Shown here: piece by piece, positions 1-64,000 of the stretch
Position numbering within the stretch: the first letter of the stretch is position 1
How the letters are laid out: each line of letters starts with the position of its first letter
Source of the DNA: Candidatus Aenigmatarchaeota archaeon
Lineage (GTDB): Archaea; Aenigmatarchaeota; Aenigmatarchaeia; Aenigmatarchaeales; JACQIB01
Assembly: GCA_043799675.1 (NCBI GenBank)
Contig: JAZDNN010000024.1
Coordinates: forward strand, 7,418 to 71,417
Direction of reading: 5' to 3'
Length of the DNA: 64,000 nt
Notes under the pieces: generated by a model
Told to the model about the DNA's origin: nothing
The model's database searches: none
The model's input: only the letters and a program-made list of their open reading frames with translations
Position numbers and translations under genes: made by a program

Positions 1-1
1 G

Positions 2-163
2 TATGATGACGGTGTCGAGCAGCTGGGCGGGATTCCGCCTCATGCCTGGTACATAACCGGTCCGCAGGCAATCTACATGAAACGGCAGGAAAAGAAACCG
101 ATCACTCCCGCGCAAAACAGGGAAGCGGTCAGAGAGATAAAGAAGATTTTCGGGATGAAATAA
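2..163 (+). CDS. 3' end of a hypothetical protein gene that starts upstream of the window
   Basis: An open frame runs in from the window edge to TAA at 161-163, giving 53 codons (YDDGVEQLGG...KKIFGMK). No family recognised. Confidence 0.25.
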   Translation, partial: YDDGVEQLGGIPPHAWYITGPQAIYMKRQEKKPITPAQNREAVREIKKIFGMK

Positions 164-454
164 TCAAGCAACGTATCTCGCTCTCAACGGCCTGCAATCG
201 AATTTGTTGTTGCGGTCATCCGACCAACTTGCTATTATATCGACTTCGGTAATCTGCTCGGGAAGATTCTGGGGAACAATCCTGACTTCGGCGGGCCGGA
301 AGCCGCTCATCACATAAACATGATGCGCATCCTGTTGACCGAATATCGAATTCAGGTCTTCAAACGTCTTGCCGGCCGCATATGTCGCTGCAATAAATTT
401 CATATATGTTGGCAATCTGTCGAACTGATCCGTCTTCTCAACACGTACGGGCAT
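164..454 (-). CDS. hypothetical protein (96 aa)
   Basis: Inner ATG at 454 of the 164..694 track ORF. The upstream part of that ORF overlaps the 3' end of ftsY in another frame. It lies directly downstream of ftsY on the same strand. No family recognised. Confidence 0.35.
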   Translation of the reverse strand: MPVRVEKTDQFDRLPTYMKFIAATYAAGKTFEDLNSIFGQQDAHHVYVMSGFRPAEVRIVPQNLPEQITEVDIIASWSDDRNNKFDCRPLRARYVA

Positions 455-485
455 GAGAAATGTATGCAGGATAAAGAATAAATAA

Positions 486-1661
486 TCAACCCAGCAAGCC
501 GTCAGCGACCTTCTTGGCATCGAACTTCTGCAGGTCCTTGTAATCCTGGCCGACACCGATGTACAGGATGGGCTTCTTGATTGCCCAGGCGGTTGAAAGA
601 ACAGCACCTCCCTTCTCGTAAACGTCGGCCTTTGTGAGAATGACACCATCCACTCCAACAGCCGCGTTGAAGGTCCTTGCCTGCTCGACGGCATCGTTGC
701 CTGTCAAACAATCGACCACCAGAATCTTCAGGTCGGGCTTGTTCACCCTGATTATCTTCTTCATCTCGTCCATCAGGCCCGCGTTGGAATGGCTCCTTCC
801 GGCAGTATCGGCAAGCACAATGTCCAGCTTCCTGCTCTCCGCCGCCTTTACCGCATCAAAGATAACGGCGGCAGGGTCCGCGCCGTACTTGTGCTTCACC
901 ACCGGGATGCCCAGCTTCTCACCATGGATTTCTATCTGCTCCTGGGCTGCGGCGCGCCATGTATCGGCTGCAGCAAACAACGGGCTCAGGCCTTTCTCCT
1001 TGAGCATGTAACCCAAACGGGCAATCGTGGTCGTCTTGCCTGTCCCGTTGAAACCAAGAAAAATGACCTTCAGCGGCTTCTTTGTCTTGACCAGTTCGAA
1101 AATATCGACATCCGGCTGGTTAAGTATTTCATAGACGGACTTCCTCAGGCTCTCGCGGATGGTGCTTTCCACCTGCCCGCGGGAAATGCTCTTGCCAACA
1201 AGGGCACTCTTAAGATCATTAACAATCTTCTCAGCGACCTCCAAGGCGACATCGGATTCCAACAGGCCTGTCTGGATATCGCCCAGGACAGGAAGAACGT
1301 CCTTCTCCTCGATTTCCTTTTCGGTGATCGCTTTCTTCAGGCGCTCGAACAGGCCGCGCTTGGGCTTCTGCTCTGCCGCATGCTCAGCAACCGCCTCCTT
1401 GACGTCCTTGACAATCTCCTTCTTCACTTCGGGCGGGACTTCCTGAACAGTCTCCTCGGGAACGAGCTCCTCTTCTATCGGCAGTTCGGTCGCGCCCGCC
1501 TTGGCTTCAACTTCAACGGGGGCAGGTTCAACAGGAACGGGCTTCGCTTCCTCAATCTGCTCGGCCAGGTGCTCCTCGGCCTTCTGCCCATCCTCTCCCC
1601 TGATGGCCGAGGCTATCTTCTCGACAGATTCCTTCAACTTCTTCTTCAGGAAGCCGAACAT
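486..1661 (-). CDS. ftsY: signal recognition particle receptor FtsY
   Basis: 391 aa. Acidic/lysine-rich N-terminus followed by an SRP GTPase NG domain with GFNGTGKTTT (G1), DTAGR (G3) and TKAD (G4). Confidence 0.9.
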   Translation of the reverse strand: MFGFLKKKLKESVEKIASAIRGEDGQKAEEHLAEQIEEAKPVPVEPAPVEVEAKAGATELPIEEELVPEETVQEVPPEVKKEIVKDVKEAVAEHAAEQKPKRGLFERLKKAITEKEIEEKDVLPVLGDIQTGLLESDVALEVAEKIVNDLKSALVGKSISRGQVESTIRESLRKSVYEILNQPDVDIFELVKTKKPLKVIFLGFNGTGKTTTIARLGYMLKEKGLSPLFAAADTWRAAAQEQIEIHGEKLGIPVVKHKYGADPAAVIFDAVKAAESRKLDIVLADTAGRSHSNAGLMDEMKKIIRVNKPDLKILVVDCLTGNDAVEQARTFNAAVGVDGVILTKADVYEKGGAVLSTAWAIKKPILYIGVGQDYKDLQKFDAKKVADGLLG

Positions 1662-1690
1662 AACCGGAAAAGAGCGCAGAACCTTTTAAA

Positions 1691-2146
1691 TCATCGTTCC
1701 TGCAGCATCGCTTCTATCTGGGGCTGGAGGCGGACCAGATCCGATTCAACGGCCGAGAGCTGCTGGCTGAGCTTGTTCACGTGCTTCTGCAGTTCCTCGA
1801 GCTTGCCGTCCAGAATCCTGATTGCCTCGGCGCGCGGCTTCTTCAGCACCGCACTGCCGCCTATGCTTATCACGACCTTGTCGGCCTTCTCTATCCTGCC
1901 CGGAACGAAGTTGTCGCAGCCTATGGGGAGCAAAGCATCTGCCGGCTTGATATCGCCCAACAGCTCAAGCGTGGATTTTGTCTGCGCAATCTCGTTGGCC
2001 TTCGTCACGGCCTGCTCCAGCTGCTGGCGCAGGTTCTGGTGGGTGTTCTGCAGGACCTGGAACTGCATCATCTTGGTCTGAAGCTGCTGCTCCCTCTCGG
2101 CCTTTTCATTAGCCATACGCATAGCAACTCCCGCCTTCGGCGGCAA
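1691..2146 (-). CDS. pfdA: prefoldin alpha subunit
   Basis: 151 aa. Coiled coil, central beta-hairpin region (LLPIGCDNFVPGRI...VVISIGGSAVL), then coiled coil. It sits in the conserved archaeal ftsY-pfdA-rpl31e-rpl39e neighbourhood. Confidence 0.8.
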   Translation of the reverse strand: MPPKAGVAMRMANEKAEREQQLQTKMMQFQVLQNTHQNLRQQLEQAVTKANEIAQTKSTLELLGDIKPADALLPIGCDNFVPGRIEKADKVVISIGGSAVLKKPRAEAIRILDGKLEELQKHVNKLSQQLSAVESDLVRLQPQIEAMLQER

Positions 2147-2223
2147 AATTGTTATTGGCAGCTCTGCTGCTCATGCCACATTGCACCTGCAGCCTTCGGC
2201 TGCCAATCATCATTTGCGTATAA

Positions 2224-2676
2224 TCACTTCTTCTCTTCCATCTCGGACTTCTGTTTCACCGGCTCTGCCTGCTTTTCAGCGGCTCCCTTCTCTTCCTGTA
2301 TCTCCTTCTCGAGCGTCATCTTCTTCCTCTCCTTCCTCTCTTCCTTTATCCGCTGCTTCTTCTCCGCCTTCTTTTCCTTCTTCTTCTTCTCGTCGGCTGC
2401 GGTGGGCGTCTTGATATCGATACCGACCAATTCGCTGTAAACTATGCCCTCATGCCTGCGGACATGAATCCTGACCTTGCGCGGCGGGTGCTGGATGCCG
2501 CGGGTCCAAAGCATGTCATTTATCGAAGTCCCTATCTTCACGTTGTCGCTCTTCATGTGCTTCTCCAGGAACTTGCGGACAAGCAACGCGGCCTTCTTGG
2601 CCCTGCGCGTCCTGGGAGCGAGCCAGGCGTCGCGAAGCGGCACCATGTAGATCCTTTCTTCGGTCTTTTCAGCCAT
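2224..2676 (-). CDS. rpl31e: ribosomal protein L31e with a long K/E-rich C-terminal tail
   Basis: 150 aa. The N-terminal 90 aa match the L31e pattern (ERIYMVPLRDAW..RTRRAKKA...IWTRGIQHPPRKVRI). The last 60 aa or so are low-complexity KKKEKKAEKK... Confidence 0.85.
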   Translation of the reverse strand: MAEKTEERIYMVPLRDAWLAPRTRRAKKAALLVRKFLEKHMKSDNVKIGTSINDMLWTRGIQHPPRKVRIHVRRHEGIVYSELVGIDIKTPTAADEKKKKEKKAEKKQRIKEERKERKKMTLEKEIQEEKGAAEKQAEPVKQKSEMEEKK

Positions 2677-2745
2677 CTAGAAGCACCTGCCGCCTCTGGC
2701 GGCCAATTGTTCTTGGTTCAATTCATGAACATGCATACCATTCAC

Positions 2746-2913
2746 TTACCTTTGCAATCGTCCCTTCCTCCAATGCTTGGTCTCGCTGACACGTATGCGC
2801 CTGGTCTTCGCCCGCCTCCCGAACTTCTTCAGGTCGGCCCAGCGGGGGGCGCCCTTCTTCTTGCCCGCGGCTATGAGCCTGAGCTTTTTCTGCTTGAACT
2901 TTACCGGTCCCAC
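2746..2913 (-). CDS. rpl39e: ribosomal protein L39e (GTG start, absent from the ORF track)
   Basis: Manual translation gives 55 aa: V/MGPVKFKQKKLRLIAAGKKKGAPRWADLKKFGRRAKTRRIRVSETKHWRKGRLQR, ending at a TAA. It carries the L39e hallmarks KKLRLAKA...P.W and HWRR.KL, and sits between the PDCD5-like/hypothetical genes and rpl31e as in other archaea. Confidence 0.75.
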   Translation of the reverse strand: MGPVKFKQKKLRLIAAGKKKGAPRWADLKKFGRRAKTRRIRVSETKHWRKGRLQR

Positions 2914-2917
2914 AAAA

Positions 2918-3157
2918 TCACCCGTAATACTCCTTCAGTATCTTCTCCCTCACGCATGAACTTATGTCTTCACGCAGCCCGGGCATGTCCTCATCGTCCG
3001 CATACTTCCCGGCCTTGGAAGCTTCCGTTATTCCCATCAGAACGGCATACCTCACGGTCTGAATATGATCCGATTCCGCAAGGTCCGCGGGGGTGCATTC
3101 CGGAGCCTGGCGATGCCCGAATGCAGCCTGCCTGCCTTTTACTCCTGCTTGTGTCAT
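2918..3157 (-). CDS. hypothetical protein (79 aa)
   Basis: The ORF is tightly packed between the PDCD5-like gene (stop at 3159) and rpl39e (start at 2913). No family recognised. Confidence 0.4.
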   Translation of the reverse strand: MTQAGVKGRQAAFGHRQAPECTPADLAESDHIQTVRYAVLMGITEASKAGKYADDEDMPGLREDISSCVREKILKEYYG

Positions 3158-3158
3158 A

Positions 3159-3419
3159 TCAACGCCTGATTATCTTGGTCTCTCGCTTGGTCACGAGGGT
3201 GTCCAGTATCTGCCTCAGCTTCGCGTCGGTAATCGTTTCCTTCAACTGACCCGCCTGCATGAGCTGGAGCAGGTACAGTTCCAGCTGGCTTGCAAGCATC
3301 GGATTTGCCATCCTGACGCGGCCGAGCCTCTCGATGGCCGCATTGTCGAGTATCTTGCTGAGCATCATCTTCTTCGCGACCTCGAGGTGCATCTCATCCG
3401 CTTGGGATTCCATGTTCAT
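3159..3419 (-). CDS. PDCD5/TFAR19-like double-stranded DNA-binding protein
   Basis: 86 aa and helical, with ILDNAAIERLGRVRMANP...A.QLE..L..L resembling the archaeal PDCD5 homologue. It is conserved next to rps19e, and its start overlaps the rps19e stop by 4 nt. Confidence 0.75.
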   Translation of the reverse strand: MNMESQADEMHLEVAKKMMLSKILDNAAIERLGRVRMANPMLASQLELYLLQLMQAGQLKETITDAKLRQILDTLVTKRETKIIRR

Positions 3420-3835
3420 GCCGAAGCACCCGCAAGCCTGTCGAGCAGCTTCTGCGCCTTCGGCGTGATTACCCTGCCCTTCCTCGGCTTCTCGACCTTT
3501 GTCACGAATCCGGCAGCCTCGAGCTGCTGCAACATGAGCCTGATGAATTTCCCGCCGGTCTTCGCATGATGGGCCGGCTTGTGGCCGCGCCTGTGCCTGC
3601 CGCCGAAAGCGGTCCTGAGCCTCTGGGTCCCGACCGGACCGGTGAGGTAGATCTTCCTCAGGATTGCGGCGCTCCTGATGTACCAGAAATCGGCCTGCTC
3701 CGGCGGCCTTTCGTTGCTGACACCCGACTTCGTAAATCCGGCCGCCGGGTGCGGCTTGATGGTCTCGATCTTTTTCAGTTCAGCGGCAAGCGCCGGAATG
3801 AGCTTATCCGCCGAAACTTCCTTTGCACTTGGCAT
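3416..3835 (-). CDS. rps19e: ribosomal protein S19e
   Basis: 139 aa, with FWYIRSAAILRKIYLTGPVGTQRLRTAFGG and GRVITPKAQKLLD typical of S19e. Confidence 0.9.
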   Translation of the reverse strand: MPSAKEVSADKLIPALAAELKKIETIKPHPAAGFTKSGVSNERPPEQADFWYIRSAAILRKIYLTGPVGTQRLRTAFGGRHRRGHKPAHHAKTGGKFIRLMLQQLEAAGFVTKVEKPRKGRVITPKAQKLLDRLAGASA

Positions 3836-3903
3836 AATAGTTCAGCCCAAATACGACGCCCAATCCTTTTTAAGGTTGTTCGGAGGGGTGCCGACCTCGA
3901 AAA

Positions 3904-4137
3904 TCAAACGTGCGGGGTGGTGGTCTGATAACCCTGCTTTTTGAGCGTGTCAATCAGCTTACCGTATTCGGATGAGTTTGCAACCGAATCGTCAATCGGG
4001 TATATTTCCATCAGCTTGTGGGTCGGATGCGCCACGCAAACCAGACAGCCCTTTTTGTAAAAGCTGACGAACACGCTTTCCTCCGATTTGAATCCATGAG
4101 CCTCTCCGATATTCTGCAAATCCGTCGTATCTACCAT
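3904..4137 (-). CDS. hypothetical protein (77 aa)
   Basis: Stand-alone ORF with an ATG start. No family recognised. Confidence 0.35.
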   Translation of the reverse strand: MVDTTDLQNIGEAHGFKSEESVFVSFYKKGCLVCVAHPTHKLMEIYPIDDSVANSSEYGKLIDTLKKQGYQTTTPHV

Positions 4138-4223
4138 GGCAGATATCCGACAGAAAAGGATTAAAAGGGCATGGTGCGCCGACCGCGCGGACTGATGTCC
4201 GCTGAGTCGACCTCAGGAAAATT

Positions 4224-4400
4224 TGGTGCGCCGACAGGGATTCTCATAGCACTGCAACCCGAAGGCTGCCAAAACGCCTCTTGGCGCTTCGCGCTCATTT
4301 GAACCCTGGTCATCAGCTATCCTCTTTCTGGTGCAGGTCTTTGCCGTCAGGCAAAGAAGTGCCATGGAAGGCTGAGGTCCTACCACTAGACTATCGGCGC
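4224..4400 (-). tRNA. tRNA-Gly(UCC) with two BHB introns
   Basis: 177 nt.
- Acceptor: GCGCCGA/TCGGCGC.
- D arm: GTCT-AGTGGTA-GGAC.
- Anticodon stem: TCAGC/GCTGA. The loop is CUUCCAA after removing a 46-nt intron at 37/38 (4319..4364; central helix CUUC/GAGG).
- T arm: CAGGG-TTCAAAT-CCCTG after removing a 57-nt intron at 59/60 (4241..4297; central helix UUCA/UGAG, bulges AAU and AAU).
- CCA is encoded. Confidence 0.85.
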
Positions 4401-4430
4401 AGAGAAGCTTTGCGCACGACCCTCAAAAGC

Positions 4431-5123
4431 TTATTGCTTGCGGTAGAAAAGGTACGAGCGGCTCCTGGAAACGTCGGCCCTGTATTCGAGACCTATGTCC
4501 AGTTCCTTCATCGCGGCCTCGCTGACGATGACATTCATGTTGGTCCCGTCGTTGTCGGGCGCGGTCAGGCCGGCCCACTGGCTGTTCTTTATGTTGTCTA
4601 TGACCATCAGCCCGCCGCGGTTCATGTTCTTCGCCATGTTGGCCACGGCAAGCAGCCTCTGGCCGTCGATATCAGTGTCCGACCCGTTCCCTATGTGCTC
4701 GAAAACGTTGAGGCATTCGACATAATGGAAGGGGCCCAATCCGCTCAGGTCGGCGGTGACTATGTCACCCTGCACGCAATTGGTGCGAAGGCCGCCTCTT
4801 TCCCTGGCTTCCTCAAGCGCGGCGGCATCCACGTCCAAAACGTGTACCACGAAATCCTTCTCGTATTCCGCGAACTTCCTTGCAAGCTCCACGTGGCGGA
4901 TTGCGCACGTCTTGTCCTGGGCGGACTTCTTACCGACCCCAACAAGGAGGGCGTTCATCTCTCCACCGACGTTGTGAAGGAAACCGTCCAGATAGTCGTC
5001 CACCTTCAGATGTCTGTCCGGATATGAAACGTCAGAAATCATGTCAAGCGAATGGGGCCTGTAACTTCCCCTCACTTTCTCCTGCCACTCAGGCGTCAGA
5101 AGCGCTGCCATGCTTATATTCAC
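4431..5123 (-). CDS. putative SAM-dependent methyltransferase-like protein
   Basis: 230 aa with a Rossmann-like alternation (VHVLDVD..., NVFEHIG, GGLMVIDN) reminiscent of class I methyltransferases. The glycine-rich motif I is not canonical. Confidence 0.4.
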   Translation of the reverse strand: MNISMAALLTPEWQEKVRGSYRPHSLDMISDVSYPDRHLKVDDYLDGFLHNVGGEMNALLVGVGKKSAQDKTCAIRHVELARKFAEYEKDFVVHVLDVDAAALEEARERGGLRTNCVQGDIVTADLSGLGPFHYVECLNVFEHIGNGSDTDIDGQRLLAVANMAKNMNRGGLMVIDNIKNSQWAGLTAPDNDGTNMNVIVSEAAMKELDIGLEYRADVSRSRSYLFYRKQ

Positions 5124-5148
5124 TGTGTAGTAGTATATAAAGTTATCC

Positions 5149-5586
5149 TTACTCGAGCGCTTTCCGTATCATGTCGGCGGCCTTCTCCATCTGCTCCTTG
5201 GACATCTGCTTGCGGGCGGTCCAATTGATGGCCTCCCCGTGGCCGTCATCTGCAAAGCGGGGGATGAGATTTATGTGAGCGTGCTGGACCAGCTGGCCGA
5301 CCGCCGCCCCGACCACCCATTCTGTGCCCAGGCCCTTCTGCATCGCCTTCGCCACCTTCCTGGCAAACTCGAAATAGGATCCGGCATCCGGGATGTCCCA
5401 GACCCAGCGGCAGTGGTCCTTCGGAATGACAAGCACGTGGCCGGGATTCAGCGGGGTTATGTCAAGGAACGCTTCGAAATCCCCGTCCTTGCAGATGCTG
5501 AAGGACGGTACCTTGCCTTCCACGATCCTGCAGAAGACGCAGTTGGGGTCCCTCTTGGCGCTCGGATGTGGCTTGTATTCGGGCAT
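5149..5586 (-). CDS. HIT-family (histidine triad) nucleotide hydrolase
   Basis: 145 aa, with CVFCRI, NPGHVLVIPKDH and the histidine triad HAHINLIP. Confidence 0.85.
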   Translation of the reverse strand: MPEYKPHPSAKRDPNCVFCRIVEGKVPSFSICKDGDFEAFLDITPLNPGHVLVIPKDHCRWVWDIPDAGSYFEFARKVAKAMQKGLGTEWVVGAAVGQLVQHAHINLIPRFADDGHGEAINWTARKQMSKEQMEKAADMIRKALE

Positions 5587-5590
5587 ACGC

Positions 5591-5881
5591 TCACTTCAGC
5601 AGATAGGCATAAAAATGCGTGCTATCCGGAAAGATCGAGAGAATGAACTTTTCGGCTTCTGCAACATCCTTGGACTGAGGGGAAATCTTCCGCCAATTGT
5701 TTTGGAAGAATTCGTCGCCAAGGTCAAAGGGGACGACACTGCCTATAGACTTTCGCAGAATACGGCGACCGCACTGGAAGACCGCATTTTCACCATGAAG
5801 CAGGCGGGTGCGGACCTCGATGGTCTTGCTGCCGGCCTCCAGCGTCTCGAACACCGGCTTGTACACGCGGAACAACGGCAT
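5591..5881 (-). CDS. ASCH/PUA-like domain protein
   Basis: Inner ATG at 5881, because the track ORF start at 5935 runs into tRNA-Trp. The 96 aa begin MPLFRVYKPVFETLEAGSKTIEVR, typical of small ASCH-domain proteins. Confidence 0.5.
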   Translation of the reverse strand: MPLFRVYKPVFETLEAGSKTIEVRTRLLHGENAVFQCGRRILRKSIGSVVPFDLGDEFFQNNWRKISPQSKDVAEAEKFILSIFPDSTHFYAYLLK

Positions 5882-5882
5882 A

Positions 5883-6046
5883 TGGTGGGGTCGGAGAGAT
5901 TTGAACTCCCGTCCGCTGGTATCACCATCGGGCAATCATCACGGTCATATTTGGCCGCTCATCGCTCCAGCAACATTCTGGAGCCAGCTATCCTGCCTGG
6001 CTTTGTCAGACGCAAGACCTAACTTGCGCCTTTAGACTACGACCCC
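5883..6046 (-). tRNA. tRNA-Trp(CCA) with two introns
   Basis: 164 nt.
- Acceptor: GGGGTCG/CGACCCC.
- Anticodon stem: GCTGG/CCAGC, loop CUCCAGA.
- Intron at 37/38: 57 nt (5921..5977).
- D-loop intron after nt 13: about 29 nt (about 6005..6033). The BHB is relaxed with one U-U mismatch, so the boundaries are approximate.
- T arm: GGGAG-TTCAAAT-CTCTC.
- CCA is encoded. Confidence 0.8.
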
Positions 6047-6116
6047 ATTGCTTTCAGAGGACGGGAGTATAAAAAGCGGAGTGGAGCCTTTAGTCTCCAC
6101 GCCACTTGCGAAACCC

Positions 6117-6123
6117 AAAAAAA
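6117..6123 (-). terminator. oligo-T tract downstream of tRNA-Thr
   Basis: T7 run on the minus strand, 8 nt after the encoded CCA of tRNA-Thr. Archaeal RNA polymerase terminates at oligo-T. Confidence 0.4.
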
Positions 6124-6130
6124 GGTGGAG

Positions 6131-6218
6131 TGGAGCCTCGGGAGGGAATTGCACCCTCGACCTGCTGTTTGCTTGGTTGCTTACAAGACAGCCGCTCTTC
6201 TGCCTGAGCCACCGAGGC
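6131..6218 (-). tRNA. tRNA-Thr(UGU) with a 12-nt mini-intron
   Basis: 88 nt.
- Acceptor: GCCTCGG/CCGAGGC.
- D arm: GCTC-AGGCAGAA-GAGC.
- Anticodon stem: GCTGT/ACAGC. The loop is CUUGUAA after removing a 12-nt intron (6170..6181; central helix CUUG/CAAG, bulges UAA and CAA).
- T arm: GAGGG-UGCAAUU-CCCTC, with an atypical G at position 55.
- CCA is encoded. Confidence 0.8.
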
Positions 6219-6253
6219 AAGAGATTTAATAGGCCGAGTCTTAAAAGCTTGGC

Positions 6254-6952
6254 ATGAAAGCAAGGGTCTCGGTCGTGGTTTGCGCAAGGAACGAGGAGAA
6301 GGTCATAGGAGCCTGCCTGGAAGCGCTCAAGAAACAGACGGCCTGCCCGGAGATAATCGTCATTGACGGACACTCGACGGACAGGACCAGGGAGATAGCC
6401 AAGAAGCATGCGGACAGGGTCATCCTGGACAACGGGAAGGGAATAGGGGATGCGAGGAACATCGGCTGGAAGGCGGCAACACACGGAATAGTGGCCTTTT
6501 GCGATGCGGATGCGAGACCGCCGCCGGACTGGGTGGAGAACATAGGAAAGCTGATTGACGACAACGCGGCCGTCAACGGGCCCCTCGTGCCTTACGATGC
6601 GCACAGATTCAGGACAAAGCTCACGATGAAGATATGGACGGACATTTTTTTGAGGGCGGGCTCGGCTGTCAGATACCCTATAGTGTGCGCGGCCAATGTG
6701 GCTTTCAGGAAAAGCATGCTGGAAAAGTATCCGTTCAGGCTCAACGCGCCCACCGAAGACTTCGATGTGGGCAGGAGGATGAGGCACGCGGGCAGGATAA
6801 GGTTCTTCAGCGAACTCCGTATGCCCATATCCGGCAGGAGATTCGAGAACAAGTTCTACAGGCGGACGGCCGTGATTTACCTAAGGAACTATTTCAGGGT
6901 CACGGTAGGGAAGGAAGCGAAGGACTTCGGATATTTCGAAAACAAGGGCTAG
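6254..6952 (+). CDS. family 2 glycosyltransferase
   Basis: 232 aa, with VSVVVCARNEE..., IIVIDGHSTDRT and CDADARPPPDW (DxD), which is the typical GT-A/GT2 fold signature. Confidence 0.8.
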   Translation: MKARVSVVVCARNEEKVIGACLEALKKQTACPEIIVIDGHSTDRTREIAKKHADRVILDNGKGIGDARNIGWKAATHGIVAFCDADARPPPDWVENIGKLIDDNAAVNGPLVPYDAHRFRTKLTMKIWTDIFLRAGSAVRYPIVCAANVAFRKSMLEKYPFRLNAPTEDFDVGRRMRHAGRIRFFSELRMPISGRRFENKFYRRTAVIYLRNYFRVTVGKEAKDFGYFENKG

Positions 6953-7326
6953 AACAGGAGAATTATCCATATCGTAAGGGCTATCAGGAAGCCCGAACCG
7001 AACGCTATGCCGAGCGGTATCTCGATGGGGACGCGTCCGCAGACATCATAGAGACAGGACTTCTGATACTTCCACCAGCCCTTCCCTGTCCCCCAAAGCT
7101 CCCATAAAATGTCAACGATGAAGGCGATGACACCGAATTCTACCATCAGCACAGACCTCAGTACCGCAAATGCAAAAGAGAAGAAAATCACGGCGATGAT
7201 CAGTCCCTTCAACAGGAAGGTCTGCTCGCTCTTCAGGAGCAGATATTCCGGTCTTTTCAACGCAAGCCTGTACTCGTGCCTGAGGGCGTCATACTTCCGC
7301 TTCAGCAACCGGTAATCCCGCATCAT
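6949..7326 (-). CDS. membrane protein, tandem paralog A
   Basis: Start taken at MMRDY (7326) to avoid overlap with the upstream paralog. It has an N-terminal Y..L.RKY..L...Y helix, two or three TM segments and a GRVPIEIP motif shared with 7328..7717. Confidence 0.5.
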   Translation of the reverse strand: MMRDYRLLKRKYDALRHEYRLALKRPEYLLLKSEQTFLLKGLIIAVIFFSFAFAVLRSVLMVEFGVIAFIVDILWELWGTGKGWWKYQKSCLYDVCGRVPIEIPLGIAFGSGFLIALTIWIILLF

Positions 7327-7327
7327 A

Positions 7328-7717
7328 TCACAACCCGAACATCCTGACAAGCACGAATGTGGCAAGGGAGGCCCCGGAGAAGAAATAGAAGACCGGTATC
7401 CCTATCGGCACCCTTCCGGCAATCATGTGCACTGAGTTCTCGTAGTTCCAGCGGCCGTTCTTGGTCGCGTACAACTCCATCACGAGCTCGCCGGCGGATA
7501 TCAGCGCACCCATTATGAAAATCACCGGATGATGATACCAGACGATGCCGAACACCGCGATTACCAGGAACGGGATGACCAGGGACCGCTTGCTCACAAG
7601 GGCGACCCTCTTTCTGGTAGGGAGGCGCCTTTCGTACCTTGCCCTCAGGTTCTTGTAGCGGATCTTCAGCTCCGCATATTTGCGCTCGAGCTTCCGGTAT
7701 GCGGCATCCATCTCCAT
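7328..7717 (-). CDS. membrane protein, tandem paralog B
   Basis: 129 aa with the same architecture as 6949..7326 (YRKLERKYAELKIRY..., TM segments, GRVPIGIP). Confidence 0.5.
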   Translation of the reverse strand: MEMDAAYRKLERKYAELKIRYKNLRARYERRLPTRKRVALVSKRSLVIPFLVIAVFGIVWYHHPVIFIMGALISAGELVMELYATKNGRWNYENSVHMIAGRVPIGIPVFYFFSGASLATFVLVRMFGL

Positions 7718-7807
7718 AAGAGACCTGTTTCGGCGGCGGGCTTATAAAAATAGCTGAACGGCCGGAAGGGTTATAAGAGTTCTGGCAGCGTTATTGAAGC
7801 GAAATGT

Positions 7808-9124
7808 ATGGGGTATGACCTGGTCATAGCGGGCTGCGGAACGGCCGGAGCGGCCGCGGCCCTGACTGCGGCAAAAGCGGGGCTGAAAGTCTGCGTCGTA
7901 GAACGGAAGGACAGGGCGGACATAGGAAGGAAGACCTGCGGGGACGCAATCCACGTGGACCACCTCGAATTCGCAAAAAAGCTCGGCGTGCAGTTCGGTG
8001 AGAAGGAGCTCCTTAACAAGATAACCGGAATGTACCTGATTGCGCCGAACAAGAAGGACATGATTTACGTCGAGGACGAGGGATACTGCGTAAACAGGCG
8101 GTTGTTCGGGCAGAAGCTCGTTTCCGAGGTGGAAAAGGAAGCCAAGCTGCTGAAGGTCAGCGCGATGGGACCCATCGTCGACGGGGAGAAGGTCACCGGA
8201 ATAATCACGGACAGGGGAAGGCTTGATGCGACCGTCACCATCGATGCGACCGGAGTGACGGGCATCCTGAGAAAGCAGATACCTTTCCAGACCGATTTCC
8301 CGAAGGAGATGCAGGTCAACGATTTTGCAAAGGCCTACAGGGGCATAGTGCAGATAGAAGGCGAGTTCGATACGCCGCAGGCGATCAAGATAGAATTCAA
8401 CAACGAAGTGGCTCCCGGAGGTTACATCTGGTATTTCCCGAAGGCAAAGAACGTCCTGAACATCGGAATAGGGCTGAAAGGAAATTCTTCCGCACAGGAG
8501 AACTACAACAAGTTCGTGGCAAGCCAGTTCGGAATAATAAAAGTGCTGGACGCGTCCGCATGGGCGCTGCCGATAAGGCGGCCGCTGGACGGGTTCGTGG
8601 CCAACGGTTTCATGATAATAGGGGATACCGCCTCACAGGTCAACCCGCTGGACGGGGCGGGAATAGGCTATTCGATGCGCGGCGGGGCGATGGCGGCCGA
8701 AGCCGCAACAGAAGCGGGAGAGCAACCGACACGGGAGAGGCTGTGGAAATACAACCACCGGTTCCAGACCGAAATAGGGATCAAGCACGTGCAATCGGCG
8801 ATATTCGTGGAAGCGCTTGCTTCTTTGAGCAACGAGGACCTGAACTTCGTTTTCGGTAAGAAACTGATAAACACGGACGACATTAAGCGGTCCTACACCG
8901 GCAGCATGAAGCTCAGCACTGCGCAAAAACTGAAGAAGGTGATGGCCGGGGCGGGAAGGCCGGAAGTGCTGTCCAAGCTCTACAAGGTGGTGAGCCTGGC
9001 CAACGAGGCCAAAGAACACTACAAACGGTATCCTGAAACGCCTGCAGACCTGCCGATGTGGGCCGCACTCTCCAAACGAATATTCGAAAGGTCGGCACAG
9101 GCGTTCCCGGCTTTCGGCACGTGA
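7808..9124 (+). CDS. geranylgeranyl reductase family flavoprotein (digeranylgeranylglycerophospholipid reductase-like)
   Basis: 438 aa. FAD-binding motif YDLVIAGCGTAGAAAALTAAKAGLKVCVVER, followed by K.CGDAI and GD(T)A motifs typical of archaeal GGR. Confidence 0.85.
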   Translation: MGYDLVIAGCGTAGAAAALTAAKAGLKVCVVERKDRADIGRKTCGDAIHVDHLEFAKKLGVQFGEKELLNKITGMYLIAPNKKDMIYVEDEGYCVNRRLFGQKLVSEVEKEAKLLKVSAMGPIVDGEKVTGIITDRGRLDATVTIDATGVTGILRKQIPFQTDFPKEMQVNDFAKAYRGIVQIEGEFDTPQAIKIEFNNEVAPGGYIWYFPKAKNVLNIGIGLKGNSSAQENYNKFVASQFGIIKVLDASAWALPIRRPLDGFVANGFMIIGDTASQVNPLDGAGIGYSMRGGAMAAEAATEAGEQPTRERLWKYNHRFQTEIGIKHVQSAIFVEALASLSNEDLNFVFGKKLINTDDIKRSYTGSMKLSTAQKLKKVMAGAGRPEVLSKLYKVVSLANEAKEHYKRYPETPADLPMWAALSKRIFERSAQAFPAFGT

Positions 9125-9128
9125 TGAG

Positions 9129-10193
9129 ATGGAAAACGAACGGATGTGGTCGCTGGACACCTCGACCAAGGTAAAGGGCCTGACCTGGTGGTGGTGGTGG
9201 TGGCTTTTCTTCATCGACAACCCTTCGAACCCAGCAAGGCCGAGGCAGTTGATGATACTGTGGTCGACCAAGAACTGCAAGAAAGTAAGGATTGACGATT
9301 ATGATTGGAAACGGAAGCATGATGCGCAGAAAGAAGGCAATAACCTGAAGTTCAACGGGATGGCCGCGGCCTGGTACTTCGATGGGAAGCAGATGCACGA
9401 CCCCCTGCTGCTGGACGAGCACGAGCTAAAGGCAGAATGGTCTGACAATGCCGGAAAACTACATACTGATGGGGCAACAAGGCTGTTCGAGGGCAATGAC
9501 AAGGAATACAAGGTCAAGATAGAGCACAACGGACAGAACTTCGACTTCAAGCTGTTGCCGTGGACAAATTTCCAGTCGGAGCCGCATTATTCCGGGCGGA
9601 AATATGTAGGCAAGCTGGGCTACGACATCCTGAAAGTCCGCGGAGTAAAACTTGATGGAAAGATAAACGGAGAGCATGTGACAGGCACTGCATACTTCCA
9701 GAAGGTGATGGTGAACGCCCCTGCGGTGCCGTGGTACTGGGGCATGTTCCATTTCGAGGACGGCTCCTACTTCGATTATTTCATGCCACACGTGGGACTG
9801 CAGTGCCTCAGGAGGTCTGATAAACCGAAGAGCGCGTGGGACCGCGGGCATGTGTTCATGGCACGGAATGCACAATTTTTCCATGAGCCGACCGGGAAGC
9901 ATTACACGTTCAAGAAAGCGGGAATCAAAAAACTGGTCGAGAACGGCCTGCCGATATTCCAGCTGACTGCCAAAGAGAACGGAGTCAGCATCAAGGCAAA
10001 CATGGCGGCATACAGCCGCGCATGCTGGAGGTTCGAGCAGAAAGCCTTGGGGCTCAAGACGAAGCTGTTCTACAACGAATATCCCACGGAGATGCTGGAA
10101 TTCGAGCTGAAGGATAAGGAAAGGACAATTACCAAGAAAGAACTTGGTCAGAGCAAAGGCAACACGGAGCATGCATGGGGGACGCTGGCGTAA
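9129..10193 (+). CDS. hypothetical Trp-rich protein (possible CrtC/AttH/tocopherol-cyclase-like lipid-modifying enzyme)
   Basis: 354 aa. Begins 5 nt after the GGR stop. It contains a WWWWWW run (TGG x6 at 9187-9204) and PAVPWYWGMFHFEDGSYFDYF. The family assignment is only a resemblance. Confidence 0.5.
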   Translation: MENERMWSLDTSTKVKGLTWWWWWWLFFIDNPSNPARPRQLMILWSTKNCKKVRIDDYDWKRKHDAQKEGNNLKFNGMAAAWYFDGKQMHDPLLLDEHELKAEWSDNAGKLHTDGATRLFEGNDKEYKVKIEHNGQNFDFKLLPWTNFQSEPHYSGRKYVGKLGYDILKVRGVKLDGKINGEHVTGTAYFQKVMVNAPAVPWYWGMFHFEDGSYFDYFMPHVGLQCLRRSDKPKSAWDRGHVFMARNAQFFHEPTGKHYTFKKAGIKKLVENGLPIFQLTAKENGVSIKANMAAYSRACWRFEQKALGLKTKLFYNEYPTEMLEFELKDKERTITKKELGQSKGNTEHAWGTLA

Positions 10194-10232
10194 GTCATAG
10201 AGCATAAATACTCTTCGGCAGCTAATCTTTCC

Positions 10233-10889
10233 ATGATAAAATTCATCATCAACGGCGACGACTTCTGTGCAAGCAAGGTGTTCAACGGGAAAATACTGAA
10301 TCTCCTCGAAAAGGGCTACATCAAATCGACCACCGTCATGGTCAACAGGGTCACCGAGGAACAGGAAGGGCAGATAAGGCAGCTATCCAGGCTATACAAT
10401 GAAAGAATAGTAGGTGTCGGACTTCACCTTGAGTACGACGAAAAACTACCGGTCCGCAAAGCCGTCGAATCGCAATACGGGAGATTCGTCAGAATTTTCG
10501 ACTGCCCGCCTAGCCACATCGATTTTCATAAGGGAAGGGGCATGCCGGAGGCCCAATTCATTAAGATGTTCACGGCCGGCGACAAGTTCGCAAAGGAGCA
10601 CGGCCTTCCCGCAAGGAATCGCGGGACGGCAATGACGGCAAGACACACCGCCTATCCGGCATTCATGTGCAAGGACATAACCCTGGATTTCGAGGAAGTG
10701 ACGGGATTTCTCCTTGGCGTGAAGGACGGCAGCAGCTGTGAGCTGATAACCCATCCGGGCGAATATGACCCCTTCAGCAAATCCAGCCGGAACAGGGAAA
10801 GGAAAGTGGACTATGACGTCATAGTCAGGCTGCAGGACTTCCTCAAGACGCACCCGAATTTCAGGAACATCAGCTATCTTGAGCTGTAG
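10233..10889 (+). CDS. YdjC/ChbG-like carbohydrate deacetylase family protein
   Basis: 218 aa. N-terminal INGDDFCASKVFN..I..L...G.I.STTVMVN matches the YdjC signature (NADDFG.S..vN.gI...G.vtstslMv). Confidence 0.7.
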   Translation: MIKFIINGDDFCASKVFNGKILNLLEKGYIKSTTVMVNRVTEEQEGQIRQLSRLYNERIVGVGLHLEYDEKLPVRKAVESQYGRFVRIFDCPPSHIDFHKGRGMPEAQFIKMFTAGDKFAKEHGLPARNRGTAMTARHTAYPAFMCKDITLDFEEVTGFLLGVKDGSSCELITHPGEYDPFSKSSRNRERKVDYDVIVRLQDFLKTHPNFRNISYLEL

Positions 10890-10898
10890 AGAATTAGA

Positions 10899-11151
10899 TG
10901 GTGTCGGGGATGGGGTTTCCAGTGAACTTCGTTCACAGTCAAGCGAACGGAGTTCCGCTTTGAACCCACGACCTCGCGATCTCTCACAGACTCATAGCTC
11001 CGCCGCAAGCGGCAAATTGCTTTTGCCACCTTCGGTGGTTAAGCGAGTCTCAAATCTCATAATCTTGTTATGAGTCGCGCGCTTTTGGTTATCGAATCTA
11101 CCAGGCTTTGCCGGCTGCATGACGCATCATGCGACCATGAGCCACCCCGAC
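10899..11151 (-). tRNA. tRNA(CAU) (elongator Met or Ile2) with four BHB introns
   Basis: 253 nt, with a mature length of 79 nt including CCA.
- Acceptor: GTCGGGG/CCCCGAC.
- D arm: GCTC-AAAGCCTGGTA-GAGC.
- Anticodon stem: CGCGA/TCGCG, loop CUCAUAA.
- T arm: GTGGG-TTCAAAC-CCCAT.
- Intron 1: 11110..11138, 29 nt, D loop after nt 13, central helix UGGC/GCCG.
- Intron 2: 11084..11097, 14 nt, D stem about 22/23, central helix UGGU/ACCA.
- Intron 3: 10981..11068, 88 nt, position 37/38, central helix CUCA/UGAG.
- Intron 4: 10916..10958, 43 nt, T loop 59/60, central helix UUCA/UGGA. Confidence 0.75.
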
Positions 11152-11182
11152 TGTTCTGATTGAATGCAAGAATTCAAATAGG

Positions 11183-11623
11183 TTAGCCAAAGCTCTCGAG
11201 GGGCGGCATTACCCGGGTGTTTCCGTCCCACAGGCCGAAATAGTTCCGGAAGAGCGGGTCATGAACCTTTGGCCTCAGTTTTCCATAATTGGTATGTCTG
11301 AATATCTTTTCGATTGCAGCAGCCTTCGCCGCCCTTTCTTTTATTTTATCCCTGCTGACGTCGAACCCGCAGACGAAGCATTTCAGGTAATAATCCGTCC
11401 CGATGGAATCCTTCCCGGTGAACACCTTCACCATGCCCAGCGGGAATTCCGACGACGGGATGCCCTCGTCCGGCCACCCGTTGGAAGGCTCCGCTTCCAG
11501 CTCGGCGGAAATCGCGTTCTTGACCATGTCGTAAACGATGCCGTTCTTTTCGTGCTTCTTGCCAACGGGCGTCAACGAGCCGCATCTCATGCAGGGGTCC
11601 TTGGTCAGCCAGTACATCAACAT
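11183..11623 (-). CDS. hypothetical zinc-ribbon protein (146 aa)
   Basis: Inner ATG at 11623, because the track ORF start at 11791 runs through tRNA-Lys. It has CMRCG...(N)...CFVCG cysteine pairs. No family recognised. Confidence 0.5.
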   Translation of the reverse strand: MLMYWLTKDPCMRCGSLTPVGKKHEKNGIVYDMVKNAISAELEAEPSNGWPDEGIPSSEFPLGMVKVFTGKDSIGTDYYLKCFVCGFDVSRDKIKERAAKAAAIEKIFRHTNYGKLRPKVHDPLFRNYFGLWDGNTRVMPPLESFG

Positions 11624-11653
11624 CGTTGTGTGAGAAAGGGATAAATCGACGAG

Positions 11654-11850
11654 TGGTGGGCCCAACGGGACTCTCGTAGCACTGCCGCGCTGGCGGCAAA
11701 AGCGCTTTTGGCGCTTCGCGCTCATTCGAACCCGCGACCTACCGGTTTCTCCAGTCACCGAACCAAAATGATGGTTCTCTTTTGGCTCCATTAAGAGCCG
11801 GTCGCTGATGGCTTGGTTTTAACCAATCTACCAGACTGAGCTATGAGCCC
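11654..11850 (-). tRNA. tRNA-Lys(CUU) with three BHB introns
   Basis: 197 nt.
- Acceptor: GGGCTCA/TGGGCCC.
- D arm: GCTC-AGTCTGGTA-GAGC.
- Anticodon stem: ACCGG/CCGGT, loop CUCUUAA.
- T arm: GCGGG-TTCGAAT-CCCGT.
- Intron 1: 11807..11827, 21 nt, D stem about 22/23, central helix UGGU/GCCA, inner hairpin UUGGUU/AACCAA.
- Intron 2: 11747..11791, 45 nt, position 37/38, central helix CUCU/GGAG.
- Intron 3: 11671..11724, 54 nt, position 59/60, central helix UUCG/CGAG.
- CCA is encoded. Confidence 0.85.
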
Positions 11851-11884
11851 GAACTATTCAGAAGTCGCGGAGTATTAAAAGCCT

Positions 11885-12172
11885 CTACTTCTTTTTCTTT
11901 TCTTCAGCCTTCTTTGCCAAGCTGTCCGCAACTTTCGGTTCCTTGTAATCGCAGTCCTTGCATAACTTAAGCAGTTGCGGCTCTTCGGGCCCGGTTCTGA
12001 CCCCTTCGTACCATCCCTCCAGCGCGCCCATGACTTCGGCGGTCGCCTGATCCCTGGCGATGATGGCCAGATATTTTATGTCCATAGCACCGAGACACAC
12101 GCCAGATGTATCTTTGTCATATGCATGGCACAGCCTGCAGAATTTTTCCGCCCTCGCAAGTGAACATGGCAT
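11885..12172 (-). CDS. hypothetical Cys-rich protein (95 aa)
   Basis: Inner ATG at 12172, because the upstream part of the track ORF overlaps rpl37e. It has a K-rich C-terminal tail. No family recognised. Confidence 0.35.
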   Translation of the reverse strand: MPCSLARAEKFCRLCHAYDKDTSGVCLGAMDIKYLAIIARDQATAEVMGALEGWYEGVRTGPEEPQLLKLCKDCDYKEPKVADSLAKKAEEKKKK

Positions 12173-12204
12173 GAGAGCAATACAGGAGAAAAGGATAAAT
12201 AGAA

Positions 12205-12390
12205 CTATCTGGTGCGTTGCCTGCTGACCGTGCCCTTCCACTGCCACTTGAATGAGCGGGTCCTGGCCGCGGGGAAGCCGCAGGAGGCGCAAGTCTTCTT
12301 ATTGATATGGTAGGCGTTCCTGCCGCAGCGACGGCAGCGTATGTGGGATACTTTGTTGTGTTTGCCGAAACTGGGGGTTCCTTTTGACAT
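12205..12390 (-). CDS. rpl37e: ribosomal protein L37e
   Basis: 61 aa: [39 protein letters not shown], which is the C4 zinc-ribbon L37e signature. Confidence 0.9.
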
Positions 12391-12466
12391 CTATATCACA
12401 TCACAGCATGCCAGCGAAGCTGGGCAAAACTGTTAACCAGAGCATGCTTGGCGGACTATTTGAACC

Positions 12467-12688
12467 TTACTCTGCGGGGCTTGCGTAGATTATCGTGTCG
12501 CCCCTGACCAGCGTCGCGCCGAGCTTCACGGTCTTGTCATCCTTCCTGTCCTCGGCGTCGTCCAGCCAGATATTCAGGTGCAGATCAAATGCTTGAAGCA
12601 CACCGTTTATCTCCGAGCCGTTCTTCAGCTTCAGGATTACCCGTTTGCCCTTCGCGCGGTCCAAAACATCCAAAGGCCGCGAATTCAT
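12467..12688 (-). CDS. Sm-like archaeal protein (SmAP/LSm)
   Basis: 73 aa with Sm1/Sm2 motifs (VILKLKNGSEINGVLQAFDLHLNIWL...LVRGDTIIY). It forms the conserved Sm-rpl37e pair. Confidence 0.9.
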   Translation of the reverse strand: MNSRPLDVLDRAKGKRVILKLKNGSEINGVLQAFDLHLNIWLDDAEDRKDDKTVKLGATLVRGDTIIYASPAE

Positions 12689-12725
12689 ATCAATCGATTG
12701 CTATAGAACTGGGTTGGATATAAAG

Positions 12726-13046
12726 ATGCCGCCAAGGCAAAGCATTCTTAAGGTTTTGTTTCCTATGCCTATCATGGACAGATGCAGAGGCTGCGGCGAC
12801 ATGGGCCGCTTTTACAATGACCCTATCGGCGAATTGGAAAATCCGTCCCAGCCCCCGTCGTTTTATCTCAGGCTGGCGATGGAGCATTTCGACGATATGG
12901 AGCTGAGGCATATCAATTTCTTCATTGCCAAAATGGCCGTCAAAAAGCATTTTCCCAAAGACTATCCCAGCGTTCAACCTCTGAAGAGCGAACGTTTGTC
13001 AATGGAACAACTGGACCGATTGATCAAGAAATATCCTTCTTCCTAG
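12726..13046 (+). CDS. hypothetical protein (106 aa)
   Basis: First ATG after the overlap with the Sm gene. The start is uncertain and no family is recognised. Confidence 0.3.
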   Translation: MPPRQSILKVLFPMPIMDRCRGCGDMGRFYNDPIGELENPSQPPSFYLRLAMEHFDDMELRHINFFIAKMAVKKHFPKDYPSVQPLKSERLSMEQLDRLIKKYPSS

Positions 13047-13086
13047 ACTCCGATTAGTTTAAAAGGGCTAAAGGGGAACAGCACGC

Positions 13087-13470
13087 ATGCAGAAGCAGTT
13101 CAGGTCGCAGAGAAAGCCCACAGGCGGGCTTTACCACAAGCTGCGCAAGATGAAGAAGAGGGACCTTGGAAGGGACTTCGTGGCTGTGCACATGGCCCCG
13201 GCCAAGACCAAGAAGATCTGGGCTTACGGCGGAAACGTGAAGATGGCCATGCTGTCCGCCGATTATGCGAACGTTCTGGACCCGGCAACGCACACGGTCA
13301 GGAAAGCAAAGATAATCACGGTCAAGGAGAATCCGGCGAACCCGCACTTCGTCCGAATGAACGTCATCACCAAGGGAGCCGTGATTGACACCGAGGCCGG
13401 GATGGCAAGAGTCACTTCAAGGCCAGGGCAGCACGGGATCGTCAACGCCGTTTTAATTAAGAAGGCTTAA
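13087..13470 (+). CDS. rps8e: ribosomal protein S8e
   Basis: 127 aa, with RKPTGG...K.RKK...LGR and NPANPHFVRMNVITKGAVI typical of S8e. Confidence 0.9.
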   Translation: MQKQFRSQRKPTGGLYHKLRKMKKRDLGRDFVAVHMAPAKTKKIWAYGGNVKMAMLSADYANVLDPATHTVRKAKIITVKENPANPHFVRMNVITKGAVIDTEAGMARVTSRPGQHGIVNAVLIKKA

Positions 13471-13547
13471 TTAGTCGGCCGGGCCGACACGTCGGATATT
13501 AAATGTATGCCAGACACTACGAATCGTTAAATTTATAGCCGACATAT

Positions 13548-14774
13548 ATGTACAGTATGAAAAACCCGAATTTGGTTGAGGCGGCCACCAAACCCGATAT
13601 AAGGTTCAACCCGAAGCGCTACACGTATAGTGTAGACCATCATTACTTCAAGATGTGGACGCCTCAAATGGCGTATATTTTAGGGTTCGTGTTTGCGGAC
13701 GGCGGAATAGAAAGGAACAATACGACCCTTGCCTTTGAGTTGCAGATGCGGGATAAAGAGATTTTACGAAAAATAAGAGCGGCTCTAAAATCTACCCATC
13801 CGATTTCAGCGACCAAAGCAGGCGAGTATGTACGATTACGGATCAATAGCCGTCAAATAGTTGACGATTTGAAGAAGCTTGGAGTAACGCATAATAAAAG
13901 CAAAGATTGCACATGTCCAGATATCCCTCAGCGGCTGTTGCCGCACTTCGTGAGAGGGTTCGTGGACGGTGATGGCTGGATTATTCAAAGAACCGGCAAT
14001 AACAGACATGAAATAAGCGCGGGTTTCTGCCATGGTTCTAAGGGGTTCCTTAGATCGCTGGTAAATCAGATTCGAGCGGCGCTTGATATCAAGGCATTTA
14101 ATCTACGGGCTAAGTATAAGGCAACTAGCAGCGGCAAGAGGTCGTGCACATATAGCATAGAATGGTATTCACACAACGCGTCGAAATTTTTAGATTGGAC
14201 ATACAAAGACGCAGACATCTTCTTGAAAAGAAAATACCAAAGCTATCTGAGAAGCAAACGGCTTTTTGAGGAGTTTTCTTCAAAAACGCGGCTTTGGAGA
14301 AAGGTCGAAACCAAACACAGAATGCCGCTAAGAGCCATCCTCGACGGCATGTTGGCCCGGGGTTCGAGCACCTGTCAGATTTCGGGGAATGTCGGAGTTT
14401 CATCGGCTACGATTTACAGGTGGTTAGACAAAACTGACATAAGGAAACCGGTGAAGAGGGTGTCCAAAGCGCCTGTTCTCATGAAGTGCCAGACCTGCGG
14501 TGACATTTTCAGAAAGTTTAAAGAAAACGCCAGCTATTGCTCACTTTCCTGTGCGGCGAAACATATGGCAGTTTCTAGATTGTCTGGGAACAACGTCACG
14601 TGCGCTGCATGCGGTAAACGTGTTTATAGGCCGAACTGGTGGTTTGCGATAAACAGTCGCGCCTTCTGTTCCAATAGTTGTCACGGGAAATGGCAAGAGA
14701 CCCGTTTGGCGACCAATTCGCTGCAACGCTGCAGGACCGATGGCCGCTTCCTTCCTGCTTCAGGGAGGCTATAG
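13548..14774 (+). CDS. free-standing double-motif LAGLIDADG endonuclease-like protein with C-terminal HTH and zinc ribbons
   Basis: 408 aa.
- Two LAGLIDADG motifs (YILGFVFADGG and FVRGFVDGDGW).
- An HTH (QISGNVGVSSATIYRWLDK).
- Two Cys clusters (CQTCG...CSLSC and CAACG...CSNSCHGKW). Confidence 0.7.
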   Translation: MYSMKNPNLVEAATKPDIRFNPKRYTYSVDHHYFKMWTPQMAYILGFVFADGGIERNNTTLAFELQMRDKEILRKIRAALKSTHPISATKAGEYVRLRINSRQIVDDLKKLGVTHNKSKDCTCPDIPQRLLPHFVRGFVDGDGWIIQRTGNNRHEISAGFCHGSKGFLRSLVNQIRAALDIKAFNLRAKYKATSSGKRSCTYSIEWYSHNASKFLDWTYKDADIFLKRKYQSYLRSKRLFEEFSSKTRLWRKVETKHRMPLRAILDGMLARGSSTCQISGNVGVSSATIYRWLDKTDIRKPVKRVSKAPVLMKCQTCGDIFRKFKENASYCSLSCAAKHMAVSRLSGNNVTCAACGKRVYRPNWWFAINSRAFCSNSCHGKWQETRLATNSLQRCRTDGRFLPASGRL

Positions 14775-14776
14775 AA

Positions 14777-15316
14777 ATGAGCAGTTTTTCACTCAAACGA
14801 ATCACGGATTCGGTCATAAGATTCGGTGAAATACACAACAAGAAGGTCATACCCGGCGAGGGCCCCTCTAACGCAAAATTGGTAATGGTCGGTGAAGCCG
14901 GCGGAAGGGAGGAAGAGAAATTGGGTCGGCCATTTGTTGGCAGAGCTGGGCGCTTTCTAAACAAAAGCCTCTCCGAGGTCGGTATCGACAGAAACAAGAT
15001 TTACATAACCAATGTGGTTAAGATGCGCTGGCAGGGTCGGCCACCTCCATCTGCTATCGAGGAGTGGCTACCGCTGCTTAAGGAAGAACTGGAGGCGGTA
15101 AAACCGCGGATAGTGGTATTACTAGGCGACGTCGCCGTCAAGGCAGTGCTGGACAAGAGCTACACTATAGGCAACAATCATGGCCAGTTGATACGGAAGG
15201 ATGGTCAGGGCTTTCTGGTGATGCCGCATCCGAGCGCGGCGATGAGGTTCAACAGGATGCGGCTGATGTTCAAGTCGGACATGGACGGACTCAGGCAGTT
15301 GCTGGGTGAAAAATAA
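14777..15316 (+). CDS. udg: uracil-DNA glycosylase, family 4/5 type
   Basis: ATG at 14777, just after the upstream stop. It has GEGPSNAKLVMVGEAGG(R)EE, GRPFVGRAG..L, and the HPSAAMR C-terminal motif. Confidence 0.8.
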   Translation: MSSFSLKRITDSVIRFGEIHNKKVIPGEGPSNAKLVMVGEAGGREEEKLGRPFVGRAGRFLNKSLSEVGIDRNKIYITNVVKMRWQGRPPPSAIEEWLPLLKEELEAVKPRIVVLLGDVAVKAVLDKSYTIGNNHGQLIRKDGQGFLVMPHPSAAMRFNRMRLMFKSDMDGLRQLLGEK

Positions 15317-15563
15317 ATAAAACGCTTTAATAGCTTTGCCGGCATGCATAGAATCGTGTCCACGACAAAATCCTGCAGGAGCCGGAACAGCCCGTATTTT
15401 GGAATGATTGTGGATGCGAGTGCAAACGGAGTTTGCCTTAACAAAGAATGCCCCATATACAAAATACGTTGCGAACAGCTATACACAAGTTCTTGACCGT
15501 GATGCCGTTCTGGAGACCTGACAGGCTTTTAAGCTGGCCTCACGAAAAGCAGTCAGTGAAAAT

Positions 15564-16229
15564 ATGATCGGACAACTATTGAAAGGACTCATAGCCGATC
15601 CCGGAAACGCAATCGTTTCAGGCAAGCACGAACACAACATGAAGCAGACATGGACGTTGCTGGGCATAGAATGGGCAATTGCGGCAATATCCGTGCTGAT
15701 AGCCGGAGATGCCGTTGGCAATGCGCTAGGATCGTTTAAAAGCCTGGCCACAATGCTCGGCGGCATAGCGGCAATCGCGGTGCTGATCGGAGGCATCCTG
15801 GTGACCGTGTTCATCGCCTTCCTGCTGAAGGTCACGGTGAACGCGCTCGGAGGCAAGGGAACATACTTCGACGGACTGAGCGTCCTGGCATACATGATAT
15901 GGCCCCTGGCACTCGGCGGCCTGTTGGCATCGGTACTGCTGATGATACCCGCGCTCGGTGCCTTCCTCGCAGGATTGTCACTGGCATTCCTCGGCGTGCT
16001 CGCAGGTGCAATTGCGTTCCGCAGCATAAAGGAAATGTTCGGCGTCGATTACATAACCGCATTGATAGCGCTGGCGGTCCTAGGAATAGGACTGAACCTG
16101 GCGGCAGCCGCCGCCACTTCAGTTGCCGCGGCAACGCTCGCACTCAACTTCGTGCAAATGTTGAAATCGATGCTGGGAACGTTCCAGCTGCCGACAGGCA
16201 TGACGCTGCCTGGGATAATTCCGGGTTGA
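15564..16229 (+). CDS. polytopic membrane protein (Yip1-domain-like)
   Basis: 221 aa with 5 predicted TM helices rich in G/A/L. The resemblance to the Yip1/DUF1282 family is by eye only. Confidence 0.45.
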   Translation: MIGQLLKGLIADPGNAIVSGKHEHNMKQTWTLLGIEWAIAAISVLIAGDAVGNALGSFKSLATMLGGIAAIAVLIGGILVTVFIAFLLKVTVNALGGKGTYFDGLSVLAYMIWPLALGGLLASVLLMIPALGAFLAGLSLAFLGVLAGAIAFRSIKEMFGVDYITALIALAVLGIGLNLAAAAATSVAAATLALNFVQMLKSMLGTFQLPTGMTLPGIIPG

Positions 16230-16274
16230 ACAGAAATTCATTTTCTTTTCTTTTTCGCGGCCTAGCGGGAGCCG

Positions 16275-17591
16275 TCACTTCTTCCTTGCGCCGCCCGGAC
16301 TGGAAAACCGCCCGTCCAGCAACCGGTACCTTTTCACCACCGCATACACCGCGATTATCGTGATCAGATAGACCGCCACTGTCAGGGGCCCGATCGGGAA
16401 CTCAAGCGGCTGCTCCTGCACCGGTCCGATGGCATAGGTATGGGATGCCGTACTTGCGAATATCTTCTGTGAATCTATGGCGAATGATGCAATCAACGGC
16501 TCGCCCGTATCATAACTCCACAGAACCTCACCGTTGGAGACCGACAAACCGTAAATGTTACCGTCCTGAGAACCGGCCAGTATGAACGCATCCGTTATCG
16601 CTGGAGATGCCGTCACTGCATCGCCGGTCAGGTGACTCCATGTGATGTCGCCGTTGTCCCCGTCGAGCGCGTAAACGTAACCGTCATTGGAACCCACGTA
16701 AATCACTCCCGTCCTGTTGTCAAGAGCGATAGTCGATTCAACGGCGGAAGACATCGTCCTGCTCCATTCTACGTTACCGTTGTCCCCGTCCAGGCTGTAA
16801 ATCGCCCCTGTTCCGTCGCTTCTAACCACGCCAAAAAAAAGCATGTTCTGGGAAGACACCGTCGGCGAGGACCTTATCCGGCCGACAGCCTGCGTCCTCC
16901 AAACCAGGTCGCCGCCGGTTGCGGAGAGGGCATACATGTAGCCGTCGTCCGAGCCCGCATAGACCGTCCCGCTGTCCAGTGCGGGCGAAGACTTCACCGC
17001 GCCGCCGGTCTGGTAGGTCCATTCAACACTGCCCGCCTGCGCATCAAATGCGTACACGTTGCCGTCGTCCGAACCGATGTAGAACATGCTCCCGTCAGGC
17101 AAAGCTGACGGGTTTGAGTTGAACTGGGCGGTCGCACTTCCGGTATAATCCCAAAGCTGCTGGCCTGTATACACGTCAAGGGCCACCACGTGGGAACCTG
17201 AGCCGAAAATAAGCCTGCCGTCCAACTGCAACGGCGTGGTCTTTGTTCCTGAATAAGCGTCGCTCTGCCACACGGTCGACCAGTCGGTGTCGCTGAGCGC
17301 ATACACCCTTCCGTCGTTCGATGCCACAAAGACGTTGCCTTCGTAGACGGTATCATCGACGGTGTACCTGTACGCCGGGGAGGCCTTTTCGACGCCCACG
17401 TCCCATGTGTTCAGGTTCACGATATTACCGGACATATCGCATGTCGAGCGGCCGCTGTGGTGCCAGTTGTGCTGGAAGGAATACCACACTCCGCCGCCTC
17501 CGGCGCACGCGAACGCCTCCACTGCGCCGAAAATTACGAACGAAACGACCAGCGCAGAGAGCAAAGTTGCAATTCGAGCTGCTGACTTCAT
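16275..17591 (-). CDS. secreted PQQ-like beta-propeller repeat protein with C-terminal TM anchor
   Basis: Inner ATG at 17591 gives the signal peptide MKSAARIATLLSALVVSFVIFGAVEAFA. There are at least 7 repeats of the V(Y/F)(V/A)GS.DG.(V/M)YAL....G...W type. The C-terminus is a hydrophobic helix plus KRYR. Confidence 0.75.
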   Translation of the reverse strand: MKSAARIATLLSALVVSFVIFGAVEAFACAGGGGVWYSFQHNWHHSGRSTCDMSGNIVNLNTWDVGVEKASPAYRYTVDDTVYEGNVFVASNDGRVYALSDTDWSTVWQSDAYSGTKTTPLQLDGRLIFGSGSHVVALDVYTGQQLWDYTGSATAQFNSNPSALPDGSMFYIGSDDGNVYAFDAQAGSVEWTYQTGGAVKSSPALDSGTVYAGSDDGYMYALSATGGDLVWRTQAVGRIRSSPTVSSQNMLFFGVVRSDGTGAIYSLDGDNGNVEWSRTMSSAVESTIALDNRTGVIYVGSNDGYVYALDGDNGDITWSHLTGDAVTASPAITDAFILAGSQDGNIYGLSVSNGEVLWSYDTGEPLIASFAIDSQKIFASTASHTYAIGPVQEQPLEFPIGPLTVAVYLITIIAVYAVVKRYRLLDGRFSSPGGARKK

Positions 17592-17688
17592 GGTCAGAAT
17601 ACGGACATTCTTACTTAAAAAACAATCGGTAATTTCTGCCTTAAAAATGTCCGACTTTTTTTTAAAGGTTGCGGTACCAATCAGAAGC

Positions 17689-18927
17689 ATGGTTTTAACC
17701 AAGTACGACCGCGGACTGCTGGAAATGATGTACCTGCTCACGAGGAAGCAGAGCCACATGAACCCTTCGGGGGTGGCAAGATACCTTTCCGAGCAGGGCA
17801 TACGGGTGACGGACAGGACAGTGAGGAGATGGTTCAACTACCTCCAGACGCACCGTTTCGACTACTTCCCGTACCCGAAATTCAAGGCGATGGGCCTCAC
17901 TCCCGTGTGGGTTTTCACGGATTTCAACGAAAAAATACTTGAAGCGATTCCACACAAGGTGGCAATAGTAAGCGGATTCGACCTCAGGAACCTCGAGAAA
18001 CGCCTGCTGGGCCTTTACTTGGTTCCGACGGAGCGGCTGAAGGATTTCAGTAAATTGTGGGCGGATGCCGTGGACGCAAAGGCGTTGAGCTTCTGCCAGC
18101 TGCTTGAAGTGGGCTCAATCAACTCCTTCTATTCGCCCTTCCACAAGCTGGTTGACCGTAACGGCATCGCCGACTTCGTGGATGACCACGAGCCGGACAA
18201 TTCCTACTTCACGGACATGCTGCGGAAGAGCACCGGCACGGAAAGCAGTGCCGGGATGAGCCCGCGCATATGCAAAAACCCGCTGATAATCCCGGTAATA
18301 TGGGAATCGTTCAGGAAGAACGCGTCGTCGCAGAAGATATGGAACTCGTTCGAAAGGAGGGCGGGTAAAGCCGCATGGGATTACATAAACAACCCGAAGG
18401 TGAGGAGAGAAAAGAAGACCGGATGCGGGATAAGGCACGTGCAGAACACCATGAGGGAGATGCAGGACAATTTCGGCGAGTTCTTCCAGCAGATGAGAGT
18501 GTCATACAATCCCCTGTACACGCACCACAACAGCATGTTCTATATGCTGCTGAAGCTGAAAAGAAGGGAAGACATCGTGCCGCTCTCGGAACTGCTCTCC
18601 AAACAGGCAATCTCAATCGTGGCGTACCCGCCCAGGGACGCGAAGAGCAGCCTGATGATGTACTACATCCTCACCAATGCCAAGGAAAGCGTCAATATCA
18701 TCAGCGACCTCATACAACCGTACATCGACAAGTCGTTCGACAACAGGATAATCACGGAGGACTTCAAGGGAACGGCGAAATACAGGAACCCGAACATGCG
18801 TCACTGGAAGGAGAACTACATGATGTCCTGCTACCACAAGCTGTTTGACCCCGTGACATGCACGTGGAAGTTCGATACCAAGGCGTACGCCAAAAAGCTG
18901 AACGCTGCCGGCATCAGACAGGGCTGA
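17689..18927 (+). CDS. hypothetical protein with N-terminal winged-helix/HTH
   Basis: Start taken at MVLTKYDRGLLEMMYLL (an alternative ATG lies at 17647). The N-terminal HTH is GVARYLSEQGIRVTDRTVRRWFNYL. The remaining 370 aa or so are unrecognised. Confidence 0.5.
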   Translation: MVLTKYDRGLLEMMYLLTRKQSHMNPSGVARYLSEQGIRVTDRTVRRWFNYLQTHRFDYFPYPKFKAMGLTPVWVFTDFNEKILEAIPHKVAIVSGFDLRNLEKRLLGLYLVPTERLKDFSKLWADAVDAKALSFCQLLEVGSINSFYSPFHKLVDRNGIADFVDDHEPDNSYFTDMLRKSTGTESSAGMSPRICKNPLIIPVIWESFRKNASSQKIWNSFERRAGKAAWDYINNPKVRREKKTGCGIRHVQNTMREMQDNFGEFFQQMRVSYNPLYTHHNSMFYMLLKLKRREDIVPLSELLSKQAISIVAYPPRDAKSSLMMYYILTNAKESVNIISDLIQPYIDKSFDNRIITEDFKGTAKYRNPNMRHWKENYMMSCYHKLFDPVTCTWKFDTKAYAKKLNAAGIRQG

Positions 18928-20335
18928 TGTTCTTCTCCAGCAGCTTGCAGATGAAGACGCGGAAATCCGGAGGAAGTTTTGATAGCATTGTGATAACCGG
19001 GGCACCGCTGGCAACGGTTGATTTCAAAAGGGCAGATGCTATGTGGCTCGGCATTCCTTTGCCCAAAAGAACATGCTCGGGCTGCGCAAAGAACGATTTC
19101 AGGTAATCCAGGGCGACCGTGTGTTCCCTCTCCGTTTCGGTGACCCAGCAGTCCTTCTCTATCCAGCACTTCTTCTCCCTGTAATGCTCCAAAAAGGCCT
19201 TTGCCTGCTTGTGCGACCAGATGGTCGGGCCGACGTGCTTCACCACCCGAGGAACCTGCCACACCTCGAGCTCGAACAGCAGGATGCAATCCTTTCCGTC
19301 CGCCCACACGTCCCTCCTGAGCACGCGGAATCCGCCGTCCGCCAGGAGACCTTCCAGGGAAGCGGAGGCCTTCCGCATCTGCGGCCACAGGGTATCATCC
19401 ACCAGATTCATCGGACGGTCGAACCTGACAAGGTACCAGCGGGTGCGCCTCCTTGCTATGGCTGCAGCCACTTCCTTCACGCTGTACGGCCTGGCGCGGG
19501 GAGGGAAGAACCACTTCTGATGGGGCAACAAAATGAAATCCCTGCACGCCCTGGCAAAAGCAAAGAAGCTGTCTGCCGAGACCGCCGCGGCAACGTTGCG
19601 GTTCGGGTCCACCGGATCTATCACCATCATGGGGGCGCGGAACTTCTCCAAAGCGGCCTGATAATCAACGGCCTTCCGCTCAAGGTCTATCAGGAGGCCT
19701 GCCTCCCATTTCTGCGCCTCGGCCGCGCAGCGGGCAAAACTGCCGTAATGAATGGCAAGCAACTCGCAAAGGTAGCCGGAGAAGCCCTGCGTCTTCACGT
19801 CGGCGCCATAAGCTCCTGCAGCTTTTGCGAAAGCCTTGATGAGCCTCGCGGTGTCGGACAGGTCCGGAGTGAAACGCTTCTTGATATAGGAAACGTGGTG
19901 CGGGGTCCTATCGACCGCGGACTTTATCCTCGACGGATCGGGAACGTCATACGCGGGCACGACGTCTATCGCATAATCCAGCTTTCCCGACTTCATCGAG
20001 CCGCGGAGGTAGGGATGCTCGGCATAGGCTATCTCCCACTTGCCGTTGAGGGTGGAAATTATCTTCTTCGCGAGGTCAAGCCCCTTCTTCTCAAACTCTT
20101 CCCGGCTGACGGCGGGATTGAAAAGCAGGAACAGGTCGAACTCGCGCTTTCCGGCAAGCCAGGTGCCCTTCTCCACCGAGCCGCACATCACGGGCACGGC
20201 CGTGTTTCCCGCTATCTTTGAGGCGACCTGCATCACGGCATTCACGGCCGATTGCATGGCTGACTGGTCGGAAGCGGAGGGGCGTATTTTCTTCAGAACG
20301 GAAGTAAGGACCTTCTCAACCGGCTGCGCTGGCAT
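18914..20335 (-). CDS. cca: class I (archaeal) CCA-adding tRNA nucleotidyltransferase
   Basis: Inner ATG at 20335 gives 473 aa. It has GSVEKGTWLAGKREFDLFLLF (the nucleotidyltransferase G[SG]...D.D motif), EHPYLRG, VDVVPAY and DRTPHHV. Confidence 0.85.
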   Translation of the reverse strand: MPAQPVEKVLTSVLKKIRPSASDQSAMQSAVNAVMQVASKIAGNTAVPVMCGSVEKGTWLAGKREFDLFLLFNPAVSREEFEKKGLDLAKKIISTLNGKWEIAYAEHPYLRGSMKSGKLDYAIDVVPAYDVPDPSRIKSAVDRTPHHVSYIKKRFTPDLSDTARLIKAFAKAAGAYGADVKTQGFSGYLCELLAIHYGSFARCAAEAQKWEAGLLIDLERKAVDYQAALEKFRAPMMVIDPVDPNRNVAAAVSADSFFAFARACRDFILLPHQKWFFPPRARPYSVKEVAAAIARRRTRWYLVRFDRPMNLVDDTLWPQMRKASASLEGLLADGGFRVLRRDVWADGKDCILLFELEVWQVPRVVKHVGPTIWSHKQAKAFLEHYREKKCWIEKDCWVTETEREHTVALDYLKSFFAQPEHVLLGKGMPSHIASALLKSTVASGAPVITMLSKLPPDFRVFICKLLEKNISPV

Positions 20336-20381
20336 ACCTTTAATTGACAGCCTATAAATAAAGGCTAAGGAAAGATTCGGT

Positions 20382-20813
20382 ATGCTGGTCTCGGAAGTGA
20401 TGAACAAGCGGGTCAGGACCTGCCGGAAGGACGACACTGTCCGCCAGGCAGCGCAGGAAATGAACAAGTGGCACATAGGGAGCCTGATCGTGGTGGACGG
20501 CCCGGGAAAGGTCATAGGAATAATAACGGAGAGGGACATCCTGACCGAAGTGGTGGCCAAAGGCCTGCGGAGCGATGACGTGGATGTCAAGGAAATAATG
20601 ACCGGAGACGTGATAGAGGTCGAGTCCAGTGCCACCCTTGAGGATGCGGCCGAGATAATGACACTTAAAAAAATAAAGAAGCTGCCGGTGGTGAGGAAGG
20701 GGCAACTGGTCGGCATCGTGACGGCGACCGACCTGATAATGTACGAGCATTCGCTGATAGAAAAAGTGTCAACCCTGCTGCAGACCGGAAAAAAGGCCGC
20801 TGTGTGCGGCTAA
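20382..20813 (+). CDS. CBS-domain pair protein
   Basis: 143 aa with two CBS motifs (VIGIITERDIL and LVGIVTATDLI). Confidence 0.8.
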   Translation: MLVSEVMNKRVRTCRKDDTVRQAAQEMNKWHIGSLIVVDGPGKVIGIITERDILTEVVAKGLRSDDVDVKEIMTGDVIEVESSATLEDAAEIMTLKKIKKLPVVRKGQLVGIVTATDLIMYEHSLIEKVSTLLQTGKKAAVCG

Positions 20814-21511
20814 GCTGAAATCACTTTCTCGTCCGGATAGACCTCGATGCCCCTGCTGGTGATTTCCGCGGCGACTATGCTCCTGTCATGGCTTGTCCCG
20901 CGCATCTTCCTGACGGCGATCGCGTGGCGGAAGTAATTTTCAAACCGTATCTCCATGATGCTTATGACCCCGTCGGCAACGAACTCCTCGAACCCCCACG
21001 TGCTCAGTTCGTCGCGGCCGTGCGATTCGCTGGTGAGGATGCCGGTGCAGCCCAGGCTGCTTATCGCATTGGAAAGATCGAGCAGAGCCTCGCGGCGCTG
21101 TGCGGGCGTTTCTATCATGGAAAGCATTCCGTTTATGCTGTCGAAGGCGACGCGCTTGGCCCTGTTCGCCCTCACCACTTCCCCTATCTCCGCGATTATG
21201 TCCTGCCAGTTGGCCTTCACCTTCCGCCTCCAGTGCTCGAGTTCGGCGGCGTTGCCGCCGAGCATGGTGAAGCCCCTCAGGTCTATTCCCACGCCCTGAA
21301 GGTCGGCCTTGAGCTTCTCCCTGTCCTCCTCCATCGTTATGAAGACGCCCGGTTCGCCGTGCCTGACGCCGGCCTCGATGAAATGCGCGGCAAGCGTGGT
21401 CTTTCCGGTGCCCGCGGGCCCGGTAACAAGGACTATCTTCCCGGCCGGTATTCCGCCATTAAGCATCTTGTCCAAACCGCGGACTCCCGTGCTCACTCTT
21501 TGCATGCTCAT
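20810..21511 (-). CDS. KaiC-like RecA-superfamily ATPase
   Basis: 233 aa. It has VSTGVRGLDKMLNGGIPAGKIVLVTGPAGTGKTT (Walker A), a Walker B region and the single-KaiC-domain architecture. Confidence 0.8.
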   Translation of the reverse strand: MSMQRVSTGVRGLDKMLNGGIPAGKIVLVTGPAGTGKTTLAAHFIEAGVRHGEPGVFITMEEDREKLKADLQGVGIDLRGFTMLGGNAAELEHWRRKVKANWQDIIAEIGEVVRANRAKRVAFDSINGMLSMIETPAQRREALLDLSNAISSLGCTGILTSESHGRDELSTWGFEEFVADGVISIMEIRFENYFRHAIAVRKMRGTSHDRSIVAAEITSRGIEVYPDEKVISA

Positions 21512-22041
21512 ACATGTATCTTCCTATTTGTAAAGGTTGCGCTTGCCCCCGCAATGAAGCCCGCAAGGTGAAAAACGTCGGACCTGACCGCAATCATCCG
21601 GCCCGCCTCGAAGCTGTTCACCACCGAAACGCCGAAGATGAACATCACGACCATGGGATATGAGAACTTGACAGGTATCATCCCCCTTGCGCGGTCCAGC
21701 GAGACCGCAAGTGCGCCGAATATCGCGGTGCTGTTTCCGGCTATCACCGCCCCGGGGAAGAAGAACAGCAGCGGGACTGCTATGAAAGCGCCCAGCGCAT
21801 AGGCTGTCATGAACCTTGTCGGATTGATATCGAGTTCGATTGCGAGGGCGGCGGTGAGCAGGAGACCCATCAGATTCTCAATCAGGTGATAGACGTTGAA
21901 GTGGGCGAACGGGAACAGCAGGAGGGCCTGCGGATGAAAGTTGGTGAACGAAAGGGATATATCGTCAATGGGTATGGTCAGGAAGGCGAAAACGTTCATT
22001 ACCGCCATGGCTGCTGCGAAAAGGGCTATCAGATTCACCAC
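21508..22041 (-). CDS. rhomboid-family intramembrane serine protease
   Basis: 177 aa and polytopic. It has YHLIENL (H..xN), AGNSTAIFG (GxSxxxxG with the catalytic Ser) and FHLAGFIAG (catalytic His). Confidence 0.65.
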   Translation of the reverse strand: MVNLIALFAAAMAVMNVFAFLTIPIDDISLSFTNFHPQALLLFPFAHFNVYHLIENLMGLLLTAALAIELDINPTRFMTAYALGAFIAVPLLFFFPGAVIAGNSTAIFGALAVSLDRARGMIPVKFSYPMVVMFIFGVSVVNSFEAGRMIAVRSDVFHLAGFIAGASATFTNRKIHV

Positions 22042-22045
22042 GGGT

Positions 22046-22189
22046 TCAATCCTCCAGCGCCTTCTTTATCCGTTCATAACGCAGGACGGAGTGGCGGAGC
22101 TTGTTCTTCTGATACCTGATGAACAGAAGAAGCACCATCGCCAGGACCGCACCGCCGAGACCGAATTCAAGCAGCATGGGTGATATCAT
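22046..22189 (-). CDS. small membrane protein (47 aa)
   Basis: MISPMLLEFGLGGAVLAMVLLLFIRYQK... Its start overlaps the upstream stop as ATGA. Short, so confidence is low. Confidence 0.3.
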   Translation of the reverse strand: MISPMLLEFGLGGAVLAMVLLLFIRYQKNKLRHSVLRYERIKKALED

Positions 22190-22419
22190 CGCATCTTCCT
22201 CCTCTTCACAAACAGGAAAATCATGAGCAGCATACCCAGCAGCGGGATTCCCGCCGCCCCGATACCCAGTTCCACGGTCTGGCCGTTGGCGGTCACCACC
22301 GGTATGAGCGGGACGTTGAAGGCCGCAGCGTTTATCACGAATACAGCAAGAATTGCGGCAAGCCCTGTCAGGAACGGACTGTCGAACGCCCTTGACTTTG
22401 AGCGCTTTTGCATCCTCAT
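22186..22419 (-). CDS. small membrane protein (77 aa) with C-terminal TM plus basic tail
   Basis: Two hydrophobic helices. The C-terminus GIPLLGMLLMIFLFVKRRKMR resembles a sorting-signal-like anchor. Confidence 0.35.
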   Translation of the reverse strand: MRMQKRSKSRAFDSPFLTGLAAILAVFVINAAAFNVPLIPVVTANGQTVELGIGAAGIPLLGMLLMIFLFVKRRKMR

Positions 22420-22518
22420 CCTTGTCAGAAATCATATTTAAACCTAGACCAATGGGCTCCGGACTATCCTTCCTGACGTTAACGTATCGGATAAATCCAG
22501 CATCGTATAACAGGTTGC

Positions 22519-22911
22519 ATGCAGATTGCGTGGAGGATAGCTCTCATCCTCCTGACCGGGTTCAGCTTCATCCTGATGCACGAGCTCGGACACTGGACGG
22601 TCGCGGAAGCGTTCTCACTCGACCCCCAATTCGTGCTCGGAGGGGCCAACAGCGGCATACTCGGACTGGCGGTGGGAGTGATGCACAATCCCGCATCGGC
22701 GGGGGAACAAACGATGATAATCCTGGGCGCGACCCTGCTGCCGATGCTGGTGGTGGTTGCGGCCGCCGGGGCGGCCCATTTCACCGGAAGCGAGACAGCC
22801 GTGATGGTCGCCGAGATATACCTCCTCCTTATAGTGGTAAACCTCGTACCGATACCGGGCGTCGGGCAGCTTGATTCGAACAGGCTGATGGCCGCGGTAC
22901 TGCCGCCCTGA
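22519..22911 (+). CDS. small membrane zinc metalloprotease (M50/S2P-like)
   Basis: 130 aa with HELGH in the first TM segment and NLVPIPGVGQLDSNR resembling the NxxPxxxLDG motif of site-2 proteases. Confidence 0.55.
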   Translation: MQIAWRIALILLTGFSFILMHELGHWTVAEAFSLDPQFVLGGANSGILGLAVGVMHNPASAGEQTMIILGATLLPMLVVVAAAGAAHFTGSETAVMVAEIYLLLIVVNLVPIPGVGQLDSNRLMAAVLPP

Positions 22912-22922
22912 AGCATAAATAA

Positions 22923-23396
22923 ATGTGCATGATGCTAGTGATTGTCATGCGAATCGTTTTGCCTTTGGCTTTACTGCTGATGGTCCCGGCGGCCGCATTT
23001 GCCGGTGCCGGCGCGCAGGCGACGGCAACTGTGTACGTGTACACCCCTCCGCAGATGATGGTGCAGATAAGCGAGAATTCTTCCGGCCTCACGTGCGGCT
23101 GGACCATCACCGACCCCGATGTAGGCGACACGTTCAGCTCTACTGCGGAATGGTCCGTTGACGGGAAGCAGATGCCCGAGCTGAGCTCCGAAGTCAACGA
23201 CTGCGTTGCAGGAAAGGCGTGTCATTCTCCCTTGCTTTCACCCGCAAAGGAGGATGAGGAATGGACATGCAAGGTAAAGGTGACCGACAGCTACGGGGCC
23301 GTCGGAAACGGGGAAACGAGTTACACCATCGTCCCGCTGGGATTCTTCGGCGGACTTTTCAAGGAAATCGCATGCAACTGGTTCAAGTGGTGCTGA
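22923..23396 (+). CDS. secreted hypothetical protein
   Basis: 157 aa with the signal peptide MRIVLPLALLLMVPAAAFAGAGA and a Cys-containing mature part. No family recognised. Confidence 0.45.
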   Translation: MCMMLVIVMRIVLPLALLLMVPAAAFAGAGAQATATVYVYTPPQMMVQISENSSGLTCGWTITDPDVGDTFSSTAEWSVDGKQMPELSSEVNDCVAGKACHSPLLSPAKEDEEWTCKVKVTDSYGAVGNGETSYTIVPLGFFGGLFKEIACNWFKWC

Positions 23397-23466
23397 AATA
23401 ATCCGGCAACAAGGACCGGCGGCAAAAACGAAAGTATATATTCAACCTCTCCACTCTTTGCCCTAT

Positions 23467-23868
23467 ATGGCGACGACCAAGGTGGCAATCAAGACCCTGA
23501 AGAACGGGAAGTTCTGCATGATTGACGGGGAGCCGTGCAAGGTCCAGAACCTTTCCACGTCGGTCCCGGGCAAGCACGGCGGAGCGAAGGCCAGGCTGGA
23601 TGCTGTCGGTCTCTTTGACAACCGGCACCGCTCGATAGTCAAACCGGCGGACACGGAGATAGAGGTCCCCATCGTTGAGAAGAAGACGGCGCAGGTGGTG
23701 GCCGTCAACCCGCCGAACGTCCAGCTGATGGACCTGGAGACCTACGAGACGTTCGATGCAATAATCACCGATGAGCTGAAGGACAAGCTCCAGACCGGGA
23801 TGGAAATCAACTACTGGGACATCGAAGGCAGGAAGATGCTCATCGGAATCCGCGCGGAAAAGGAATGA
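23467..23868 (+). CDS. eif5a: translation initiation factor 5A (aIF5A)
   Basis: ATG at 23467. The hypusine loop STSVPGKHGGAKARL and a C-terminal OB-fold region are present. Confidence 0.9.
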   Translation: MATTKVAIKTLKNGKFCMIDGEPCKVQNLSTSVPGKHGGAKARLDAVGLFDNRHRSIVKPADTEIEVPIVEKKTAQVVAVNPPNVQLMDLETYETFDAIITDELKDKLQTGMEINYWDIEGRKMLIGIRAEKE

Positions 23869-23877
23869 TTACAGACC

Positions 23878-24165
23878 TCAATCGATCGTTCTCTGGACGG
23901 GACCTTTCTTCAGCCTTCCGTAAAGCGTGCCAAGGCCGCCCTCACTGAACATGTATTCCCATCTGCCTTCGCACGGGACCATCTCCGCCTCGCTGCCCTT
24001 TATCATTTCCTTCAGCAGGTCCCTGACGATGCGCGGGGGCGCCCGGAGCGTCAGAACGACCTGCTCAAAGGAGTAAGGACCGGACTGCGGAAGCTCCCCT
24101 GTCGGGTCCTCGGCGAAGGCGTATATGCACCTGAGGGCGTTCGTGATGTCGATTGGTCCGGTCAT
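23878..24165 (-). CDS. hypothetical protein (95 aa)
   Basis: Clean ORF with an ATG start, convergent with eif5a. No family recognised. Confidence 0.4.
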   Translation of the reverse strand: MTGPIDITNALRCIYAFAEDPTGELPQSGPYSFEQVVLTLRAPPRIVRDLLKEMIKGSEAEMVPCEGRWEYMFSEGGLGTLYGRLKKGPVQRTID

Positions 24166-24195
24166 TCAATCGCTGGGAATTGCCCGAAAACGGAT

Positions 24196-24405
24196 TTAAG
24201 CCTTCTGCTTGCCGCTGGCTGAGAAGACGTCTTCTGCTGTGATCGTCTTTCGGCCTGCGCGTCTGGCTGCCAATGCCGCATCCAACGCAAGCTCAAAACC
24301 TATCTCATCGACCGCTTTCTGGAGCGCCTTTAATGCTTCGGGGGAAATCTTCTCCACCCCGGCGTTCTTCACGATTTTTTCCATGGATTCGACCGGCAGA
24401 GGCAT
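24196..24405 (-). CDS. archaeal histone (HMf-like histone fold)
   Basis: 69 aa: LPVESMEKIVKNAGVEKISPEALKALQKAVDEIGFELALDAALAARRAGRKTITAEDV, which matches the archaeal histone pattern (...RIIK.AGAERVS..A...L...LEE....I...A...A.HAGRKTI..EDI). Confidence 0.8.
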   Translation of the reverse strand: MPLPVESMEKIVKNAGVEKISPEALKALQKAVDEIGFELALDAALAARRAGRKTITAEDVFSASGKQKA

Positions 24406-24440
24406 TCGGTTTATAAGCCGCTTAACTAAATAAAGACACT

Positions 24441-24842
24441 ATGGCACGTGCGAAGCGCAAGGCAAGGCATGCCGGGAGAACTGTGCAGGGGAAGCGGAAG
24501 GCTGCCGTCAGGGAGCCGACCGTGCAAAGGGTCTCGTTTTCAACCGCGGGGCGGGACGCGCAACTGCGCATGCTGAGGGAGAAGTTCAAGGAAGAGCTTG
24601 GGGAGATAATGAACACGGCGGCGCAAAAACGGAAGAAGGCAAAATCCAAGCAGCTCCAGCAGATAATCCTTTGGGAAATGGACCAGATACGGCACGCGGA
24701 CGCGAAGTACAGGACCGCCATTGACAGGTTGACAAAGGACGTGCCGGCAGGCGACGAGGAGCAGCGGAAGAACGCCCCGATGTTCAACGAATCTAAGACG
24801 GACAAGAGGCCCGCCCCGAAGGAACAGAAGATGGCCGACTAG
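24441..24842 (+). CDS. hypothetical highly basic protein (133 aa)
   Basis: K/R-rich and predicted helical. No family recognised. Confidence 0.4.
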   Translation: MARAKRKARHAGRTVQGKRKAAVREPTVQRVSFSTAGRDAQLRMLREKFKEELGEIMNTAAQKRKKAKSKQLQQIILWEMDQIRHADAKYRTAIDRLTKDVPAGDEEQRKNAPMFNESKTDKRPAPKEQKMAD

Positions 24843-24903
24843 CTGAAAACAATTGCCTTTTGGCGGGAAAGCATAAGCTTAAAAGGGTTAACGGAGGATA
24901 GCG

Positions 24904-24911
24904 TTTTATAA
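24904..24911 (+). promoter_or_regulatory. TATA-box-like element upstream of tfb
   Basis: TTTTATAA lies about 40 nt upstream of the tfb ATG (24950). This matches archaeal TATA consensus and placement only. Confidence 0.3.
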
Positions 24912-24949
24912 GTTTGTATTTTCGCTTCACTACATTAGGGTAGCTAACT

Positions 24950-25945
24950 ATGCCAACCAAAAAGAAGCCTTCGAAACCCGCCAAGGAGGCCAAGCCGGTC
25001 AAGCCGGCAGGAAAGGCCGGCAAGGGCGTCAGTAAATGCCCCGAGTGCGGGACGATGCAGTTCTTCGAGGACGAATCGCGGGGTGAAAGGGTCTGCGCGC
25101 GGTGCGGACTGGTGCTTGAGGAAAGCATGGTCGATACCAGCCCCGAATGGCGTGCTTTTGACGAGGACCAGAGAGGAAAACGGACCAGGACGGGAGCACC
25201 CCTCACAAGGACCAAGCACGACATGGGAATGACCACCGAGATAGGGAGGGGCAAAGGGGAATTGTTCAGGGTCACGCCGGAGAAGAGGGCGCAATACCAC
25301 AGGCTCAAGATATGGCAGAAGAGACTGGTCGAGAGCAAGGACAGGAACCTTTCGTTCGCATTGTCGGAGCTTCAACGGCTCGTGAGCTTCCTGGGGTTGC
25401 CGAAGGGAGTGCACGAGGAAGTGGCAAAGAAGTACGAGCAGGCGGTCGACCGCGGCTTGGTCAGGGGCAGGTCGATGGAATCGGTCATTGCTTCATTATT
25501 GTACGCGGTCACCAGGGAACTGGGGACGCCAAGGACGCTCGAGGAAATTGCCGAAGCAAGCGGCGTGGAAAAGAGGGAAATCGGAAGGACCTACCGTTAC
25601 ATCGCAAGGGAACTGCATATCAGGATACTGCCGGCTCCGCCGGAAGACTATGTGCCAAGATTTGCCAGCATGCTCGGCCTTTCCGACAAGGTGCAGGCAA
25701 GGGCGATACAATTCTTGAGGAGCGCCAAGCGCGATGAGGTGACGGCAGGCAAGGGCCCTACCGGAGTGGCTGCGGCCGCCCTTTACATCGCGGCTGTGCT
25801 TGAGGGCGAGAAGAGGACGCAGAGGGAGATAGCGGATGCGATAGGCGTGACTGAAGTGACAATCCGCAACAGGTTCAAGGAGCTCGTTGAGAAGCTCGGA
25901 ATAGAGAAGGAAGTCGAGGCAAAAGTAAGGGAAATCGGCGGATGA
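24950..25945 (+). CDS. tfb: transcription initiation factor IIB (TFB) with K/P-rich N-terminal extension
   Basis: 331 aa. A zinc ribbon (CPECG...CARCG) is followed by a B-finger/linker and two cyclin-fold repeats (GRSMESVIASLLYAVTRE and GKGPTGVAAAALYIAAVLEG). The first 28 aa or so are PTKKKPSKPAKEAKPVKPAGKAGK. Confidence 0.9.
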   Translation: MPTKKKPSKPAKEAKPVKPAGKAGKGVSKCPECGTMQFFEDESRGERVCARCGLVLEESMVDTSPEWRAFDEDQRGKRTRTGAPLTRTKHDMGMTTEIGRGKGELFRVTPEKRAQYHRLKIWQKRLVESKDRNLSFALSELQRLVSFLGLPKGVHEEVAKKYEQAVDRGLVRGRSMESVIASLLYAVTRELGTPRTLEEIAEASGVEKREIGRTYRYIARELHIRILPAPPEDYVPRFASMLGLSDKVQARAIQFLRSAKRDEVTAGKGPTGVAAAALYIAAVLEGEKRTQREIADAIGVTEVTIRNRFKELVEKLGIEKEVEAKVREIGG

Positions 25946-25951
25946 AAGGAA

Positions 25952-26185
25952 ATGATTGGAATGAATCTTAACAAGGCCGCGGAAATAGAGAAATTCAGGC
26001 AGGCACTTTCGGAACGAACCAAAAGGCCCGTTGTTTACGACGCCCAGATAGACGCGTACAGGTCCGGGCCTGACGGGAGCGTCCTGAAAATAACGAGGGA
26101 TGCGCAAGGCACCGCGGGCAGGATTGAAATAGACGGGGAGACCTTCCCGTTCGAATACGATCCGCAGACCGGACGTTACACATAA
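25952..26185 (+). CDS. hypothetical protein (77 aa)
   Basis: The ORF starts 4 nt after the tfb stop. No family recognised. Confidence 0.35.
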   Translation: MIGMNLNKAAEIEKFRQALSERTKRPVVYDAQIDAYRSGPDGSVLKITRDAQGTAGRIEIDGETFPFEYDPQTGRYT

Positions 26186-26205
26186 TTTTACATATAAAAG
26201 CTTAA

Positions 26206-26538
26206 TCAGAACCGCTTCAGCTTTTCCTCGATGAATTTCAGCCTGGCATCAATCGTGTCCAGCTTGCTGAGAATCAGCTCAAGCCTGTCATTCTCGGCGT
26301 GGGCATGCCTGGGCTCTTCCTTCGGCTTCTCGCGCTCGGGCGGGGGCTCGGGATGCTTGCGGGGTATGGTGATATCGAAGCCGCCTATCTCCGGCTCGTG
26401 CCTGACCAGCGGGTCGCCCAGCTCGTCTTCCGGAACGTCCTCGGGACCGGGCAGTCTGAGTTCCCTCTTTACCCTTTCCAGCCCTCCGGGCAAGTCGTCG
26501 TCAAGGGAGCCCTTCTTCCTCTTCAGGCGTTCGAACAT
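26206..26538 (-). CDS. hypothetical protein (110 aa), last gene of a three-gene operon
   Basis: Inner ATG at 26538 shares one nucleotide with the upstream stop (TGATG). It has an acidic/proline-rich centre and a C-terminal amphipathic helix. Confidence 0.45.
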   Translation of the reverse strand: MFERLKRKKGSLDDDLPGGLERVKRELRLPGPEDVPEDELGDPLVRHEPEIGGFDITIPRKHPEPPPEREKPKEEPRHAHAENDRLELILSKLDTIDARLKFIEEKLKRF

Positions 26539-27059
26539 CAGCCTGGCCTCCTGTTGACGGATTCGCGGACATGCGCGTGGGTTATCCCGAACCTTTCGCG
26601 GAGCTCCGCATCGAAGCTGCGCACCTTCGCCTGGGAGTCGGCCAGGTACCTGCGCAGGACGGGCTTGTAGAACGTGTTGAAATACATATAGTAAAGCATG
26701 CCCGTGAACGGATTGTGCCATTCCAGCTCGGTGGTCATGGTAGGCTTCACCCTGACGACTATGTTGCCCGTCTTGGTCTTCTTGTCATACGTGCCCTGGC
26801 ATGCGACCTTTATCCAGATTGTCGTCCAGACGTCCTTCTTGTCCTTGTAGCGCCACTCGCCGTACCAGTGGACAGGGTCGCCGGTCACGTCCCATTCCAG
26901 CCGGTCGGTGAAGGTGCATGAGCTGGAGACGCGCCAGTTCCATTTTGCAATATCATTCATCTCGGCAATCACGAAAGTGGGCTTCGGGACGTTCTTGAAC
27001 TCGCCCGACCAGTCGCGGTTCGGTGCCAGCACGTCCTGCTGGAACTGTATCTTCGACAT
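26538..27059 (-). CDS. hypothetical protein (173 aa), paralog-like partner of 27061..27588
   Basis: Trp/Tyr-rich, beta-rich N-terminal part followed by a basic helical C-terminus. It is similar in size and layout to the upstream gene, with a 1-nt intergenic gap. Confidence 0.5.
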   Translation of the reverse strand: MSKIQFQQDVLAPNRDWSGEFKNVPKPTFVIAEMNDIAKWNWRVSSSCTFTDRLEWDVTGDPVHWYGEWRYKDKKDVWTTIWIKVACQGTYDKKTKTGNIVVRVKPTMTTELEWHNPFTGMLYYMYFNTFYKPVLRRYLADSQAKVRSFDAELRERFGITHAHVRESVNRRPG

Positions 27060-27060
27060 C

Positions 27061-27588
27061 TCAATCTTCCTTCCGCTCGTTCGTGATTTTCTTTACCTCG
27101 TCAACGAAGTTCGCTATCATCCGCCGCCCGTTGCGTATCCACTGCTCGCGCTTCCTCTCGTAGAACATGGAATGCCAGACCATCCTCAGCACCTCGTACA
27201 GCAGGCTCCTCTCCCAGACGGTGTCCTGCGGGTATTCGGTCCTCAGGTTTGCCTCCTTGACCGCTATCTTGACGGTGCCGTAGCCCTTGTTCTCGCTCCC
27301 GCTCAATTCCACCTCAATATAATAATAGCTGAAGTTGTCGAGGTCCTTGTCGGCCTCCCAAAGGACGCTGAACTTCTCGGTCTCCCCTTTCGTCCAGCTT
27401 ATCTTCTTCTCCTGAATCTGCCCGGTGTGCACCTTGAACGCGGTGGCCATCAGGTTCGGTATTTCCTTGTAAAGCTTCGACGGTTCCGGGCCCGTATAGG
27501 TTATCTGGACCATCGGCCGCGGGCGCAGCAGATCGTCCTGAAGCATCAGTTTGGTCCGCGCAATTGTCATCAGCAAACCTCCGTGCAA
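27061..27588 (-). CDS. hypothetical protein (175 aa)
   Basis: First gene of the minus-strand operon, divergent from 27751..31559. No family recognised. Confidence 0.5.
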   Translation of the reverse strand: MHGGLLMTIARTKLMLQDDLLRPRPMVQITYTGPEPSKLYKEIPNLMATAFKVHTGQIQEKKISWTKGETEKFSVLWEADKDLDNFSYYYIEVELSGSENKGYGTVKIAVKEANLRTEYPQDTVWERSLLYEVLRMVWHSMFYERKREQWIRNGRRMIANFVDEVKKITNERKED

Positions 27589-27750
27589 TTGTCATGTTTG
27601 CGGGACTGCAAGCATGCCTGCTTGCGTCCAGGAACGAAGTTCCTTGATGCCGAAACATTGAGGATGTTTCTCATACGGAGAGATTGCTTAGTCGGAATAT
27701 AAGTATTCGCATGAGGGTAACGCTTTAAGTATCGGCTGCCATCTTATGGC

Positions 27751-28014
27751 ATGTCCTCTCTTTTCGAGCGGATGGAAACCAACATGCAGACCGGACGGGT
27801 GTTCCTGGTGTTCGTTGCGATCGTCCTGTTCGCATGGGGACTGGCCAGCATAAGCCTCAAAATCCTGGGGGTCGCGGTCGCGACGCTCGGGTTCGCATTC
27901 CTGATATGGTTCCCGGGAAGAATCGAGCACCAGAGGAAGCTCTACACAAACGCGATAATAAAACTGGGAGTGCTCTTGGTGGCTGCCGGGCTGCTGATGC
28001 TGATATTCGGGTGA
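27751..28014 (+). CDS. small membrane protein (87 aa)
   Basis: Three hydrophobic helices. Its stop abuts the ATG of the 604-aa gene. Confidence 0.45.
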   Translation: MSSLFERMETNMQTGRVFLVFVAIVLFAWGLASISLKILGVAVATLGFAFLIWFPGRIEHQRKLYTNAIIKLGVLLVAAGLLMLIFG

Positions 28015-29829
28015 ATGAATGACAAGCAAAAACCGGGGAATGATGGGATGAGCGACGGAGAAAAACCGTTCTTTCCGCTGCTTGCGTCAGGCACGAAAGG
28101 CAAGTTTGAGACGCCGATGAAGGCCGACCTCAGCAACCAGGACAAGCCGGGAATAATCACAAGTGCCGGCAACAGTCCCTGGTCGAGCAGGCTGTTGTGG
28201 GCCGGCGAAACACTGCCGCCAAGGAGGGAGATCGGAGGCAACCAGTTCATAGCCCTGGACTACACAGGGCCGCCAGGCGAGGGAAGCGGGATCTACTACA
28301 GCCTCATGTTCCAGATGCTCAAGTGGAGATGGAACATCGTGAAGGTGGACGAGAGCATAGAGGTCAGCCCGACCCACCGCGAATACTACGAAAGGACCAT
28401 AGCCACGAAGGGGGCGCTGGAAGGGACCATCAAGGAGGGATTGCGCAGCGCGGCCCAGGCGGTGGCGGATTACGAACTCATACTGCACGACATCCGAAAA
28501 TACAAGGAGATAATGGACTACTTCGAGGCGGTCGCAAAAGCCAGGCAGACCAAGGACAAGGAGGAAAGGAAGAAGAAGGTCGCTTCGGCGGAGCATGTGC
28601 TGAAAGCAATGTACGCGGATCAGGTGGACATCCACACCGGAAACAGCAGCATCGTCCAGATGGCGCAGACGCGGTGGCCGACCATCCTTTCGGACTTCAT
28701 GCGGCTGACCGAAGACATGGACACCATGGACAGGATAAAAGGGGACCTGAAAATCAGCGGCGCGGAAGCTTTGGTGCTCAAGACCAAGAACGACCTGTTC
28801 AGGGAGTGGCTGAAAATATTCGGCCGGGCCGTCCAGGAAAGGTACGAAAGGCTGACCGGGATAACGATCGCAAGGAAGCGGTGCGTCGAGGAGTACAGGG
28901 AATGGATCAAGCCTTACGTTACCAGGTTCAAGGCGATGAAGACCGGGTCGAACCGGGAGGCGTTCAAGTCGTTCATCGACATAACCGGCCAGGCGCTGTA
29001 CAGCAACGAGATAAAGCTGTGGGCGTGGCAGCCGTACAGGGCGGTCGAGATACACAAGGCGCCGATGGTAAAATCGGGCGACTTCACTGTCGAACCCGCG
29101 GACCCGTGGACGGTTGAGCACTACATAAAATCGCAGGTCACCGGTCTCGCCCACAAGGATTATTATCCGTGGCTGCTGCAGGAGGAATCCCCGACGTTCA
29201 AGAAGGCGTCGGATTATCCGTGGCTCGCCGGATTCAGCACCGAAAAGAAGGTGACCATGGCCGACAACATGATAGCCAGGATACGGAACAACTGGAAGAA
29301 GGGGGAGATACCGTGCACGGACCCCAACGACAACTACTACCTCTTCATCACCATGGACATCGACCGGGCGGGGAGCCGGCTGCCCGTAGGAGAGCTTGAG
29401 GACATATTGTTCGACATGCGCATGCACGTCATCTCGCACAACGCGCTGCTGATAAAGATGGTGGAGCTCGACTGCCGGGAAAAGGAGATTGACAGGTACA
29501 TAGAGGAAATACTGGGCATCAAGAAGGACGACAAGAGCATAGAAGAGCTCGTCAAGAAGGAGTTCCCGGACCTGTTCGGGGTACAAAAACCGAAGGAACC
29601 GACTCAGTTCGAACTGTTCAAGAAGGAATGGAGCGACACCATAAACGGTTTCATGGCGCCGTTCAAGAGCGCGAACAAGACGCTCACGAAATCACGCCCG
29701 TGGCTGGTCAAGACCGGCCCGTACGAGACCGACTGGGACGAAAGGATAACCAAGCACTACCTCATCCCGTCCGGGCAGGTGTTCGGCATGGTCACCGGAT
29801 ACCTTATGTCGAAGATGGGCATCGAATAA
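28015..29829 (+). CDS. large hypothetical protein (604 aa)
   Basis: Long ORF with protein-like composition, while its 499-aa antisense ORF is Arg/Pro/Val-rich shadow. No motif recognised. Confidence 0.55.
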   Translation: MNDKQKPGNDGMSDGEKPFFPLLASGTKGKFETPMKADLSNQDKPGIITSAGNSPWSSRLLWAGETLPPRREIGGNQFIALDYTGPPGEGSGIYYSLMFQMLKWRWNIVKVDESIEVSPTHREYYERTIATKGALEGTIKEGLRSAAQAVADYELILHDIRKYKEIMDYFEAVAKARQTKDKEERKKKVASAEHVLKAMYADQVDIHTGNSSIVQMAQTRWPTILSDFMRLTEDMDTMDRIKGDLKISGAEALVLKTKNDLFREWLKIFGRAVQERYERLTGITIARKRCVEEYREWIKPYVTRFKAMKTGSNREAFKSFIDITGQALYSNEIKLWAWQPYRAVEIHKAPMVKSGDFTVEPADPWTVEHYIKSQVTGLAHKDYYPWLLQEESPTFKKASDYPWLAGFSTEKKVTMADNMIARIRNNWKKGEIPCTDPNDNYYLFITMDIDRAGSRLPVGELEDILFDMRMHVISHNALLIKMVELDCREKEIDRYIEEILGIKKDDKSIEELVKKEFPDLFGVQKPKEPTQFELFKKEWSDTINGFMAPFKSANKTLTKSRPWLVKTGPYETDWDERITKHYLIPSGQVFGMVTGYLMSKMGIE

Positions 29830-29927
29830 CCTTTTGCTCGCTGCTTACCGCAGCTCCAAAAGGTTAATCAAAACATTTACTGAGCCTGTTTCATAAAAGC
29901 TAAATACCAGACAGACGAACCCATGTC

Positions 29928-31559
29928 ATGGCTTATGTTTTGGGCGTGAGCACGGGAACCTTCGGGATAGCCCGGTCCGCCGACCCGGAGACCAGGCACG
30001 AATACATCGGAATCCCGAAGAAGGCGCTCTGGAGCATCACCAAGGGGGTGAACTTCGCCCAGGTGGACATGGAGAGCGTGTCCGAGTTCATCGAGCCGGA
30101 CCTTGAGAAGCAGATAGCCGCGCTTGAGAGGATAGGCATCGACGTCGGCATACACGGGGAGGCGAAGGAATACACGAGCGTGATGCCGTACCTGGACAGC
30201 GCCCTGTTCGAAGAGTGGCACCGGAGCCATGACAGGCTGATAAAGTCCCTCACCGGCGCCGGAAAGGACATCCATGCGAAATACTTTTTGCTTCACAGCT
30301 CGGCGAGCACCAGCTGGCAGACGCTCTGGCACGAGTTCCAGCCTACTAATCTGGCCGACATCTGGGGGCGCAGGCTGGACAAGTTCCTTGAGGACAATCC
30401 GGACGTGCAGGAATGGGCGATATCCTCGGAAAGGGTGATGGAGGTCGCCGGCCACCGGACAACCATCATGCCGAAAATTGAGGACCAGAAGAAGGAAGCG
30501 TTCGAGAACTACGTGGAAAGATGGAAACAAGGGCACGAGGGGAAGGAGCTCAGCTCCGATGAGCTTTCAAAAATGAAGAAGGAAGCGGAAGAGGCGACGG
30601 TGGAACAGTTCAAGCGGATACTGGAAAAATTTGTCACCACCTCCGAGCAGACCTACGGAAGCGAAAGGGTGGCCTACTATTGCATCGGGTACTGGATGCA
30701 GGAAGGAAGGAGATGCCCGGTACAGCTGAGGGAAATCTGGAAGAGCATCTGCGGAAGGGGAAATGTATCAGATCATAAATGGGCGGAGGCGGCGGGAGGG
30801 AACAACTGGGTCCCGGCGGTGACTTGCGCTTATACCTGGGGTCACTTCAACCCGGACAAGTGCCCGTCATGGCCGAGCGACCTGAAGAGGCCGGAAGACC
30901 CGAAGCCCATCCTCGAAAAATACAACCTGCTGTTCGTACTTGAAACCCCGGTCGCGGGGGCGGGCGAGGAGGAGCTGCTGAGGCTTGCCAAGCCCACTCA
31001 CATCTACGCACTGGTCAAGAATATGGGCTCGCCGAATGTCGGGGTGGCGTGGGACTCTGAACACCAGCTCTGCGGGGGGATAGACCCGATGAAGGAGGCG
31101 GACAGCCTGCCCGACGGGGCGGGAAAGATGGTAAGGGTGATACACGTCGGGTATCCGGCGGTCCTTGGGCCGGCGCACGTCCCGATACCGCTGGGGAGCG
31201 AGGCGCAGGAATACATCTACAGGATGCTGTGGAAGCTCCGCAAGAAGGGTTTCAAGGACGGGTGGATAATATTCGAACGGGGCGCCGGGCAGGAACCTGT
31301 CAAAGAAAGCGTTATCTCCCTGAGAAAGATAATCGAGTTCCTGGACAAGGAAATCGTTCCTGAAAAGCTGCCTGACGAATTCTACGGGATGGAGAAGGGC
31401 GGGGTGAGGCTGACCAGGCAGGAAGTGGCCATAAAGGACCACGCGATGGACCCGCTGAAAGGGCTGCTGGTGATACCGGAGGAGGAATACGGGTTCCTTT
31501 CAACCGCAGCGGCGGCCAAGGGCAAACTTGAGGAATGGAAGAAGGCCGAGCTGAAGTGA
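29928..31559 (+). CDS. hypothetical protein, possibly xylose-isomerase-like TIM-barrel with a large insertion
   Basis: 543 aa. Spaced motifs GIHGEA, FLLHSS, FVLETP, AWDSEH and VIHVGY resemble the metal-binding strands of AP-endonuclease-2/sugar-phosphate-isomerase barrels. The match is weak and by eye. Confidence 0.45.
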   Translation: MAYVLGVSTGTFGIARSADPETRHEYIGIPKKALWSITKGVNFAQVDMESVSEFIEPDLEKQIAALERIGIDVGIHGEAKEYTSVMPYLDSALFEEWHRSHDRLIKSLTGAGKDIHAKYFLLHSSASTSWQTLWHEFQPTNLADIWGRRLDKFLEDNPDVQEWAISSERVMEVAGHRTTIMPKIEDQKKEAFENYVERWKQGHEGKELSSDELSKMKKEAEEATVEQFKRILEKFVTTSEQTYGSERVAYYCIGYWMQEGRRCPVQLREIWKSICGRGNVSDHKWAEAAGGNNWVPAVTCAYTWGHFNPDKCPSWPSDLKRPEDPKPILEKYNLLFVLETPVAGAGEEELLRLAKPTHIYALVKNMGSPNVGVAWDSEHQLCGGIDPMKEADSLPDGAGKMVRVIHVGYPAVLGPAHVPIPLGSEAQEYIYRMLWKLRKKGFKDGWIIFERGAGQEPVKESVISLRKIIEFLDKEIVPEKLPDEFYGMEKGGVRLTRQEVAIKDHAMDPLKGLLVIPEEEYGFLSTAAAAKGKLEEWKKAELK

Positions 31560-31571
31560 TCCGCGCTCTAT

Positions 31572-32024
31572 CTATGTGAAGAGACTAATGATATCAACGA
31601 GCTGGATCGCCCACCAGAAAAACAGTCCCGTATTTATCAACGCACCGATGCCGCAGACAGCCACGTCCCTTTTCGAAAAGACGTTGAGATTATTACTTGC
31701 CTTGGTAACGGCGCTGTAGCCCAGGATGGCACCCAGCCCCCAACATACGGGCGGGAAGATGAACAGGCCGATGATGGCAAGGAACCATGCGGCAGATGAT
31801 GTTCCCAGCACGCCATTTCTCATCGCGGGAGACGGCTTCTGCGGCGCATTAGTGGCAGCAGGAGCCGCCTGAGCCTGCGCCTTCGACGTCCCGAACACCT
31901 TGTCAGCGTCGCCCTTGCAATAAAGTTTGCCCCCGATCTCTACCGAGCATTTCTTGCAGATTCCTTCTCCGCATTCGCGGCAGACGCCGACGGCATTGAC
32001 CTTGGGATGCTTGTAACACTTCAT
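31572..32024 (-). CDS. membrane protein with N-terminal B-box-like zinc ribbon
   Basis: ATG at 32024 (MKCYKHP..). It has CYKHP...CRECGEGICKKC...LYC, then an A/Q/P linker and two TM helices. Confidence 0.5.
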   Translation of the reverse strand: MKCYKHPKVNAVGVCRECGEGICKKCSVEIGGKLYCKGDADKVFGTSKAQAQAAPAATNAPQKPSPAMRNGVLGTSSAAWFLAIIGLFIFPPVCWGLGAILGYSAVTKASNNLNVFSKRDVAVCGIGALINTGLFFWWAIQLVDIISLFT

Positions 32025-32092
32025 GTTGCCACACACTTAATGGCGAAAGCCCGCTTAAATATCTTATTTTACATTCACACCCGCAATAATCT

Positions 32093-33013
32093 TCACTTTT
32101 GTGCCGTAAGGTTCAGGCAGATTCCTTTCATGCCGTATTCCGTGCTCTTTATTTCGTTACAGAGAGCTGTGTCCCTGTTTTCGATTGCGTACCATTGGAT
32201 GCACAGGTCCTGCTGGATATCGATATTCTCCATGGCGCAGGAAATGTCGCATGTGATTTTCCGGCATTGCGTCCAATCCCTGGTCGCCTTGGCCTTGCAA
32301 AAGCCCTTGGTCTTCGGCATGCCGGTAAGGTCGCATACGGAAACATCCCCCGTGGCGAGCGCATAGGCCCTGATGCAATCCTCCTCGCCAAACGTGGTCG
32401 AGTTGAACAGTTGGTATACCAGATTGCAGGCGCCTGGGTTCCTGAATTCGGCTGCAATCTTTGCCACGCATCCGGCAATCTTGCCTTCGCGCGACCATCC
32501 GTTCACATCAACAACCGGCTCGGCCATCAGGCGGCTGCAATTGCTCCTGACCGCCTGCTCGAGCTTTGCCTTCTCCAACATCGTGTCGAGTATGGAAATG
32601 CTGGTCCTCGCAACCACGGTCCCGCTGCCGCCCCTTATTGTAAGAAGCTCGACCGTGTATTTTCCCGGCCCAAGGTCGCGATAATATTTGTTTGCTTCCA
32701 CCCAATCGACCGCCTTTGCAGTGAACGTTTCATACACCGGCATGGTCACAAATCCGTTCGCATCGATGACCCTGAACCCGTAGGTTGTCCCTTCAGGAAG
32801 CCCTTTTTGCTGGAGAAAGAACCATTCGCCCGTTCCGAGGGATGTCACCGCATTATGGTCGTTGTTCAGGACGAACACCCCGACGCCGGGTGAGATGCCA
32901 TCGGAAACGGTCAGGTTCAATCCCGGCGGTAGCGTGGCGGGTATCATGCCGTTGAGGATGAACAACGCCAGAGGTATGAAAACAACGCACAGAAGCAGAT
33001 ACTTCTTTTTCAC
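32093..33013 (-). CDS. secreted hypothetical protein with Cys-rich C-terminal half
   Basis: 306 aa. The signal/anchor is MKKKYLLLCVVFIPLALFIL. An Ig-like N-terminal part is followed by more than 12 Cys. Confidence 0.5.
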   Translation of the reverse strand: MKKKYLLLCVVFIPLALFILNGMIPATLPPGLNLTVSDGISPGVGVFVLNNDHNAVTSLGTGEWFFLQQKGLPEGTTYGFRVIDANGFVTMPVYETFTAKAVDWVEANKYYRDLGPGKYTVELLTIRGGSGTVVARTSISILDTMLEKAKLEQAVRSNCSRLMAEPVVDVNGWSREGKIAGCVAKIAAEFRNPGACNLVYQLFNSTTFGEEDCIRAYALATGDVSVCDLTGMPKTKGFCKAKATRDWTQCRKITCDISCAMENIDIQQDLCIQWYAIENRDTALCNEIKSTEYGMKGICLNLTAQK

Positions 33014-33122
33014 ATGCCTGATTTACAGATGCCGGCTTAAAAATGCGGCCACCGCTAAAGCGTGTGATAAAGCAGGACCGATGTAAAAGCCATTTAAAAG
33101 GATAGCTGCCATATTTGGTTCG

Positions 33123-34604
33123 ATGAGCAGACCAAAAAAGAAAACGGTGAAAAAGCAGAAAACGATGCTCCCCAACGTGCCGGCCGAGCTGGCGGAAAAG
33201 GCGAACATAGGATTCAGTGATATGGGCAGCGAAGCTGCCAAGGACGGCATTGCCGCCAAGGGCGGACATGCCATGAAGGGCAAGCAGCCGGTCGGGCAGA
33301 AGCTCAGGAAGTTCTCGCTGGAGACGAGGCTGAAAAGCTCGAACGAGTTCACGGACAAGGTCGTCAAGACGTTCAAGGACTACATCAAATCCGTGGTGGT
33401 TTGGGGTTCAATAACGAGAGGGGACTTCACCGGCAAGAGCGACGTCGATTTGTACGTGATATTTGATGATACCAAAATGCCGCTGAAAAAGTTTGATGAA
33501 CTGAGGGAGAAGATAGACAAGGACCTGTACAAGATGGCTTCCGATACCGACCCGAGGCTGCACGTACAGCCTGTGCTTGCCCTTACCGAGTTCTGGGACG
33601 GAATAAGAACCTGCCATCCCCTGTTCTACAACATCGTCAGGGAAGGGTATGCACTTCATGATACCGGATTCTTCATCCCGATGAGGAAACTGCTTGAGTG
33701 GGGCAAGTTCCCCGCGACCATGGAAGCGGCCGAAATCAGGATGGAAGGGGTGCCGAAGAGGATAAGCAGAGTCCAATCGGTCAAGCTGTACATGATTGCC
33801 GAGGACCTGTACTATGCAATCACCGATGCCGCGCAGAGCGTGCTGATGTACGTCGGGGTCGGGCCGCCGGCACCGAAGGTCCTGGCGAAGGAAGTGAGGA
33901 AGCACCTGGTCGAGACCAAGCTGCTGGAAGAGGAATGGGCGAAGCTGATTGAGGATGTCATGAGCTTCAGGAAGGCGGTGGAGCACAAGGAAATCAAGGA
34001 AATCACCGGGCAGGAGCTGGACAATTGGATAGCAAGGACGGACAAGTACGTCAAGAGGATGGGGGGGCTGCTGGACAACCTGGAGATCGAAAGAAAGGCA
34101 TATGACATCAAGAAGAATTACGAGGTCATGATAAAGGCGAGCGTGGCGGCATTGAAGGCAATCAACAAGCTACCGCCTGAGCCGGAAAAGCTGCCCGCAG
34201 CGTTCAAGAAATACCTGATCGAACCCGGGCTGGTGGCTCCATGGTATTCGGAGGTTTTCGGAAAGGTCATCGAGATGCGGAAGATGCTCGAGGACAAGAA
34301 GATGACGGACATCCCCGAAAGGGACGTCTACATGAGCAAGGAGTACGTGAGACGTTTCATCATGGACGTCAGGCGGGTGGTGGAGAGCAAACGACCCGAG
34401 CAAAAGCAGATGGAGATACCTTCAGAGCCGATTGACAAGATGTCCGAGGCCGGCGCAATGATCAACACGGCCAGGGAAATCGGCATGCAGCAGGAGGCGG
34501 TCGCGGGCATGAAACTTCCTTCTTCCGCCGACAGCAAGGTCAGGAAGATAGCGGAAAAGATTGAGAAAGGCAAGAAGGAAGCGCACAAGAAGCGCGGGGA
34601 GTGA
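33123..34604 (+). CDS. nucleotidyltransferase-domain protein
   Basis: 493 aa. A K-rich N-terminus is followed by a minimal NTase motif (VVWGSITRGDFTGKSDVDLYVIFDD) and long helical regions. Confidence 0.6.
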   Translation: MSRPKKKTVKKQKTMLPNVPAELAEKANIGFSDMGSEAAKDGIAAKGGHAMKGKQPVGQKLRKFSLETRLKSSNEFTDKVVKTFKDYIKSVVVWGSITRGDFTGKSDVDLYVIFDDTKMPLKKFDELREKIDKDLYKMASDTDPRLHVQPVLALTEFWDGIRTCHPLFYNIVREGYALHDTGFFIPMRKLLEWGKFPATMEAAEIRMEGVPKRISRVQSVKLYMIAEDLYYAITDAAQSVLMYVGVGPPAPKVLAKEVRKHLVETKLLEEEWAKLIEDVMSFRKAVEHKEIKEITGQELDNWIARTDKYVKRMGGLLDNLEIERKAYDIKKNYEVMIKASVAALKAINKLPPEPEKLPAAFKKYLIEPGLVAPWYSEVFGKVIEMRKMLEDKKMTDIPERDVYMSKEYVRRFIMDVRRVVESKRPEQKQMEIPSEPIDKMSEAGAMINTAREIGMQQEAVAGMKLPSSADSKVRKIAEKIEKGKKEAHKKRGE

Positions 34605-35419
34605 ATCCGTTGCGCATCCTGGTGATGGGGGACTTCGAGGGAAGCGTCCCGAATGGTTTGAAGAACTTTGTTAAGAGAGAGAAAATAGACTGCATGATAA
34701 GCCCCGGGGATTTCTCGGACACGGCGGAAATAAAGAAAATCGAGTTCGGCAACTGGGGCAAGAGATGGGCCGGGATTGTCGGTAAGGAAAAGGCGGAGAA
34801 ACTGATTGAAAAGTCGTTCAGGAACGGGATTGCAACGCTTAAGGTGCTTGATAATATCGGCATTCCGGTTTATTGCGTCTACGGGAACAATGACGTGTAT
34901 AGAATCGGAAATAAAAAACACCCGTTAAGCAGGAAAGTTTCAAGCATGAAAAACGTCAGGATGATCGGAGGCAAAACGGTGATGCTCGACGGCTTCACAC
35001 TGGCCGCGCACGGCGGCTACAGGGGGTTCGGGCAGAAAAAAGACAGGTTTGAGAAAGTGGATGCGAAGACCGCAAGGAAAATCGAAGACATCAGGAAAAA
35101 ATGGCGCATGCAACTGAGGAAACTGCTGGAAGGAAAGAGAAATGTCATGCTGCTCACGCACGACGTGCCGTACATGTGCAAGCTGGATATGATCCGGAAC
35201 AAGAAATCGCCGCTGGACGGCAAGCACATCGGCGACGAGCTCATCCGGGAAGCCATACTCAGGTACAAACCTGTGATTCACTTGTGCGGGCACATGCACG
35301 AGAACCAGGGAACATGCAGGGTAGGGAAAACAACGATAATCAACGGCGGTTTTGGTCGGTTGGGGCAGGCTGCAATCCTGGAACTGCCGGAAAAATCGGT
35401 AAAGTTCGTCAGTATCTGA
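34601..35419 (+). CDS. calcineurin-like metallophosphoesterase
   Basis: The GTG start overlaps the upstream TGA. Motifs are ILVMGDFEG, SPGDFSD, GNND, LLTHDVP and GHMHEN. Confidence 0.75.
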   Translation: MNPLRILVMGDFEGSVPNGLKNFVKREKIDCMISPGDFSDTAEIKKIEFGNWGKRWAGIVGKEKAEKLIEKSFRNGIATLKVLDNIGIPVYCVYGNNDVYRIGNKKHPLSRKVSSMKNVRMIGGKTVMLDGFTLAAHGGYRGFGQKKDRFEKVDAKTARKIEDIRKKWRMQLRKLLEGKRNVMLLTHDVPYMCKLDMIRNKKSPLDGKHIGDELIREAILRYKPVIHLCGHMHENQGTCRVGKTTIINGGFGRLGQAAILELPEKSVKFVSI

Positions 35420-35658
35420 ATTGCCTGTCAAAAGTTTTGGAAAAACCGCGCCAAGCTTTTATAACGATGTTATAAGAACCCGCCGATGATAGTAAAAATA
35501 GTTTTAAAAGGGGTTAAATGTGGCCGTGGGCCGATAATCTTATATGCTAATCGGTAGATTACTAAAGGATTAAGAAAAGCTGATAAGACCAGAAGTGATC
35601 ATATGCAAGTCAACAAAGTTGACCAAACAACAATTGGCTGCCAGAGGCAGCAGGTGCT

Positions 35659-35922
35659 ATGAGTATGGGAGACACAAAAGGCATTATCGTCACCTACCAC
35701 ATCGCCTATACCAAGGAGGTGCTGGTGCGGGTGCCCGGAATCAACAGCCGCAGGGACGCGGCGAAGCTAGTGGGCAAAAGGGCGACATGGTCCGACCCTA
35801 AAGGGGAGAAATATACGGGCATGGTCAATGGATTGCACGGGACCGCAGGGACGGTGAAGGTCAAGTTCAAGAGCCCGCTTCCTCCGACAGCCTTGGCGAA
35901 GCCCATTGACATAGCGGGCTGA
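35659..35922 (+). CDS. rpl35ae: ribosomal protein L35Ae
   Basis: 87 aa, with G.IV.Y......EVLV...GI.SR.DAAKLVGKRA.W and G...G.HG..G.VKVKF...LP typical of L35Ae. Confidence 0.8.
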   Translation: MSMGDTKGIIVTYHIAYTKEVLVRVPGINSRRDAAKLVGKRATWSDPKGEKYTGMVNGLHGTAGTVKVKFKSPLPPTALAKPIDIAG

Positions 35923-35977
35923 CAAAAACACGCCCAATACGCCGAAGCTATTTATGTAAACGGCTTTATTCTTGTCC

Positions 35978-38668
35978 ATGAAAAACGGCATTGACAAAGG
36001 AAGGCTGTTTTTGTCTCTCATGGTTATAGCCGGAACGTTTCTGCTGACCGGCGTCGGGGGAGTCAGCGGTTATCTAGTCATGACCGACACCATCCAGCCT
36101 GACAGCGGCGGGAAGGACGCCCATATGATATCGGGTTCCCCAAATTTCAATTACGGTGCGGATACAGGGATGGACATAAGAGGCGACGATAACAGGCGCG
36201 CCCTGATAGAGTTCAACCTTTCGAACGCATCGGCGTACACCAACATGATTTCCGCCACCATGAGGCTTTACGCGACCGCAAAGGGGTCCGCAGACCCGGT
36301 AGTGTACGTACACAGGGTGACCAATCCGTGGGTCGAAGGCAGCGGCACGGGTTCCAAAACGGGTGACGGCGTCACATGGAACAACCGGTCCGGCTCGCAG
36401 GCATGGACTTCGTCGGGCGGCGACTACGATCAGAACATCATTACGAACACCACGGTAACGGGCACGAACGCGTGGTTCAGCTGGGACGTGACCGACCTGG
36501 TACGAGGCTGGGCAAACGGGACGTATTCCAACTACGGCCTGCTCATCAGGACGAACACCACCAGCAGCGCCACGACCACCTTTTCCACCAGCGACAACGC
36601 GAATTCGAGCAGGCGGCCCGTCCTTGAAATAAGGTATTTCATACCCCTCAATATCGGTTTTGTGAGCCCGACCCCCGACAGCGGGAGCACGGTGAACCAG
36701 ACATGGGTGTATGTCAACGTGACCCTGTCCAACGGCAACGCCACTGCGGCAAAACTGGAGTTCAACGGGACAAACTACACGATGAGCAACGCCTCCGCAA
36801 CACCCGGCGTCAGGTGGTTCTACAACAAGACAAACATGGCCAACGGGAACTACACGTACAGGGTCTATGCCAATGACACCGATAACAGGGTTTTCTATAA
36901 TTCCTCGGTCAGGACCGTCACCGTCAATGTCTATACGGATTCCACACCGCCGCAATGGAGCAATGCAAACAGTTCAACACCGGCAACATATTCGACAACT
37001 TCATCATCGTTCAACGTCGCATGGACAGACAATGCAGGCATCTCCATTGCGCTGTTCGAATCGAACTACAGCGGAACGGCAACGAATTACACCATGTCCG
37101 GCTCCGGCACCTACAGCTATAGCGCCGTATTGCCGGCCGGGACGTTCTACTGGAAGAGCTATGCGAACGATACCAGCGGTAACCGGAACAGCACGGGCAT
37201 TCGGTACTTCACAATAGGCAGGGCAGACAACCCCGTCAACCTTTACCTGAACGGAAACAGGAACAGCAATATTACGATCGCTTACGGAACGCAATCCAAC
37301 GCCACGGGAACTGCCCAAGCAGGAACCGCGACCATGTTCAGAAACGATGCTTCAATCGGCAACCCTGAAACGGCCATATTCGGTGTCAACGCTGCCGGAC
37401 ATGCATACAAGGTCAACGCCACCGGAAACGCCAACTACTCAGATAACACCACCGGCATCACATATTACCTGATTATCAGCAAGGCGGCCTCGGCAGCTTC
37501 GTTGACGTTTTCACCGGCCTCGCCGGTCTCATATGGCACCGCGACAACTGCAAGATGTTCTTCAACAAATCCGGAAGGTGCGGCCAGGCTTTACAGGGAC
37601 GGCACGGATGTGACGACCGAGAACAATACCGCAATAATCCTTGGCGCAGGCACTTACGGGTATGTGTGCAACGCCAGTGCAACGCAGAACTACACGGCTG
37701 CAAACAGCAACAGCAGCTACGTTGTGAACAAGGCGGCCACAACTACAGCCTTGTTAATAGACGGGACACAGGCCGACAAGACCGTGACCTACGGCACGCA
37801 AACCAACGTGACGGCAACGACGTCCACCGGATCGTTGACACTTTACAGGAACGGGCTGGTCGTATCCAATCCTGACATCACAAACCTCGGGAACGGAACG
37901 TACAACTACACGGCATACAACTACGGAAATGCCAACTTTTCCGGCAGCTCGGTGACACGATGGGTGACCGTGGGCAGCATGACCTCATCCGTCCTGCTCA
38001 TGCTCGACGGGCAGCAGGCCGACCTGTCCGTGACCGCGGGGGATTCGGTCAACATAACCGCGGTTCTGGTCTCGCCTGCGGCAGGGAACCTGAACCTGGC
38101 CATGGACGGCACGACCATCGATTCCGGCCCGTCGCCGCTGCAGAACATCACACTCTTTGCTAATGCAGGCACGTTTTTCATCAATGCGAGCTATGCGGGC
38201 AACGCCAACTATACCCCGGCCAACGCGGGCCTGTACGTGACGGTGCAGAACTCAAAAGCACCCTCCAAAAAAGCGCTAGTGGTCCAGGCGGGCCCGGACG
38301 CGTGCCTGAGATGCCCGCCCCTGACCGACTGGTCCGCATGCGCTGACGGGAAGCAGACAAGGACCGCCTATGATTGCGCCAGCACCACCGCCTATCGCTG
38401 CATCCCGAGGACCGAGGAAAACGCCTGCACCAATCCTGCGCCCCCGATAGTCCAGGAAAACCGGCCGGCCCAGACCGCGCAAGGGGCAGCCGGAAATGCC
38501 AACAATCCGGCGGGCGGGACCGCCCCGCTGGCCGCAGTGACGGGCGCGGCAGGCGCCATGCCGGGCCTGGAACTGATTGCCGGCCTGGCAATCCTGGCCG
38601 GAGGCATAGGGCTGGTCTGGATGAGGCGTACACGGCATCCGCACAGACCGTCAAAAAGGCCCCGCTGA
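35978..38668 (+). CDS. large surface glycoprotein (S-layer-like) with DNRLRE-type domain and C-terminal TM anchor
   Basis: About 896 aa from ATG 35978.
- N-terminal signal/anchor.
- GDDNRRALIEFNLSN...ATMRLYA, a DNRLRE/disaggregatase-like domain.
- Dozens of N-x-S/T sequons in repeated Ig-like segments.
- One Cys-rich TDWSAC..GKQTRT module.
- C-terminal PGLELIAGLAILAGGIGLVWMRRTRH anchor. Confidence 0.7.
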   Translation: MKNGIDKGRLFLSLMVIAGTFLLTGVGGVSGYLVMTDTIQPDSGGKDAHMISGSPNFNYGADTGMDIRGDDNRRALIEFNLSNASAYTNMISATMRLYATAKGSADPVVYVHRVTNPWVEGSGTGSKTGDGVTWNNRSGSQAWTSSGGDYDQNIITNTTVTGTNAWFSWDVTDLVRGWANGTYSNYGLLIRTNTTSSATTTFSTSDNANSSRRPVLEIRYFIPLNIGFVSPTPDSGSTVNQTWVYVNVTLSNGNATAAKLEFNGTNYTMSNASATPGVRWFYNKTNMANGNYTYRVYANDTDNRVFYNSSVRTVTVNVYTDSTPPQWSNANSSTPATYSTTSSSFNVAWTDNAGISIALFESNYSGTATNYTMSGSGTYSYSAVLPAGTFYWKSYANDTSGNRNSTGIRYFTIGRADNPVNLYLNGNRNSNITIAYGTQSNATGTAQAGTATMFRNDASIGNPETAIFGVNAAGHAYKVNATGNANYSDNTTGITYYLIISKAASAASLTFSPASPVSYGTATTARCSSTNPEGAARLYRDGTDVTTENNTAIILGAGTYGYVCNASATQNYTAANSNSSYVVNKAATTTALLIDGTQADKTVTYGTQTNVTATTSTGSLTLYRNGLVVSNPDITNLGNGTYNYTAYNYGNANFSGSSVTRWVTVGSMTSSVLLMLDGQQADLSVTAGDSVNITAVLVSPAAGNLNLAMDGTTIDSGPSPLQNITLFANAGTFFINASYAGNANYTPANAGLYVTVQNSKAPSKKALVVQAGPDACLRCPPLTDWSACADGKQTRTAYDCASTTAYRCIPRTEENACTNPAPPIVQENRPAQTAQGAAGNANNPAGGTAPLAAVTGAAGAMPGLELIAGLAILAGGIGLVWMRRTRHPHRPSKRPR

Positions 38669-38712
38669 CATAACCGCCAACGGAAGAAGGCAACGCATTT
38701 TATAAGCCAGCT

Positions 38713-39435
38713 TTGTTAAAATTACATGTGGTAAAGAAAGCCGGAAAAACCGAGGAACGCCCGACACTTCAGCGGGTGACGACAGGCATCACGGGGCTTG
38801 ACAAGCTTCTGGAAGGCGGCCTGGTGAAAGGCAGCACCGTCCTGCTCGCCGGCGGACCCGGCACCGGAAAGACCATTTTCTGCGCCCAGTTCCTGATGGA
38901 GGGGCTGAAAAGGGGCGAAAAGTGCCTTTACATAACGCTTGAAGAAAGTCCCGAGGACATAATCGACGACTGCATGCGGTTCGGGTGGGACCTTTCCAAA
39001 TACCTGGCCAACTGCCAGCTGAAAATCGAATTCAAGGACCCGCTGGAAATGGTCGACGTCAAAAGGGAGTTTCTGGACAACCTGTGCCGGCTGAAAATGG
39101 ACAGGGTGGTCATAGACAGCACATCGGTGATGGGGCTCTACTTCAAGAACCCGTCCGACATCAGGAAGAACCTGTACCAGACCCTGCAGGCCATCAAACG
39201 GAGCGGCGCGACCACGGTAGTAACAGCGGAAGCGCCGGAAGAAGGGAAGACCATAACGCGATTTGGGGTGGAGGAATACGTGACGGACGGCGTGATAACC
39301 ATGCATTTTGTCGGATTCGGTGGCGCTTCCTACCACAGCCTCCAGATACGGAAGATGAGACGGACCGACCACGGCAAGGACATCTACCCGATGTTCATCA
39401 ACAGGAACGGTATCGAAATAAAGAAACTGGAATAA
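38713..39435 (+). CDS. KaiC-like RecA-superfamily ATPase (second copy)
   Basis: About 240 aa. The start codon is uncertain (TTG at 38713 or GTG at 38728). It has ITGLDKLLEGGLVKGSTVLLAGGPGTGKTIF (Walker A) and RVVIDS (Walker B). Confidence 0.75.
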   Translation: MLKLHVVKKAGKTEERPTLQRVTTGITGLDKLLEGGLVKGSTVLLAGGPGTGKTIFCAQFLMEGLKRGEKCLYITLEESPEDIIDDCMRFGWDLSKYLANCQLKIEFKDPLEMVDVKREFLDNLCRLKMDRVVIDSTSVMGLYFKNPSDIRKNLYQTLQAIKRSGATTVVTAEAPEEGKTITRFGVEEYVTDGVITMHFVGFGGASYHSLQIRKMRRTDHGKDIYPMFINRNGIEIKKLE

Positions 39436-39437
39436 AA

Positions 39438-40811
39438 TTAGAACTTCTTGACTATACGAAGGCGCTTGGGGGTGCCGTTTACCACAAGCATCTTCTGGAA
39501 TTCGTCATGCGGGACGGGATGAACGTTAACGTTCAGTATTCCCGCTTCATACGCCTGGAACAGCTGCTCCGTACGCTGGTCCTTTGAGAGGCTATCCAGG
39601 ATGGCATCGGTTATCCGCCCCTTGTCAAGCCCGCCATTGTCAATCAGTATGTCGAACTTGTGGGTCTTGCCTTCGGAATCCTTGCTCCAATGTATCTGCC
39701 AGTCGGGTATCAAATACTCCTGTCCGACCTCCTCGAACCTGCGCTCTATGTGATTCTCATAGGTCTTGGCCCCGCCTATGTTCAGCACCTTGTCTGTCCT
39801 CGATATCACGCGGGCGTTCGGCGCGGTTATGCCGCACGGGCATTCGGTATCAATGATCTCGATGACGTCCCCTATATCATAGTTGATGAGCGCAAAGGCC
39901 TCCCTGTTCGGGGTTGTGGCACGCAAGGGCCCGATGTCCCCTTTCTTGCATTCCCACAGCCACTTGGGTCCCTCGTCGGTCATGAGCTGGTAGATGTTAT
40001 CATCGAGAAACATGTGTGAACCTCGATGATGCTTGCATTCGACCGCCGGGGACGAAAGCTCGGCGGAGCCGTACATCTCGTATGCCTCGACTCCGAACCT
40101 TCCGAACGCTTCCCTCTGCTTCCCGTTCATCGCCTCGCCTGCCATCACGGCCATCCTCAATTTCGGGAACACCTTCTTCAGCGGGGCGGGAATCTTTTCG
40201 GCCATCGTATCCAAGAAGCGTATGCCTATCGGGGGCACCCCGGTCAGCCCGACTATGCTGCCCGCGTTCTTCATCAGGCTGCCCATAAGCTCCTGGGGTC
40301 TTGCCATGATTCCCCTTGTCACCGGTATGCTGCCGAGACCGTACGCGTCGGACGTCCAGCCGGACATTATCTGGGAACAATGGGGTGGCTCCGCTCCGAT
40401 GTTGATGACCACGTCGCCCTTTGAAAGCTCCGACATGAATGCATACCTTGACCCATAGGCCCCCAGCCTCCTGGTATCATACTCGCTGAACGGATAGAAC
40501 TTCATCTTCCTGCTGCCGGTGGAACATAACCAACCGTCATTGGCCTGTTTCACCGGTCCGGATGGGATGAGAGGGTCGCGTTCCTTGAAGCCCGTGTAGA
40601 AATCCGGCGTAAGAACCGGAACCTCCTGAAGGACGGCGAGCTCGGCAGAATAGCTTTTCCCGCCCCAGAGAAGCCTGTAGACCTCGGATTTCTTCGCACG
40701 CTCCATGACTTCCGATTCGGCGAGCATCGTCTCCGCCTGCTCCCTGAACTTGGAGCGCGGCATGTACATCGCTTCTTTCACTTCATCCAAAGAGGGTATC
40801 GGTCTCATCAT
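39438..40811 (-). CDS. adenylate-forming enzyme, phenylacetate-CoA ligase / coenzyme F390 synthetase-like
   Basis: Start taken at MMRPIPS (40811), just after the upstream stop. The PaaK-like features are SSGTTG-equivalent STGSRKMKFYPF, YGSAE and a C-terminal ACT-like region. This is family-level only. Confidence 0.65.
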   Translation of the reverse strand: MMRPIPSLDEVKEAMYMPRSKFREQAETMLAESEVMERAKKSEVYRLLWGGKSYSAELAVLQEVPVLTPDFYTGFKERDPLIPSGPVKQANDGWLCSTGSRKMKFYPFSEYDTRRLGAYGSRYAFMSELSKGDVVINIGAEPPHCSQIMSGWTSDAYGLGSIPVTRGIMARPQELMGSLMKNAGSIVGLTGVPPIGIRFLDTMAEKIPAPLKKVFPKLRMAVMAGEAMNGKQREAFGRFGVEAYEMYGSAELSSPAVECKHHRGSHMFLDDNIYQLMTDEGPKWLWECKKGDIGPLRATTPNREAFALINYDIGDVIEIIDTECPCGITAPNARVISRTDKVLNIGGAKTYENHIERRFEEVGQEYLIPDWQIHWSKDSEGKTHKFDILIDNGGLDKGRITDAILDSLSKDQRTEQLFQAYEAGILNVNVHPVPHDEFQKMLVVNGTPKRLRIVKKF

Positions 40812-40813
40812 AA

Positions 40814-41347
40814 TCACTTCACTTTCAGCACGAACTCGCAGTAAGGCGCGCCCATCGCGAGGCACCTGGTCTCCTCGCACCCGAACTTCTTGCCCTTGAA
40901 GGCGCTCTCGAACACGCCGACCATGGTGCCGCAGAAGAACCAGTCGACGGGGAACCTGGTCTTCCCGTTCAGCTTCAGCACCTCGCGCGCCATGGTGGAA
41001 TCCCTTATGTGCACCGTGGCTTCGCCGCTGAACGGGTCGTACTTGGTGACCTCCATCAGGCCGATGCCCATCATGTTGCTGCTGTCGGCCATCTGGTCGG
41101 AGAACTTCTGCTTGTCGACGCCGAAGTGCTCCATGGAGACCTTGCCTATGAGACGGCCGTGGTTCATGCCCGCTTCGTAGAACATGTCGAACGCTTTCTT
41201 GCCCTCCGTCTTGTAAATCTTCAGGAATATTTCCGCAAGGACGGGCGAGGAAACTATCACGGCACCGACGCCCATTATCTCTATCTTGCCCTCATCGAAG
41301 CTGGCGAGGTTGGCGAAAATCATCTTGTTCATGAACTTGGAAAACAT
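40814..41347 (-). CDS. V4R (4-vinyl reductase-like) small-molecule-binding domain protein
   Basis: 177 aa. The C-terminal EETRCLAMGAPYCEFVLKV matches the V4R E..C...G...C.F signature. Confidence 0.65.
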   Translation of the reverse strand: MFSKFMNKMIFANLASFDEGKIEIMGVGAVIVSSPVLAEIFLKIYKTEGKKAFDMFYEAGMNHGRLIGKVSMEHFGVDKQKFSDQMADSSNMMGIGLMEVTKYDPFSGEATVHIRDSTMAREVLKLNGKTRFPVDWFFCGTMVGVFESAFKGKKFGCEETRCLAMGAPYCEFVLKVK

Positions 41348-41439
41348 ACGATACCAGTCTTACGATACCTATTTTCACAAATAAAGGTTCCTCCCGACAA
41401 AAGTTAACGGGATTTATCCTTTGCGCCTGAAGTATCCGC

Positions 41440-43065
41440 ATGGCGAGAGTGTTCCTGAGCCCGATATACGGCGACAAGAAAACGCAGACGTTCGACTGCC
41501 TGACGCCGAATCCGGGTCCGGCAATGCTGGCAGCCTCGCTGCTGAAGGAAGGCCAAACCGTCCGCATCTACGACCCGAACCTTCCGCGCAACAGCATGAA
41601 GGGGCTTGAGACTTGCATAGACGGGTACGACCCCGACCTGCTTGCCCTCAGCGTCTACCAGAACGGCTTCTTCGACACGATAGACCTGGCAAAGAGGGTC
41701 AAGAAAAAACACCCGGAAATCAAGATAGCCGCCGGCGGACCGCAGATAACCACATGGGACTCCTACGTCTACAACGTGACCGATGCGTTCGACGTCCTCG
41801 GCATCGGGGAAGGCGAATACACGATAACCGGCCTGGCGGATTGGGCGGACGGCGGTAAGCTGGGCGAAGTTCCCGGAATAATCTACAAGGAAGGGGGAGA
41901 AATCAGAAGGAACCCGCCGAAGGTGTTCACGAACCTTGATGAGCTTCCCTCACCCGCATGGCAGCTGTTCGAGCTGGACAAGTACCTGCCGATGTTCCCT
42001 CTCGAGCTCGGAAGGAGCTGCCCATGGGCCAAGTGCGCATTCTGCGTGCACGGAAAGCTCTCGGGAAAGAGGAGGGAACGCTCGCCAAAAATCTCTGTCG
42101 ACGAAATGGAGAGAGACATAAAGGAATACGGAATGACCAACTTCAGGATAACCGACTCATCGCCCACACATCGCACGCTGGAAGGCTTTTCGGACGAGAT
42201 TCTCAACAGAAAACTGAAGGAGAAGTATGACGTCAAGTGGTGCACCCTGGTAAGGGCCAAGGAAACGGATTTCCCTTTATCGAAGAAGATGCATGCGGCC
42301 GGATGCGTTGCCGAATTCATCGGTGCGGAGTCCGGGGACGACCAGATGCTCCGGCGCATGAACAAGGGCGAAACAGCTGACGAAAATCGCAAGGCAATCA
42401 TGGCGGCAAAAGATGCCGGGGTGAAGGCGTCTGTCAGCACCATAATCGGCTTCCCGGGGGAGACCGAGGAGAGCATCCAGAAGACGGTCAATCTCATTTA
42501 CGAGACCATGCCGGACTCTGTCATGATATACCCGCTGGGCGTGATGCCCAGCACGCCGCTGTCGGGAAACCCCGAAAAATACGGAATCAAGCTGCATGAA
42601 GACTGGAAAGAAAAGTTCATGAAAACCAGTGTCAAGCTGATAGGCGGAAGGATGAAGGTGCCCCATTATTTCGATTACGCGGACGGGAAGCCGAACACTT
42701 ATTACGGCAAGAAAGTTGGCAAGCTCCTCATGAAGAACGCGAAGGCGCTGGTCCGGAAGGGGGTGCTCATCCAGGTACCGGAGCACCTGTTCCTGTTCGC
42801 GGAAATGCTGGAAAAGGAGAAGGCCGGAAGGCTCATCAACAATCCGGAGGCGGCATACGAATCCAAAATCAAGAATGCCTGGACCACCGTGAAAAAGAAG
42901 GCCGTGAAAGCGATGGGCAAACCGGATTTCCCGTACGAGATGAAAATGATGAACGGCTTCCACAGCTGGCTGAGGAACGGGTATGCCGAGGGCGTTGAAG
43001 AGATTGTCGGCATGATGTGGGAAAACAGCAGGGCCCGGGCCGGGGGCAAAGCGAAGGCATTATAA
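41440..43065 (+). CDS. B12-binding-domain radical SAM enzyme
   Basis: 541 aa. An N-terminal Rossmann-like B12-binding region is followed by the GRSCPWAKCAFC radical-SAM cysteine cluster and a TIM-barrel region. Confidence 0.75.
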   Translation: MARVFLSPIYGDKKTQTFDCLTPNPGPAMLAASLLKEGQTVRIYDPNLPRNSMKGLETCIDGYDPDLLALSVYQNGFFDTIDLAKRVKKKHPEIKIAAGGPQITTWDSYVYNVTDAFDVLGIGEGEYTITGLADWADGGKLGEVPGIIYKEGGEIRRNPPKVFTNLDELPSPAWQLFELDKYLPMFPLELGRSCPWAKCAFCVHGKLSGKRRERSPKISVDEMERDIKEYGMTNFRITDSSPTHRTLEGFSDEILNRKLKEKYDVKWCTLVRAKETDFPLSKKMHAAGCVAEFIGAESGDDQMLRRMNKGETADENRKAIMAAKDAGVKASVSTIIGFPGETEESIQKTVNLIYETMPDSVMIYPLGVMPSTPLSGNPEKYGIKLHEDWKEKFMKTSVKLIGGRMKVPHYFDYADGKPNTYYGKKVGKLLMKNAKALVRKGVLIQVPEHLFLFAEMLEKEKAGRLINNPEAAYESKIKNAWTTVKKKAVKAMGKPDFPYEMKMMNGFHSWLRNGYAEGVEEIVGMMWENSRARAGGKAKAL

Positions 43066-43087
43066 GCGGCAGAATGCTTTTTCTCTG

Positions 43088-44743
43088 ATGTCGTGGCACG
43101 AGCTGAAGGCGGAAATTGCGAAGCATCTTGATGTGCCGGAGCAGGAAATAGAAGAGCCCGGCAAGGAAGGTTTCGGGGACTTTGCGTGGCCGGCATTCTC
43201 GAAAGCAAAGGCAGAAAAGAAGAACCCGGTCGAGATTGCAAAGGCACTTGCAGCCAAGCTCAAGGTGAAAGGGATAAAGGAAATCAAGGCGGTCGGGCCG
43301 TACGTCAACTTCTTTGTCGACTGGGCTGCGCTTGGGAACGACATTCTGAAAGAGGCCGGATCCGGCTACGGAAAAGGGAAGGAAAAGAAAAGAGCGGTCA
43401 TAGACCTGAGCAGCCCGAACCCCGCACACCCGTTCCACATGGGGACGGTGAGGAGCACGGTGATAGGCGAGGCGGTAGCAAGGACACTTGAAAGCAGGGG
43501 ATGGAAGGTCGACAGGCTGTGCTATGTCAACGACCTTGGAAAGCAGGCAGCCACTTTGCTTACAGGATACCTGCGCTATGCGAACGGGCAGAAACCGGAA
43601 GGAAAGCCGGACGTCTGGCTCGGCAAGCTTTACATGAAAATCAACGAGGAGAGCGAACAGATAGAGGACGAGGTGTTCCAGAACCTGCACAAGTACGAGC
43701 TCGGCGACAAGACGATGAGGGAGCTCGGAAGGAAGGTTTTCGGCTGGTGCCTTGAAGGGTTCGGGCAGAACTGGAAGCTGCTCGGGGTTAAGTTCGACCA
43801 CATGTTCTGGGAATCCGACCTGGTCGGGGAGAGCAAACTGATAATCAAGGAGCTCGAGAAGAAGAAACTCACGTTCGAATCGGAGGGGGCGATGGTGCTG
43901 AATCTTGAGCCGCACGGCCTTCCGAACACCATAATCCAGCGGAAGGACGGCTCCGGTCTCTACCTCTCAAGGGACATACCGCAGGCGATATGGAGATGGA
44001 AGAACATGAAGCCCGACCTGAACCTGTACGTGGTCGCGGAGGGGCAGAGCACCCACTTCAACCAGCTGTTCAAGACGCTGGAGCTGCTCGGCCACGGGGA
44101 GCTGGCAAAGAGGAGCAGGCATCTCGCTTACGGGACGGTGCTACTTGAGGGGGAGAAGATGTCCTCAAGGAAGGGCATCACGGTCCTGTGGGACCAGCTG
44201 CTTGAAGAGGGGATAAAGCGGGCCAAAGAGGAGATAATCGGGCGCTGGCCCGACCTGAGCGAGAAGGAAAGGAATGAAAGGGCGGAACAGATAGCGGTCG
44301 GCGCAATCGTATATTACATCCTAAAATATTCACCGGAGAAGACGGTCAACTTCACCTGGAGCGAGGCAATGAGGTTCGAAGGGGACACCGGACCATACCT
44401 GCAATACACCCATGCAAGGGCCAAGAGCATACTCGCAAAGGAGAAGGCAAAATCGTTCGATGCCAAGCACCTCACGGATGAAAAGGAGAAAAACCTGCTG
44501 AGGATGCTTGCCCAGTGGCCTTCCGTGCTGAAAAAATCGGCAGCGGACCTCCAGCCTCATCAGGTCGCCGAATACCTCCACAGGCTTGCCGATTCATTCA
44601 ACGAGTTCTACCAGACGGTAAGGGTGATACAGGCGGAAAAGAACGAGCAGAAGCAGGCGAGGCTGAAACTGGTCGAGGCGGTCTCCGAGGTCCTCAAGAC
44701 GGCGATGACACTGCTGGCAGTTCCTTCACCTGACAAGATGTGA
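43088..44743 (+). CDS. argS: arginine--tRNA ligase
   Basis: 551 aa. It has SSPNPAHPFHMGTVRS (HIGH-type), MSSRKG (KMSK-type) and a C-terminal DALR anticodon-binding region ending ...PDKM. Confidence 0.9.
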   Translation: MSWHELKAEIAKHLDVPEQEIEEPGKEGFGDFAWPAFSKAKAEKKNPVEIAKALAAKLKVKGIKEIKAVGPYVNFFVDWAALGNDILKEAGSGYGKGKEKKRAVIDLSSPNPAHPFHMGTVRSTVIGEAVARTLESRGWKVDRLCYVNDLGKQAATLLTGYLRYANGQKPEGKPDVWLGKLYMKINEESEQIEDEVFQNLHKYELGDKTMRELGRKVFGWCLEGFGQNWKLLGVKFDHMFWESDLVGESKLIIKELEKKKLTFESEGAMVLNLEPHGLPNTIIQRKDGSGLYLSRDIPQAIWRWKNMKPDLNLYVVAEGQSTHFNQLFKTLELLGHGELAKRSRHLAYGTVLLEGEKMSSRKGITVLWDQLLEEGIKRAKEEIIGRWPDLSEKERNERAEQIAVGAIVYYILKYSPEKTVNFTWSEAMRFEGDTGPYLQYTHARAKSILAKEKAKSFDAKHLTDEKEKNLLRMLAQWPSVLKKSAADLQPHQVAEYLHRLADSFNEFYQTVRVIQAEKNEQKQARLKLVEAVSEVLKTAMTLLAVPSPDKM

Positions 44744-44814
44744 GCCCCGAGAGAACCTAGGTTCCCTTAAGGGTTTATTCCTCCTAAATTGGCTGCGGCC
44801 ATAATGAGAAAATA

Positions 44815-45201
44815 TTATTTCTTTTTTCCGGCGCGCAATATCCTGTAGACATCCTTGTCGACAAGGCACGGGCATTTGTCGCAGGTTTCGTTCCTGCACT
44901 TGTAGCCGACAATCTTTTCTTCCGATTTCACTATCTTGGGGTCTCTTGAATCCGGGAGCTCGGCCTCAAGGTCTTCAACCTCTGAAATGGAGTCTTCGTT
45001 CTCAGGCCTCCTTTCATACGTGAGCGTCATGGTGATGGACGCTTCGCGCACGGAAAGTATCGGAGAGGTCGTATCTTTAAAGTATTTTATCAGGGCCTTC
45101 TTGCCCAGATAAGCCGGCAACGCGCTGACAACCTCATTGTCGTCCCTTGAGTCGCCCGTCTTAAAACCGAAAACACACCTGCAGTCCTCGTATTCAGCCA
45201 T
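44815..45201 (-). CDS. hypothetical protein (128 aa)
   Basis: ATG at 45201 (MAEYEDC..). It has a C-terminal CRNETCDKCPC cluster. No family recognised. Confidence 0.4.
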   Translation of the reverse strand: MAEYEDCRCVFGFKTGDSRDDNEVVSALPAYLGKKALIKYFKDTTSPILSVREASITMTLTYERRPENEDSISEVEDLEAELPDSRDPKIVKSEEKIVGYKCRNETCDKCPCLVDKDVYRILRAGKKK

Positions 45202-45387
45202 ATTGTTGCCTGAAATCAGTTGCATGGAAAAGGATTTAAACGGGCATCATCCGCTTGCAGAAAACACCGCTTCCGTCGGAAATGATTCCTTCCTATTTCC
45301 GCTTGTGCTTCGCCTTGAGCTTACCCATGAACGTATTTCCGGCATTCAGCTCATTCGATGCATCATCGAAATCGTTTATCATCATGA

Positions 45388-45891
45388 TCACGAGCAGCTC
45401 AGCAGGGCCTGCAGCTTCTCGGCCGAGCTGAAAATGTTGTTGAGATTGACGCCCACGATGGGAATCTGGTAGCGCTTGCCGTGCATCGCCGTTTCCAGCT
45501 CCTCGATCAGGACCCCCTTGCCCGGAACGTTCCTTGTGCCGTTGGCGAGCTGATGGACCGCCCAGGTCGGGTTGAACTCGACCCCTAACACCCCAACTAT
45601 CTGGTATTTTGATTTCATGTAACTCTCAATCTGCCTGACAATATCGTCGGCGTGCTTCTTGCAGGTGCCCCTGTAGGCCTTGGTGTCGAGCGCCTCCTTC
45701 CCTTTCGACTTGCGGTCAAGGCCGAAGCACTCGAGCTCGGGATCAGGAAGCTGTATTATGCCTATTCCGGATTCCCCCAGCAGTTCAAGCAGTTCCTTGA
45801 CGGCACCCGGAGCGCGTTCGCAACCGGCGGCAGCCGCGTTCTGGTTCAGAAGCAAGTGCGAAACAAATATTACTTTTCTGCTCCTTTCCAT
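45388..45891 (-). CDS. hypothetical conserved protein (167 aa)
   Basis: ATG at 45891 (MERSRKVIFVSHLLLNQN..). Alpha/beta-like, with no family assigned confidently. Confidence 0.45.
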   Translation of the reverse strand: MERSRKVIFVSHLLLNQNAAAAGCERAPGAVKELLELLGESGIGIIQLPDPELECFGLDRKSKGKEALDTKAYRGTCKKHADDIVRQIESYMKSKYQIVGVLGVEFNPTWAVHQLANGTRNVPGKGVLIEELETAMHGKRYQIPIVGVNLNNIFSSAEKLQALLSCS

Positions 45892-46099
45892 GATCAAACC
45901 ACTCAATAGGGGGGTCCGTTTTGCAAAACCCCAGAACCGCCCTGACATATACTGTGGCCAACACGTATTTAAAGTTTACTCGGATTGTGTAGTGAACAGA
46001 ACAACCGTTCGGCAATGGTCGAAGCGATACGACGAGCTTTTATCCATTGTGACGGAACAACATAATCCGGATTGAAGCTGCCGAAAGAAGGAATGAAAA

Positions 46100-46963
46100 A
46101 TGCCAAAGGAAACGGATGAAGAACTGCTGGACGACATGACAGCGGCGGAAATAGACTTCATACGCTACAGCGAGATTGTGGACTGCCTGAAGGACGTGAA
46201 CGGACCGAGAGGTCCGCCGCTGAAGAACGCGAACGACATGTACACTTTCTTCATGCGATATGCGCGCGACCATACGGATGATCCTTACAACAAATTCTCA
46301 TGGTATCCCGAAAGGGACGGGCCGAACGGATACGTGCGCCGCCTGGATGATTCCATAGAGAAGGCGGAAAAGAGCGTGTTCGAAATAAGCGGTGACGGGG
46401 ACTTCGCAAAGAGCGATGAACGGATGGCGATGTACAAACGGAAAATAGCCGGCGAGGTCGTTTCGACGGTAAGGAAGGCGGAAGACGGCAGGGACGAAAC
46501 CGTACAGACGGAAAAGAAAGGGATACAGATGCGCTTCATGCTCGATGTCGAGGAGGGCTGGCTTAAATCGCTTGACAACTTCGAGCGGTTGGTGGAAGCC
46601 GGCGCGGAGATAAGAAATTTCATACCCGGCACGCCCTATGGAAAGTCCCATTTCGGCGTAATCGACGATAAAATGTTCTTCAGCATAACCAGGCAGCAGA
46701 CGCCGGAATCCACCATATCAAAGACCGTCGGGGAACCGCAGATGGAAAAAAGCATCAAGGAGAGCACCGGCGAGACCATACAGGAAATGAGATACGCCAT
46801 GTTCACAACCGAGCATCCTGTCGTCGTGAAGACGGCGAAAGGCGTGCTCAAACGCTGGTGGGCAAACGCCGAAGAGTACGAGCCTGCCGTGAAAAGACTC
46901 GGAGGTTTTCACGAGGAGCATTCGGTAATCAACGGCGCCAACGGCAACGGAAAGCGATATTAA
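46100..46963 (+). CDS. hypothetical protein (287 aa)
   Basis: Acidic N-terminus. The C-terminal part GKSHFGVIDDKMFFS vaguely resembles the PLD-like/TrmB C-terminal fold. Convergent with the TrmB-family gene. Confidence 0.45.
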   Translation: MPKETDEELLDDMTAAEIDFIRYSEIVDCLKDVNGPRGPPLKNANDMYTFFMRYARDHTDDPYNKFSWYPERDGPNGYVRRLDDSIEKAEKSVFEISGDGDFAKSDERMAMYKRKIAGEVVSTVRKAEDGRDETVQTEKKGIQMRFMLDVEEGWLKSLDNFERLVEAGAEIRNFIPGTPYGKSHFGVIDDKMFFSITRQQTPESTISKTVGEPQMEKSIKESTGETIQEMRYAMFTTEHPVVVKTAKGVLKRWWANAEEYEPAVKRLGGFHEEHSVINGANGNGKRY

Positions 46964-46973
46964 ATTCTGAAAA

Positions 46974-47801
46974 TCATTTCAGCTGCTTCCAGCAATTCTC
47001 GAAATTCTCGCGCAGGGCCGTAACAAGCGGCTGGCTATCGATGGTCATGAACTCGTAGCGGAACTCGGAATCGGTCCCGGGCTCGCCGGATGAGATTTCG
47101 GCCCCCTTCACCAACGGTATCTTGCTTATCACTATCGCCATGCAGCTGTCGGCGACATGCGCGCGGAGGTCGCCTGCATAGCCCGAGCGGACGGACAGGC
47201 CGAGCTGCTTCGCCTTCCGTATGTTCTCGGCTATCTTTTTGTTGCCTGTCGGGTCCTTCAAAATGACACGGACATGGATGCCCTTGCGGACCATGCTGCG
47301 AAGGACATCAGAGGACTCCCATATCCAGGACATGTCACCGGCGAAAATCGCGACGTCCTTCCTTGCGCACTTTTTTATCTCGTCAAGGAGCTTGCTGACG
47401 TTCGCCCTTTTCTGGGTCGACCAGATGTTCGAGCTGTCATCACCGACCACGAGCTCCGGCTCTATGTGCGAAAGGACCTCGGCGGCATCCTTCACGCGCG
47501 CCTTCATGGTCTCGAGCTGGGCGGTCAGATGCTTGTTTCTGGTCTCGGTGTAACGCTCAAGGGCGGTTGCAGCCGGGACGGCCTTGAACACCTTCGGCCT
47601 GGTCTTGCTGACCAGAACAAATCCTTTCCGCTGGAGCTCGGTTATGGTATCATAAACACGCGGAAGCGGGATGTGAGCCATCTCGCTTATCTTCTCGGCA
47701 GTAAGGGTGCCGTAACGCAAAAGAGACACGAACGCCTTCGCCTCGTACTCCGTGAGGCCTATCGACTTGAGCACCGCTTCCGGCTGTTCCATTTCCCCCA
47801 T
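46974..47801 (-). CDS. TrmB-family transcriptional regulator
   Basis: 275 aa. The N-terminal wHTH is LTEYEAKAFVSLLRYGTLTAEKISEMAHIPLPRVYDTITELQRKGFV, followed by a coiled coil and a TrmB C-terminal effector domain. Confidence 0.8.
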   Translation of the reverse strand: MGEMEQPEAVLKSIGLTEYEAKAFVSLLRYGTLTAEKISEMAHIPLPRVYDTITELQRKGFVLVSKTRPKVFKAVPAATALERYTETRNKHLTAQLETMKARVKDAAEVLSHIEPELVVGDDSSNIWSTQKRANVSKLLDEIKKCARKDVAIFAGDMSWIWESSDVLRSMVRKGIHVRVILKDPTGNKKIAENIRKAKQLGLSVRSGYAGDLRAHVADSCMAIVISKIPLVKGAEISSGEPGTDSEFRYEFMTIDSQPLVTALRENFENCWKQLK

Positions 47802-47921
47802 TAACCCACCATCAGTTTAATTCGCTGCGGCGTAATAGCTCCATAAAAGGTTATAAAGCTATTGGACTGGCGCAAGGCATTTCACGACCGGTCATTTAAG
47901 AGCCGGAAAACAAAGCTGCTC

Positions 47922-48353
47922 ATGCCGAAGTTCAGGTTCATTCCCGAGATAGCGATAGCTGATGTAGCCTTCGAAGCGGAAGGTAAGGACATCAATGAGC
48001 TGTTTGTGAACTGCGCCCTTGCAACCGAGGAATCCATGGTCAACACAAAGAAGGTGAAGCCGAAGGTCAGCAAGACCATAAAGCTGGAAGCGGATGCGCT
48101 GGACAGACTGATGATTGACTGGCTGAACGAGGTGATTTACTACAAGGACGCGGAGGGGCTGCTGTTTTGTGAATTCATCGTCAAGGTATTGCAAAAGGGA
48201 AAGAACTGGACGCTTGAAGCCACGGCAAAGGGCGAAAAGAGGGACCCGAAGAAGCACGAGCTCAGGGCGGATGTGAAGGCGGCGACTTGGCACCTTTTTG
48301 AACTGAAGCAGGAAAAGGGCAAGTGGAAAGCGAGGATTGTAGAGGATATCTGA
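47922..48353 (+). CDS. archease (RtcB activator)
   Basis: ATG at 47922 gives 143 aa. It has IADVAFEAEGKDINELF, KAATWHLFEL and the overall length typical of archease. It lies 1.9 kb upstream of rtcB. Confidence 0.75.
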   Translation: MPKFRFIPEIAIADVAFEAEGKDINELFVNCALATEESMVNTKKVKPKVSKTIKLEADALDRLMIDWLNEVIYYKDAEGLLFCEFIVKVLQKGKNWTLEATAKGEKRDPKKHELRADVKAATWHLFELKQEKGKWKARIVEDI

Positions 48354-48362
48354 TTACAACGC

Positions 48363-49196
48363 TTAGCTGCGTATTCCGCGGATTGTCCCTGTCGTGAACA
48401 CATTGTTGCCCTGGTCGACGTAATCTATCCGCACCGACACGCTGTACGGGTCCCCTGCGTTGCCGTTATTTCCCCGGCCGACATACCATGCGCTGTAATC
48501 GGGTTCCAGAGTTGGCGCGTTGATGTTGCTCAATAACGTTCCGTTCAGGGATACCAAGGCAATAGTTATAGCGTAATTGAAATGGGAATTCAGCAGGAGC
48601 ATCCTGAAAGTGCCGTTATGCGAGTAATCTGCATCGATCACGTCTATGCTGCCGAAATCGGATATCATCTTCGGCGTGCATGCCTGCGATTCCTGCGGTT
48701 TTGTATTATTCAGACCGCACGAAGCGGCATCAACACACGTACGCGTCTGCATCGCATTGGCGCCGCAAACCGACCACGCGCTGCACTGCCATACCGGGGC
48801 GCACGTGCATGCATCGCTTTCGGATGGCTTGCCTACGGTCGTCCCGCAGTGGTTCGAATCGCTGCACGTCCTTGTCTGGGTTCCCCCGACGCACAGGGAC
48901 CACGCACCGCAATACCAGTTCGGCGTACAATGGGTCACCTGCGCACAGCCGTTGGTTTCCTCCGGCCTGCCCGTGTTCGTACCGCAGGAGTTCTCATCAA
49001 CGCACGTCCTGGTCTGGACTCCGGAGACCGAGCATGCGCTCCATGCGCCGCACTGCCAGTCCGGCGTGCATACAGCTGGTGTCGGTTCGGGTTCAATCGG
49101 CCTTACAATAAACTGCATGACGAATACCAACGCAAGCGCGATGAGCATCAGGGACAATATCAGGATGACGGCGTTTTTGCTTCCGAATTTCAGCAC
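48363..49196 (-). CDS. membrane-anchored protein with three TSP1-like cysteine repeats (tandem paralog 1)
   Basis: 277 aa. An N-terminal TM anchor is followed by three copies of C-T-P-x-W-x-C-G-A-W-S-x-C-x3-G-x-Q-T-R-T-C-x-D-x-N-x-C-G-x5-P-x-E-x3-C and a beta-rich C-terminal domain. Confidence 0.6.
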   Translation of the reverse strand: MLKFGSKNAVILILSLMLIALALVFVMQFIVRPIEPEPTPAVCTPDWQCGAWSACSVSGVQTRTCVDENSCGTNTGRPEETNGCAQVTHCTPNWYCGAWSLCVGGTQTRTCSDSNHCGTTVGKPSESDACTCAPVWQCSAWSVCGANAMQTRTCVDAASCGLNNTKPQESQACTPKMISDFGSIDVIDADYSHNGTFRMLLLNSHFNYAITIALVSLNGTLLSNINAPTLEPDYSAWYVGRGNNGNAGDPYSVSVRIDYVDQGNNVFTTGTIRGIRS

Positions 49197-49260
49197 AACT
49201 GAAATGGTGATTATCGCTTAATAAAGAAAAATTTCGGCTTTGCTATCTGATTGCAGGCGC

Positions 49261-50127
49261 TTAGCTGCGCTCTCCGGAAACCGTTCCGGTAACTGAAAAC
49301 CCGTTACTGCCGCTATCCAAGTATGTCATCGTTACAGCGAGGGTATATGGATCTCCAACGTGGCCATTCACTCCCATGGTATTTGTGCCTGTCAGCCATA
49401 CCCTTTCCAGAGGGAATAAGTTCATGGGCACGTTCATGGATGGTATTTGTAAACCGTTGACGCTTACAGACGTAATGCTGATGGTATCGCCAACCCTGTC
49501 CTCCACCCACAATTTTAACGTACCATTTGCAGCGTAATCGACATCCAGCACACCTATGTTCGTGAAGCCGCTGATTGTCTTGGGAGTGCAGGTCTGTGAT
49601 TCCTGCGGTTTGCTTGTCGTTGTCCCGCAAGAATTCGTGTCAATGCATGTTCGCATCCGCGTTCCGCCGGCACCGCACGCGGACCATGCATCGCATTGCC
49701 AGTTAGGAGTACATGTACATGGTTGTGTTTCCAAAGGCCTGTCGCTAAACAGATTGCATCTGTTTGCATCCGTGCATACCCTGCTCTGATTTCCCGAATT
49801 ACTGCAATTGGTCCATGCACTGCACTGCCAGTCAGGCACGCAGGGTGGCGTGCAGAACTGGGTTTCAACAGGCTTGTTATAATTCACGCTGCAGGAATTC
49901 GCATCTATGCATGTCCTTGTCTGCGTTCCTGAAGCGGAGCATGCATTCCACGCCCCGCACTGCCAATCAGGCGTGCATACTGGGGGCATCAGAGGCCCAC
50001 TTGGCTTAATCAGGGATTGCACAATATACAACGATGCAAGCGCAACGATTATTACAGCCAGAACCAAGATAATGACGTTTTTCTTTTCGGATTTAGGCAC
50101 ACCTATTTTCTTTTCTGACTTAGGCAC
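49261..50127 (-). CDS. membrane-anchored protein with three TSP1-like cysteine repeats (tandem paralog 2)
   Basis: 288 aa with the same architecture as 48363..49196. The N-terminal PKSEKK is duplicated. Confidence 0.6.
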   Translation of the reverse strand: MPKSEKKIGVPKSEKKNVIILVLAVIIVALASLYIVQSLIKPSGPLMPPVCTPDWQCGAWNACSASGTQTRTCIDANSCSVNYNKPVETQFCTPPCVPDWQCSAWTNCSNSGNQSRVCTDANRCNLFSDRPLETQPCTCTPNWQCDAWSACGAGGTRMRTCIDTNSCGTTTSKPQESQTCTPKTISGFTNIGVLDVDYAANGTLKLWVEDRVGDTISITSVSVNGLQIPSMNVPMNLFPLERVWLTGTNTMGVNGHVGDPYTLAVTMTYLDSGSNGFSVTGTVSGERS

Positions 50128-50180
50128 ACCAAAAATGACTATTACCGCTTAATAAAGATGAATTTTGGCTTTGCTGCTTG

Positions 50181-50188
50181 ATTTATTA
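50181..50188 (+). promoter_or_regulatory. TATA-box-like element upstream of rtcB
   Basis: ATTTATTA lies 23-30 nt upstream of the rtcB ATG (50211), consistent with a leaderless or short-leader transcript. Confidence 0.3.
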
Positions 50189-50210
50189 GCGGCGCAAACG
50201 ATTAGCTGGC

Positions 50211-51795
50211 ATGGAGCAGGAACCTGAAAAGCAGACAGGCAGTCTGCCGAAGGAAATCAAGAAAATCAGCGAGGTCGTCTGGGAACTGCCCACCAGCTAC
50301 AAGAAAGGCATGCGCGTGCCGGCAAGAATATATGCGACCAAGAAGCTGCTCGATGCGATGGACGCGGGAGTGTTCGAGCAGGTCACCAACGTCGCGACCC
50401 TGCCGGGAATCGTCAAGCATGCGTTCTGTATGCCGGATGGGCACTGGGGTATGGGTCAAGTCGCGGCTTGATTCACTCAAATATGGGTTCCCAATCGGCG
50501 GCGTGGCTGCATTCGACCCGAAGGTCGGCGTGATCAGCCCGGGCGGCATCGGGTTCGACATCAACTGCGGCATGAGGTTCGTCACTACCAACCTTACTGT
50601 CAAGGACGTCAAACCCAAGCTGAAAGAACTGGTGGATATCCTGTTCAGGACGGTTCCCGCGGGCGTGGGCGGGGAAGGGTTTGTAAAATTAAGCCGCAGC
50701 CAATTCGACGAAATAATGGTCCAAGGGGCCAATTGGGTCATCGAGCACGGCTACGGTTGGAAAGAGGACACGGAAAGAATAGAGGAGTACGGCTGCATCA
50801 AAGGTGCTGATCCGTCAAAGGTCAGCGACAAGGCAAGGACCAGAGGCATCACGCAGATGGGGACGCTCGGCTCAGGGAACCATTACCTGGAAATCCAGAC
50901 TGCCGAGAAAATTTTCCTTCCCGAAGTCGCAGAGGCATTCGGCGTGAACGAACAGGGGCAGATAGGGGTGATGGTGCACTGCGGCTCGAGGGGGTTCGGC
51001 CACCAAATCGGAACGGATTATCTCAGGATATTCGACATGGCAATGAAGAAGTACAACATCACGGTGCCTGACAGGGAGCTTGCCTGTGCGCCTTTTGCGA
51101 GCCAGGAAGGACAGGATTATTATCACGCGATGGCCTGCGCGGCAAACATGGCTTTTGCCAACAGGCAGGTGATTTTGCACAGGATACGCGAGGCTTTTGC
51201 AAAGGTGTTCAGGAAATCCCCCGAAGACATGGAAATGCACCTGGTGTACGATGTCGCGCACAACGTGGCCAAGGTGGAGAAACACCTGGTCGACGGTCAT
51301 GAAAAGGAACTGGTGATGCACCGGAAGGGGAGCACGCGCTGCTTCGGTCCGGGTAGGCCGGAGATTCCTGAAGCTTACCGCAAGGTCGGCCAGCCGGTGA
51401 TTGTGGGCGGCAGCATGGAAACGGGCAGCTTTTTGTGCGTGGGCACGGACAAGGCTCTGACAGAAACATGGGGAAGCACCATGCACGGCGCGGGCAGAAC
51501 CATGAGCAGGACTTCAGCGAGGAACCAGGGCTCGGGCTTGGCGTTGCAGAAGAAGATGGCCAAGGAAGGGATACTGGTGGAAGCCACGAGCATGAGCGGG
51601 CTTGCAGAGGAAGCGGGCTTTGCCTACAAGGACCTGAACGAAGTGGTCGAGACCATGGAAATCGCGGGCGTGAGCAGGAAGGTCGTTCTGCTGAGGCCTT
51701 TGGGTAATATTAAAGGCACCGCCCGGGCCTCATACAGCCTTTTAGCTTTCCCCATACTTGTCATGGTCTTGGCCTTGATTTCGTCCCTTATCTGA
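50211..51795 (+). CDS. rtcB: RNA-splicing ligase RtcB, coding sequence interrupted by a 31-nt BHB intron (exon 1 50211..50450, exon 2 50482..51795)
   Basis: - Exon 1 (80 aa) ends ...LPGIVKHAFCMPDGHWG.
- Exon 2, in another frame, starts YGFPIGGVAAFD...GGIGFDINCGMR, and HCGSRGFGHQ and further motifs follow.
- Joining at 50450/50482 recreates the universal MPD.H.GYGF.IGG motif.
- Unspliced, the first frame stops at 50469-50471 after 86 aa.
- The C-terminus carries a hydrophobic extension of about 25 aa after the usual ...IKG end. Confidence 0.85.
50451..50481 (+). other. predicted bulge-helix-bulge (BHB) intron within the rtcB mRNA
   Basis: - Central helix: UGGG (50445-48) / CUCA (50476-79).
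- Bulges: GUA (50449-51) and AAU (50480-82), each 3 nt.
- Inner helix: 9 bp, UGGGUCAAG/CUUGAUUCA, with loop UCGCGG.
- Cleavage after the 2nd bulge nucleotide on each side removes exactly the 31 nt needed to restore the frame. Confidence 0.75.
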
Positions 51796-52859
51796 ACGAT
51801 AAGCGGTTCGACCTGTTTCCACCTCGTGATGTTCTTGCCGATTATTTCGAGAATCAATTCCTTTTTGGCCGTTTTCTCGGGATGCCTCAACGGCAGCAAT
51901 TCGAGCATCCGACGGACATCGGCCTTCCTGAAGATTTCTAAGGCGAAATAATCCTTGCTGTATCTTATACTGACCCCATGAGTGTCTCTGCCGTCCCCGC
52001 GCCTGAAAATCCTGTATAGAATTGGATTAAAGCCCTGTTCCCTTAGTTGCCGTTTTATCCTACCAAGCAAGGTTTTATTTTCGGTGCCTATCCGCATACA
52101 ACACTGCAAATTTTCCCTGATTTTCTTGACCAGAAGCGACCCTTCCGCATCGAAGTAGCCGGCCAGGAACGACAGGAAAACATTCCGTTCGGATTCGACC
52201 AACTCTGAAATCAATCGTTTCCTGTTTTCCAGCAAGAGGAAGTCGAAGCTGTTGTCGAGGTCTGCGGATGTCGTCCACATGTAATTTCCAAAAGTTCTGT
52301 TCTTCGCAGGATATGTCCTTACCTTCGCATATCCTTTGAACAGGCTCTCGAAGACATCCAGGAATCCTTCATGAGTCGTGTTGGTTATGGCCCGAATGGT
52401 ATGCTTCGATCTTCTGAAGGCTGTCACATCACCCTCCACGAAACCAACCATGTAAGCCTTTTCTTCATCCTTTCCATCAAAACTTTGCCGTTCATGTTTC
52501 CTGTTTGTCAGCAGGATAGCCTCATCGTTTCCACGCACCCGAAAGCCGTTTTCTTCCAGCACCTTATGCAACGTGCCTTTGGAAGAACCAAATTTCTTGG
52601 CCAGCTTTTTCAACGATATTTTCTCCGTGTCATAAAGTCTCAGAATTTCCGTCACAGGCAGGTGTTTCCTGTGAGACAACGAATGTGCCTGACTGAGATT
52701 CCTTATCGGTATGTCAAGTTTGATGAACCGTTTTCTTACGGCCGACCACGATATATCGTCTCCGAGCTTAACACTCAATATCGCCGCCACTTCTTTGAAC
52801 GTCTTACCGGACGAATAGAGACTCTCGGCTTCCTTCAGGAGTTCGCTGTTCAGCTTCAT
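51624..52859 (-). CDS. LAGLIDADG endonuclease-like protein with N-terminal HTH domains
   Basis: 411 aa. There are two N-terminal HTH-like segments (GKTFKEVAAIL and ISLKKLAKKFGSSKGTLHKVL), then LAGLIDADG motifs (YMVGFVEGDVT and FLSFLAGYFDAEGS). It lies directly downstream of the DGR RT. Its last 172 nt overlap the 3' end of rtcB on the opposite strand. Confidence 0.65.
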   Translation of the reverse strand: MKLNSELLKEAESLYSSGKTFKEVAAILSVKLGDDISWSAVRKRFIKLDIPIRNLSQAHSLSHRKHLPVTEILRLYDTEKISLKKLAKKFGSSKGTLHKVLEENGFRVRGNDEAILLTNRKHERQSFDGKDEEKAYMVGFVEGDVTAFRRSKHTIRAITNTTHEGFLDVFESLFKGYAKVRTYPAKNRTFGNYMWTTSADLDNSFDFLLLENRKRLISELVESERNVFLSFLAGYFDAEGSLLVKKIRENLQCCMRIGTENKTLLGRIKRQLREQGFNPILYRIFRRGDGRDTHGVSIRYSKDYFALEIFRKADVRRMLELLPLRHPEKTAKKELILEIIGKNITRWKQVEPLIVQIRDEIKAKTMTSMGKAKRLYEARAVPLILPKGLSRTTFLLTPAISMVSTTSFRSL

Positions 52860-52914
52860 GGTCGTCTATTATATCCCGTTAGGCACTATAAATTGATATA
52901 TATTCTCGAGCACA

Positions 52915-53991
52915 CTAATCATGCAGAATACATCCAAAAATATTATTATACCTTCCAGCGAGCGCATTTCTCAACCTGAACGTGTCGCCCTGCGCCGCAT
53001 AGGCCATCCAGCCCTCAAGGCTTTTCGCAGCCTGTTCTGCCGAAATCTCACCGGATTCGTACTGCAGTCTGAGTGCCGTCATCCTTTTTTCGAGCTTCAG
53101 CAGGTTCCTCCTTTTTGGAATCCTGTAGTGGTAGAACACCCTGAAGCCGAGCAACGATATCCCCTTATGCAAAGGGTAGACCTGCGATTTTTCCTCATGC
53201 AACTCTAGCTTTAACCGTTGTTTGAGGAACCCGTTTATCCCGCTCCTGAACTGCATCAGCGCGGCCTCAGACCTGTCCAGAATCACGAAGTCATCTACAT
53301 ACCGGAGATAGAACCTTGCCTTAAGCACGTGCTTCACGAAATGGTCCAGCTCATTCAGGTAGACGTTCGCGAAGAACTGGCTCGTCTGATTGCCTATCGG
53401 CATCCCCTTCGGCAGGGCAGGGTCGTTGTTCGACAGGATTTTCCGTACCAGCCAGAGCACGCTTTCGTCCCTTATTTTTCTCCGTATGATGCCAATCAGG
53501 ACATCGTGGTCGACGCTCGGGAAATAGTGCCTTATGTCGGCCTTCAGTGCATAGCCGACCACCATGTTGTTGTCCTTCGCGCCGTGCACCAAACGGCCGT
53601 TCCCGGAAACCTTTCGCTTGAAGCAATCAAACCTGTCCAATGCTGCCAGGCCGCCCTTTCCCTTCCTGTTGGCGTAGCTGTCGTGGATGAACGTTTTGTC
53701 GAAAATCGGTTCGAGCACGTTGCATAACGCATGATGGACAACACGGTCCCTGAAATGCGAGGCATGAATTACCCGTGTCTTGGGGTCGCGGATGATGAAC
53801 CGTTTCAACGGGCGCGGCGAATACGTACGATTTTCAAGCTCAGTTTTCAAATCTGCCAATTCGCCATCAAGATTAGCTTCGAATCTTTTGACATACCATT
53901 TCTTCGACTTGCCCTTCCTCGCCTTTCTGAATGCCAGCAAAAGGTTCTCTGGCGAGCAGACCTTTCCGTAAAGGTTGTCAAATGTTTTCAA
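52915..53991 (-). CDS. DGR-type reverse transcriptase
   Basis: 358 aa with an apparent TTG start. RT motifs 1-7 include RVIHASHFRDRVVHHAL, the DGR-diagnostic PIGNQTSQFFANVYLNELD (I/LGxxxSQ) and the catalytic YLRYVDDFVIL. It has no maturase or endonuclease domains, and it sits 30 nt downstream of the TR. Confidence 0.85.
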   Translation of the reverse strand: MKTFDNLYGKVCSPENLLLAFRKARKGKSKKWYVKRFEANLDGELADLKTELENRTYSPRPLKRFIIRDPKTRVIHASHFRDRVVHHALCNVLEPIFDKTFIHDSYANRKGKGGLAALDRFDCFKRKVSGNGRLVHGAKDNNMVVGYALKADIRHYFPSVDHDVLIGIIRRKIRDESVLWLVRKILSNNDPALPKGMPIGNQTSQFFANVYLNELDHFVKHVLKARFYLRYVDDFVILDRSEAALMQFRSGINGFLKQRLKLELHEEKSQVYPLHKGISLLGFRVFYHYRIPKRRNLLKLEKRMTALRLQYESGEISAEQAAKSLEGWMAYAAQGDTFRLRNALAGRYNNIFGCILHD

Positions 53992-54040
53992 AAATATCCC
54001 CTATCGGCGGCCCGTGCTATTGGCGCAGACCCCGTTGTCA

Positions 54041-54073
54041 TTCAGGCTTCCCGCCAAAAGGCAATGAGGAAGT
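54041..54073 (-). other. TR intron 3 (33 nt, predicted BHB)
   Basis: Sense-strand layout: CAGG | AAA | CUUCC-UCAUU-GCC-UUUU-GGC-G-GGAAG | CCUG | AAU. That is a perfect 4-bp central helix CAGG/CCUG, 3-nt bulges and a 5-bp inner helix. Confidence 0.75.
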
Positions 54074-54098
54074 TTCCTGTTCGAGGGCCTGTTCGCAT

Positions 54099-54129
54099 TT
54101 ATGCCGGCGGAACGTTTCCTTCCAACCGT
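54099..54129 (-). other. TR intron 2 (31 nt, predicted BHB)
   Basis: Sense-strand layout: AUGC | GAA | CGGU...GCCG | GCAU | AAA. That is a perfect 4-bp central helix AUGC/GCAU, 3-nt bulges, and an inner helix CGGU/GCCG enclosing a GGAA-ACG-UUCC hairpin. Confidence 0.7.
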
Positions 54130-54145
54130 TCGCATTGAAGCACCC

Positions 54146-54162
54146 TTGACGGCCCGAAGGCT
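54146..54162 (-). other. TR intron 1 (17 nt, predicted BHB)
   Basis: Sense-strand layout: GACG | AGA | GCC-UUCG-GGC | CGUC | AAG. That is a 4-bp central helix GACG/CGUC, 3-nt bulges, and an inner GCC/GGC helix with a UUCG loop. Confidence 0.7.
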
Positions 54163-54436
54163 CTCGTCCGTGTTCCAATCCGACCTGACGGAAGGGTTTC
54201 GGTAGCCTCTCCACCGACATGACACCGCGGCTTCAATCTTCGGGAACCTACCAACTGAAACCGCTGAATTTAATGGCACAAGCATTCGGACGGCATGAAA
54301 TGCCATCGCACCATCTTGCGCTCTATGGAAAGGCGTATAGCGCGGGCCTTTGCCGGGAGAATGAAATACCCGCCCCCCGATTGGGAAGGAAAGAACTCTG
54401 TCATGCAAAAATTGAGGGACGAAACGATTTATGCGC

Positions 54437-55183
54437 CTATTTTGAGGTCTTAACCGCTTTTTTTGCGGCGCAGACCCCGAGGTCATGCCTGAGCGAGGGC
54501 CCGCCCGCATCCGCATCGAAGCACCCCCCGTCGGAGTGCCAAGTCGACCTGACGGAAGCCACTTCAACCGGGATTAAGGCTTCTGTTTCGATTTCTACTA
54601 TATCCAGTTTGTTGTCTTTCATCCTGTAAGAAGCCGCTTTCTGTTTGGCCAGCTTTTGGATGACCTCAAGATTATGATTCCAGTAATCGTCCATCGTTGC
54701 CTTGTATTCCTTGTCGGAATTCATCAGTTCAGCCGACTCCTGTGCCTTGAAGTGTCTTACTCCAAAGTCCAGCTTGAACTCCTCGGGTATTCTCTGATAG
54801 ACCAGTTCCTGGATTATCCTGTCCGCATTGGCGATGAACCCTTTGCGTTTATAGTCCCTGAACTTTCCTGCGTCCCCTTTGGCCATCAGGAGCGCATAGC
54901 CTTTCTTTTCAAGGTCCTTTTCCAGCCTCTTTCCGTCAATTATGGCCAATATTTCATCGACCTCTCCCAACCTTTCTTTTACAGAAAAATCATCATCAAA
55001 TATTACAGAGCCATTGTAAGCGGCCAGCTTCGAATCATACGCGCCTGCTGCACGCAGATAATCGAGAACACAGCCTTCAACAGTTACAGGCACGGCTTTT
55101 CCCGTGAACCTGAATTCCCCGTCGATAATCCTCACTTCAGGCTCGGGCATCACGACCGTTGTTATTTTGCTCATGATAATCAT
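54437..55183 (-). CDS. DGR target protein B (VR near C-terminus)
   Basis: 248 aa. The C-terminal ...SVRSTWHSDGGCFDADAGGPSLRHDLGVCAAKK is encoded by VR-B. The N-terminal 200 aa are unrelated to targets C and D. No signal peptide is seen. Confidence 0.7.
   Translation of the reverse strand: MIIMSKITTVVMPEPEVRIIDGEFRFTGKAVPVTVEGCVLDYLRAAGAYDSKLAAYNGSVIFDDDFSVKERLGEVDEILAIIDGKRLEKDLEKKGYALLMAKGDAGKFRDYKRKGFIANADRIIQELVYQRIPEEFKLDFGVRHFKAQESAELMNSDKEYKATMDDYWNHNLEVIQKLAKQKAASYRMKDNKLDIVEIETEALIPVEVASVRSTWHSDGGCFDADAGGPSLRHDLGVCAAKKAVKTSK
54467..54558 (-). repeat. DGR variable repeat VR-B (92 nt)
   Basis: Colinear with the spliced TR. There are 16 differences, 14 at TR adenines and 2 at G positions. 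Confidence 0.75.
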
Positions 55184-55186
55184 TCT

Positions 55187-55912
55187 TCAGAAGTGCTTCT
55201 TCACGACTTCGAGGTCTTTCATCAAAGCGTCATATTTCTTTGACTTTTCCAGAAGCTCCCGGTATTCGCTCTCCGCGACCTCGCACATCTTCGGAAGCTC
55301 GGCCTTCTCGTCCGTTTTAAGGAGGGCGCAGACCCCGTCGTCAGCCCAGTGCGAGGGCCTGCCCGCAGTCGCATTGAAGCACCCCTCGCCCGTGGTCCAA
55401 GCCGACCTGACGGAAGCTTCACCGTTTTCAAACGAGATGCTTCCCCTCCAGACCTTCTTTTTCGGTTTCTTGAACAGCCCGGCATTCACGAGTGTATCAA
55501 AGACGTCCGATTTGCTTATCCCGGCCCTTGTTCTTTTGCCGTCATATTTGAGTTCACCGTTCACTTCCTTCACGACGGGGTCGGCTATTATCTCGCCCTT
55601 CTCAAGGGCGACTTCCCTGTTGTGCAACCAATAATCAATATTCATTTTCTTGAACGACTTGTCCTCGTGCACCAAATCGTAAGAAACCTGCAACGGCAGG
55701 AGCGTGTAGCGCTCGCCGACCTTCTTTGATACTTCCTGACCGAGAAGCGTCATCTGCCTGTGGTCGAGGTTCGCCACGAGGCCATTGCCTTTGTAGTCGT
55801 TGTGCCCTTCGGCAGGACTTCCCTTCCATTTCGGGAAATACACCGTTTCCTTGCCCGTGGGCGGCACTATCTTTCCCGCTATCTCATGGACGATTTCGGC
55901 CTGTGTTACCAT
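55187..55912 (-). CDS. DGR target protein C
   Basis: 241 aa and a paralog of target D (shared ...GKETVYFPKWKGSP.EG.ND...VGERY..LP.Q.SYDLVH.D.SFKKM). VR-C encodes SVRSAWTTGEGCFNATAGRPSHWADDGVCA, followed by a helical tail of about 40 aa. Confidence 0.7.
   Translation of the reverse strand: MVTQAEIVHEIAGKIVPPTGKETVYFPKWKGSPAEGHNDYKGNGLVANLDHRQMTLLGQEVSKKVGERYTLLPLQVSYDLVHEDKSFKKMNIDYWLHNREVALEKGEIIADPVVKEVNGELKYDGKRTRAGISKSDVFDTLVNAGLFKKPKKKVWRGSISFENGEASVRSAWTTGEGCFNATAGRPSHWADDGVCALLKTDEKAELPKMCEVAESEYRELLEKSKKYDALMKDLEVVKKHF
55326..55417 (-). repeat. DGR variable repeat VR-C (92 nt)
   Basis: Colinear with the spliced TR. There are 11 differences, all at TR adenines (11 of 22 A positions changed, 0 of 70 non-A positions). 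Confidence 0.8.
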
Positions 55913-55972
55913 GAGGACAATACCACCGCAAAGGATTTAAGCGGAAGACTGAACGTAAACGGCTTGAACTAC

Positions 55973-56695
55973 TCAATCGCCGCATTCGTCCAAAGCCGCT
56001 TTCCTAAAATCCAACGATTTAGGAGGGTCCTTCAGAAACTGTTGATATTCGCTCTCCGCAATCTTGCGCACCTTCGGCTTCTCAACGGCCTTGCCCGTTT
56101 TCACGAAGGCGACAACCCCGCGGTCAGGCCCGGAGGAGGGCCAAGACGCACCCACAGCGAAGCACCCAAAACGGTTTCCCGACTTGACGGAAGAAATGCC
56201 GTCATTCTCGTAAATGATGCCCCAATCACAGACGTTGTGATTGAGCTGCTTGAACAGTTTTGCGCTGGCAAGCGTCTTTATCACGGACTCTGCGTCAATG
56301 TTCGCCTTTACGCTCCTGCAACCATCATTGAGCCTGAGCTCGCCGTCGACTTCGCTGACAATCGGGACGGAAATAACATCCCCGTTTCTCCGTATGACTT
56401 CCCTGTTGATTATCTTATAATCGGCCATCATTTTCTTGAAACTTCTGTCATTATGCACCAAATCATAACTCGTCTGAAACGGAAGTTCGGCATAACGCTC
56501 GCCCACTTTCTCGGATATCATCTGACCCAAGAACACGGACTGCCACTTATCGAGAGTCGCAACAAAACCCTTACCGTAACGATCGTTGCGTCCTTCTATC
56601 GGACTTCCCTTCCACTTCGGAAAATACGCCGTTTCCTTGCCGGTAGGCATCCTAATCTTGTCCAAAATTTCATAGACGATTTCAGCTTCACCCAT
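55973..56695 (-). CDS. DGR target protein D (degenerate VR)
   Basis: 240 aa and a paralog of target C. The VR-like segment encodes SVKSGNRFGCFAVGASWPSSGPDRGVVA. Confidence 0.65.
   Translation of the reverse strand: MGEAEIVYEILDKIRMPTGKETAYFPKWKGSPIEGRNDRYGKGFVATLDKWQSVFLGQMISEKVGERYAELPFQTSYDLVHNDRSFKKMMADYKIINREVIRRNGDVISVPIVSEVDGELRLNDGCRSVKANIDAESVIKTLASAKLFKQLNHNVCDWGIIYENDGISSVKSGNRFGCFAVGASWPSSGPDRGVVAFVKTGKAVEKPKVRKIAESEYQQFLKDPPKSLDFRKAALDECGD
56108..56193 (-). repeat. DGR variable repeat VR-D (86 nt, diverged)
   Basis: Alignable to the spliced TR, but with a 6-nt deletion, several non-adenine differences and a diverged 3' boundary (GGGGTTGTCGCC against GGGGTCTGCGCC). It is probably no longer a homing target. 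Confidence 0.55.
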
Positions 56696-56717
56696 TATAA
56701 CTAACTAGTGGTGATAG

Positions 56718-56724
56718 TATTTAA
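56718..56724 (-). promoter_or_regulatory. TATA-box-like element for the DGR target operon
   Basis: TTAAATA on the minus strand lies about 23-29 nt upstream of the ATG of target D (56695), suggesting a leaderless transcript. Confidence 0.3.
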
Positions 56725-56742
56725 GGTTTCTTTTTGGGCTGG

Positions 56743-56750
56743 TTTATAAA
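56743..56750 (+). promoter_or_regulatory. TATA-box-like element upstream of rps26e
   Basis: TTTATAAA ends 22 nt upstream of the rps26e ATG (56772). It shares the divergent intergenic region with the DGR operon. Confidence 0.3.
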
Positions 56751-56771
56751 CCTCGGAGCAGAAAGTGGCAC

Positions 56772-57056
56772 ATGCCAATCTCGGGAGCACCGTACACGCG
56801 GCAATGGGAGCACCACAAGGGGCGGGGACACGAATCCTCGGTCACATGCGGCTACTGCGGAAGGCTTGTGCCTCGGTACAAGACGTTCACCAAGTTCAGG
56901 GGCTTCAGAATCACCGATCCCACGATACTTCAGGCGGTGGACAGGCAGTTCATCCACACCTTCAGCCAGAAGATATACGTCTGCCCGAGCTGCGCGCGGT
57001 CCCACAAGATAGTGCAGAGAGGCAAAACGAAGCAGAAAAGCCACATGTTCAGATAG
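56772..57056 (+). CDS. rps26e: ribosomal protein S26e
   Basis: 94 aa. It has HKGRGHESSVTCGYCGRLVPRYK...F and YVCPSCARSHKIV, matching the S26e pattern (GRGHV..V.C..CGR.VPKDKA... and YC.SCAIH.K.V). Confidence 0.75.
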   Translation: MPISGAPYTRQWEHHKGRGHESSVTCGYCGRLVPRYKTFTKFRGFRITDPTILQAVDRQFIHTFSQKIYVCPSCARSHKIVQRGKTKQKSHMFR

Positions 57057-57096
57057 GATTAAAAAGAACGGTTTCTATATACTGGAGCAGATAGAT

Positions 57097-57423
57097 ATGA
57101 AAGTCATCGAAATACAACCGACGACCATGGCGGAGGCCAAGGAGATAGTGCTCGCGAAGGAGAAGGACAAGGAGCTGGGCTACGAGCAGAAGCTCGCGGC
57201 GGAGCACCTGAAGAAGTTCACCAAGCTGAAGCGCGAGGATGCCAAGAAGTTCATGAACGAGCTGACTTCCGTGCTGAAGGCCTCGCCCGAGACGCTGGTG
57301 ACCATAGCGAACGTCCTCCCGCAAACCACCGATGAGGTACGGCTGATTTTTGCCAGAGAGAAGTTCAGCGTGAAGGAAGACGAGATTTCCAAGATACTGG
57401 AGATAGTCAAGAAGTTTGTTTGA
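57097..57423 (+). CDS. rpoF: DNA-directed RNA polymerase subunit F (Rpo4)
   Basis: 108 aa. It is helical and Rpb4-like (EAKEIVLAKEKDKELGYEQKLAAEHLKKF...), in the conserved rpoF-DUF655-ksgA neighbourhood. Confidence 0.75.
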   Translation: MKVIEIQPTTMAEAKEIVLAKEKDKELGYEQKLAAEHLKKFTKLKREDAKKFMNELTSVLKASPETLVTIANVLPQTTDEVRLIFAREKFSVKEDEISKILEIVKKFV

Positions 57424-57432
57424 GGGTTTTCT

Positions 57433-58005
57433 GTGGAAAGAGACGAATGGGCCGTAGTTCTAGACTTCCTACCTAAGGGAAAAGCATCCGGCAAGCCTGA
57501 GCCATTGGCACAAGTGCTCGGTACCTTCCGATTCGGCCTGCTGGAAGTGGTGGTAAGGGAAGGGGTCATACTCAAGCCGGGCGAGAGGCTGTACATCGGG
57601 GAACAGGAAAGGAAGGAAGTGGACCACATCAAGCGGAGGATAGCCTCCAACGAGCTGACCTCCTTTGCCCGCAATGACCTGCCGTTCGCGGTGGAAAAGA
57701 TAGTCAGGGCGGAAGAGGCGAGGTTCGTGGACTTCTTCAACAAGGCCACTTCCATCTCCGTCAGGACCCATCAGCTCGAGCTGCTTCCGGGAGTCGGAAA
57801 GAAGCACATGTGGGACATAATCAACGAGAGGAAGAAGGGGCCGTTCAAGAGCTGGGACGACATCAAGAGCAGGATAAGCCTGCTGCCGGATCCTGCCAAG
57901 CTCATAGTCCAGAGGATTCTCAAGGAGATAGACAACGACGACGAACGGTTCAGGATATTCGTGGTCGGGCCGCCGAGGCCCGAGGACAGATGGGGCAGAC
58001 GCTAG
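57433..58005 (+). CDS. DUF655-family RNA-binding protein (OB fold + helix-hairpin-helix)
   Basis: 190 aa. It has EWAVVLDFLPKG..., then LELLPGVGKKHMWDIINERKKGPF.S..DI. This is the conserved archaeal gene between rpoF and ksgA. Confidence 0.7.
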   Translation: MERDEWAVVLDFLPKGKASGKPEPLAQVLGTFRFGLLEVVVREGVILKPGERLYIGEQERKEVDHIKRRIASNELTSFARNDLPFAVEKIVRAEEARFVDFFNKATSISVRTHQLELLPGVGKKHMWDIINERKKGPFKSWDDIKSRISLLPDPAKLIVQRILKEIDNDDERFRIFVVGPPRPEDRWGRR

Positions 58006-58012
58006 TGATTTT

Positions 58013-58771
58013 GTGCCAAGAAAGCTCGGCCAGCATTTCCTGAAGTATCCGGAGATAGCGGAGCGGATGGCTGCGCTGGCCATAGTCGATGATTGTGATA
58101 TCGTTCTTGAGATTGGACCGGGCCATGGAGAGCTGACCCAGGTTCTTGCCTCCAAGGCCAAAAAAGTGATTGCGATAGAGAAGGACAAGATGCTTGCCGA
58201 GGCACTGGAAGGCAAATTGAGCAATGTCGAGGTGATTGCCGGGGATGCGGTAAAGCTCGAATGGCCGCACTTTGACAAGCTTGTGGCGAACCTGCCATAC
58301 GAAATAAGCAGCCCGGTGATGGAGAAATTGTTCGAGAGGAAGCACTGGAAGGTCGCTGTGCTGATGCTGCAGAAGGAGTTTGCGAAAAGGCTGACTGCGA
58401 AGGAAGGGAGCGAGGAGTGGAGCAGGCTCGGGATGGCTGCCAGTTATTACGTTGACGCGAAGCTGATTGCGAAGGTCGGGCGGGGGGCGTTCAGGCCCAT
58501 GCCCAAGGTCGAGAGCGCGATAGTGCTGATGAAGCCCAGGGAGCACCCGTTCAAGACGGACAGCCTGTTCTGGCTGGTGACAGGGAAGCTGTGGCAGCAC
58601 CGGAAGAAGCAAGTCAGAGCTGCATTGAAGCACCTCGGCAGGTACGACGGCTGCGGCGTCGGGATAGATTTTGTGCCTCACGGGATTGCGGAGAAGAGGG
58701 TGGAAAGATGCTCACTTGAGGACTTCAGGCTGATTGTTGACACGCTGAGGGAACACCTGGGGAGCGGTTGA
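58013..58771 (+). CDS. ksgA: 16S rRNA (adenine1518/1519-N6)-dimethyltransferase KsgA/Dim1
   Basis: GTG start, 252 aa. Motifs are LGQHFL, VLEIGPGHGELT and ANLPYEISSP. Confidence 0.9.
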   Translation: MPRKLGQHFLKYPEIAERMAALAIVDDCDIVLEIGPGHGELTQVLASKAKKVIAIEKDKMLAEALEGKLSNVEVIAGDAVKLEWPHFDKLVANLPYEISSPVMEKLFERKHWKVAVLMLQKEFAKRLTAKEGSEEWSRLGMAASYYVDAKLIAKVGRGAFRPMPKVESAIVLMKPREHPFKTDSLFWLVTGKLWQHRKKQVRAALKHLGRYDGCGVGIDFVPHGIAEKRVERCSLEDFRLIVDTLREHLGSG

Positions 58772-59014
58772 ATGGACCTGACCAACGAGAGCTATGTTAT
58801 TCTGATACACACCAAAACGGCCACCGAGCGGTACTACCGGGACAGACAGGGTTGGGTGAAGGTAAGCACCAGAGACAGAAAGTTCCGGGCGACCGCGGAG
58901 CAGGTCCTGAACCACCTGCTGCCCGCGCTGGCCGGACTCAAACCGAACGTGACGGTCGAGGTGAAACACCGCGAGGCAAGGGGCACAAGCCCGAGGGCAA
59001 TCGGAAGCGGTTGA
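58772..59014 (+). CDS. hypothetical protein (80 aa)
   Basis: The ATG immediately follows the ksgA stop. No family recognised. Confidence 0.35.
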   Translation: MDLTNESYVILIHTKTATERYYRDRQGWVKVSTRDRKFRATAEQVLNHLLPALAGLKPNVTVEVKHREARGTSPRAIGSG

Positions 59015-59110
59015 CTGCAATTGTCGACAACGGTTTCGTCAATCTGCGTTTTTAACAGACGCGAAAAAGGCTTTTAAATGGGCGAATGGAATCTAGCGCA
59101 AGGTGAACCA

Positions 59111-59302
59111 ATGAAATACGACCTATACTTCGTCGTGAAGCTGTTGACCATAATCGGTGCCATACTCTGGCTACCGTTGGCCTTCGGCTACAATGTGATA
59201 GGGACCTTATTCAGCGCCATACCGGTGCTCGTCCAAGCGATATATGTTATCATCGGATTGTGCGGTCTCTACAAGCTGTACCTGCTCTTTACAAAGAAGT
59301 AG
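59111..59302 (+). CDS. DUF378-family small membrane protein
   Basis: Start taken at MKYDLYF. It has two TM helices with the IGAILW...G.N and AIYVIIGLCGLY pattern typical of DUF378. Confidence 0.55.
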   Translation: MKYDLYFVVKLLTIIGAILWLPLAFGYNVIGTLFSAIPVLVQAIYVIIGLCGLYKLYLLFTKK

Positions 59303-59329
59303 GTGCGGAATTTCCTTTTTATTCTTTTG

Positions 59330-60130
59330 TCATTCAGGTGCAGACGGGGGAATGGCGTACAAGGTTGACAGTTCCGCAGGCTTCTTTCCGGTGAGCTGGC
59401 CGACTATCTCAACGTAAGCGTCGTATTGGGCATCCACCTTTTCCTTCGGCCTCCGCTTCGGATCGTAGCTGCCGTTCTCTATCTTCACCACCGGAGCGCC
59501 GAAGCCGAGCTTTCGTGCAAGCAGAGGCATCGCGACGTCGAAGCCCCAGCGCCTGTTGTAATTCCTTATCATCGGCTGGTCAAGCAGGGTTGCCATGGCC
59601 TTCCGGCTGTAAAGCTGGCTGCCAGCGGAAGGGGGATCGAACTCGGTCAGGCCGAATTCCTCCTTCAGTATCCTGAGCATGTCCTCCCTGCGGTCGACCT
59701 CATGGGAATTCTCCGCCCTGCTTATCTCCCTCCACCTGATTCCTGCAACCGCATCGGCGCCGTTCACTACGAACGGCATTAACCTCTCAAACACGGTCTG
59801 CTGGTTGAAATCCGCATCGAGATCGGTCTTCAGGAAATAGTCCGGGTTGAACTGTGAAAGTATCCTGATGTACGCATCGTGGACGGTCCTTGCGATGCCC
59901 AGGTTCTTTTCGTTCCGGTAGGGAATCGCGGGCAGTTCGTAATCGGCACAACAACGCACCATCACATCGTAGGTGCCGTCGGTACTTCCGTCATCTATCG
60001 GGAACAGCTTGAATGAATTATCATAAAGCCTACGAAACTCATCTATCCCGTCCTTTATGTTTGCAAAGGGTTTCTTCAACCCGTCCGCCTCGTTGAAAGC
60101 GGGAAGCACGACGGCAACGGTCTTCGGCAT
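59330..60130 (-). CDS. family 2 glycosyltransferase (dolichyl-phosphate sugar synthase-like)
   Basis: 266 aa, with VAVVLPAFNEADG, PIDDGSTDGT and DLDADF (DxD). Confidence 0.8.
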   Translation of the reverse strand: MPKTVAVVLPAFNEADGLKKPFANIKDGIDEFRRLYDNSFKLFPIDDGSTDGTYDVMVRCCADYELPAIPYRNEKNLGIARTVHDAYIRILSQFNPDYFLKTDLDADFNQQTVFERLMPFVVNGADAVAGIRWREISRAENSHEVDRREDMLRILKEEFGLTEFDPPSAGSQLYSRKAMATLLDQPMIRNYNRRWGFDVAMPLLARKLGFGAPVVKIENGSYDPKRRPKEKVDAQYDAYVEIVGQLTGKKPAELSTLYAIPPSAPE

Positions 60131-60232
60131 GCACGTAAATGACCCGCAGACCCTTTAAATATAACTACTTGTTAGGAATATCTTTATATATCACTTCGAC
60201 ATATATGTTGTTACAACTGTTTTGGTGCATAC

Positions 60233-60595
60233 ATGACGAACATGAAACTTCCGTTAACGAAACCCGTGTTTGAACCGTTCTTCGGCCTTGTGAGACCGAA
60301 GCAGCCGCTGTTCAACATAGGCGGCACCGATTACAGGCAGATAACGCCGAAGAGGCCGATGGTCATACGGAAGGGATACAGCGTGAAGAGCTGCTTCTAC
60401 TACCGCGGGACAAAGACCTGCATGGGCGTGCAATGCTACTGGCCGAAGGTAGGAACATGCTCATTATACGACAGGCTGTATGCAAACACGAAGGGCGGAA
60501 GGATTGCGGCGATAAAGACCGACAGAATAAAGTTAATCAGGGCGAAACGTGCCAGGATGAAGGGCAGGCCCGCGAAGCCGTGGGGGAAGTCCTGA
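60233..60595 (+). CDS. small Cys-rich basic protein, tandem paralog 1
   Basis: 120 aa. It shares the core R.GY.V.SCFYYRGTKTCMGVQCYWPKVGTCSLY with the next gene. Confidence 0.5.
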   Translation: MTNMKLPLTKPVFEPFFGLVRPKQPLFNIGGTDYRQITPKRPMVIRKGYSVKSCFYYRGTKTCMGVQCYWPKVGTCSLYDRLYANTKGGRIAAIKTDRIKLIRAKRARMKGRPAKPWGKS

Positions 60596-60846
60596 TGCCG
60601 GTGCTCCGCCCGACCCCAAGAAGGCCGGAGCCGCGCTGCCCGACATTCATGCCGATGATAATCAGGGCCGGGGAATACAACAAGCTGGATTTCAAGAGAC
60701 CCGCGGTGTTGAGGAAGGGAAACGACGTGATAACATGCTATCTCTGGGAAGGGACCAAGCAGTGCCTGAAGGATGCGTGCTTCTGGCCGAGGTCAGGGAA
60801 GTGCAGCATTTTCAGCAAGATAGTCAAGAACGGCAAGAAGAACTGA
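60595..60846 (+). CDS. small Cys-rich basic protein, tandem paralog 2
   Basis: The ATG at 60595 overlaps the upstream TGA (ATGA). The 83 aa have the core RKGNDVITCYLWEGTKQCLKDACFWPRSGKCSIF. Confidence 0.5.
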   Translation: MPVLRPTPRRPEPRCPTFMPMIIRAGEYNKLDFKRPAVLRKGNDVITCYLWEGTKQCLKDACFWPRSGKCSIFSKIVKNGKKN

Positions 60847-61938
60847 TTATAACAATAATTTCTTCAGTTCCTCGTAGCCTGCATCCGTCTTTATCGCCGT
60901 GCAATCGAAATGGGTGCGGACAGCCAGCCTTCCGCTTTCATGCAACCTGAGCATCACATCTTCCGTGCCCTTTGCGGGCACCTTGAGCTTCGAAGCCAGA
61001 ACGTGCAGGTCCCAGTAGAAGGGAGGGGCATCAGCCTCTTCCATAATCTGGGAAAGCATCTTCGCCTCTGCCGGTTTTTGTTTGAAGTCCCTGCCTTTGA
61101 TATCATCGAGGACTTCATTGACGAATACCTTGTCCTGTATCGGACCCAGATAGATGGGGCCGGCGAACTGCCAGTTTTCAATGGGTTGTGAACCTGTGCG
61201 ATATTCGCCTGTCTTTGGATTGTAACTCACGAATTTGAACTTCTTCAGCAGACCTTCTATCTCGCCTGCATGCCCGATCCTTCCGTAGCAACGGAAATAA
61301 TGGCGCGTGGAATGGGAAAGCACCGGAACAAAAGCCCTGTCCCGGCGGGCGAACGTGAGGATTATGAACGAAACGAGGGTCCTCAGTCCCAATTCGGAAT
61401 AGAACGGCGCGCCCTTGAAGGTGACGATGCCGTACTTGCGGAAACAGGCGGCCGGGGCGGAGCCGCTCAGCGGGGCGGTGTCGGTGGCAGTGACGGCCAC
61501 GAAGCCCTTGTGCCAGACGCTGCGTGCAGCACCATCCAGGAAAAGATTGGGGGAACCGAACGGGTCGATGTCGATGAAATCGAACAGACGGTCATGGAAC
61601 AGCCTGTTCGCATCAACACAGGACGTCCTGCATCTTTTCTGAAGTTTGTTGAGCGTGATGTTCTTTTTGATTACTTTGACCGCGAACGGGTTCTTGTCGT
61701 TCAGCACTACCTCCTTCAGTCCTTCGACTTCGGCTGCATAGCGGAGGCCGCGCATCCCGGCGGCTGCCAATGCGTCACAGACCGTGAGCTTCTGCCTGCT
61801 GATTCTCTGCCAGGTCTGAAGGACGGAAATCGAGATGTCGCGCTGGAACTCGGCCGCGGGATTGTAGAACGCGCCCTTGCCGAGCGCAGGGGAGGCCCAG
61901 ACTTCGACCTTCCCTTCCCGGACTTTCTCAACACTCAT
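60847..61938 (-). CDS. trm1: tRNA (guanine26-N2)-dimethyltransferase Trm1
   Basis: 363 aa. Motifs are FYNP..EF.RD, DALAA.G.RGLRYA.E, IDIDPFGSP..FLD.A and TATD.A.L. Confidence 0.85.
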   Translation of the reverse strand: MSVEKVREGKVEVWASPALGKGAFYNPAAEFQRDISISVLQTWQRISRQKLTVCDALAAAGMRGLRYAAEVEGLKEVVLNDKNPFAVKVIKKNITLNKLQKRCRTSCVDANRLFHDRLFDFIDIDPFGSPNLFLDGAARSVWHKGFVAVTATDTAPLSGSAPAACFRKYGIVTFKGAPFYSELGLRTLVSFIILTFARRDRAFVPVLSHSTRHYFRCYGRIGHAGEIEGLLKKFKFVSYNPKTGEYRTGSQPIENWQFAGPIYLGPIQDKVFVNEVLDDIKGRDFKQKPAEAKMLSQIMEEADAPPFYWDLHVLASKLKVPAKGTEDVMLRLHESGRLAVRTHFDCTAIKTDAGYEELKKLLL

Positions 61939-62174
61939 ATGCCCACCAGAATCTTCCTGGCACCCTTCCTCTCAATTCTGGATTCCATGACATGCGAGAG
62001 GAAGCTCAGCAACCAGCAGGCAAGTGCAAGATAAGCGAACAAAAAATCGGAACTGCCTATCGCCATTACCGTGAAAACCGCTATGCCGTAGAAACCTATA
62101 TGTTCCAGCAGACCGAACAACCTGACCGCTTGCATATTACGATTGACGTAGGGACACCTTATAACTATAAAAGG

Positions 62175-63215
62175 ATGTGCACGCGTCAGTTGCGCATGCC
62201 CGTGGACTTCCTGAAAGTTCTGGCGGAGAAGAAGAACTTCGTCTGGCCGGAGCTGCAGAGCTATCTGCCGAAAGACGGCTGCCTGCACAGCAGGATGATC
62301 AGGGACTATCCGGAAAGGGGAGGAAAATACGTGCGTTCGGGCCTGGTGATGCTCGCCTGCGAGGCGTTCGGCGGGGACCCGAAGAAGGCGATAAAGACGG
62401 CGGCGGCGATGGAAGCCAGCCAGAACTGGATACTGATTCATGACGACATAGAGGATGATTCCGACGACAGGAGAGGGAAGCCAACGCTGCACAAGATGTA
62501 CGGAAGCGAGCTGGCAATCAATGCGGGCGATGCCCTTCATGTGCTCCAATGGAAGATGCTGGCCGACAACCGCCAGGTGCTCGGGGACGCGATGATGTGC
62601 AAAGTGCTCAATGAATTTTACAGCATCCTGGAAAGGACCACGCTGGGCCAGACCATCGAGATGGAATGGATAAAGAGCAACAACTTCAATTTCACCGAAA
62701 AGGACTACTACGTCATAAGCGATTCCAAGACAGGACTTTATACGATAACCGGGCCGATGAGGCTGGGCGCGATAATCGCGGGGGCCCAGGAACATGAAAT
62801 GGTCGCATTGGGAAAGTTCGGCATCCCGTTCGGGCGGGCGTTCCAGATACAGGACGACGTATTGAATCTGACAGCCGAACAGGCGAAGTACGGGAAGGAA
62901 ATCGGCGGAGACATCCTTGAGGGAAAGAGGACGCTGATGGTGGCACATCTTCTTGCCAACACCGACGGGCATGAAAAGCAAAAGGTGATTGAGATTTTCT
63001 CGAAGCCGCGCCAGCAGAAGACGCAGGAAGAGACGAAATGGGTGCTGGACATGATGAGAAGGAAAGGTAGCATAGATTTCGGGAAGCGGAAGAGCCTGGA
63101 ATTCGCAAGGGAAGCGGAACAAATCTTTGACAGGGAGATGGGGTTCCTGAAGGACAGCCCTGCAAAGGAAGCGCTAAGGGCGGGAATAGAATTCGTGGTC
63201 AAACGCGACCTTTAG
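62175..63215 (+). CDS. idsA: polyprenyl (geranylgeranyl) diphosphate synthase
   Basis: ATG at 62175 (alternative at 62196), preceded by ATAACTATAAAAGG. The first aspartate-rich motif is HDDIEDDSDDRRG and the second is QIQDDVLN. The upstream part of the track ORF is probably non-coding. Confidence 0.85.
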   Translation: MCTRQLRMPVDFLKVLAEKKNFVWPELQSYLPKDGCLHSRMIRDYPERGGKYVRSGLVMLACEAFGGDPKKAIKTAAAMEASQNWILIHDDIEDDSDDRRGKPTLHKMYGSELAINAGDALHVLQWKMLADNRQVLGDAMMCKVLNEFYSILERTTLGQTIEMEWIKSNNFNFTEKDYYVISDSKTGLYTITGPMRLGAIIAGAQEHEMVALGKFGIPFGRAFQIQDDVLNLTAEQAKYGKEIGGDILEGKRTLMVAHLLANTDGHEKQKVIEIFSKPRQQKTQEETKWVLDMMRRKGSIDFGKRKSLEFAREAEQIFDREMGFLKDSPAKEALRAGIEFVVKRDL

Positions 63216-63282
63216 CCGCCTTTTAAGCGTGATTTTTTTAATACGGCAATCGGTGAATAAGGCAATTGTCGCGGTCTGCGTT

Positions 63283-63936
63283 ATGTATGGAAAGGACGTG
63301 GATGTTGTGATGCCGAACCGGTCGATTCCGAATATGATTGGACGAAGTATTGCTTTCACGGACTGCACCGACATGTACATGGACGAGGTGAGGCCGCTGG
63401 CGGAAAGGTTCGGTCTTTACGGGGCGTACATGGAATCCAAGTCCAATCTTGACGGAAAGAAACTGAAGAAATACTCGATGCTTCTGCAAGGGCACAGCCT
63501 CGGCGAGGTGGAAGGCATGATGACCGCCGAACCGTTCGAGGGCGCCAGGGGCGTCATACACGCCCTGAAGAACTCGGGCTACGAGGTGCATGTGATAAGC
63601 GACAACCCGCTGCTTACCCTCCCCGGGGCGTCCAAGAAGCTGTACCAGCTCGGTATAGGATACATCCATCCGACCATCAAGCTGGACGTCAGGAACGGCT
63701 GTTTCACCGGCTATCTGGACAGCTACAGGCCGAAGGAGGAGATAGTGATGGAAGTGGTGAGAAAGATGCAGCCCGACCGCATTATCGGGATAGGGCACGC
63801 GAACAACGACAGGGACATGCTGGAAATCGTGAAGGATCTTGAGGGGACCACGATAGCCATCGGGAAAGAACTCGAAGCCGACCACAACGTGAATGATCTG
63901 GACGAGCTCGCCCGCCTGATTCCGATGCTCCCATGA
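63283..63936 (+). CDS. HAD-superfamily hydrolase-like protein
   Basis: The start is uncertain (ATG at 63283, 63310 or 63334). It has a motif-I-like FTDCTD, VHVISDNP and the GIGHANNDRDMLE motif IV. Family level only. Confidence 0.45.
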   Translation: MYGKDVDVVMPNRSIPNMIGRSIAFTDCTDMYMDEVRPLAERFGLYGAYMESKSNLDGKKLKKYSMLLQGHSLGEVEGMMTAEPFEGARGVIHALKNSGYEVHVISDNPLLTLPGASKKLYQLGIGYIHPTIKLDVRNGCFTGYLDSYRPKEEIVMEVVRKMQPDRIIGIGHANNDRDMLEIVKDLEGTTIAIGKELEADHNVNDLDELARLIPMLP

Positions 63937-64000
63937 ACTTTTAAACACCGCAAAGCATCTGCAGCGTATGCTCAACCAAAGGGTGATGGTCACCGCGGTG

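Follow-up and report, generated by a model that had tools for sequence, protein, structure and literature searches.

A vertically inherited gene module specific to Aenigmatarchaeota, with a predicted TIM-barrel protein and uncharacterised partners

A divergent gene cluster in a Candidatus Aenigmatarchaeota MAG is a vertically inherited module, specific to the Aenigmatarchaeota and nearly universal there. The cluster occupies positions 26206-31559 of the window, by which we mean the whole 64,000-nucleotide stretch of DNA analysed. Its genes, named A to F, and the associated features are as follows.

26206-26538, minus strand: gene A, 110 aa (ORF list)
26538-27059, minus strand: gene B, 173 aa (ORF list)
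27061-27588 as an ORF, likely 27061-27570, minus strand: gene C, 169 aa from ATG 27570
27571-27750, no strand: divergent intergenic region, 180 nt
27641-27664, intergenic: 9-bp hairpin (consensus scan)
27696-27707: TATA-like box AATATAAGTATT, candidate for the minus-strand operon (sequence reading)
27724-27731, D side: TATA-like box TTTAAGTA, ending 20 nt before D's ATG
27751-28014, plus strand: gene D, 87 aa (ORF list)
28015-29829, plus strand: gene E, 604 aa (ORF list)
29928-31559, plus strand: gene F, 543 aa (ORF list)
33123-34604, plus strand: candidate associated neighbour, a Pol-beta-superfamily nucleotidyltransferase, 493 aa (Pfam)

Locus layout and putative promoters

ORF coordinates and junction sequences gave the same arrangement as a preliminary description of this DNA, namely six tightly coupled genes in two diverging operons. 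On the minus strand, the ATG of A overlapped the TGA of B by 1 nt (cTGATG) and a 1-nt gap separated the stop of C from the ATG of B, while on the plus strand the TGA of D was followed directly by the ATG of E. The intergenic region had been placed at 27589-27750. The divergence itself held, but the boundary did not, because NCBI protein P0202 / V1887_01995, which is identical to C, has 169 aa and starts at ATG 27570, so that 27571-27750 is the more likely extent. This ATG was preceded by GGAGG 6 nt upstream, and the longer ORF would reach TTG 27588. Genes A-F are real genes and not chance ORFs, since each has many homologues that are correspondingly placed in other genomes.

Two back-to-back A/T-rich TATA-like boxes could be read directly from the intergenic sequence, and both are putative promoters. 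The position of TTTAAGTA relative to the start of D would imply a near-leaderless D-E transcript, and AATATAAGTATT could serve the minus-strand operon. The divergent B-C(-A) operon has its putative promoter region in common with the D-E-F operon. In this genome F may also have a promoter of its own, because a TATA-like A/T box sits about 25-35 nt before it, within a 98-nt E-F spacer.

Phyletic range and inheritance of the cluster

Relatives of E were found in 191 species-level genomes, all of one phylum, with 274 matches when 1.84 billion representative proteins were scanned exhaustively by HMM, and 183 homologues by word-indexed search. F had 81 matches, one of them an identical NCBI protein encoded in a MAG of Candidatus Aenigmatarchaeota, and a homologue search with C returned 52. 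Relatives were confined to Aenigmatarchaeota MAGs, a few of them labelled Nanoarchaeota, Micrarchaeota or 'archaeon' by their submitters, which bears out the earlier suggestion that the cluster may be lineage-specific. All five core families had the same narrow phyletic range, without relatives elsewhere. The preliminary reader had also recognised no family among the large proteins, and searches of Pfam, NCBIfam, PADLOC and the PDB (sequence and profile) were indeed empty but for a weak TIM-barrel match of F.

Gene order was counted only in species-level genomes with enough flanking sequence. F lay directly 3' of E in 64/70 of these genomes, D just 5' of E in at least 64/74, and two B/C paralogues no more than 2.5 kb upstream of E in 53/63. 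Both the order D-E-F and the divergently placed B/C pair persisted down to about 31-35% E identity, which supports the earlier view that tight coupling suggests a functional module. In most genomes D, E and F formed an operon with abutting or overlapping genes. B/C and D were undetectable beside E-F in some genomes, and deep-branching lineages kept the E-F pair though A-D were undetectable and the surrounding genes differed. A comparison of neighbourhoods across DPANN genomes had been proposed; the neighbourhood was conserved within one DPANN phylum, but not across DPANN. Well-characterised, unrelated homologues without co-occurrence, which would have told against a module, were not what these searches and counts returned.

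The same gene order extended to housekeeping genes, as TFB, histone, the Pol-beta-type nucleotidyltransferase and Trm1 likewise kept synteny with the cluster in distantly related members of the phylum. The nucleotidyltransferase carries NTP_transf_2 at residues 79-133 and a long helical C-terminal part, and no NCBIfam CCA-adding-enzyme model matched it. It came after F in most genomes (no more than 4.5 kb downstream of E in 42/58), and directly 3' of F in L001, L003 and the deep lineage L084; in the window two minus-strand genes intervene. Since the housekeeping neighbours are also syntenic, part of the conserved order reflects inherited genome architecture and is no proof of common function. 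The cluster might accordingly be no single unit, with two or three operons that are unrelated (B-C-A; D-E; F, alone or together with the nucleotidyltransferase) and adjacent only because the order of genes in this part of the chromosome changes slowly within the phylum. This is consistent with the lack of F in the neighbourhood in 6/70 genomes and of B/C in 10/63, with the restriction of A to a sub-clade, with the spacer and TATA-like box of F in the window, and with a mirror-tree test, in which module members were not separable from the neighbouring nucleotidyltransferase and gave no module-specific signal. Start and stop codons nevertheless abut or overlap at D/E here and at E/F in many genomes (e.g., L003, L007), which argues for co-translation; the five core families are equally narrow in range, and E-F adjacency lasts in the deepest lineages despite different surroundings. 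We consider such mere adjacency of unrelated operons somewhat unlikely.

That the cluster is a mobile element, a remnant prophage or an island of anti-virus defence is effectively refuted. The module proteins are uncharacterised and lineage-specific, as those of such islands might be, and the nearby nucleotidyltransferase gave weak PADLOC candidate-system matches. PADLOC matched none of the six module proteins (0/6), however, and 2.9 million viral contigs contained no relative. The GC content of the cluster was not anomalous (0.56-0.58 vs 0.53-0.57 nearby), and the module occurs as one copy per genome across 191 species, at a fixed chromosomal spot beside TFB and histone.

Predicted folds and conserved sites of the module proteins

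B is a soluble, Trp/Tyr-rich protein (W+Y 9.8%, against 8.0% in C). Pairwise BLASTP of B and C was weak (21% identity, E 3e-4), whereas hhalign aligned the two families end to end over 158 columns (probability 100%, E 3.6e-42). B and C are thus paralogues, in line with their first description as two similar Trp/Tyr-rich proteins. B is the fastest-evolving member of the module; across 18 genomes its mean pairwise identity was 40%, while C from these genomes had 58%. The AF2 model of C (pLDDT 83.8) predicted an alpha+beta, helix-grip/TBP-like fold, b-b-a-b-b-b-b followed by a 45-residue C-terminal helix. Pfam START, Bet_v_1, Polyketide_cyc, AHSA1 and similar models had no match in 37 members at E up to 1, and a PDB profile search with the B/C-type family returned nothing relevant. 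Just ahead of the C-terminal helix, C carries the invariant loop R-T-E-Y-P-Q-D-T-x-W, and this polar TEYPQDTxW stretch is more suggestive of an active site or a protein-protein contact than of a greasy pocket. A, also soluble, lay directly 3' of B in 32/83 loci by jackhmmer, in one sub-clade only, and had no Pfam, NCBIfam or PADLOC match. Over its first two thirds A varies, is rich in Pro and acidic residues and is probably disordered; conservation is limited to a heptad helix at the C-terminus (consensus dk.dliLqKLeTIDxRLkliEEkl).

By hydropathy, D alone among the six proteins has hydrophobic segments. It is a small polytopic membrane protein with three of them (about 16-35, 38-55 and 66-86) and a conserved FPD...YQ loop in its consensus; jackhmmer found the family in 75/83 loci, immediately 5' of E in nearly all.

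E is soluble. Its AF2 model (pLDDT 77.4) has a predicted beta-sheet core of strands 78-85, 107-118, 328-341, 441-456 and 459-474, to which helices 89-103 and 475-500 belong. Core strands 2 and 3 are separated by a large helical insertion (helices 123-177, 182-208 and 249-307) that is modelled as antiparallel coiled coils, and a second insertion covers residues 342-440. Conserved motifs are TGPPGxxS (84-92) and VKVDE (110-113). None of the 183 homologues contained a Pfam domain, and Foldseek of the E model against the PDB gave no match with E below 0.19. E was also considered as a P-loop NTPase or SMC/Rad50-like ATPase and rejected, as its consensus TGPPGxASxLYY lacks the Walker A lysine (GxxxxGK[ST]) and no AAA, SMC_N or ABC Pfam model matched. 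E was considered as a third B/C paralogue too, but its core with the insertions removed had no profile similarity to the B/C family (hhalign probability at most 1.5% in three set-ups). The E and C models agree in the order of secondary-structure elements, and a collinear alignment that was not significant shows a '(Y/F)TGPxP + helix' motif common to E and B/C.

The coiled coils of E raise the question of a structural, membrane-shaping or cell-contact scaffold, in which E would resemble cytoskeletal or ESCRT-III/PspA-type helical-hairpin proteins and be anchored by D, with B, C and A as accessories and F in a secondary or regulatory role. The conserved heptad helix of A, the membrane anchor D and the near-universality of the module in a phylum of presumed episymbionts fit this picture. 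Only the coiled coils of E matched the PDB, however, as generic antiparallel coiled coils with high rmsd or short length; there was no ESCRT-III/PspA Pfam signal, and the invariant metal-ligand set of F indicates a working enzyme. On balance such a scaffold appears quite improbable.

F had been described as a faint TIM barrel with a large insertion, and this reading gained from family-level comparison. PF01261 (AP_endonuc_2) matched F residues 328-467, in the second half of the barrel, with E 2e-4 and 21.5 bits, below the gathering threshold of 31.1 bits. It matched 31/48 family members at E up to 0.1 (best E 1.9e-9), and a deep-branching orthologue, L084:9263-11113, homologous to F by BLASTP (E 5e-34), passed the threshold at 55.6 bits. 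F thus appears to be a divergent xylose-isomerase-like TIM barrel, with PF01261 membership assigned at family level and not from the window sequence alone. Between H123 and the second barrel half F carries an insertion of about 150-190 residues, which has invariant residues of its own (D144, E246, W271, W294, H306), and a 90-residue C-terminal tail is highly conserved (EHALDPLKGLL...EEWKKE). About 13 His/Asp/Glu residues were invariant: H76, H101, H123, D144, E246, H306, E339, E348, D376, E378, H379, H406, H417 and E450. Among the 48 sequences E339, D376-x-x-H379, H406 and E450 (the last assigned by eye) were invariant at the metal site of the superfamily; by alignment, F keeps the Glu-Asp-His-Glu positions together with several extra histidines.

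F was also compared with Endonuclease IV, whose trinuclear Zn site has nine ligands (H69, H109, E145, D179, H182, H216, D229, H231 and E261 in E. coli Nfo). Adding Nfo with MAFFT aligned H109, E145, D179, H182 and H216 with the invariant H123, E339, D376, H379 and H406 of F. Full membership in Endonuclease IV was rejected, with 5/9 ligands aligned to identical invariant residues and no counterpart of D229. H76, H417 and E450 are by-eye candidates for H69, H231 and E261, none of which MAFFT aligned. Four of the five aligned ligands are common to the whole xylose-isomerase-like superfamily, including sugar epimerases such as D-psicose 3-epimerase, leaving only H123 as specific to Endonuclease IV.

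These ligands bear on a nucleic-acid repair or end-processing complex, in which F would be an Endo IV-like trinuclear-metal AP endonuclease or 3'-phosphodiesterase, E a non-ATPase SMC/Rad50-like tether, the nucleotidyltransferase would fill or tail ends, and the TBP-like B and C would contact nucleic acid. Besides the aligned and candidate ligands, the only PDB sequence match of F (weak, E 0.48) was the mimivirus AP endonuclease 6khy, the nucleotidyltransferase is a conserved downstream neighbour, and the module adjoins histone and TFB genes. The NCBIfam deoxyribonuclease IV (nfo) model, on the other hand, matched 1/18 F members at a non-significant E of 0.048, and hhalign of the F family with E. 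coli Nfo gave a probability of 1.8%. E has neither the Walker A lysine nor an ATPase head and matches generic coiled coils, and a membrane anchor abutting it is unexpected for a repair factor. We judge a repair complex unlikely.

MNIOs (DUF692/MbnB-type multinuclear iron enzymes) likewise combine a TIM barrel and an Endo IV-like multinuclear His/Asp/Glu site with an adjacently encoded partner that they require. The His-rich F, paired with E, could by analogy be an oxidase that modifies a protein or peptide, with E recruiting the substrate and a small neighbouring protein as that substrate. PF05114/DUF692, however, matched 0/48 F members, E had no RRE-like or MbnC-like match, and D is no leader-core peptide but a conserved membrane protein. 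The chemistry also needs O2, and many of the source samples, judged from their titles, would be groundwater or sediment MAGs. An MNIO-like function is very improbable.

Proposed function and relation to known systems

Our tentative proposal, drawn from gene order only and possible rather than probable, is that the module encodes a single metalloenzyme complex of several subunits, which would be tethered to the membrane and have a membrane-associated substrate. D would anchor E on the cytoplasmic side of the membrane, and the coiled coils of E would act as a scaffold or spacer holding F. F would provide the catalysis at a bi- or trinuclear metal centre, and might carry out sugar or polyol-phosphate isomerisation/dehydration or phosphodiester hydrolysis; its extra histidines and the Nfo alignment agree no less well with a nuclease or phosphodiesterase than with a sugar enzyme. 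A B-C heterodimer would bind a hydrophobic or amphipathic ligand and hand it to the complex. The membrane link is proposed because D, the sole hydrophobic protein, has a stop that abuts the start of E. Conserved order is weaker evidence for a complex than usual, because the housekeeping neighbours are syntenic too. The most coherent substrate class would be a membrane-associated lipid head group or polyprenyl-linked sugar phosphate. Such a substrate would make sense for a symbiont from a DPANN group in which lipid biosynthesis is commonly incomplete, as it is in DPANN Cluster 2, Aenigmarchaeota included (PMC7414124). In a bolder version, which we think distinctly unlikely, the module would be a previously undescribed machine that defines the phylum. 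E, membrane-anchored and new in fold, would itself be a much-expanded helix-grip protein, and together with B, C and the multinuclear-metal F it would import or remodel membrane lipids, or another amphipathic compound, obtained from the host; the module would then be a solution particular to this lineage for the dependence of DPANN symbionts on lipids.

Aenigmatarchaeota are uncultured, small-genome DPANN archaea, most of whose lineage-specific genes are unannotated. The module is probably important to cell life, as nearly every species keeps it, beside core transcription genes, although these genomes have lost most of their metabolism. It offers clonable targets, namely a new metal-dependent TIM-barrel subfamily with an obligate partner, a new helix-grip family and a protein of 600 residues to which no solved structure is related. 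Should it handle lipids or envelope precursors from the host, the module would bear on the way in which DPANN symbionts acquire membranes that they are unable to synthesise; should it be a repair complex of Endo IV type, such a system tethered to the membrane would be unusual. Under either reading the module is usable as a phylum marker.

The module fits no described system, and it is new in this sense, not through a demonstrated new mechanism. Castelle et al. (2021, Front Microbiol; PMC8204110) reported a lineage-specific 'Module 128' of Aenigmarchaeota with no functional predictions; the present families fit the description of phylum-specific unannotated families given there, and the passages of that paper that were searched contain nothing on operon structure, folds or a metal site. 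The coiled coils of E recall SMC/Rad50 arms, prefoldin, ESCRT-III hairpins and IpaB, but they are insertions in a beta-sheet domain, and E lacks an ATPase head, a hinge and an ESCRT-III core. The closest named superfamily member to F is Endonuclease IV (E. coli Nfo), with which it has an N-terminal beta-1 motif in common (Y-x-I-G-V-S-S-G in F, K-Y-I-G-A-H-V-S in Nfo). At 543 aa vs 285 aa F is about twice as long as Nfo, from which it differs by its insertion, its conserved 90-residue C-terminal tail and its pairing with E. B and C show, in the AF2 model of C, the helix-grip architecture of the SRPBCC/START/Bet v1 superfamily, and their predicted fold relatives include Lam2 and Aster StART-like domains, Ups1/PRELI, CoxG, polyketide cyclases, KA1 and DUF4468, none of which they resembled in the sequence and profile searches (Pfam with 37 members, and the PDB). 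Compared with START/Bet v1 proteins they have an unusually long C-terminal helix (45 residues), their signature is a polar loop, and they occur as an obligate paralogue pair.

Gene layout and the divergent intergenic region

An ORF check of the window located the six genes of the module at the positions assigned to them in the preliminary description, three on the minus strand and three, divergent from these, on the plus strand.

Genes of the divergent module (window positions)
26206-26538, minus strand: A, 110 aa; its ATG shares its A with the TGA of B
26538-27059, minus strand: B; its ATG lies 1 nt past the end of C
27061-27588 as ORF, minus strand: C; 1-nt gap to the ATG of B
27751-28014, plus strand: D, 87-aa membrane protein; its TGA directly abuts the ATG of E
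28015-29829, plus strand: E, 604-aa coiled-coil protein; begins at once after the TGA of D
29928-31559, plus strand: F, 543-aa TIM-barrel protein; begins 98 nt after E

Composition analysis agreed with the earlier account of B and C as rich in Trp plus Tyr (9.8% in B, 8.0% in C), and hydropathy analysis with that of D as a membrane protein, the sole one of the six with hydrophobic segments. For C the ORF stood but the start codon did not: the identical 169-aa deposited protein (V1887_01995) begins at ATG 27570, and GGAGG is read 6 nt upstream of this codon. Because C most likely starts there, the shared intergenic region is probably 27571-27750. Two back-to-back A/T-rich boxes can be read in it (27696-27707 and 27724-27731), the latter ending 20 nt before the ATG of D, and this arrangement is consistent with archaeal promoters that face away from each other and with a D-E transcript that would be almost leaderless. 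The same region contains a hairpin with a 9-bp stem, TCCTTGATG...CATTGAGGA (27641-27664), which falls in what would be the 5' leader of the C-B-A operon on the minus strand and could be regulatory.

Phyletic range and gene order across the phylum

A word-indexed search recovered 183 relatives of E, none with a Pfam domain, and an exhaustive HMM scan gave 274 matches among 1.84 billion representatives; 191 species-representative genomes encode an E relative. All named sources were Aenigmatarchaeota or, occasionally, carried the submitter labels 'Nanoarchaeota', 'Micrarchaeota' or 'archaeon'. F (81 matches) and C (52 matches) showed the same phyletic range, and F was 100% identical to 'MAG: hypothetical protein V1887_02010 [Candidatus Aenigmatarchaeota archaeon]'. 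With Pfam, NCBIfam and PADLOC, only a weak match of F to PF01261 (xylose-isomerase-like TIM barrel, AP_endonuc_2) was obtained for the six proteins. The reading of the module as a mobile or defence system is a less likely one; a scan of 2.9 million viral contigs yielded no relatives, and none of the six proteins matched a PADLOC defence-system model.

All ORFs of 83 loci were translated and matched to the window proteins by BLASTP and jackhmmer, and order was counted only in species-level genomes with enough flanking sequence. F directly followed E in 64/70 genomes, D was the next gene before E in at least 64 of 74, and two B/C paralogues occurred within 2.5 kb upstream of E in 53 of 63; A was present in only 32 loci. 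E and F abut or overlap in most genomes, and the D-E-F and B/C order was kept although E identity drops to 31-35%. Deep-branching Aenigmatarchaeota encode distant relatives of E that are only about 400-490 aa long, followed directly by an F-like protein and then by a nucleotidyltransferase and Trm1, with TFB near. HMM searches detected none of A, B, C and D in two such loci (L084 and L085); since only E and F are recognisable there, the E-F pair appears to be the ancient core, and D with B/C a feature of the main clade.

The gene order of this chromosomal region is unusually stable phylum-wide. Histone and TFB genes lie upstream of the module in the window (24196-25945; Pfam-annotated in syntenic loci) and adjoin it in the main clade (L001 and L003), and TFB and Trm1 remain near E-F in L084 and L085. 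The nucleotidyltransferase, a 493-aa Pol-beta-superfamily protein, is the conserved downstream neighbour of F phylum-wide, lying within 4.5 kb downstream of E in 42 of 58 species-level genomes. The housekeeping neighbours are thus syntenic as well, so the gene order of the region is conservative in general, as expected if the module's order reflects inheritance and not joint function, one of the two main rivals to a membrane-tethered complex. Mirror-tree analysis of co-evolution counts for inheritance only in giving no signal specific to the module: every pair correlated at 0.65-0.87, the nucleotidyltransferase included, so that the module was not separated from this neighbour. The overlapping start and stop codons and the shared phyletic range speak against inheritance alone.

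The nucleotidyltransferase may itself be part of the module; its identification as a CCA-adding enzyme was rejected, with no such model matched. In the window its gene overlaps the start of that for a 272-aa calcineurin-like metallophosphoesterase (both within 33123-35419, plus strand). An insertion of two minus-strand genes (31572-33013) separates F from the nucleotidyltransferase. One encodes a 154-aa protein that has a B-box-like zinc finger at its N-terminus and hydrophobic segments in its C-terminal part, the other a Cys-rich 306-aa protein with an N-terminal hydrophobic segment; the insertion is specific to this lineage, because no homologue of either gene occurs among the 83 related loci. 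Further downstream, 35972-38668 (plus strand) encodes an 898-aa protein with a disaggregatase-related repeat and a bacterial Ig-like domain, probably a surface protein.

Elsewhere in the window, the RT-16 RNA motif of Rfam (RF03019; 54197-54373, minus strand) scores 57.2 bits, which exceeds the gathering score. Directly downstream of it is the gene for a reverse transcriptase of 358 aa (52915-53991, minus strand; RVT_1, E = 3e-16), and together they are a retroelement-like unit (52915-54373) in an Aenigmatarchaeota genome. Beside it are 93-nt direct repeats (54467-54559 and 55325-55417, 82% identical, 858 nt apart) that resemble a DGR template/variable repeat pair; a classical pair was rejected, as the 17 mismatches also involve bases other than adenine, whichever strand is read. 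The reverse transcriptase gene is flanked by that of a 411-aa LAGLIDADG-domain protein with an HTH (51624-52859, minus strand), which an RtcB tRNA-splicing ligase gene overlaps on the opposite strand (50332-51795, plus strand). At 6131-6218 (minus strand), a tRNA-Thr(TGT) of 88 nt (ARAGORN), against 71 positions in the Rfam model, suggests an intron or long insertion.

Predicted folds and metal-binding residues

By hhalign, B and C are paralogues (E = 3.6e-42). AF2 models C (pLDDT 83.8) in the order b-b-a-b-b-b-b followed by a 45-residue helix, which points to a helix-grip protein, an assignment of fold only. No sequence family matched B or C, and the two are a new family of a known fold class. 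In the model of E (pLDDT 77.4), strands contributed by the beginning, the middle and the end of the chain form a sheet interrupted by two large insertions, the first of which forms helices of 55-59 residues. Without the insertions, the predicted core has the same element order as C, and a '(Y/F)TGPxP' turn precedes the first helix in both. Kinship of the E core with C is only a conjecture from these models, because hhalign profile comparison of E with B/C does not support homology; E as a sequence-detectable B/C paralogue was accordingly dropped. Nor is E a degenerate P-loop protein, its TGPPGxxS motif having no lysine and so not being a Walker A, or an HD-domain protein: the conserved H121 and H158-D159 are about 37 residues apart, and the 55-residue helix that begins right behind H121 has H158-D159 at its middle, which rules out a shared metal site. 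The PDB gave no significant match in sequence and profile searches, whether with the family profiles of E, F and C or with an F profile lacking the insertion, and no structural relative of E has been solved. D and A are new small proteins; D conserves an FPD...YQ loop and two hydrophobic stretches rich in glycine, and in A conservation is limited to a C-terminal heptad helix.

The faint TIM barrel noted earlier in F held up at the level of the family: the PF01261 match is weak in the window protein, recurs in 31 of 48 relatives and exceeds the gathering threshold in a deep-branching orthologue. About 13 His, Asp and Glu residues are invariant (H76, H101, H123, D144, E246, H306, E339, E348, D376, E378, H379, H406, H417, E450). 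When Nfo (E. coli Endonuclease IV) was added to the family alignment by MAFFT, with the insertion (residues 151-295) taken out first, Nfo H109, E145, D179, H182 and H216 aligned with F H123, E339, D376, H379 and H406; no F residue matched Nfo H69, D229, H231 or E261. Four of the five aligned ligand positions are common to sugar epimerases of the same superfamily, and the aligned positions alone therefore do not make F an Endonuclease IV. No Endonuclease IV model or PDB entry matched F significantly, and NCBIfam returned no recurring family for insertion-deleted F sequences. The best description of F is a new subfamily of the metal-dependent xylose-isomerase-like superfamily, rich in His and carrying an insertion.

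Longer F relatives showed no informative domain fusions. The F orthologue at L084:9263-11116 begins with a domain of glutaredoxin/thioredoxin fold (PF00462, E = 3e-10), which had suggested a redox function for F; this was rejected because CxxC is lost from the domain. In L085 the F-like protein has 833 aa and precedes a pullulanase-like gene.

Proposed function and comparison with known systems

The D-E abutment, the E-F abutment, the divergent helix-grip pair, the shared narrow range and the metal ligands of F are most simply explained by one membrane-tethered complex, which we put forward tentatively. D, whose stop abuts the start of coiled-coil E, would be its membrane anchor and F its catalytic subunit. 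The other main rival, an Endonuclease IV-like repair complex, gains from the Nfo alignment, an AP-endonuclease PDB match and the nucleotidyltransferase neighbour, and is weakened by the Nfo ligands that are missing, by scores short of significance and by the membrane anchor. A structural scaffold and an MNIO-like module are less likely readings of the same genes.

Most of F's superfamily acts on sugars or polyol phosphates. In the lineages of DPANN Cluster 2, Aenigmarchaeota among them, lipid biosynthesis is commonly incomplete (PMC7414124). For the tethered complex, the anchor, the ligand-binding fold class of B/C, this superfamily chemistry and the incomplete lipid biosynthesis favour a membrane-associated substrate of F, which might be a lipid head group or polyprenyl-linked sugar phosphate; this is more doubtful than the complex itself.

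The module is robust, phylum-wide and experimentally approachable, but it comes from uncultured organisms and has so far shown no surprising mechanism. It is without counterpart among described systems and not assignable to a known kind, which expresses ignorance of function and not a demonstrated new mechanism. Castelle et al. (PMC8204110) reported for Aenigmarchaeota a lineage-specific Module 128 of protein families, given no functional prediction; the passages of the paper that were searched make no mention of the operon, folds or metal site, and the present families fit the description of that module.

Follow-up and report, generated by a model that had tools for sequence, protein, structure and literature searches.

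Short insertions interrupt five tRNA genes, the ligase gene rtcB and the template repeat (TR) of a DGR in one stretch of archaeal DNA, which raises the question whether all of them are introns that are removed from the RNA by one pathway, that of tRNA splicing. The stretch (64 kb, hereafter the window) is part of a 96-kb contig of the MAG 'Candidatus Aenigmatarchaeota archaeon' (DPANN, uncultured). A previous sequence-only reading had counted 16 predicted BHB introns, with 12 in the tRNA genes, one in the rtcB mRNA and three in the DGR TR, and every one of these insertions (12–88 nt) was located in this study. Very probably, all sixteen represent protein-spliced introns of the archaeal type, either BHB or relaxed hBH/HBh', in the transcripts of these genes. 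Their removal in silico restored the product in each case, i.e., five cloverleaf tRNAs, full-length RtcB and a TR that is colinear with the variable repeats (VRs).

Predicted introns in the tRNA genes

On the unspliced DNA, only tRNA-Thr was recognised by ARAGORN and Rfam. A scan for the acceptor stem plus CCA, together with direct reading, added four interrupted minus-strand genes, and all five in-silico spliced sequences were intron-free cloverleaf tRNAs in ARAGORN. tRNA-Thr(TGT) (6131–6218, minus strand) has a single intron at 37/38 (6170–6181, 12 nt, hBH). Two introns each are present in tRNA-Gly(TCC) (4224–4400, minus strand), at 37/38 (4319–4364, 46 nt, hBH) and 59/60 (4241–4297, 57 nt), and in tRNA-Trp(CCA) (5883–6046, minus strand), in the D-loop (6003–6031, 29 nt, HBh', 3/4 central pairs, 8-bp intron helix) and at 37/38 (5921–5977, 57 nt, 3/4 central pairs). 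A sub-threshold Rfam 'tmRNA' match corresponds to this tRNA-Trp gene. tRNA-Lys(CTT) (11654–11850, minus strand) harbors three introns, at 22/23 (11807–11827, 21 nt), 37/38 (11747–11791, 45 nt) and 59/60 (11671–11724, 54 nt), and tRNA-Met(CAT) (10899–11151, minus strand) four, after nt 13 (11110–11138, 29 nt), at 22/23 (11084–11097, 14 nt), at 37/38 (10981–11068, 88 nt, strict hBHBh') and at 59/60 (10916–10958, 43 nt). To our knowledge, three introns per tRNA gene is the maximum commonly cited, and the four introns of tRNA-Met differ from this.

Position 37/38 is interrupted in all five genes, 59/60 in tRNA-Gly, tRNA-Met and tRNA-Lys, and 22/23 in tRNA-Met and tRNA-Lys. The D-arm is interrupted in tRNA-Met after nt 13 and in tRNA-Trp at 13–17, with the best register after nt 15. 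The non-canonical sites that had been predicted (nt 13, about 22/23 and 59/60) were thus found again, in tRNA-Met, tRNA-Lys and tRNA-Gly, together with the site in tRNA-Trp. The 59/60 introns of tRNA-Lys and tRNA-Gly (54 vs 57 nt) match over 45 aligned positions at ~79–83%. Near-identical introns in different tRNA genes point to intron transposition, as a suggestion from the sequences.

The predicted intron in rtcB

Exon 1 of rtcB (50211–50450, plus strand) comprises 80 codons and ends with CMPDGHWG. It is followed by an intron of 31 nt (50451–50481, plus strand, BHB of the HBh' type) that splits the reading frame, and by exon 2 (50482–51795, plus strand), in which RtcB homology extends to 51717 (NIKG). 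The unspliced frame runs into a stop at 50469–50471 and encodes a product of 86 aa. The central helix is formed by 50445–48 and 50476–79, the 3' bulge reads AA/T (slash, splice site), and within the intron 50452–60 pairs with 50467–75, where a tenth pair is possible as G-U (50461/50466). A short direct repeat, TATGGG, flanks the insert (at 50450 and 50482).

The spliced RtcB has a single Pfam match (PF01139) that covers profile positions 1–426 of 426 (E=5e-171), and it is 95% identical, with zero gaps over 492 aa, to the RtcB protein P0121 of the relative L020, whose DNA lacks exactly the rtcB insert. P0121 stops at NIKG and the homology to L020 ends at 51716; the final 25 codons of exon 2 are an extension caused by a downstream insertion. 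The rtcB of two other relatives, L001 and L002, is interrupted at the same codon by an insert of 32 nt, whose helix covaries. Among the three sequences on which the comparison for rtcB is based, a 6-bp intron helix is kept despite changes on both sides (TGGGTC/GATTCA, ATAGGG/CCCTGT and ACTTGC/GCAAGT). In L001 and L002, the central helix has 2/4 pairs in the register required by the frame and the splice site is moved by 1 nt, i.e., the motif is very relaxed.

The template repeat of the DGR

The DGR reverse transcriptase (RT; 52915–53991, minus strand, Pfam RVT_1, NCBI MFH0829935.1) is accompanied by a TR of 173 nt (54022–54194, minus strand) and by two VRs of 92–93 nt, VR1 (54467–54559, minus strand) and VR2 (55325–55417, minus strand), which lie at the 3' ends of two target genes (54437–55183 and 55187–55912, respectively; both minus strand). 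The difference in length between TR and VRs consists of three inserts in the TR, at 54146–54162 (17 nt, UUCG-capped), 54099–54129 (31 nt) and 54041–54073 (33 nt), each with a fully Watson–Crick paired central helix (4/4). At the DNA level the TR is not colinear with the VRs; it becomes so only once the three BHB introns are removed. The in-silico spliced TR aligns without gaps to VR1 (16 mismatches, 14 of them at TR adenines) and to VR2 (11 mismatches, all at TR adenines). An RT gene, two VRs at gene 3' ends and 25/27 mismatches at TR adenines identify the locus as a DGR.

The comparison for the TR is based on two sequences, those of the window and of L020, and the TR of L020 holds the same three introns. 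The exons are nearly identical between the two. In the loop of the first intron UUCG is replaced by GCAA, and compensatory changes occur in the other two introns. The L020 VR differs from its own spliced TR mostly at adenines (16/17 mismatches). In a distant DGR relative, L045, a TR and VR of 120 nt are uninterrupted.

Geometry of the motifs

The splice register was set independently of the helices, by tRNA structure, ORF or VR alignment. In this register, a fully paired 4-bp central helix with two 3-nt bulges is present at 14/16 sites, where ~0.78 of 16 fully paired helices would be expected by chance (P ~2e-17). The other two sites pair at 3/4 positions, and both are the sites of tRNA-Trp. 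The sites therefore show what defines a BHB, a 4-bp central helix between two 3-nt bulges, each of them spliced between its second and third nucleotide, and the bulges are A-rich. The strict hBHBh' form is rare. Both flanking helices are found at ~2–3/16 sites (Met 37/38, TR intron 2 and, marginally, Trp 37/38), the 37/38 introns of tRNA-Gly, tRNA-Thr and tRNA-Lys belong to the hBH class, the D-arm sites, rtcB and TR introns 1 and 3 to the HBh' class, and at the 59/60 sites h' is displaced. Since most sites do not have flanking helices against the bulges on both sides, they are assigned to the relaxed class. For rtcB and the TR, strong inner and weak outer helices had been described from the sequence, which agrees with the 4/4 central pairs, 3–10 bp inside the intron and 0–2 bp of exon-exon outer helix beside the central helix that were observed here.

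A context-free scan for the BHB motif was swamped by chance (547 matches); therefore, the intron calls rest on context and not on the motif alone. Minimum-free-energy folding did not single out the structures (z ~ -0.8 to -1).

Splicing machinery and gene neighbourhood

In the proposed mechanism, EndA would cut both 3-nt bulges of a motif between nucleotides two and three, and RtcB, aided by archease, would seal the 2',3'-cyclic-phosphate and 5'-OH ends. Splicing would give back the cloverleaf in the tRNA transcripts and would rejoin the reading frame in the rtcB transcript (GHWG/YGFPIGG). The DGR template RNA would lose its introns ahead of reverse transcription, and the VRs would therefore inherit an intron-free sequence. 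What the DNA shows are the insertions with their exact junctions, the BHB geometry, the restored products and the conservation and covariation in relatives, and cleavage and ligation at the 16 sites, the type of EndA and any regulatory meaning of the rtcB intron are inferred.

RtcB and archease are encoded in the window. EndA is absent from its 64 kb, as the sequence-only reading had stated, both by Pfam on ~60 ORFs and by HMMER with five EndA sequences against 836 six-frame ORFs (best E-value 2.4). No close genome was present among the GTDB representatives. Efficient cleavage of relaxed hBH/HBh' motifs is assigned to broad-specificity EndAs (PMC6379350; also PMC5829648). These comprise (alpha-beta)2 enzymes with an L1/CSL loop, epsilon2 enzymes with L2/ASL and DPANN alpha4 enzymes with L3, and the loop has a conserved Lys (PMC6379350, PMC5829648). 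Most motifs of the window lack one flanking helix, and the host EndA must therefore tolerate relaxed substrates. A broad-specificity host EndA is thus a reasonable inference, and the relaxed-specificity endonuclease postulated earlier is in line with the mostly relaxed motifs and with PMC6379350. A genome with only a homotetrameric endonuclease had been taken to speak against this, an argument that does not hold in DPANN. There, alpha4 EndAs that carry an L3 loop were reported from several lineages whose tRNA genes are heavily disrupted, and it was concluded that, for substrate recognition, the subunit type matters least (Kaneta et al., 2018; PMC5829648). In DPANN, EndA specificity cannot be read from the subunit architecture.

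Archease, the RtcB cofactor (47922–48353, plus strand, Pfam PF01951, E=7e-39), has an ORF that is open from 47862, with an ATG at 47922. Its end is 1.86 kb from the start of rtcB (50211) on the same strand, close to the 1.9 kb noted before, and two genes for Cys-rich proteins lie between them on the opposite strand (48363–50127). In L001 archease is directly upstream of rtcB, and in L002 it is one gene away. The archaeal class I CCA-adding enzyme, placed by the earlier reading at 18.9 kb, is a 600-aa ORF at 18914–20716 (minus strand) with three Pfam matches (PF09249, PF21133 and PF01909). No meaning could be demonstrated for a position "next to the splicing toolkit": archease and rtcB are a conserved pairing, the CCA-adding enzyme is a tRNA maturation enzyme and not a splicing factor, and the tRNA genes are ~38–46 kb from rtcB. 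That archease, rtcB, the CCA-adding enzyme and the tRNA genes share a window reflects ordinary synteny or coincidence and is no part of the mechanism.

Discussion

The introns might be real and yet nothing special, their density being the normal state of the lineage, as in Thermoproteales and ARMAN, and the archease/rtcB/CCA neighbourhood a coincidence. As a full account this seems unlikely, though it deserves consideration. Multi-intron tRNAs with introns at 22/23 and 59/60 and homologous introns across tRNAs are known in Thermoproteales (PMC4090602), which fits the ~80% likeness of the Gly and Lys 59/60 introns, and disrupted tRNA genes were reported to be common in DPANN (PMC5829648). The archease-rtcB synteny points the same way. 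We accept this explanation for the tRNA genes and for the 'toolkit'; however, it leaves the rtcB mRNA intron and the three TR introns uncovered, and the uninterrupted TR of L045 argues against it.

It is highly improbable that the insertions are removed or skipped without EndA and RtcB, by translational bypassing in rtcB (the ribosome hopping known from T4 gene 60), by RT template jumping or slippage between TR and VR, or by another RNase plus ligase. Points in favour are the TR/VR length differences in about 7% of DGRs, ascribed to RT slippage (PMC5758913), and the direct repeat around the rtcB insert. However, each TR insert is a structured hairpin (17–36 nt) whose 4-bp central helix is perfect and whose bulges have 3 nt, unlike an AAC-adjacent slip, and rtcB of L001 and L002 has neither matching take-off and landing codons nor a flanking repeat. 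The same geometry is common to the 12 tRNA introns, where splicing by EndA is the established route, and a single mechanism accounts for all 16 sites.

The least probable alternative is that the insertions simply stay in the RNA, the interrupted genes being errors of assembly or sequencing, pseudogenes or elements in decay (rtcB dead, or the DGR inactive with post-homing junk in its TR). In its favour, the case for splicing is drawn from DNA, MAG contigs can hold errors and rtcB did gain its 3' extension from a neighbouring insertion. However, independent assemblies of different origin (JGI, NCBI, ENA) have inserts at identical sites, exons are strongly conserved (RtcB 91–95% identical in relatives), not one of the five tRNA genes of the region could be functional on this view, the BHB register is kept at 14/16 sites, intron helices changed in a compensatory manner while TR exons stayed nearly identical, and VR1 and VR2 differ from each other at TR-adenine positions though the TR introns are older than the split from L020.

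Protein-dependent splicing of all sixteen introns is therefore the reading that we retain. The novelty lies in where the introns occur, namely in the mRNA of the ligase itself and in a DGR template, and full-text literature searches found no report of BHB introns in either. Because the intron lies in the gene for the ligase of the same pathway, rtcB expression would need its own product, and RtcB synthesis would depend on pre-existing ligase in a self-referential loop. We lean, with some reserve, towards the view that in this Aenigmatarchaeota lineage RNA function is gated in general by the tRNA-splicing pathway: the DGR would diversify only from a template spliced three times by EndA and RtcB, the ligase mRNA would need the ligase, and the loop would tie together RtcB supply, tRNA maturation and DGR activity. 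If true, the TR of the window would be the first DGR template with natural introns.

Comparison with known systems

The tRNA genes resemble the multi-intron genes of Thermoproteales, Nanoarchaeota and ARMAN (Marck & Grosjean, 2003; Sugahara, 2008; Fujishima, 2010/2011), as these are summarised in PMC4090602 and PMC6379350, in their BHB or relaxed hBH/HBh' motifs, which occur at 37/38 and also at non-canonical positions such as 22/23 and 59/60, in having several introns per gene and in sharing near-identical introns between genes. In contrast to those systems, the host belongs to the Aenigmatarchaeota, for which no description of tRNA introns or EndA type was found in the literature, and all five tRNA genes of the window are interrupted. 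The order and strand of archease and rtcB are those of the 'tRNA splicing operon' (Desai et al., 2014, as cited in PMC4090602), to which the adjacent pair of L001 also corresponds, whereas in the window two opposite-strand genes separate the pair.

For rtcB, the closest likeness is the cbf5 pre-mRNA of Desulfurococcales and Sulfolobales, which carries BHB introns (Watanabe, 2002; Yoshinari, 2006; PMC2738675). Both are short BHB-type introns in the gene of an RNA-processing enzyme, both differ in presence among close relatives and both lead to split or truncated gene calls. However, the host of the cbf5 intron is crenarchaeal and not DPANN, and the outer exon-exon helix is essentially absent in rtcB, whose splicing is a prediction from DNA. 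The cytoplasmic splicing of HAC1/XBP1 mRNA likewise restores a frame by tRNA-type cuts at stem-loops followed by sealing by tRNA ligase or RtcB (PMC4090602, PMC3400036), whereas its endonuclease is IRE1 and not EndA and the system is eukaryotic and stress-regulated; any regulation of rtcB through its intron would be hypothetical. For the DGR, an engineered td group I intron in the TR of the Bordetella phage BPP-1 was spliced ahead of cDNA synthesis, and only ligated exons reached cDNA and VR (PMC5703328). That intron is artificial and self-splicing, whereas the TR of the window contains three natural introns that would depend on host proteins and that are conserved in a relative at ~80% DNA identity.

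Geometry of the insertion sites

The strands of a BHB motif run in the order outer helix, 4-bp central helix, 3-nt bulge, outer helix, with cleavage after the second nucleotide of the bulge. Since the cut position is fixed within the motif, a known junction dictates which four exon nucleotides have to pair with which four intron nucleotides. Junctions were set by tRNA structure, by reading frame or by alignment to the variable repeats of the DGR (VR1 and VR2), and only sequence-equivalent registers were allowed. Under these constraints the central helix was completely paired (4/4) at 14 of the sixteen sites and paired at 3/4 positions at both tRNA-Trp sites, whereas random site pairs with the same lengths and register counts gave a mean of 0.78 fully paired sites (P for 14 or more approximately 2e-17). 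Most motifs are relaxed. The intron helix is missing (hBH) in Gly, Thr and Lys 37/38, and the exon-exon helix is missing (HBh') at the D-arm sites, in rtcB and in introns 1 and 3 of the DGR template repeat (TR). At the 59/60 sites the T-stem forms the outer helix, and one or two mismatches displace the intron helix. Apparently strict motifs are limited to Met 37/38, TR intron 2 and, marginally, Trp 37/38.

When the window was scanned for BHB motifs irrespective of context, 547 matches were returned even with fairly strict settings; therefore, the motif alone is uninformative and context is essential. Searching for BHB candidates whose removal fuses two open frames gave 718 matches on the plus strand alone, against approximately 350-385 per strand in the reversed sequence, and was too noisy for use at a GC content of 54%; additional mRNA introns may exist. 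When the rtcB and TR regions were folded by MFE, z-scores were only about -0.8 to -1 and the central helix was absent from the MFE structure; thermodynamics argues neither for nor against the BHB structures.

A predicted intron in rtcB

The open reading frame starting at 50211 runs to ...CMPDGHWG and then meets a stop codon, and a second frame resumes with YGFPIGGVAAFD. Removal of 50451..50481 (31 nt) restores a single Pfam RtcB match over positions 1-426 of 426 (E=5e-171). The central helix of this insertion is fully paired (UGGG/CUCA), the internal helix comprises 9 bp, or ten if a G-U pair closes it, and ends in a small loop; the 3' bulge is AA|U, and an exon-exon helix is almost absent. 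Two related RtcB proteins (P0008, 94% identical, and P0011, 91%) were called with truncated N-termini, and upstream of each, in contigs L001 and L002, an RtcB fragment of 81-83 aa was detected. Both contigs are interrupted at the same codon by an insert of 32 nt, and substitutions in the two strands of the intron helix preserve its pairing at most of six positions. What weakens the picture is that the splice site in L001 and L002 is displaced by 1 nt and that the central helix has only 2/4 pairs. A third relative (P0121, contigs L020/L021) is full length, 95% identical and gapless, and its DNA is uninterrupted at the site (tgg gga tac gga ttt). Translational bypassing, in which the ribosome would skip the insert, was considered and rejected, as the relatives do not have a take-off/landing codon pair.

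Downstream, an HTH and LAGLIDADG_3 ORF of 411 aa (51624..52859 (-)) lies between rtcB and the DGR reverse transcriptase (RT) gene within an inserted block (51717..52960). The insertion abolished the rtcB stop codon and added 25 codons antisense to the LAGLIDADG ORF; it is shared with L001 and absent from L002 and L020, the rtcB-to-RT interval of L020 being only 63 bp. A second LAGLIDADG_3 and HTH ORF (408 aa, 13548..14774 (+)) adjoins the S8e gene and may be a paralogue of the first.

Predicted introns in the DGR template repeat

On the minus strand the DGR is ordered as target gene 2 with VR2 (55417..55325), target gene 1 with VR1 (54559..54467), an Rfam RT-16 RNA match (54373..54197; score of 57.2 bits, exceeding the gathering threshold) directly 5' of the TR, the TR itself (54194..54022) and RT (53991..52915). 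Three or four blocks of the TR match the VRs, with 17, 31 and 33 extra nt between them. In the required register these insertions form perfect Watson-Crick central helices of 4 bp (GACG/CGUC, AUGC/GCAU and CAGG/CCUG), and all three have 3-nt bulges and an internal helix; TR intron 1 is minimal, with 17 nt and a UUCG-capped stem of 3 bp. Spliced in silico, the TR is 92 nt long and aligns without gaps to both VRs, with 14 of 16 mismatches to VR1 and all 11 mismatches to VR2 located at TR adenines, which is the DGR signature.

The L020 DGR region is approximately 80% identical at the DNA level, on a contig where rtcB is intron-free. Its TR contains the same three introns and nearly identical exons, with a GCAA loop in intron 1 and compensatory helix changes in introns 2 and 3, and its VR differs from its own spliced TR at 17 positions, 16 of them adenines. 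As the three introns are common to both DGRs and the mismatches are adenine-specific in both, the introns predate the split of these lineages, and homing from the spliced form appears to have continued.

The RT-16 RNA region is kept in L020 except for its variable middle part. Just upstream of target gene 2 lies a third paralogue of the target proteins (55973..56695 (-)), in which no VR matching the TR was found. For further relatives, a GTDB scan gave no match above 71% identity, a JGI metagenome scan returned only L021 again, and an IMG/VR scan with the RT yielded a single distant DGR, whose TR has the usual form and is free of interruptions.

Interrupted tRNA genes

ARAGORN and Rfam together reported a single tRNA, Thr(TGT) with a 37/38 intron; a weak Rfam 'tmRNA' match is the interrupted tRNA-Trp gene. 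A scan for 7-bp acceptor stems closed by N-CCA, combined with reading of the sequence, identified four additional genes, all on the minus strand: tRNA-Gly(TCC) (4400..4224), tRNA-Trp(CCA) (6046..5883), tRNA-Met(CAT) (11151..10899) and tRNA-Lys(CTT) (11850..11654). These are 164-253 nt long because they are interrupted at two, two, four and three sites, respectively. With the intron of tRNA-Thr this makes twelve, the number given by the sequence-only reading, and after in-silico removal ARAGORN recognised all five genes as cloverleaf tRNAs that lack introns and bear the anticodons expected. The 37/38 site is occupied in all five genes. The non-canonical positions that had been proposed were also recovered, namely 59/60 (Gly, Met, Lys), 22/23 (Met, Lys) and a 5' D-loop site located after nt 13 in Met; in Trp the latter lies after nt 13-17 (best register after 15). 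Three introns per tRNA gene are commonly cited as the maximum; tRNA-Met(CAT) (10899..11151 (-)) has four.

The 3'-terminal CCA is gene-encoded in all five tRNA genes (3' ends at 4224, 5883, 6131, 10899 and 11654, minus strand) despite the CCA-adding enzyme in the window. Long ORFs overlap the interrupted genes (4281..5027 (+), 5393..6022 (+), 6032..6787 (-) and 11183..11791 (-)) and are probably spurious; the one that was scanned, 4281..5027 (+), had no Pfam match. Since the tRNA genes escape detection, such ORFs could be annotated as hypothetical proteins.

Splicing genes in the window

The window encodes ribosomal proteins S19e, S8e and S26e, TFB and a geranylgeranyl reductase, together with a CCA-adding enzyme, RtcB and archease of archaeal type; it is archaeal. 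Eight of the encoded proteins are identical to NCBI entries MFH0829873 to MFH0829935, which are annotated as MAG proteins of Candidatus Aenigmatarchaeota archaeon, and the host is therefore an uncultured DPANN archaeon. Archease (47922..48353) lies on the same strand as rtcB at a distance of 1.86 kb, separated from it by two paralogous genes for Cys-rich proteins on the opposite strand. Archease abuts rtcB in L001 and is separated from it by one gene in L002; the arrangement in the window probably represents the familiar archease-rtcB pairing, in which insertions have moved the two genes apart. The Cys-rich proteins (48363..49196 (-), 277 aa; 49261..50127 (-), 288 aa) each have an N-terminal hydrophobic segment and three CxPxWxCxxWxxC...C motif repeats, and neither has a Pfam match. 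At their position no gene is present in L001 and one gene is present in L002 and in L020, the latter being a homologue of the two paralogues. The CCA-adding enzyme ORF (18914..20716 (-), 600 aa) contains approximately 170 residues N-terminal to its first Pfam domain, which may reflect a genuine extension, a misassigned start codon or an undetected interruption. Trm1 is encoded at 60847..61938.

The endonuclease gene had been placed outside the window, in agreement with our searches: Pfam revealed no EndA among approximately 60 ORFs, and phmmer and hmmsearch at maximum sensitivity over all 836 six-frame ORFs, with M. jannaschii EndA (verified against PDB 1A79) and four other EndA sequences as queries, gave a best E-value of 2.4.

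Discussion

As judged from DNA alone, one mechanism would account for all sixteen sites: EndA would cleave the BHB motifs, relaxed ones included, and RtcB with archease would ligate the ends. Precedents exist for cbf5 pre-mRNA as an mRNA substrate (PMC2738675; PMC6379350) and for the TR, in which an engineered intron was spliced before cDNA synthesis (PMC5703328). Relaxed motifs are held to be efficiently cleaved by broad-specificity EndAs (PMC6379350), and the inferred need for a relaxed-specificity endonuclease thus stands. The sequence-only reading took a genome encoding only a strict-specificity homotetrameric EndA as evidence against it; this has to be given up, since in DPANN alpha4 EndAs with an L3 loop are reported to accompany heavy tRNA gene disruption, and the architecture of the enzyme to say little about its specificity (PMC5829648). 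The rtcB intron would imply that new ligase is made only where ligase pre-exists; any regulatory use of this self-dependence would be speculative.

BHB introns are known almost exclusively from tRNA and rRNA. Among archaeal mRNAs, the only confirmed case as of 2009 was that of cbf5 (PMC2738675). Full-text searches of incomplete coverage found neither a description of an rtcB intron nor literature linking DGRs with BHB introns. If true, introns in the pathway's own ligase gene and in the template of a retroelement would add to the kinds of substrate on which archaeal protein-dependent splicing acts, and the TR introns would represent a natural equivalent of the engineered intron that served to show DGR homing via an RNA intermediate (PMC5703328). 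Standard tools overlook four of the five tRNA genes, and in automated gene calls rtcB appears as two separate products. Repeat matching without gaps recovered the TR only as three separate fragments, and a DGR search that presupposes colinear TR and VR could therefore overlook an intron-bearing TR. For these reasons the completeness of DPANN genomes, their sets of tRNA genes and counts of their DGRs may be underestimated. The system described here could serve as a well-defined test of how EndA specificity loops relate to the spread of introns in DPANN.

The tRNA introns are a new instance of a kind already known. The 37/38 intron of tRNA-Trp (5921..5977 (-)) contains a C-box-like GTGATGA and the sequence CTGGAGC, whose 7 nt are complementary to GCTCCAG in the region of the anticodon loop; it is reminiscent of the box C/D guide carried by haloarchaeal tRNA-Trp introns, but no clear CTGA D box was seen in it. 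The 59/60 introns of tRNA-Gly (4241..4297 (-), 57 nt) and tRNA-Lys (11671..11724 (-), 54 nt) match at 45 aligned positions (approximately 79-83%). This likeness points to a duplication or transposition of introns between tRNA genes, as described for Thermoproteales.

Follow-up and report, generated by a model that had tools for sequence, protein, structure and literature searches.

In Crenarchaeota (Desulfurococcales and Sulfolobales), the cbf5 pre-mRNA carries an intron (Watanabe 2002; Yoshinari 2006; Yokobori 2009; PMC2738675), and predicted cleavage between the second and third bulge residues of its bulge-helix-bulge (BHB) motif matches the exon borders (PMC2738675). In the literature searched, mostly outside subscription journals, crenarchaeal cbf5 was the only archaeal protein-coding gene with a BHB intron, and no description of an intron in rtcB was found. 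BHB introns of archaeal tRNAs also take non-canonical or relaxed forms (hBH, HBh' and BHL), which are cut by (alpha-beta)2 or epsilon2 EndA (PMC5829648; PMC6379350). In eukaryotes, unconventional splicing excises a short intron, 26 nt long in XBP1, from XBP1/HAC1 mRNA; the endonuclease produces cyclic-phosphate and 5'-OH ends, the tRNA ligase (RtcB in metazoa; PMC3400036) then joins the exons, and the reading frame changes. The rtcB gene is itself known to be interrupted by inteins, as in Pyrococcus horikoshii and at several loci considered here, and these are inserted in the most conserved N-terminal motifs.

We analysed a stretch of 64,000 nt (hereafter, the window) from a DPANN archaeon of the Aenigmatarchaeota lineage, in which positions 50451–50481 are very probably an archaeal BHB intron inside rtcB. 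The lineage is assigned from the intron class and from the named homologues of the window's ArgRS, all of them Candidatus Aenigmatarchaeota apart from a single weak Nanoarchaeota match. The predicted rtcB intron follows the same cleavage rule as the cbf5 intron; both are present in a lineage-specific manner with losses, and both cause errors in gene prediction. The hosts differ, however, being a pseudouridine synthase in Crenarchaeota (cbf5) and an RNA ligase in the DPANN superphylum (rtcB), and the intron sequences are unrelated. Unlike cbf5, rtcB is interrupted at several different positions, with two introns in some genes, and encodes the enzyme expected to complete the splicing. Splicing of cbf5 has been demonstrated experimentally, whereas that of rtcB is predicted from sequence. 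The rtcB intron shares geometry, size range and presumed enzymes with archaeal tRNA introns, that of the window's tRNA-Thr included. It differs in its mRNA context, where coding sequence under the constraint of an invariant protein motif makes up one of the two central-helix strands, and failure to splice would yield a truncated protein rather than a defective tRNA. In XBP1/HAC1, by contrast, the endonuclease is IRE1, twin stem-loops take the place of the BHB, the target is a transcription factor rather than the ligase itself, and a regulatory role is established that for rtcB is conjectured. Inteins are translated in frame and removed as protein, whereas the 31 nt in the window shift the frame and the in-frame homologues carry stops, and the element must be removed at the RNA level.

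The first-pass annotation had assigned the two parts of RtcB to different frames with an early stop in the first, and all of these coordinates hold (Table 1). The open reading frame 50211–50471 ends CMPDGHWG MGQVAA, its stop (UGA 50469–50471) lying six codons beyond 50450, and the second frame from 50482 reads ...KYGFPIGGVAAFD. When 50450 is joined to 50482, the product is an RtcB core of 492 residues with a 25-residue tail. The joined protein covers positions 1–426 of the 426 of Pfam RtcB (PF01139, E = 5e-171) and aligns with P. horikoshii RtcB (4dwr, 1uc2; E = 2e-177), continuing ungapped across the junction, which reads MPDGHWGYGFPIGGVAAFD in the joined protein and MPDGHQGYGFPIGGVAAFD in P. 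horikoshii. Exon 2 aligns with the PDB RtcB chains 4dwr and 7lfq without gaps and ends at the usual C-terminus of the family; exon 1 has the same start and sequence in the related contigs L001 and L002. Tails resembling the C-terminal extension occur in proteins P0008 (L001) and P0002 (L052) and are absent from P0011 (L002). A convergent LAGLIDADG-like ORF overlaps the extension at 51718–51795. The window holds one copy of rtcB only.

Table 1. Features of the rtcB locus (window positions; a slash marks the splice site within each bulge)
Feature	Position	Strand	Description	Basis
Archease gene (RtcB cofactor)	47862..48353	+		Pfam Archease, E = 7e-39
rtcB exon 1	50211..50450	+	80 codons, end CMPDGHWG, last codon GGU	ORF list, translation
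Central helix, 5' strand UGGG (exon 1)	50445..50448	+	pairs with 50476–50479	
5' bulge G U / A	50449..50451	+	predicted 5' splice site 50450/50451, after second nucleotide	
Predicted BHB intron AUGGGUCAAGUCGCGGCUUGAUUCACUCAAA	50451..50481	+	31 nt	frame-restoring deletion, BHB geometry at borders, homologous introns
Inner intronic hairpin	50452..50475	+		minimum-energy and centroid folds, covariation
Central helix, 3' strand CUCA (intron)	50476..50479	+	pairs with 50445–50448	
3' bulge A A / U	50480..50482	+	predicted 3' splice site 50481/50482, after second nucleotide	
rtcB exon 2	50482..51717	+	codons 81–492, YGFPIGG ... LGNIKG	Pfam, PDB alignment
Hydrophobic C-terminal extension TARASYSLLAFPILVMVLALISSLI and stop	51718..51795	+	25 codons	translation

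The location of the splice junction is constrained by both the reading frame and the fold. At the DNA level, deletion of 50451–50481 alone restores the RtcB frame together with the conserved GYG motif, as had been claimed; at the protein level, removing the 31 nt at 50450–50480 also yields G-Y-G. This register, the sole other protein-level equivalent in the window, was rejected because it leaves only one of the four central-helix pairs. Re-analysis of the predicted junction recovered the features of the first-pass annotation: two 3-nt bulges (GUA and AAU) on opposite strands, separated by the 4-bp helix UGGG/CUCA, in which all four pairs form (U50445–G50448 with C50476–A50479), one of them G-U. 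The computed registers likewise agree with the cleavage proposed there, and in silico cuts between the second and third residue of each bulge fall exactly on the DNA junction that restores the frame and GYG. The inner helix is the one described earlier as 9 bp with a 6-nt loop, except that adding the last U-G pair gives 10 bp (50452–50461 with 50466–50475, three pairs being G-U or U-G) and a 4-nt loop, CGCG (50462–50465). The exon–exon closing helix is weak, again as noted before. In the strict register it has no contiguous pair, and the energy model prefers a 7-nt 3' bulge followed by C50444:G50487 and A50443:U50488, plus distal helices. Thus, the motif would need a broad-specificity endonuclease, and the modelled fold fits a form relaxed on the exonic side rather than a strict hBHBh'. 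With the central helix imposed, the structure is only 0.5 kcal/mol less stable than the minimum-energy fold (−26.9 versus −27.4 kcal/mol), and the fold of 50430–50500 has z = −2.5 relative to shuffles.

By itself, the motif is not rare, since a loose BHB scan of both strands of the window gave about 81 matches versus 100–135 in Markov shuffles. An inner helix of at least 10 bp was found in just seven BHB matches, among about 5.9 million combinations of position, length and strand, which puts the probability that one of them coincides with the only combination that restores the frame at about 1e-6. A screen of the window for more mRNA introns, by BHB-like motifs that merge two open frames, was dropped as non-specific: it returned hundreds of matches against a background of 54% GC with long spurious ORFs.

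The first-pass annotation had called for a comparison with rtcB of related genomes, and this showed that 44 further distinct sequences, drawn from species-representative DPANN genomes and metagenome contigs, have an insert of 27–39 nt at the same site. Intron-bearing species-representative genomes number 41 and are named Micrarchaeota, Woesearchaeota, Aenigmatarchaeota or Nanoarchaeota; further intron-bearing metagenome or assembly contigs are L001, L002, L044/L045 and L046. In these relatives the insert sits one nucleotide downstream of that in the window, and in 44 of the 45 sequences the junction falls inside the conserved Tyr codon (U / AY). All 44 have a BHB at the frame-restoring position, the G-Y-G register being the best BHB register, and 28 of them form all four central pairs. 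In the closest relatives (L001, L002, L046 and the Aenigmatarchaeota class ending ...ACCAAA/A), only two of the four central pairs are Watson-Crick in the canonical register, and recognition there must tolerate a poorer motif. A better-paired register for L001 and L002 was rejected because it would remove 34 nt and break the frame. A second example of the window's phase-0 position was not found in the other sequences examined. A clade-specific pattern scan of metagenome contigs returned only L044 and L045, which are identical and of the ...ACCAAA/AC class, and no phase-0 variant; this contig collection did not yield the L001 contig either. Spliced transcripts of the window type are predicted to contain the junction k-mer CACTGGGGT/TATGGGTTCCC, and those of the common type CACTGGGGAT/ACGGTTTCCC.

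Intron lengths modulo 3 fall into all classes (19, 9 and 17 of the 45 sequences), and each of the 19 in-frame introns contains an in-frame stop; thus, the insert is not translated. Two intron-less relatives, at 81% identity, read through the site (CACTGGGGCTACGG and CATTGGGGGTACGG), and other Aenigmatarchaeota-like RtcB matches are likewise uninterrupted. From this comparison, the putative window intron is a local variant, slid by one nucleotide, of a widespread DPANN rtcB intron, and the slide leaves the protein unchanged. The earlier observation of a direct repeat at both junctions was also re-examined. TATGGGT is present at 50450–50456 and 50482–50488, but its period is 32 nt, not the 31 nt of the intron, and the repeat therefore introduces no ambiguity as to the splice site. 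The relatives lack such a repeat. Given this absence and the period of 32, a target-site duplication or slippage artefact was rejected, and the repeat has no evident role.

Among homologues, the structure of the intron is kept rather than its sequence. Across the 45 sequences, 88.4% of cells are paired, a value attained by 0 of 500 shuffles (62.3% paired); with the partner strand slid, the figure is 35–60%. Compensatory double changes occur at all nine aligned inner-helix pairs. At the central pair 19:59, G-C is replaced by A-U seven times and by C-G once, in step with the exon codon, and in relatives the intron strand of the central helix follows that codon (GGGG:CCCU, AAGG:CCUU, GCGG:CCGC). 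Apart from structure, the intron sequence evolves freely. In comparisons with L001 and L002, pN/pS is 0.10–0.22 for exon 1; it is 0.08–0.11 for exon 2, and over both exons in the three closest intron-bearing genomes it ranges from 0.08 to 0.22. Judged by these ratios, both exons are under purifying selection.

Several other readings of the interruption can be weighed against this evidence. That rtcB is a pseudogene, or that the break is a frameshifting insertion or an assembly artefact (for instance, a duplication linked to TATGGGT), could be argued from the way gene callers split rtcB, from the NCBI name 'RtcB family protein, partial' for the fragments, and from the 7-nt direct repeat flanking the insert. 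Yet 44 other sequences from independent assemblies are interrupted at the same site, differing in sequence and length while conserving the structure; pN/pS is about 0.1–0.2 in both exons, the archease gene is intact, and the repeat, whose period is 32 rather than 31, is missing from relatives. We consider this reading very improbable, and the two scenarios that the first-pass annotation had named as able to overturn its claim are unlikely on the same grounds: misassembly because the interruption recurs in independent assemblies, and a pseudogene because of the low pN/pS of both exons. Translational recoding, whether by frameshifting or by a bypass of the phage T4 gene 60 kind, has even less to recommend it. 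The stop codon soon after the break and the stable hairpin in the gap superficially resemble the gene 60 coding gap, but the matching take-off and landing codons of such a bypass are absent, the gap ranges from 27 to 39 nt in all frames, and the covariation supports a BHB-specific helix between exon and intron. Moreover, the split Tyr codon of 44 of the 45 sequences exists only after joining; therefore, hopping cannot produce Tyr. Split genes are a known trait of DPANN archaea, and two polypeptides (80–86 and about 405–430 residues) might form an active ligase, as do the split proteins of Nanoarchaeum; callers indeed find a GTG or ATG start downstream, at ...VAAFD. A second protein begun there would lack YGFPIGG, which is strictly conserved in the exon 2 frame of every sequence. 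In addition, the two parts of rtcB are never apart in the genome and the gap always folds as a BHB that rejoins the frames precisely, which makes a genuinely split ligase about as implausible as recoding.

With RNA splicing as the preferred reading, the proposed pathway has three steps. The pre-mRNA would fold such that the exon strand UGGG pairs with the intron strand CUCA, with two 3-nt bulges and the 10-bp intronic hairpin. From the known mechanism, the tRNA-splicing endonuclease EndA would then cut after the second nucleotide of each bulge, so that exon 1 ends in a 2',3'-cyclic phosphate and exon 2 begins with a 5'-OH. Finally, RtcB with archease would join ...GGU to UAU GGG..., a junction that in silico restores the codons of H-W-G-Y-G-F. 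Left unspliced, the mRNA would give only an 86-residue fragment, and synthesis of the ligase would thus depend on the endonuclease and on pre-existing ligase. We infer that the layout of the gene has a self-referential positive loop as its structural consequence; this bootstrapping, in which RtcB is needed to make RtcB, follows if RtcB is the sole 3'-phosphate/5'-OH ligase. The intact archease gene lies 1.9 kb upstream of rtcB, and archease is also found upstream of rtcB in L002, L047 and L054. The window further encodes a tRNA-Thr(UGU) with a 12-nt BHB-type intron that agrees with the cleavage rule (between the second and third bulge residues), and the organism should therefore need splicing machinery. 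A scan of about 60 ORFs of the window against Pfam gave no match to EndA.

Whether such an intron does anything for its host is a separate matter. We give even odds that the intron, though spliced in the proposed way, plays no part in regulation and is carried along as a neutral or selfish passenger, persisting because the invariant motif tolerates exact deletion only and because conserved exon bases supply one strand of the BHB. The intron-less relatives at 81% identity, the uninterrupted RtcB of other Aenigmatarchaeota-like matches and the freedom of the intron sequence to change apart from its structure are all in line with this, as are the inteins found at some loci in this conserved part of rtcB, sometimes alongside BHB introns. 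Such occupancy, as known from inteins, is characteristic of selfish elements caught at conserved positions. On the other hand, members of four named DPANN phyla have an intron at this site, and no fewer than four additional BHB introns, in some genes two together, are located within about 30 codons of the window's site, which suggests that rtcB is preferred as a host. In relatives, each of four other interruptions of rtcB has a BHB at the frame-restoring position, and in total at least five insertion sites fall in a stretch of about 30 codons for the most conserved motifs. A more ambitious proposal, which we hold to be possible though rather unlikely, is that rtcB is a privileged and selected host of BHB introns in DPANN archaea, with ligase output wired to splicing activity and the introns originating by reverse action. 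If this were true, the gene would form a self-sustaining positive-feedback or checkpoint circuit inherited through the cytoplasm, and the introns might have arisen from ligase and endonuclease acting in reverse on the ligase's own nascent mRNA.

The interruption of rtcB is thus real, conserved and apparently undescribed. For genome annotation, the consequences are visible in the protein database, which holds hundreds of RtcB N-terminal fragments of 70–150 residues, some of them under the name 'partial'; of 120 that were inspected, about half end at this intron site. Because gene callers split rtcB, RtcB will often be recorded as defective or absent when DPANN genomes are reconstructed. The intron would represent a second family of archaeal mRNA introns, in a different superphylum from that of cbf5 and backed by far more sequences. 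It would lie in the gene of the very enzyme that completes such splicing, such that a cell could make the ligase only if it already has the ligase. This opens to testing how archaeal mRNA introns arise, how they slide and whether they regulate expression.

The gene for the RNA-splicing ligase RtcB is split between two reading frames in the window. Beyond 50450 the frame of exon 1 continues as MGQVAA to a stop codon at 50469-50471, and from 50482 RtcB resumes in another frame as YGFPIGGVAAFD, through to its end. When 50450 is joined to 50482, the protein matches the Pfam RtcB profile across all 426 positions (E = 5e-171) and aligns without a gap at the junction with the solved Pyrococcus horikoshii RtcB; among 31-nt deletions at the DNA level, only 50451-50481 yields this product. 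The split frames and the junction agree exactly with the first-pass annotation. The TATGGGT repeat that it described at both junctions is present (50450-50456 and 50482-50488), but because its period is 32 nt, it leaves the junction unambiguous.

The junction lies in a bulge-helix-bulge (BHB) fold. In cbf5 mRNA introns, the cut in each bulge falls between residues 2 and 3 (PMC2738675), and the placement of the window's tRNA-Thr intron (37/38) implies the same rule. Applied in silico to the rtcB motif, this rule fits the exon borders, with predicted cuts at 50450/50451 and 50481/50482. The central helix, when forced, lies 0.5 kcal/mol above the minimum-energy structure, and the exon-exon closing helix is weak, in keeping with the relaxed BHB form originally suggested. 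The window holds ~81 BHB-like motifs, fewer than its Markov shuffles, and only 7, over ~5.9 million position-length-strand combinations, have an inner helix as long as that of rtcB; the chance of such a motif coinciding with the single frame-restoring combination is roughly one in a million.

Features of the window and further rtcB introns in relatives' loci (L047, L049, L050)
Feature	Position or locus	Strand	Details
rtcB exon 1	50211-50450	+	ATG start, 80 codons, ending ...CMPDGHWG
rtcB exon 2	50482-51717	+	second reading frame, up to the usual C-terminus
Central helix	50445-50448 : 50476-50479	+	UGGG : CUCA, base pairing
Bulges	flanking central helix	+	G-U/A and A-A/U, fold
Inner hairpin	50452-50461 : 50466-50475	+	fold
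RtcB C-terminal extension	51718-51795	+	25 hydrophobic residues TARASYSLLAFPILVMVLALISSLI beyond usual ...GNIKG end
tRNA-Thr(UGU)	6131-6218	-	88 nt, CCA encoded
tRNA-Thr(UGU) intron	6170-6181	-	12 nt, AGCAACCAAGCA, position 37/38
LAGLIDADG-like ORF	13548-14774	+	free-standing, ~410 residues, helix-turn-helix regions
LAGLIDADG-like ORF	51624-52859	-	free-standing, ~410 residues, helix-turn-helix regions
CCA-adding enzyme ORF	18914-20716	-	600 residues; Pfam neck and C-terminal domains, from residue 288 only
Cys-rich ORF	49261-50127	-	288 residues, at least 3 tandem repeats CTP.WQC.AW..C...G...R.C.D.N.C; divergent from rtcB
Reverse transcriptase ORF	52915-53991	-	Pfam RVT_1, E = 3e-16
Rfam RT-16 RNA	54197-54373	-	57 bits, above gathering score
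rtcB intron MPDGH/WG (between His and Trp)	L047		33 nt, GGTC:GACA, 3/4 pairs
rtcB intron GFD/IN	L047		31 nt, central helix TTCG:CGAA
rtcB intron within ISPGG/IGFD	L049		17 nt, central helix GAGG:CCTC
rtcB intron GFDI/NC	L050		32 nt, central helix TGAC:GTCG

Comparison of rtcB across related genomes, suggested as a check by the first-pass annotation, revealed an insert at the same site in 44 other distinct sequences. The nearest RtcB sequences (94% and 91% identical; JGI metagenome and NCBI assembly) are likewise called as two ORFs and carry a 32-nt insert there whose hairpin differs considerably in sequence; L046, another close relative, also has a two-ORF rtcB with an insert at the site. A degenerate pattern (MPDGHxG, 20-50 nt, GFPIGG), run against one bacterial or archaeal genome per species, matched 41 genomes, 32 of which are named as Micrarchaeota/Micrarchaeia, Woesearchaeota/Nanoarchaeia/Nanoarchaeota or Aenigmatarchaeota; the others are labeled 'uncultured Methanosarcinales' (n = 7) or 'uncultured archaeon' (n = 2). 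A Woesearchaeota-type hairpin is found in six of the seven 'Methanosarcinales' records; L025, the remaining one, shares the splice-site motif but not the hairpin. rtcB introns with a CCCUUG/A-type 3' end occur in the so-labeled loci L004, L012, L025, L030, L037 and L040, with hairpins, L025 excepted, nearly identical to those of Woesearchaeota records, and the labels of these loci look doubtful.

The G-Y-G-restoring register coincides with the best canonical BHB register in every sequence, and the central helix is fully paired (4/4) in 28 of the 44 others. Intron lengths range from 27 to 39 nt with all three frame classes represented, and each of the 19 in-frame introns contains a stop codon; in two intron-less relatives (81% identity) the site reads CACTGGGGCTACGG and CATTGGGGGTACGG. 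Across the 45-sequence alignment, 88% of cells are paired, compared with 62% in shuffles and 35-60% with the partner strand slid, and compensatory double changes occur at 9/9 inner-helix pairs. In the central helix, the bases on the intron side track the codon in the exon: GGGG:CCCU for Trp, AAGG:CCUU for Glu and GCGG:CCGC for Ser. All 44 others have their inferred splice point between bases 1 and 2 of the Tyr codon (...GGA U / intron / AY GG), whereas that of the window falls one nucleotide earlier (...GGU / intron / UAU GG), with the central helix displaced by one base on both strands and the encoded protein the same. This variant looks like a one-nucleotide intron slide, and no second example of its phase was found among the relatives' sequences and metagenome contigs scanned.

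The protein database contains 453 short N-terminal RtcB fragments. About half of the best 120 end within a few codons of MPDGHWG; others end elsewhere, and the interruptions examined in four relatives are BHB introns at frame-restoring positions. Among 30 loci with the Gly/Tyr intron and a locatable downstream motif, the GIGFDINC region contains another short insert in at least nine and a long one in five, four of these being ~1.5 kb, the size of an intein; L049 has a Pfam intein domain. Since several BHB introns and intein-sized inserts occur across loci, rtcB of DPANN archaea is repeatedly interrupted in the stretch coding for its best-conserved N-terminal motifs. Introns at other sites (L047/L048, L049, L050/L051, L005, L007, L008, L018, L021, L026, L035, L036, L040) are often a gene's second intron, with lengths of just 12-17 nt in some cases; the intein-sized insert follows DINC in L010, L031, L044/L045 and L049.

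The tRNA-Thr intron (central helix CUUG:CAAG, bulges UA/A and CA/A, 5-nt loop, no inner helix) is predicted to take the relaxed bulge-helix-loop form; ARAGORN and Rfam report the tRNA with the intron unflagged. Because this tRNA carries a BHB-type intron, the organism should need this splicing pathway, and its endonuclease is probably of broad specificity. An intact gene for archease, the cofactor of RtcB, lies 1.9 kb upstream of rtcB and is linked to it in relatives as well. The window's ArgRS has its named homologues in Candidatus Aenigmatarchaeota, save one weak Nanoarchaeota match. A hydrophobic tail similar to that of the window's RtcB is found in L001 and intron-less L052, not in L002; it may anchor the protein in a membrane or simply result from overlap with the gene on the opposite strand. 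That gene, the downstream LAGLIDADG-like ORF, converges on rtcB, overlapping its 3' end by ~170 nt, and L001 has an 81%-identical copy in the same place. The reverse transcriptase ORF immediately follows this pair, with the RT-16 RNA ~200 nt upstream of it on the same strand. For the N-terminal part of the CCA-adding ORF, Pfam gave no nucleotidyltransferase head domain, which could be explained by a wrongly set start, an insertion or a further interruption; the Cys-rich ORF has no Pfam match.

A pseudogene or artefact is highly improbable, given that the interruption recurs across independent assemblies, with structural covariation and with selection on both exons: in comparisons of the window, L001 and L002, pN/pS is 0.10-0.22 for exon 1 and 0.08-0.11 for exon 2. 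The interrupted rtcB thus reads as a working gene, and the window contains no second copy. Synonymous divergence in the same comparisons drops two- to threefold from exon 2 (pS 0.50-0.55) to exon 1 (0.15-0.27), which may reflect RNA-level constraint, recombination or sampling noise over just 80 codons. Translational bypass or frameshifting is scarcely credible, as neither can produce the Tyr codon where it is split, which is the case for 44 of the 45 sequences, and we give hardly any credence to a gene split into two polypeptides, which would lose the strictly conserved YGFPIGG segment.

The rtcB intron is a BHB intron in an mRNA, a known kind; in the full-text literature searched, which lies outside most subscription journals, crenarchaeal cbf5 is the only archaeal mRNA case described and an rtcB intron goes unmentioned; its broad distribution was previously unremarked there. 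Unlike cbf5, the host gene is self-referential, which is unusual. By analogy with the established tRNA and cbf5 pathway, the tRNA-splicing endonuclease EndA would cut both bulges, RtcB with archease would join the exons, and the intron would be released. A neutral reading, in which the intron is 'trapped at an invariant site', stands at about an even chance. Unspliced mRNA encodes just an 86-residue fragment; new RtcB would therefore require EndA and existing RtcB, a positive loop that may be either exploited for regulation or merely tolerated.
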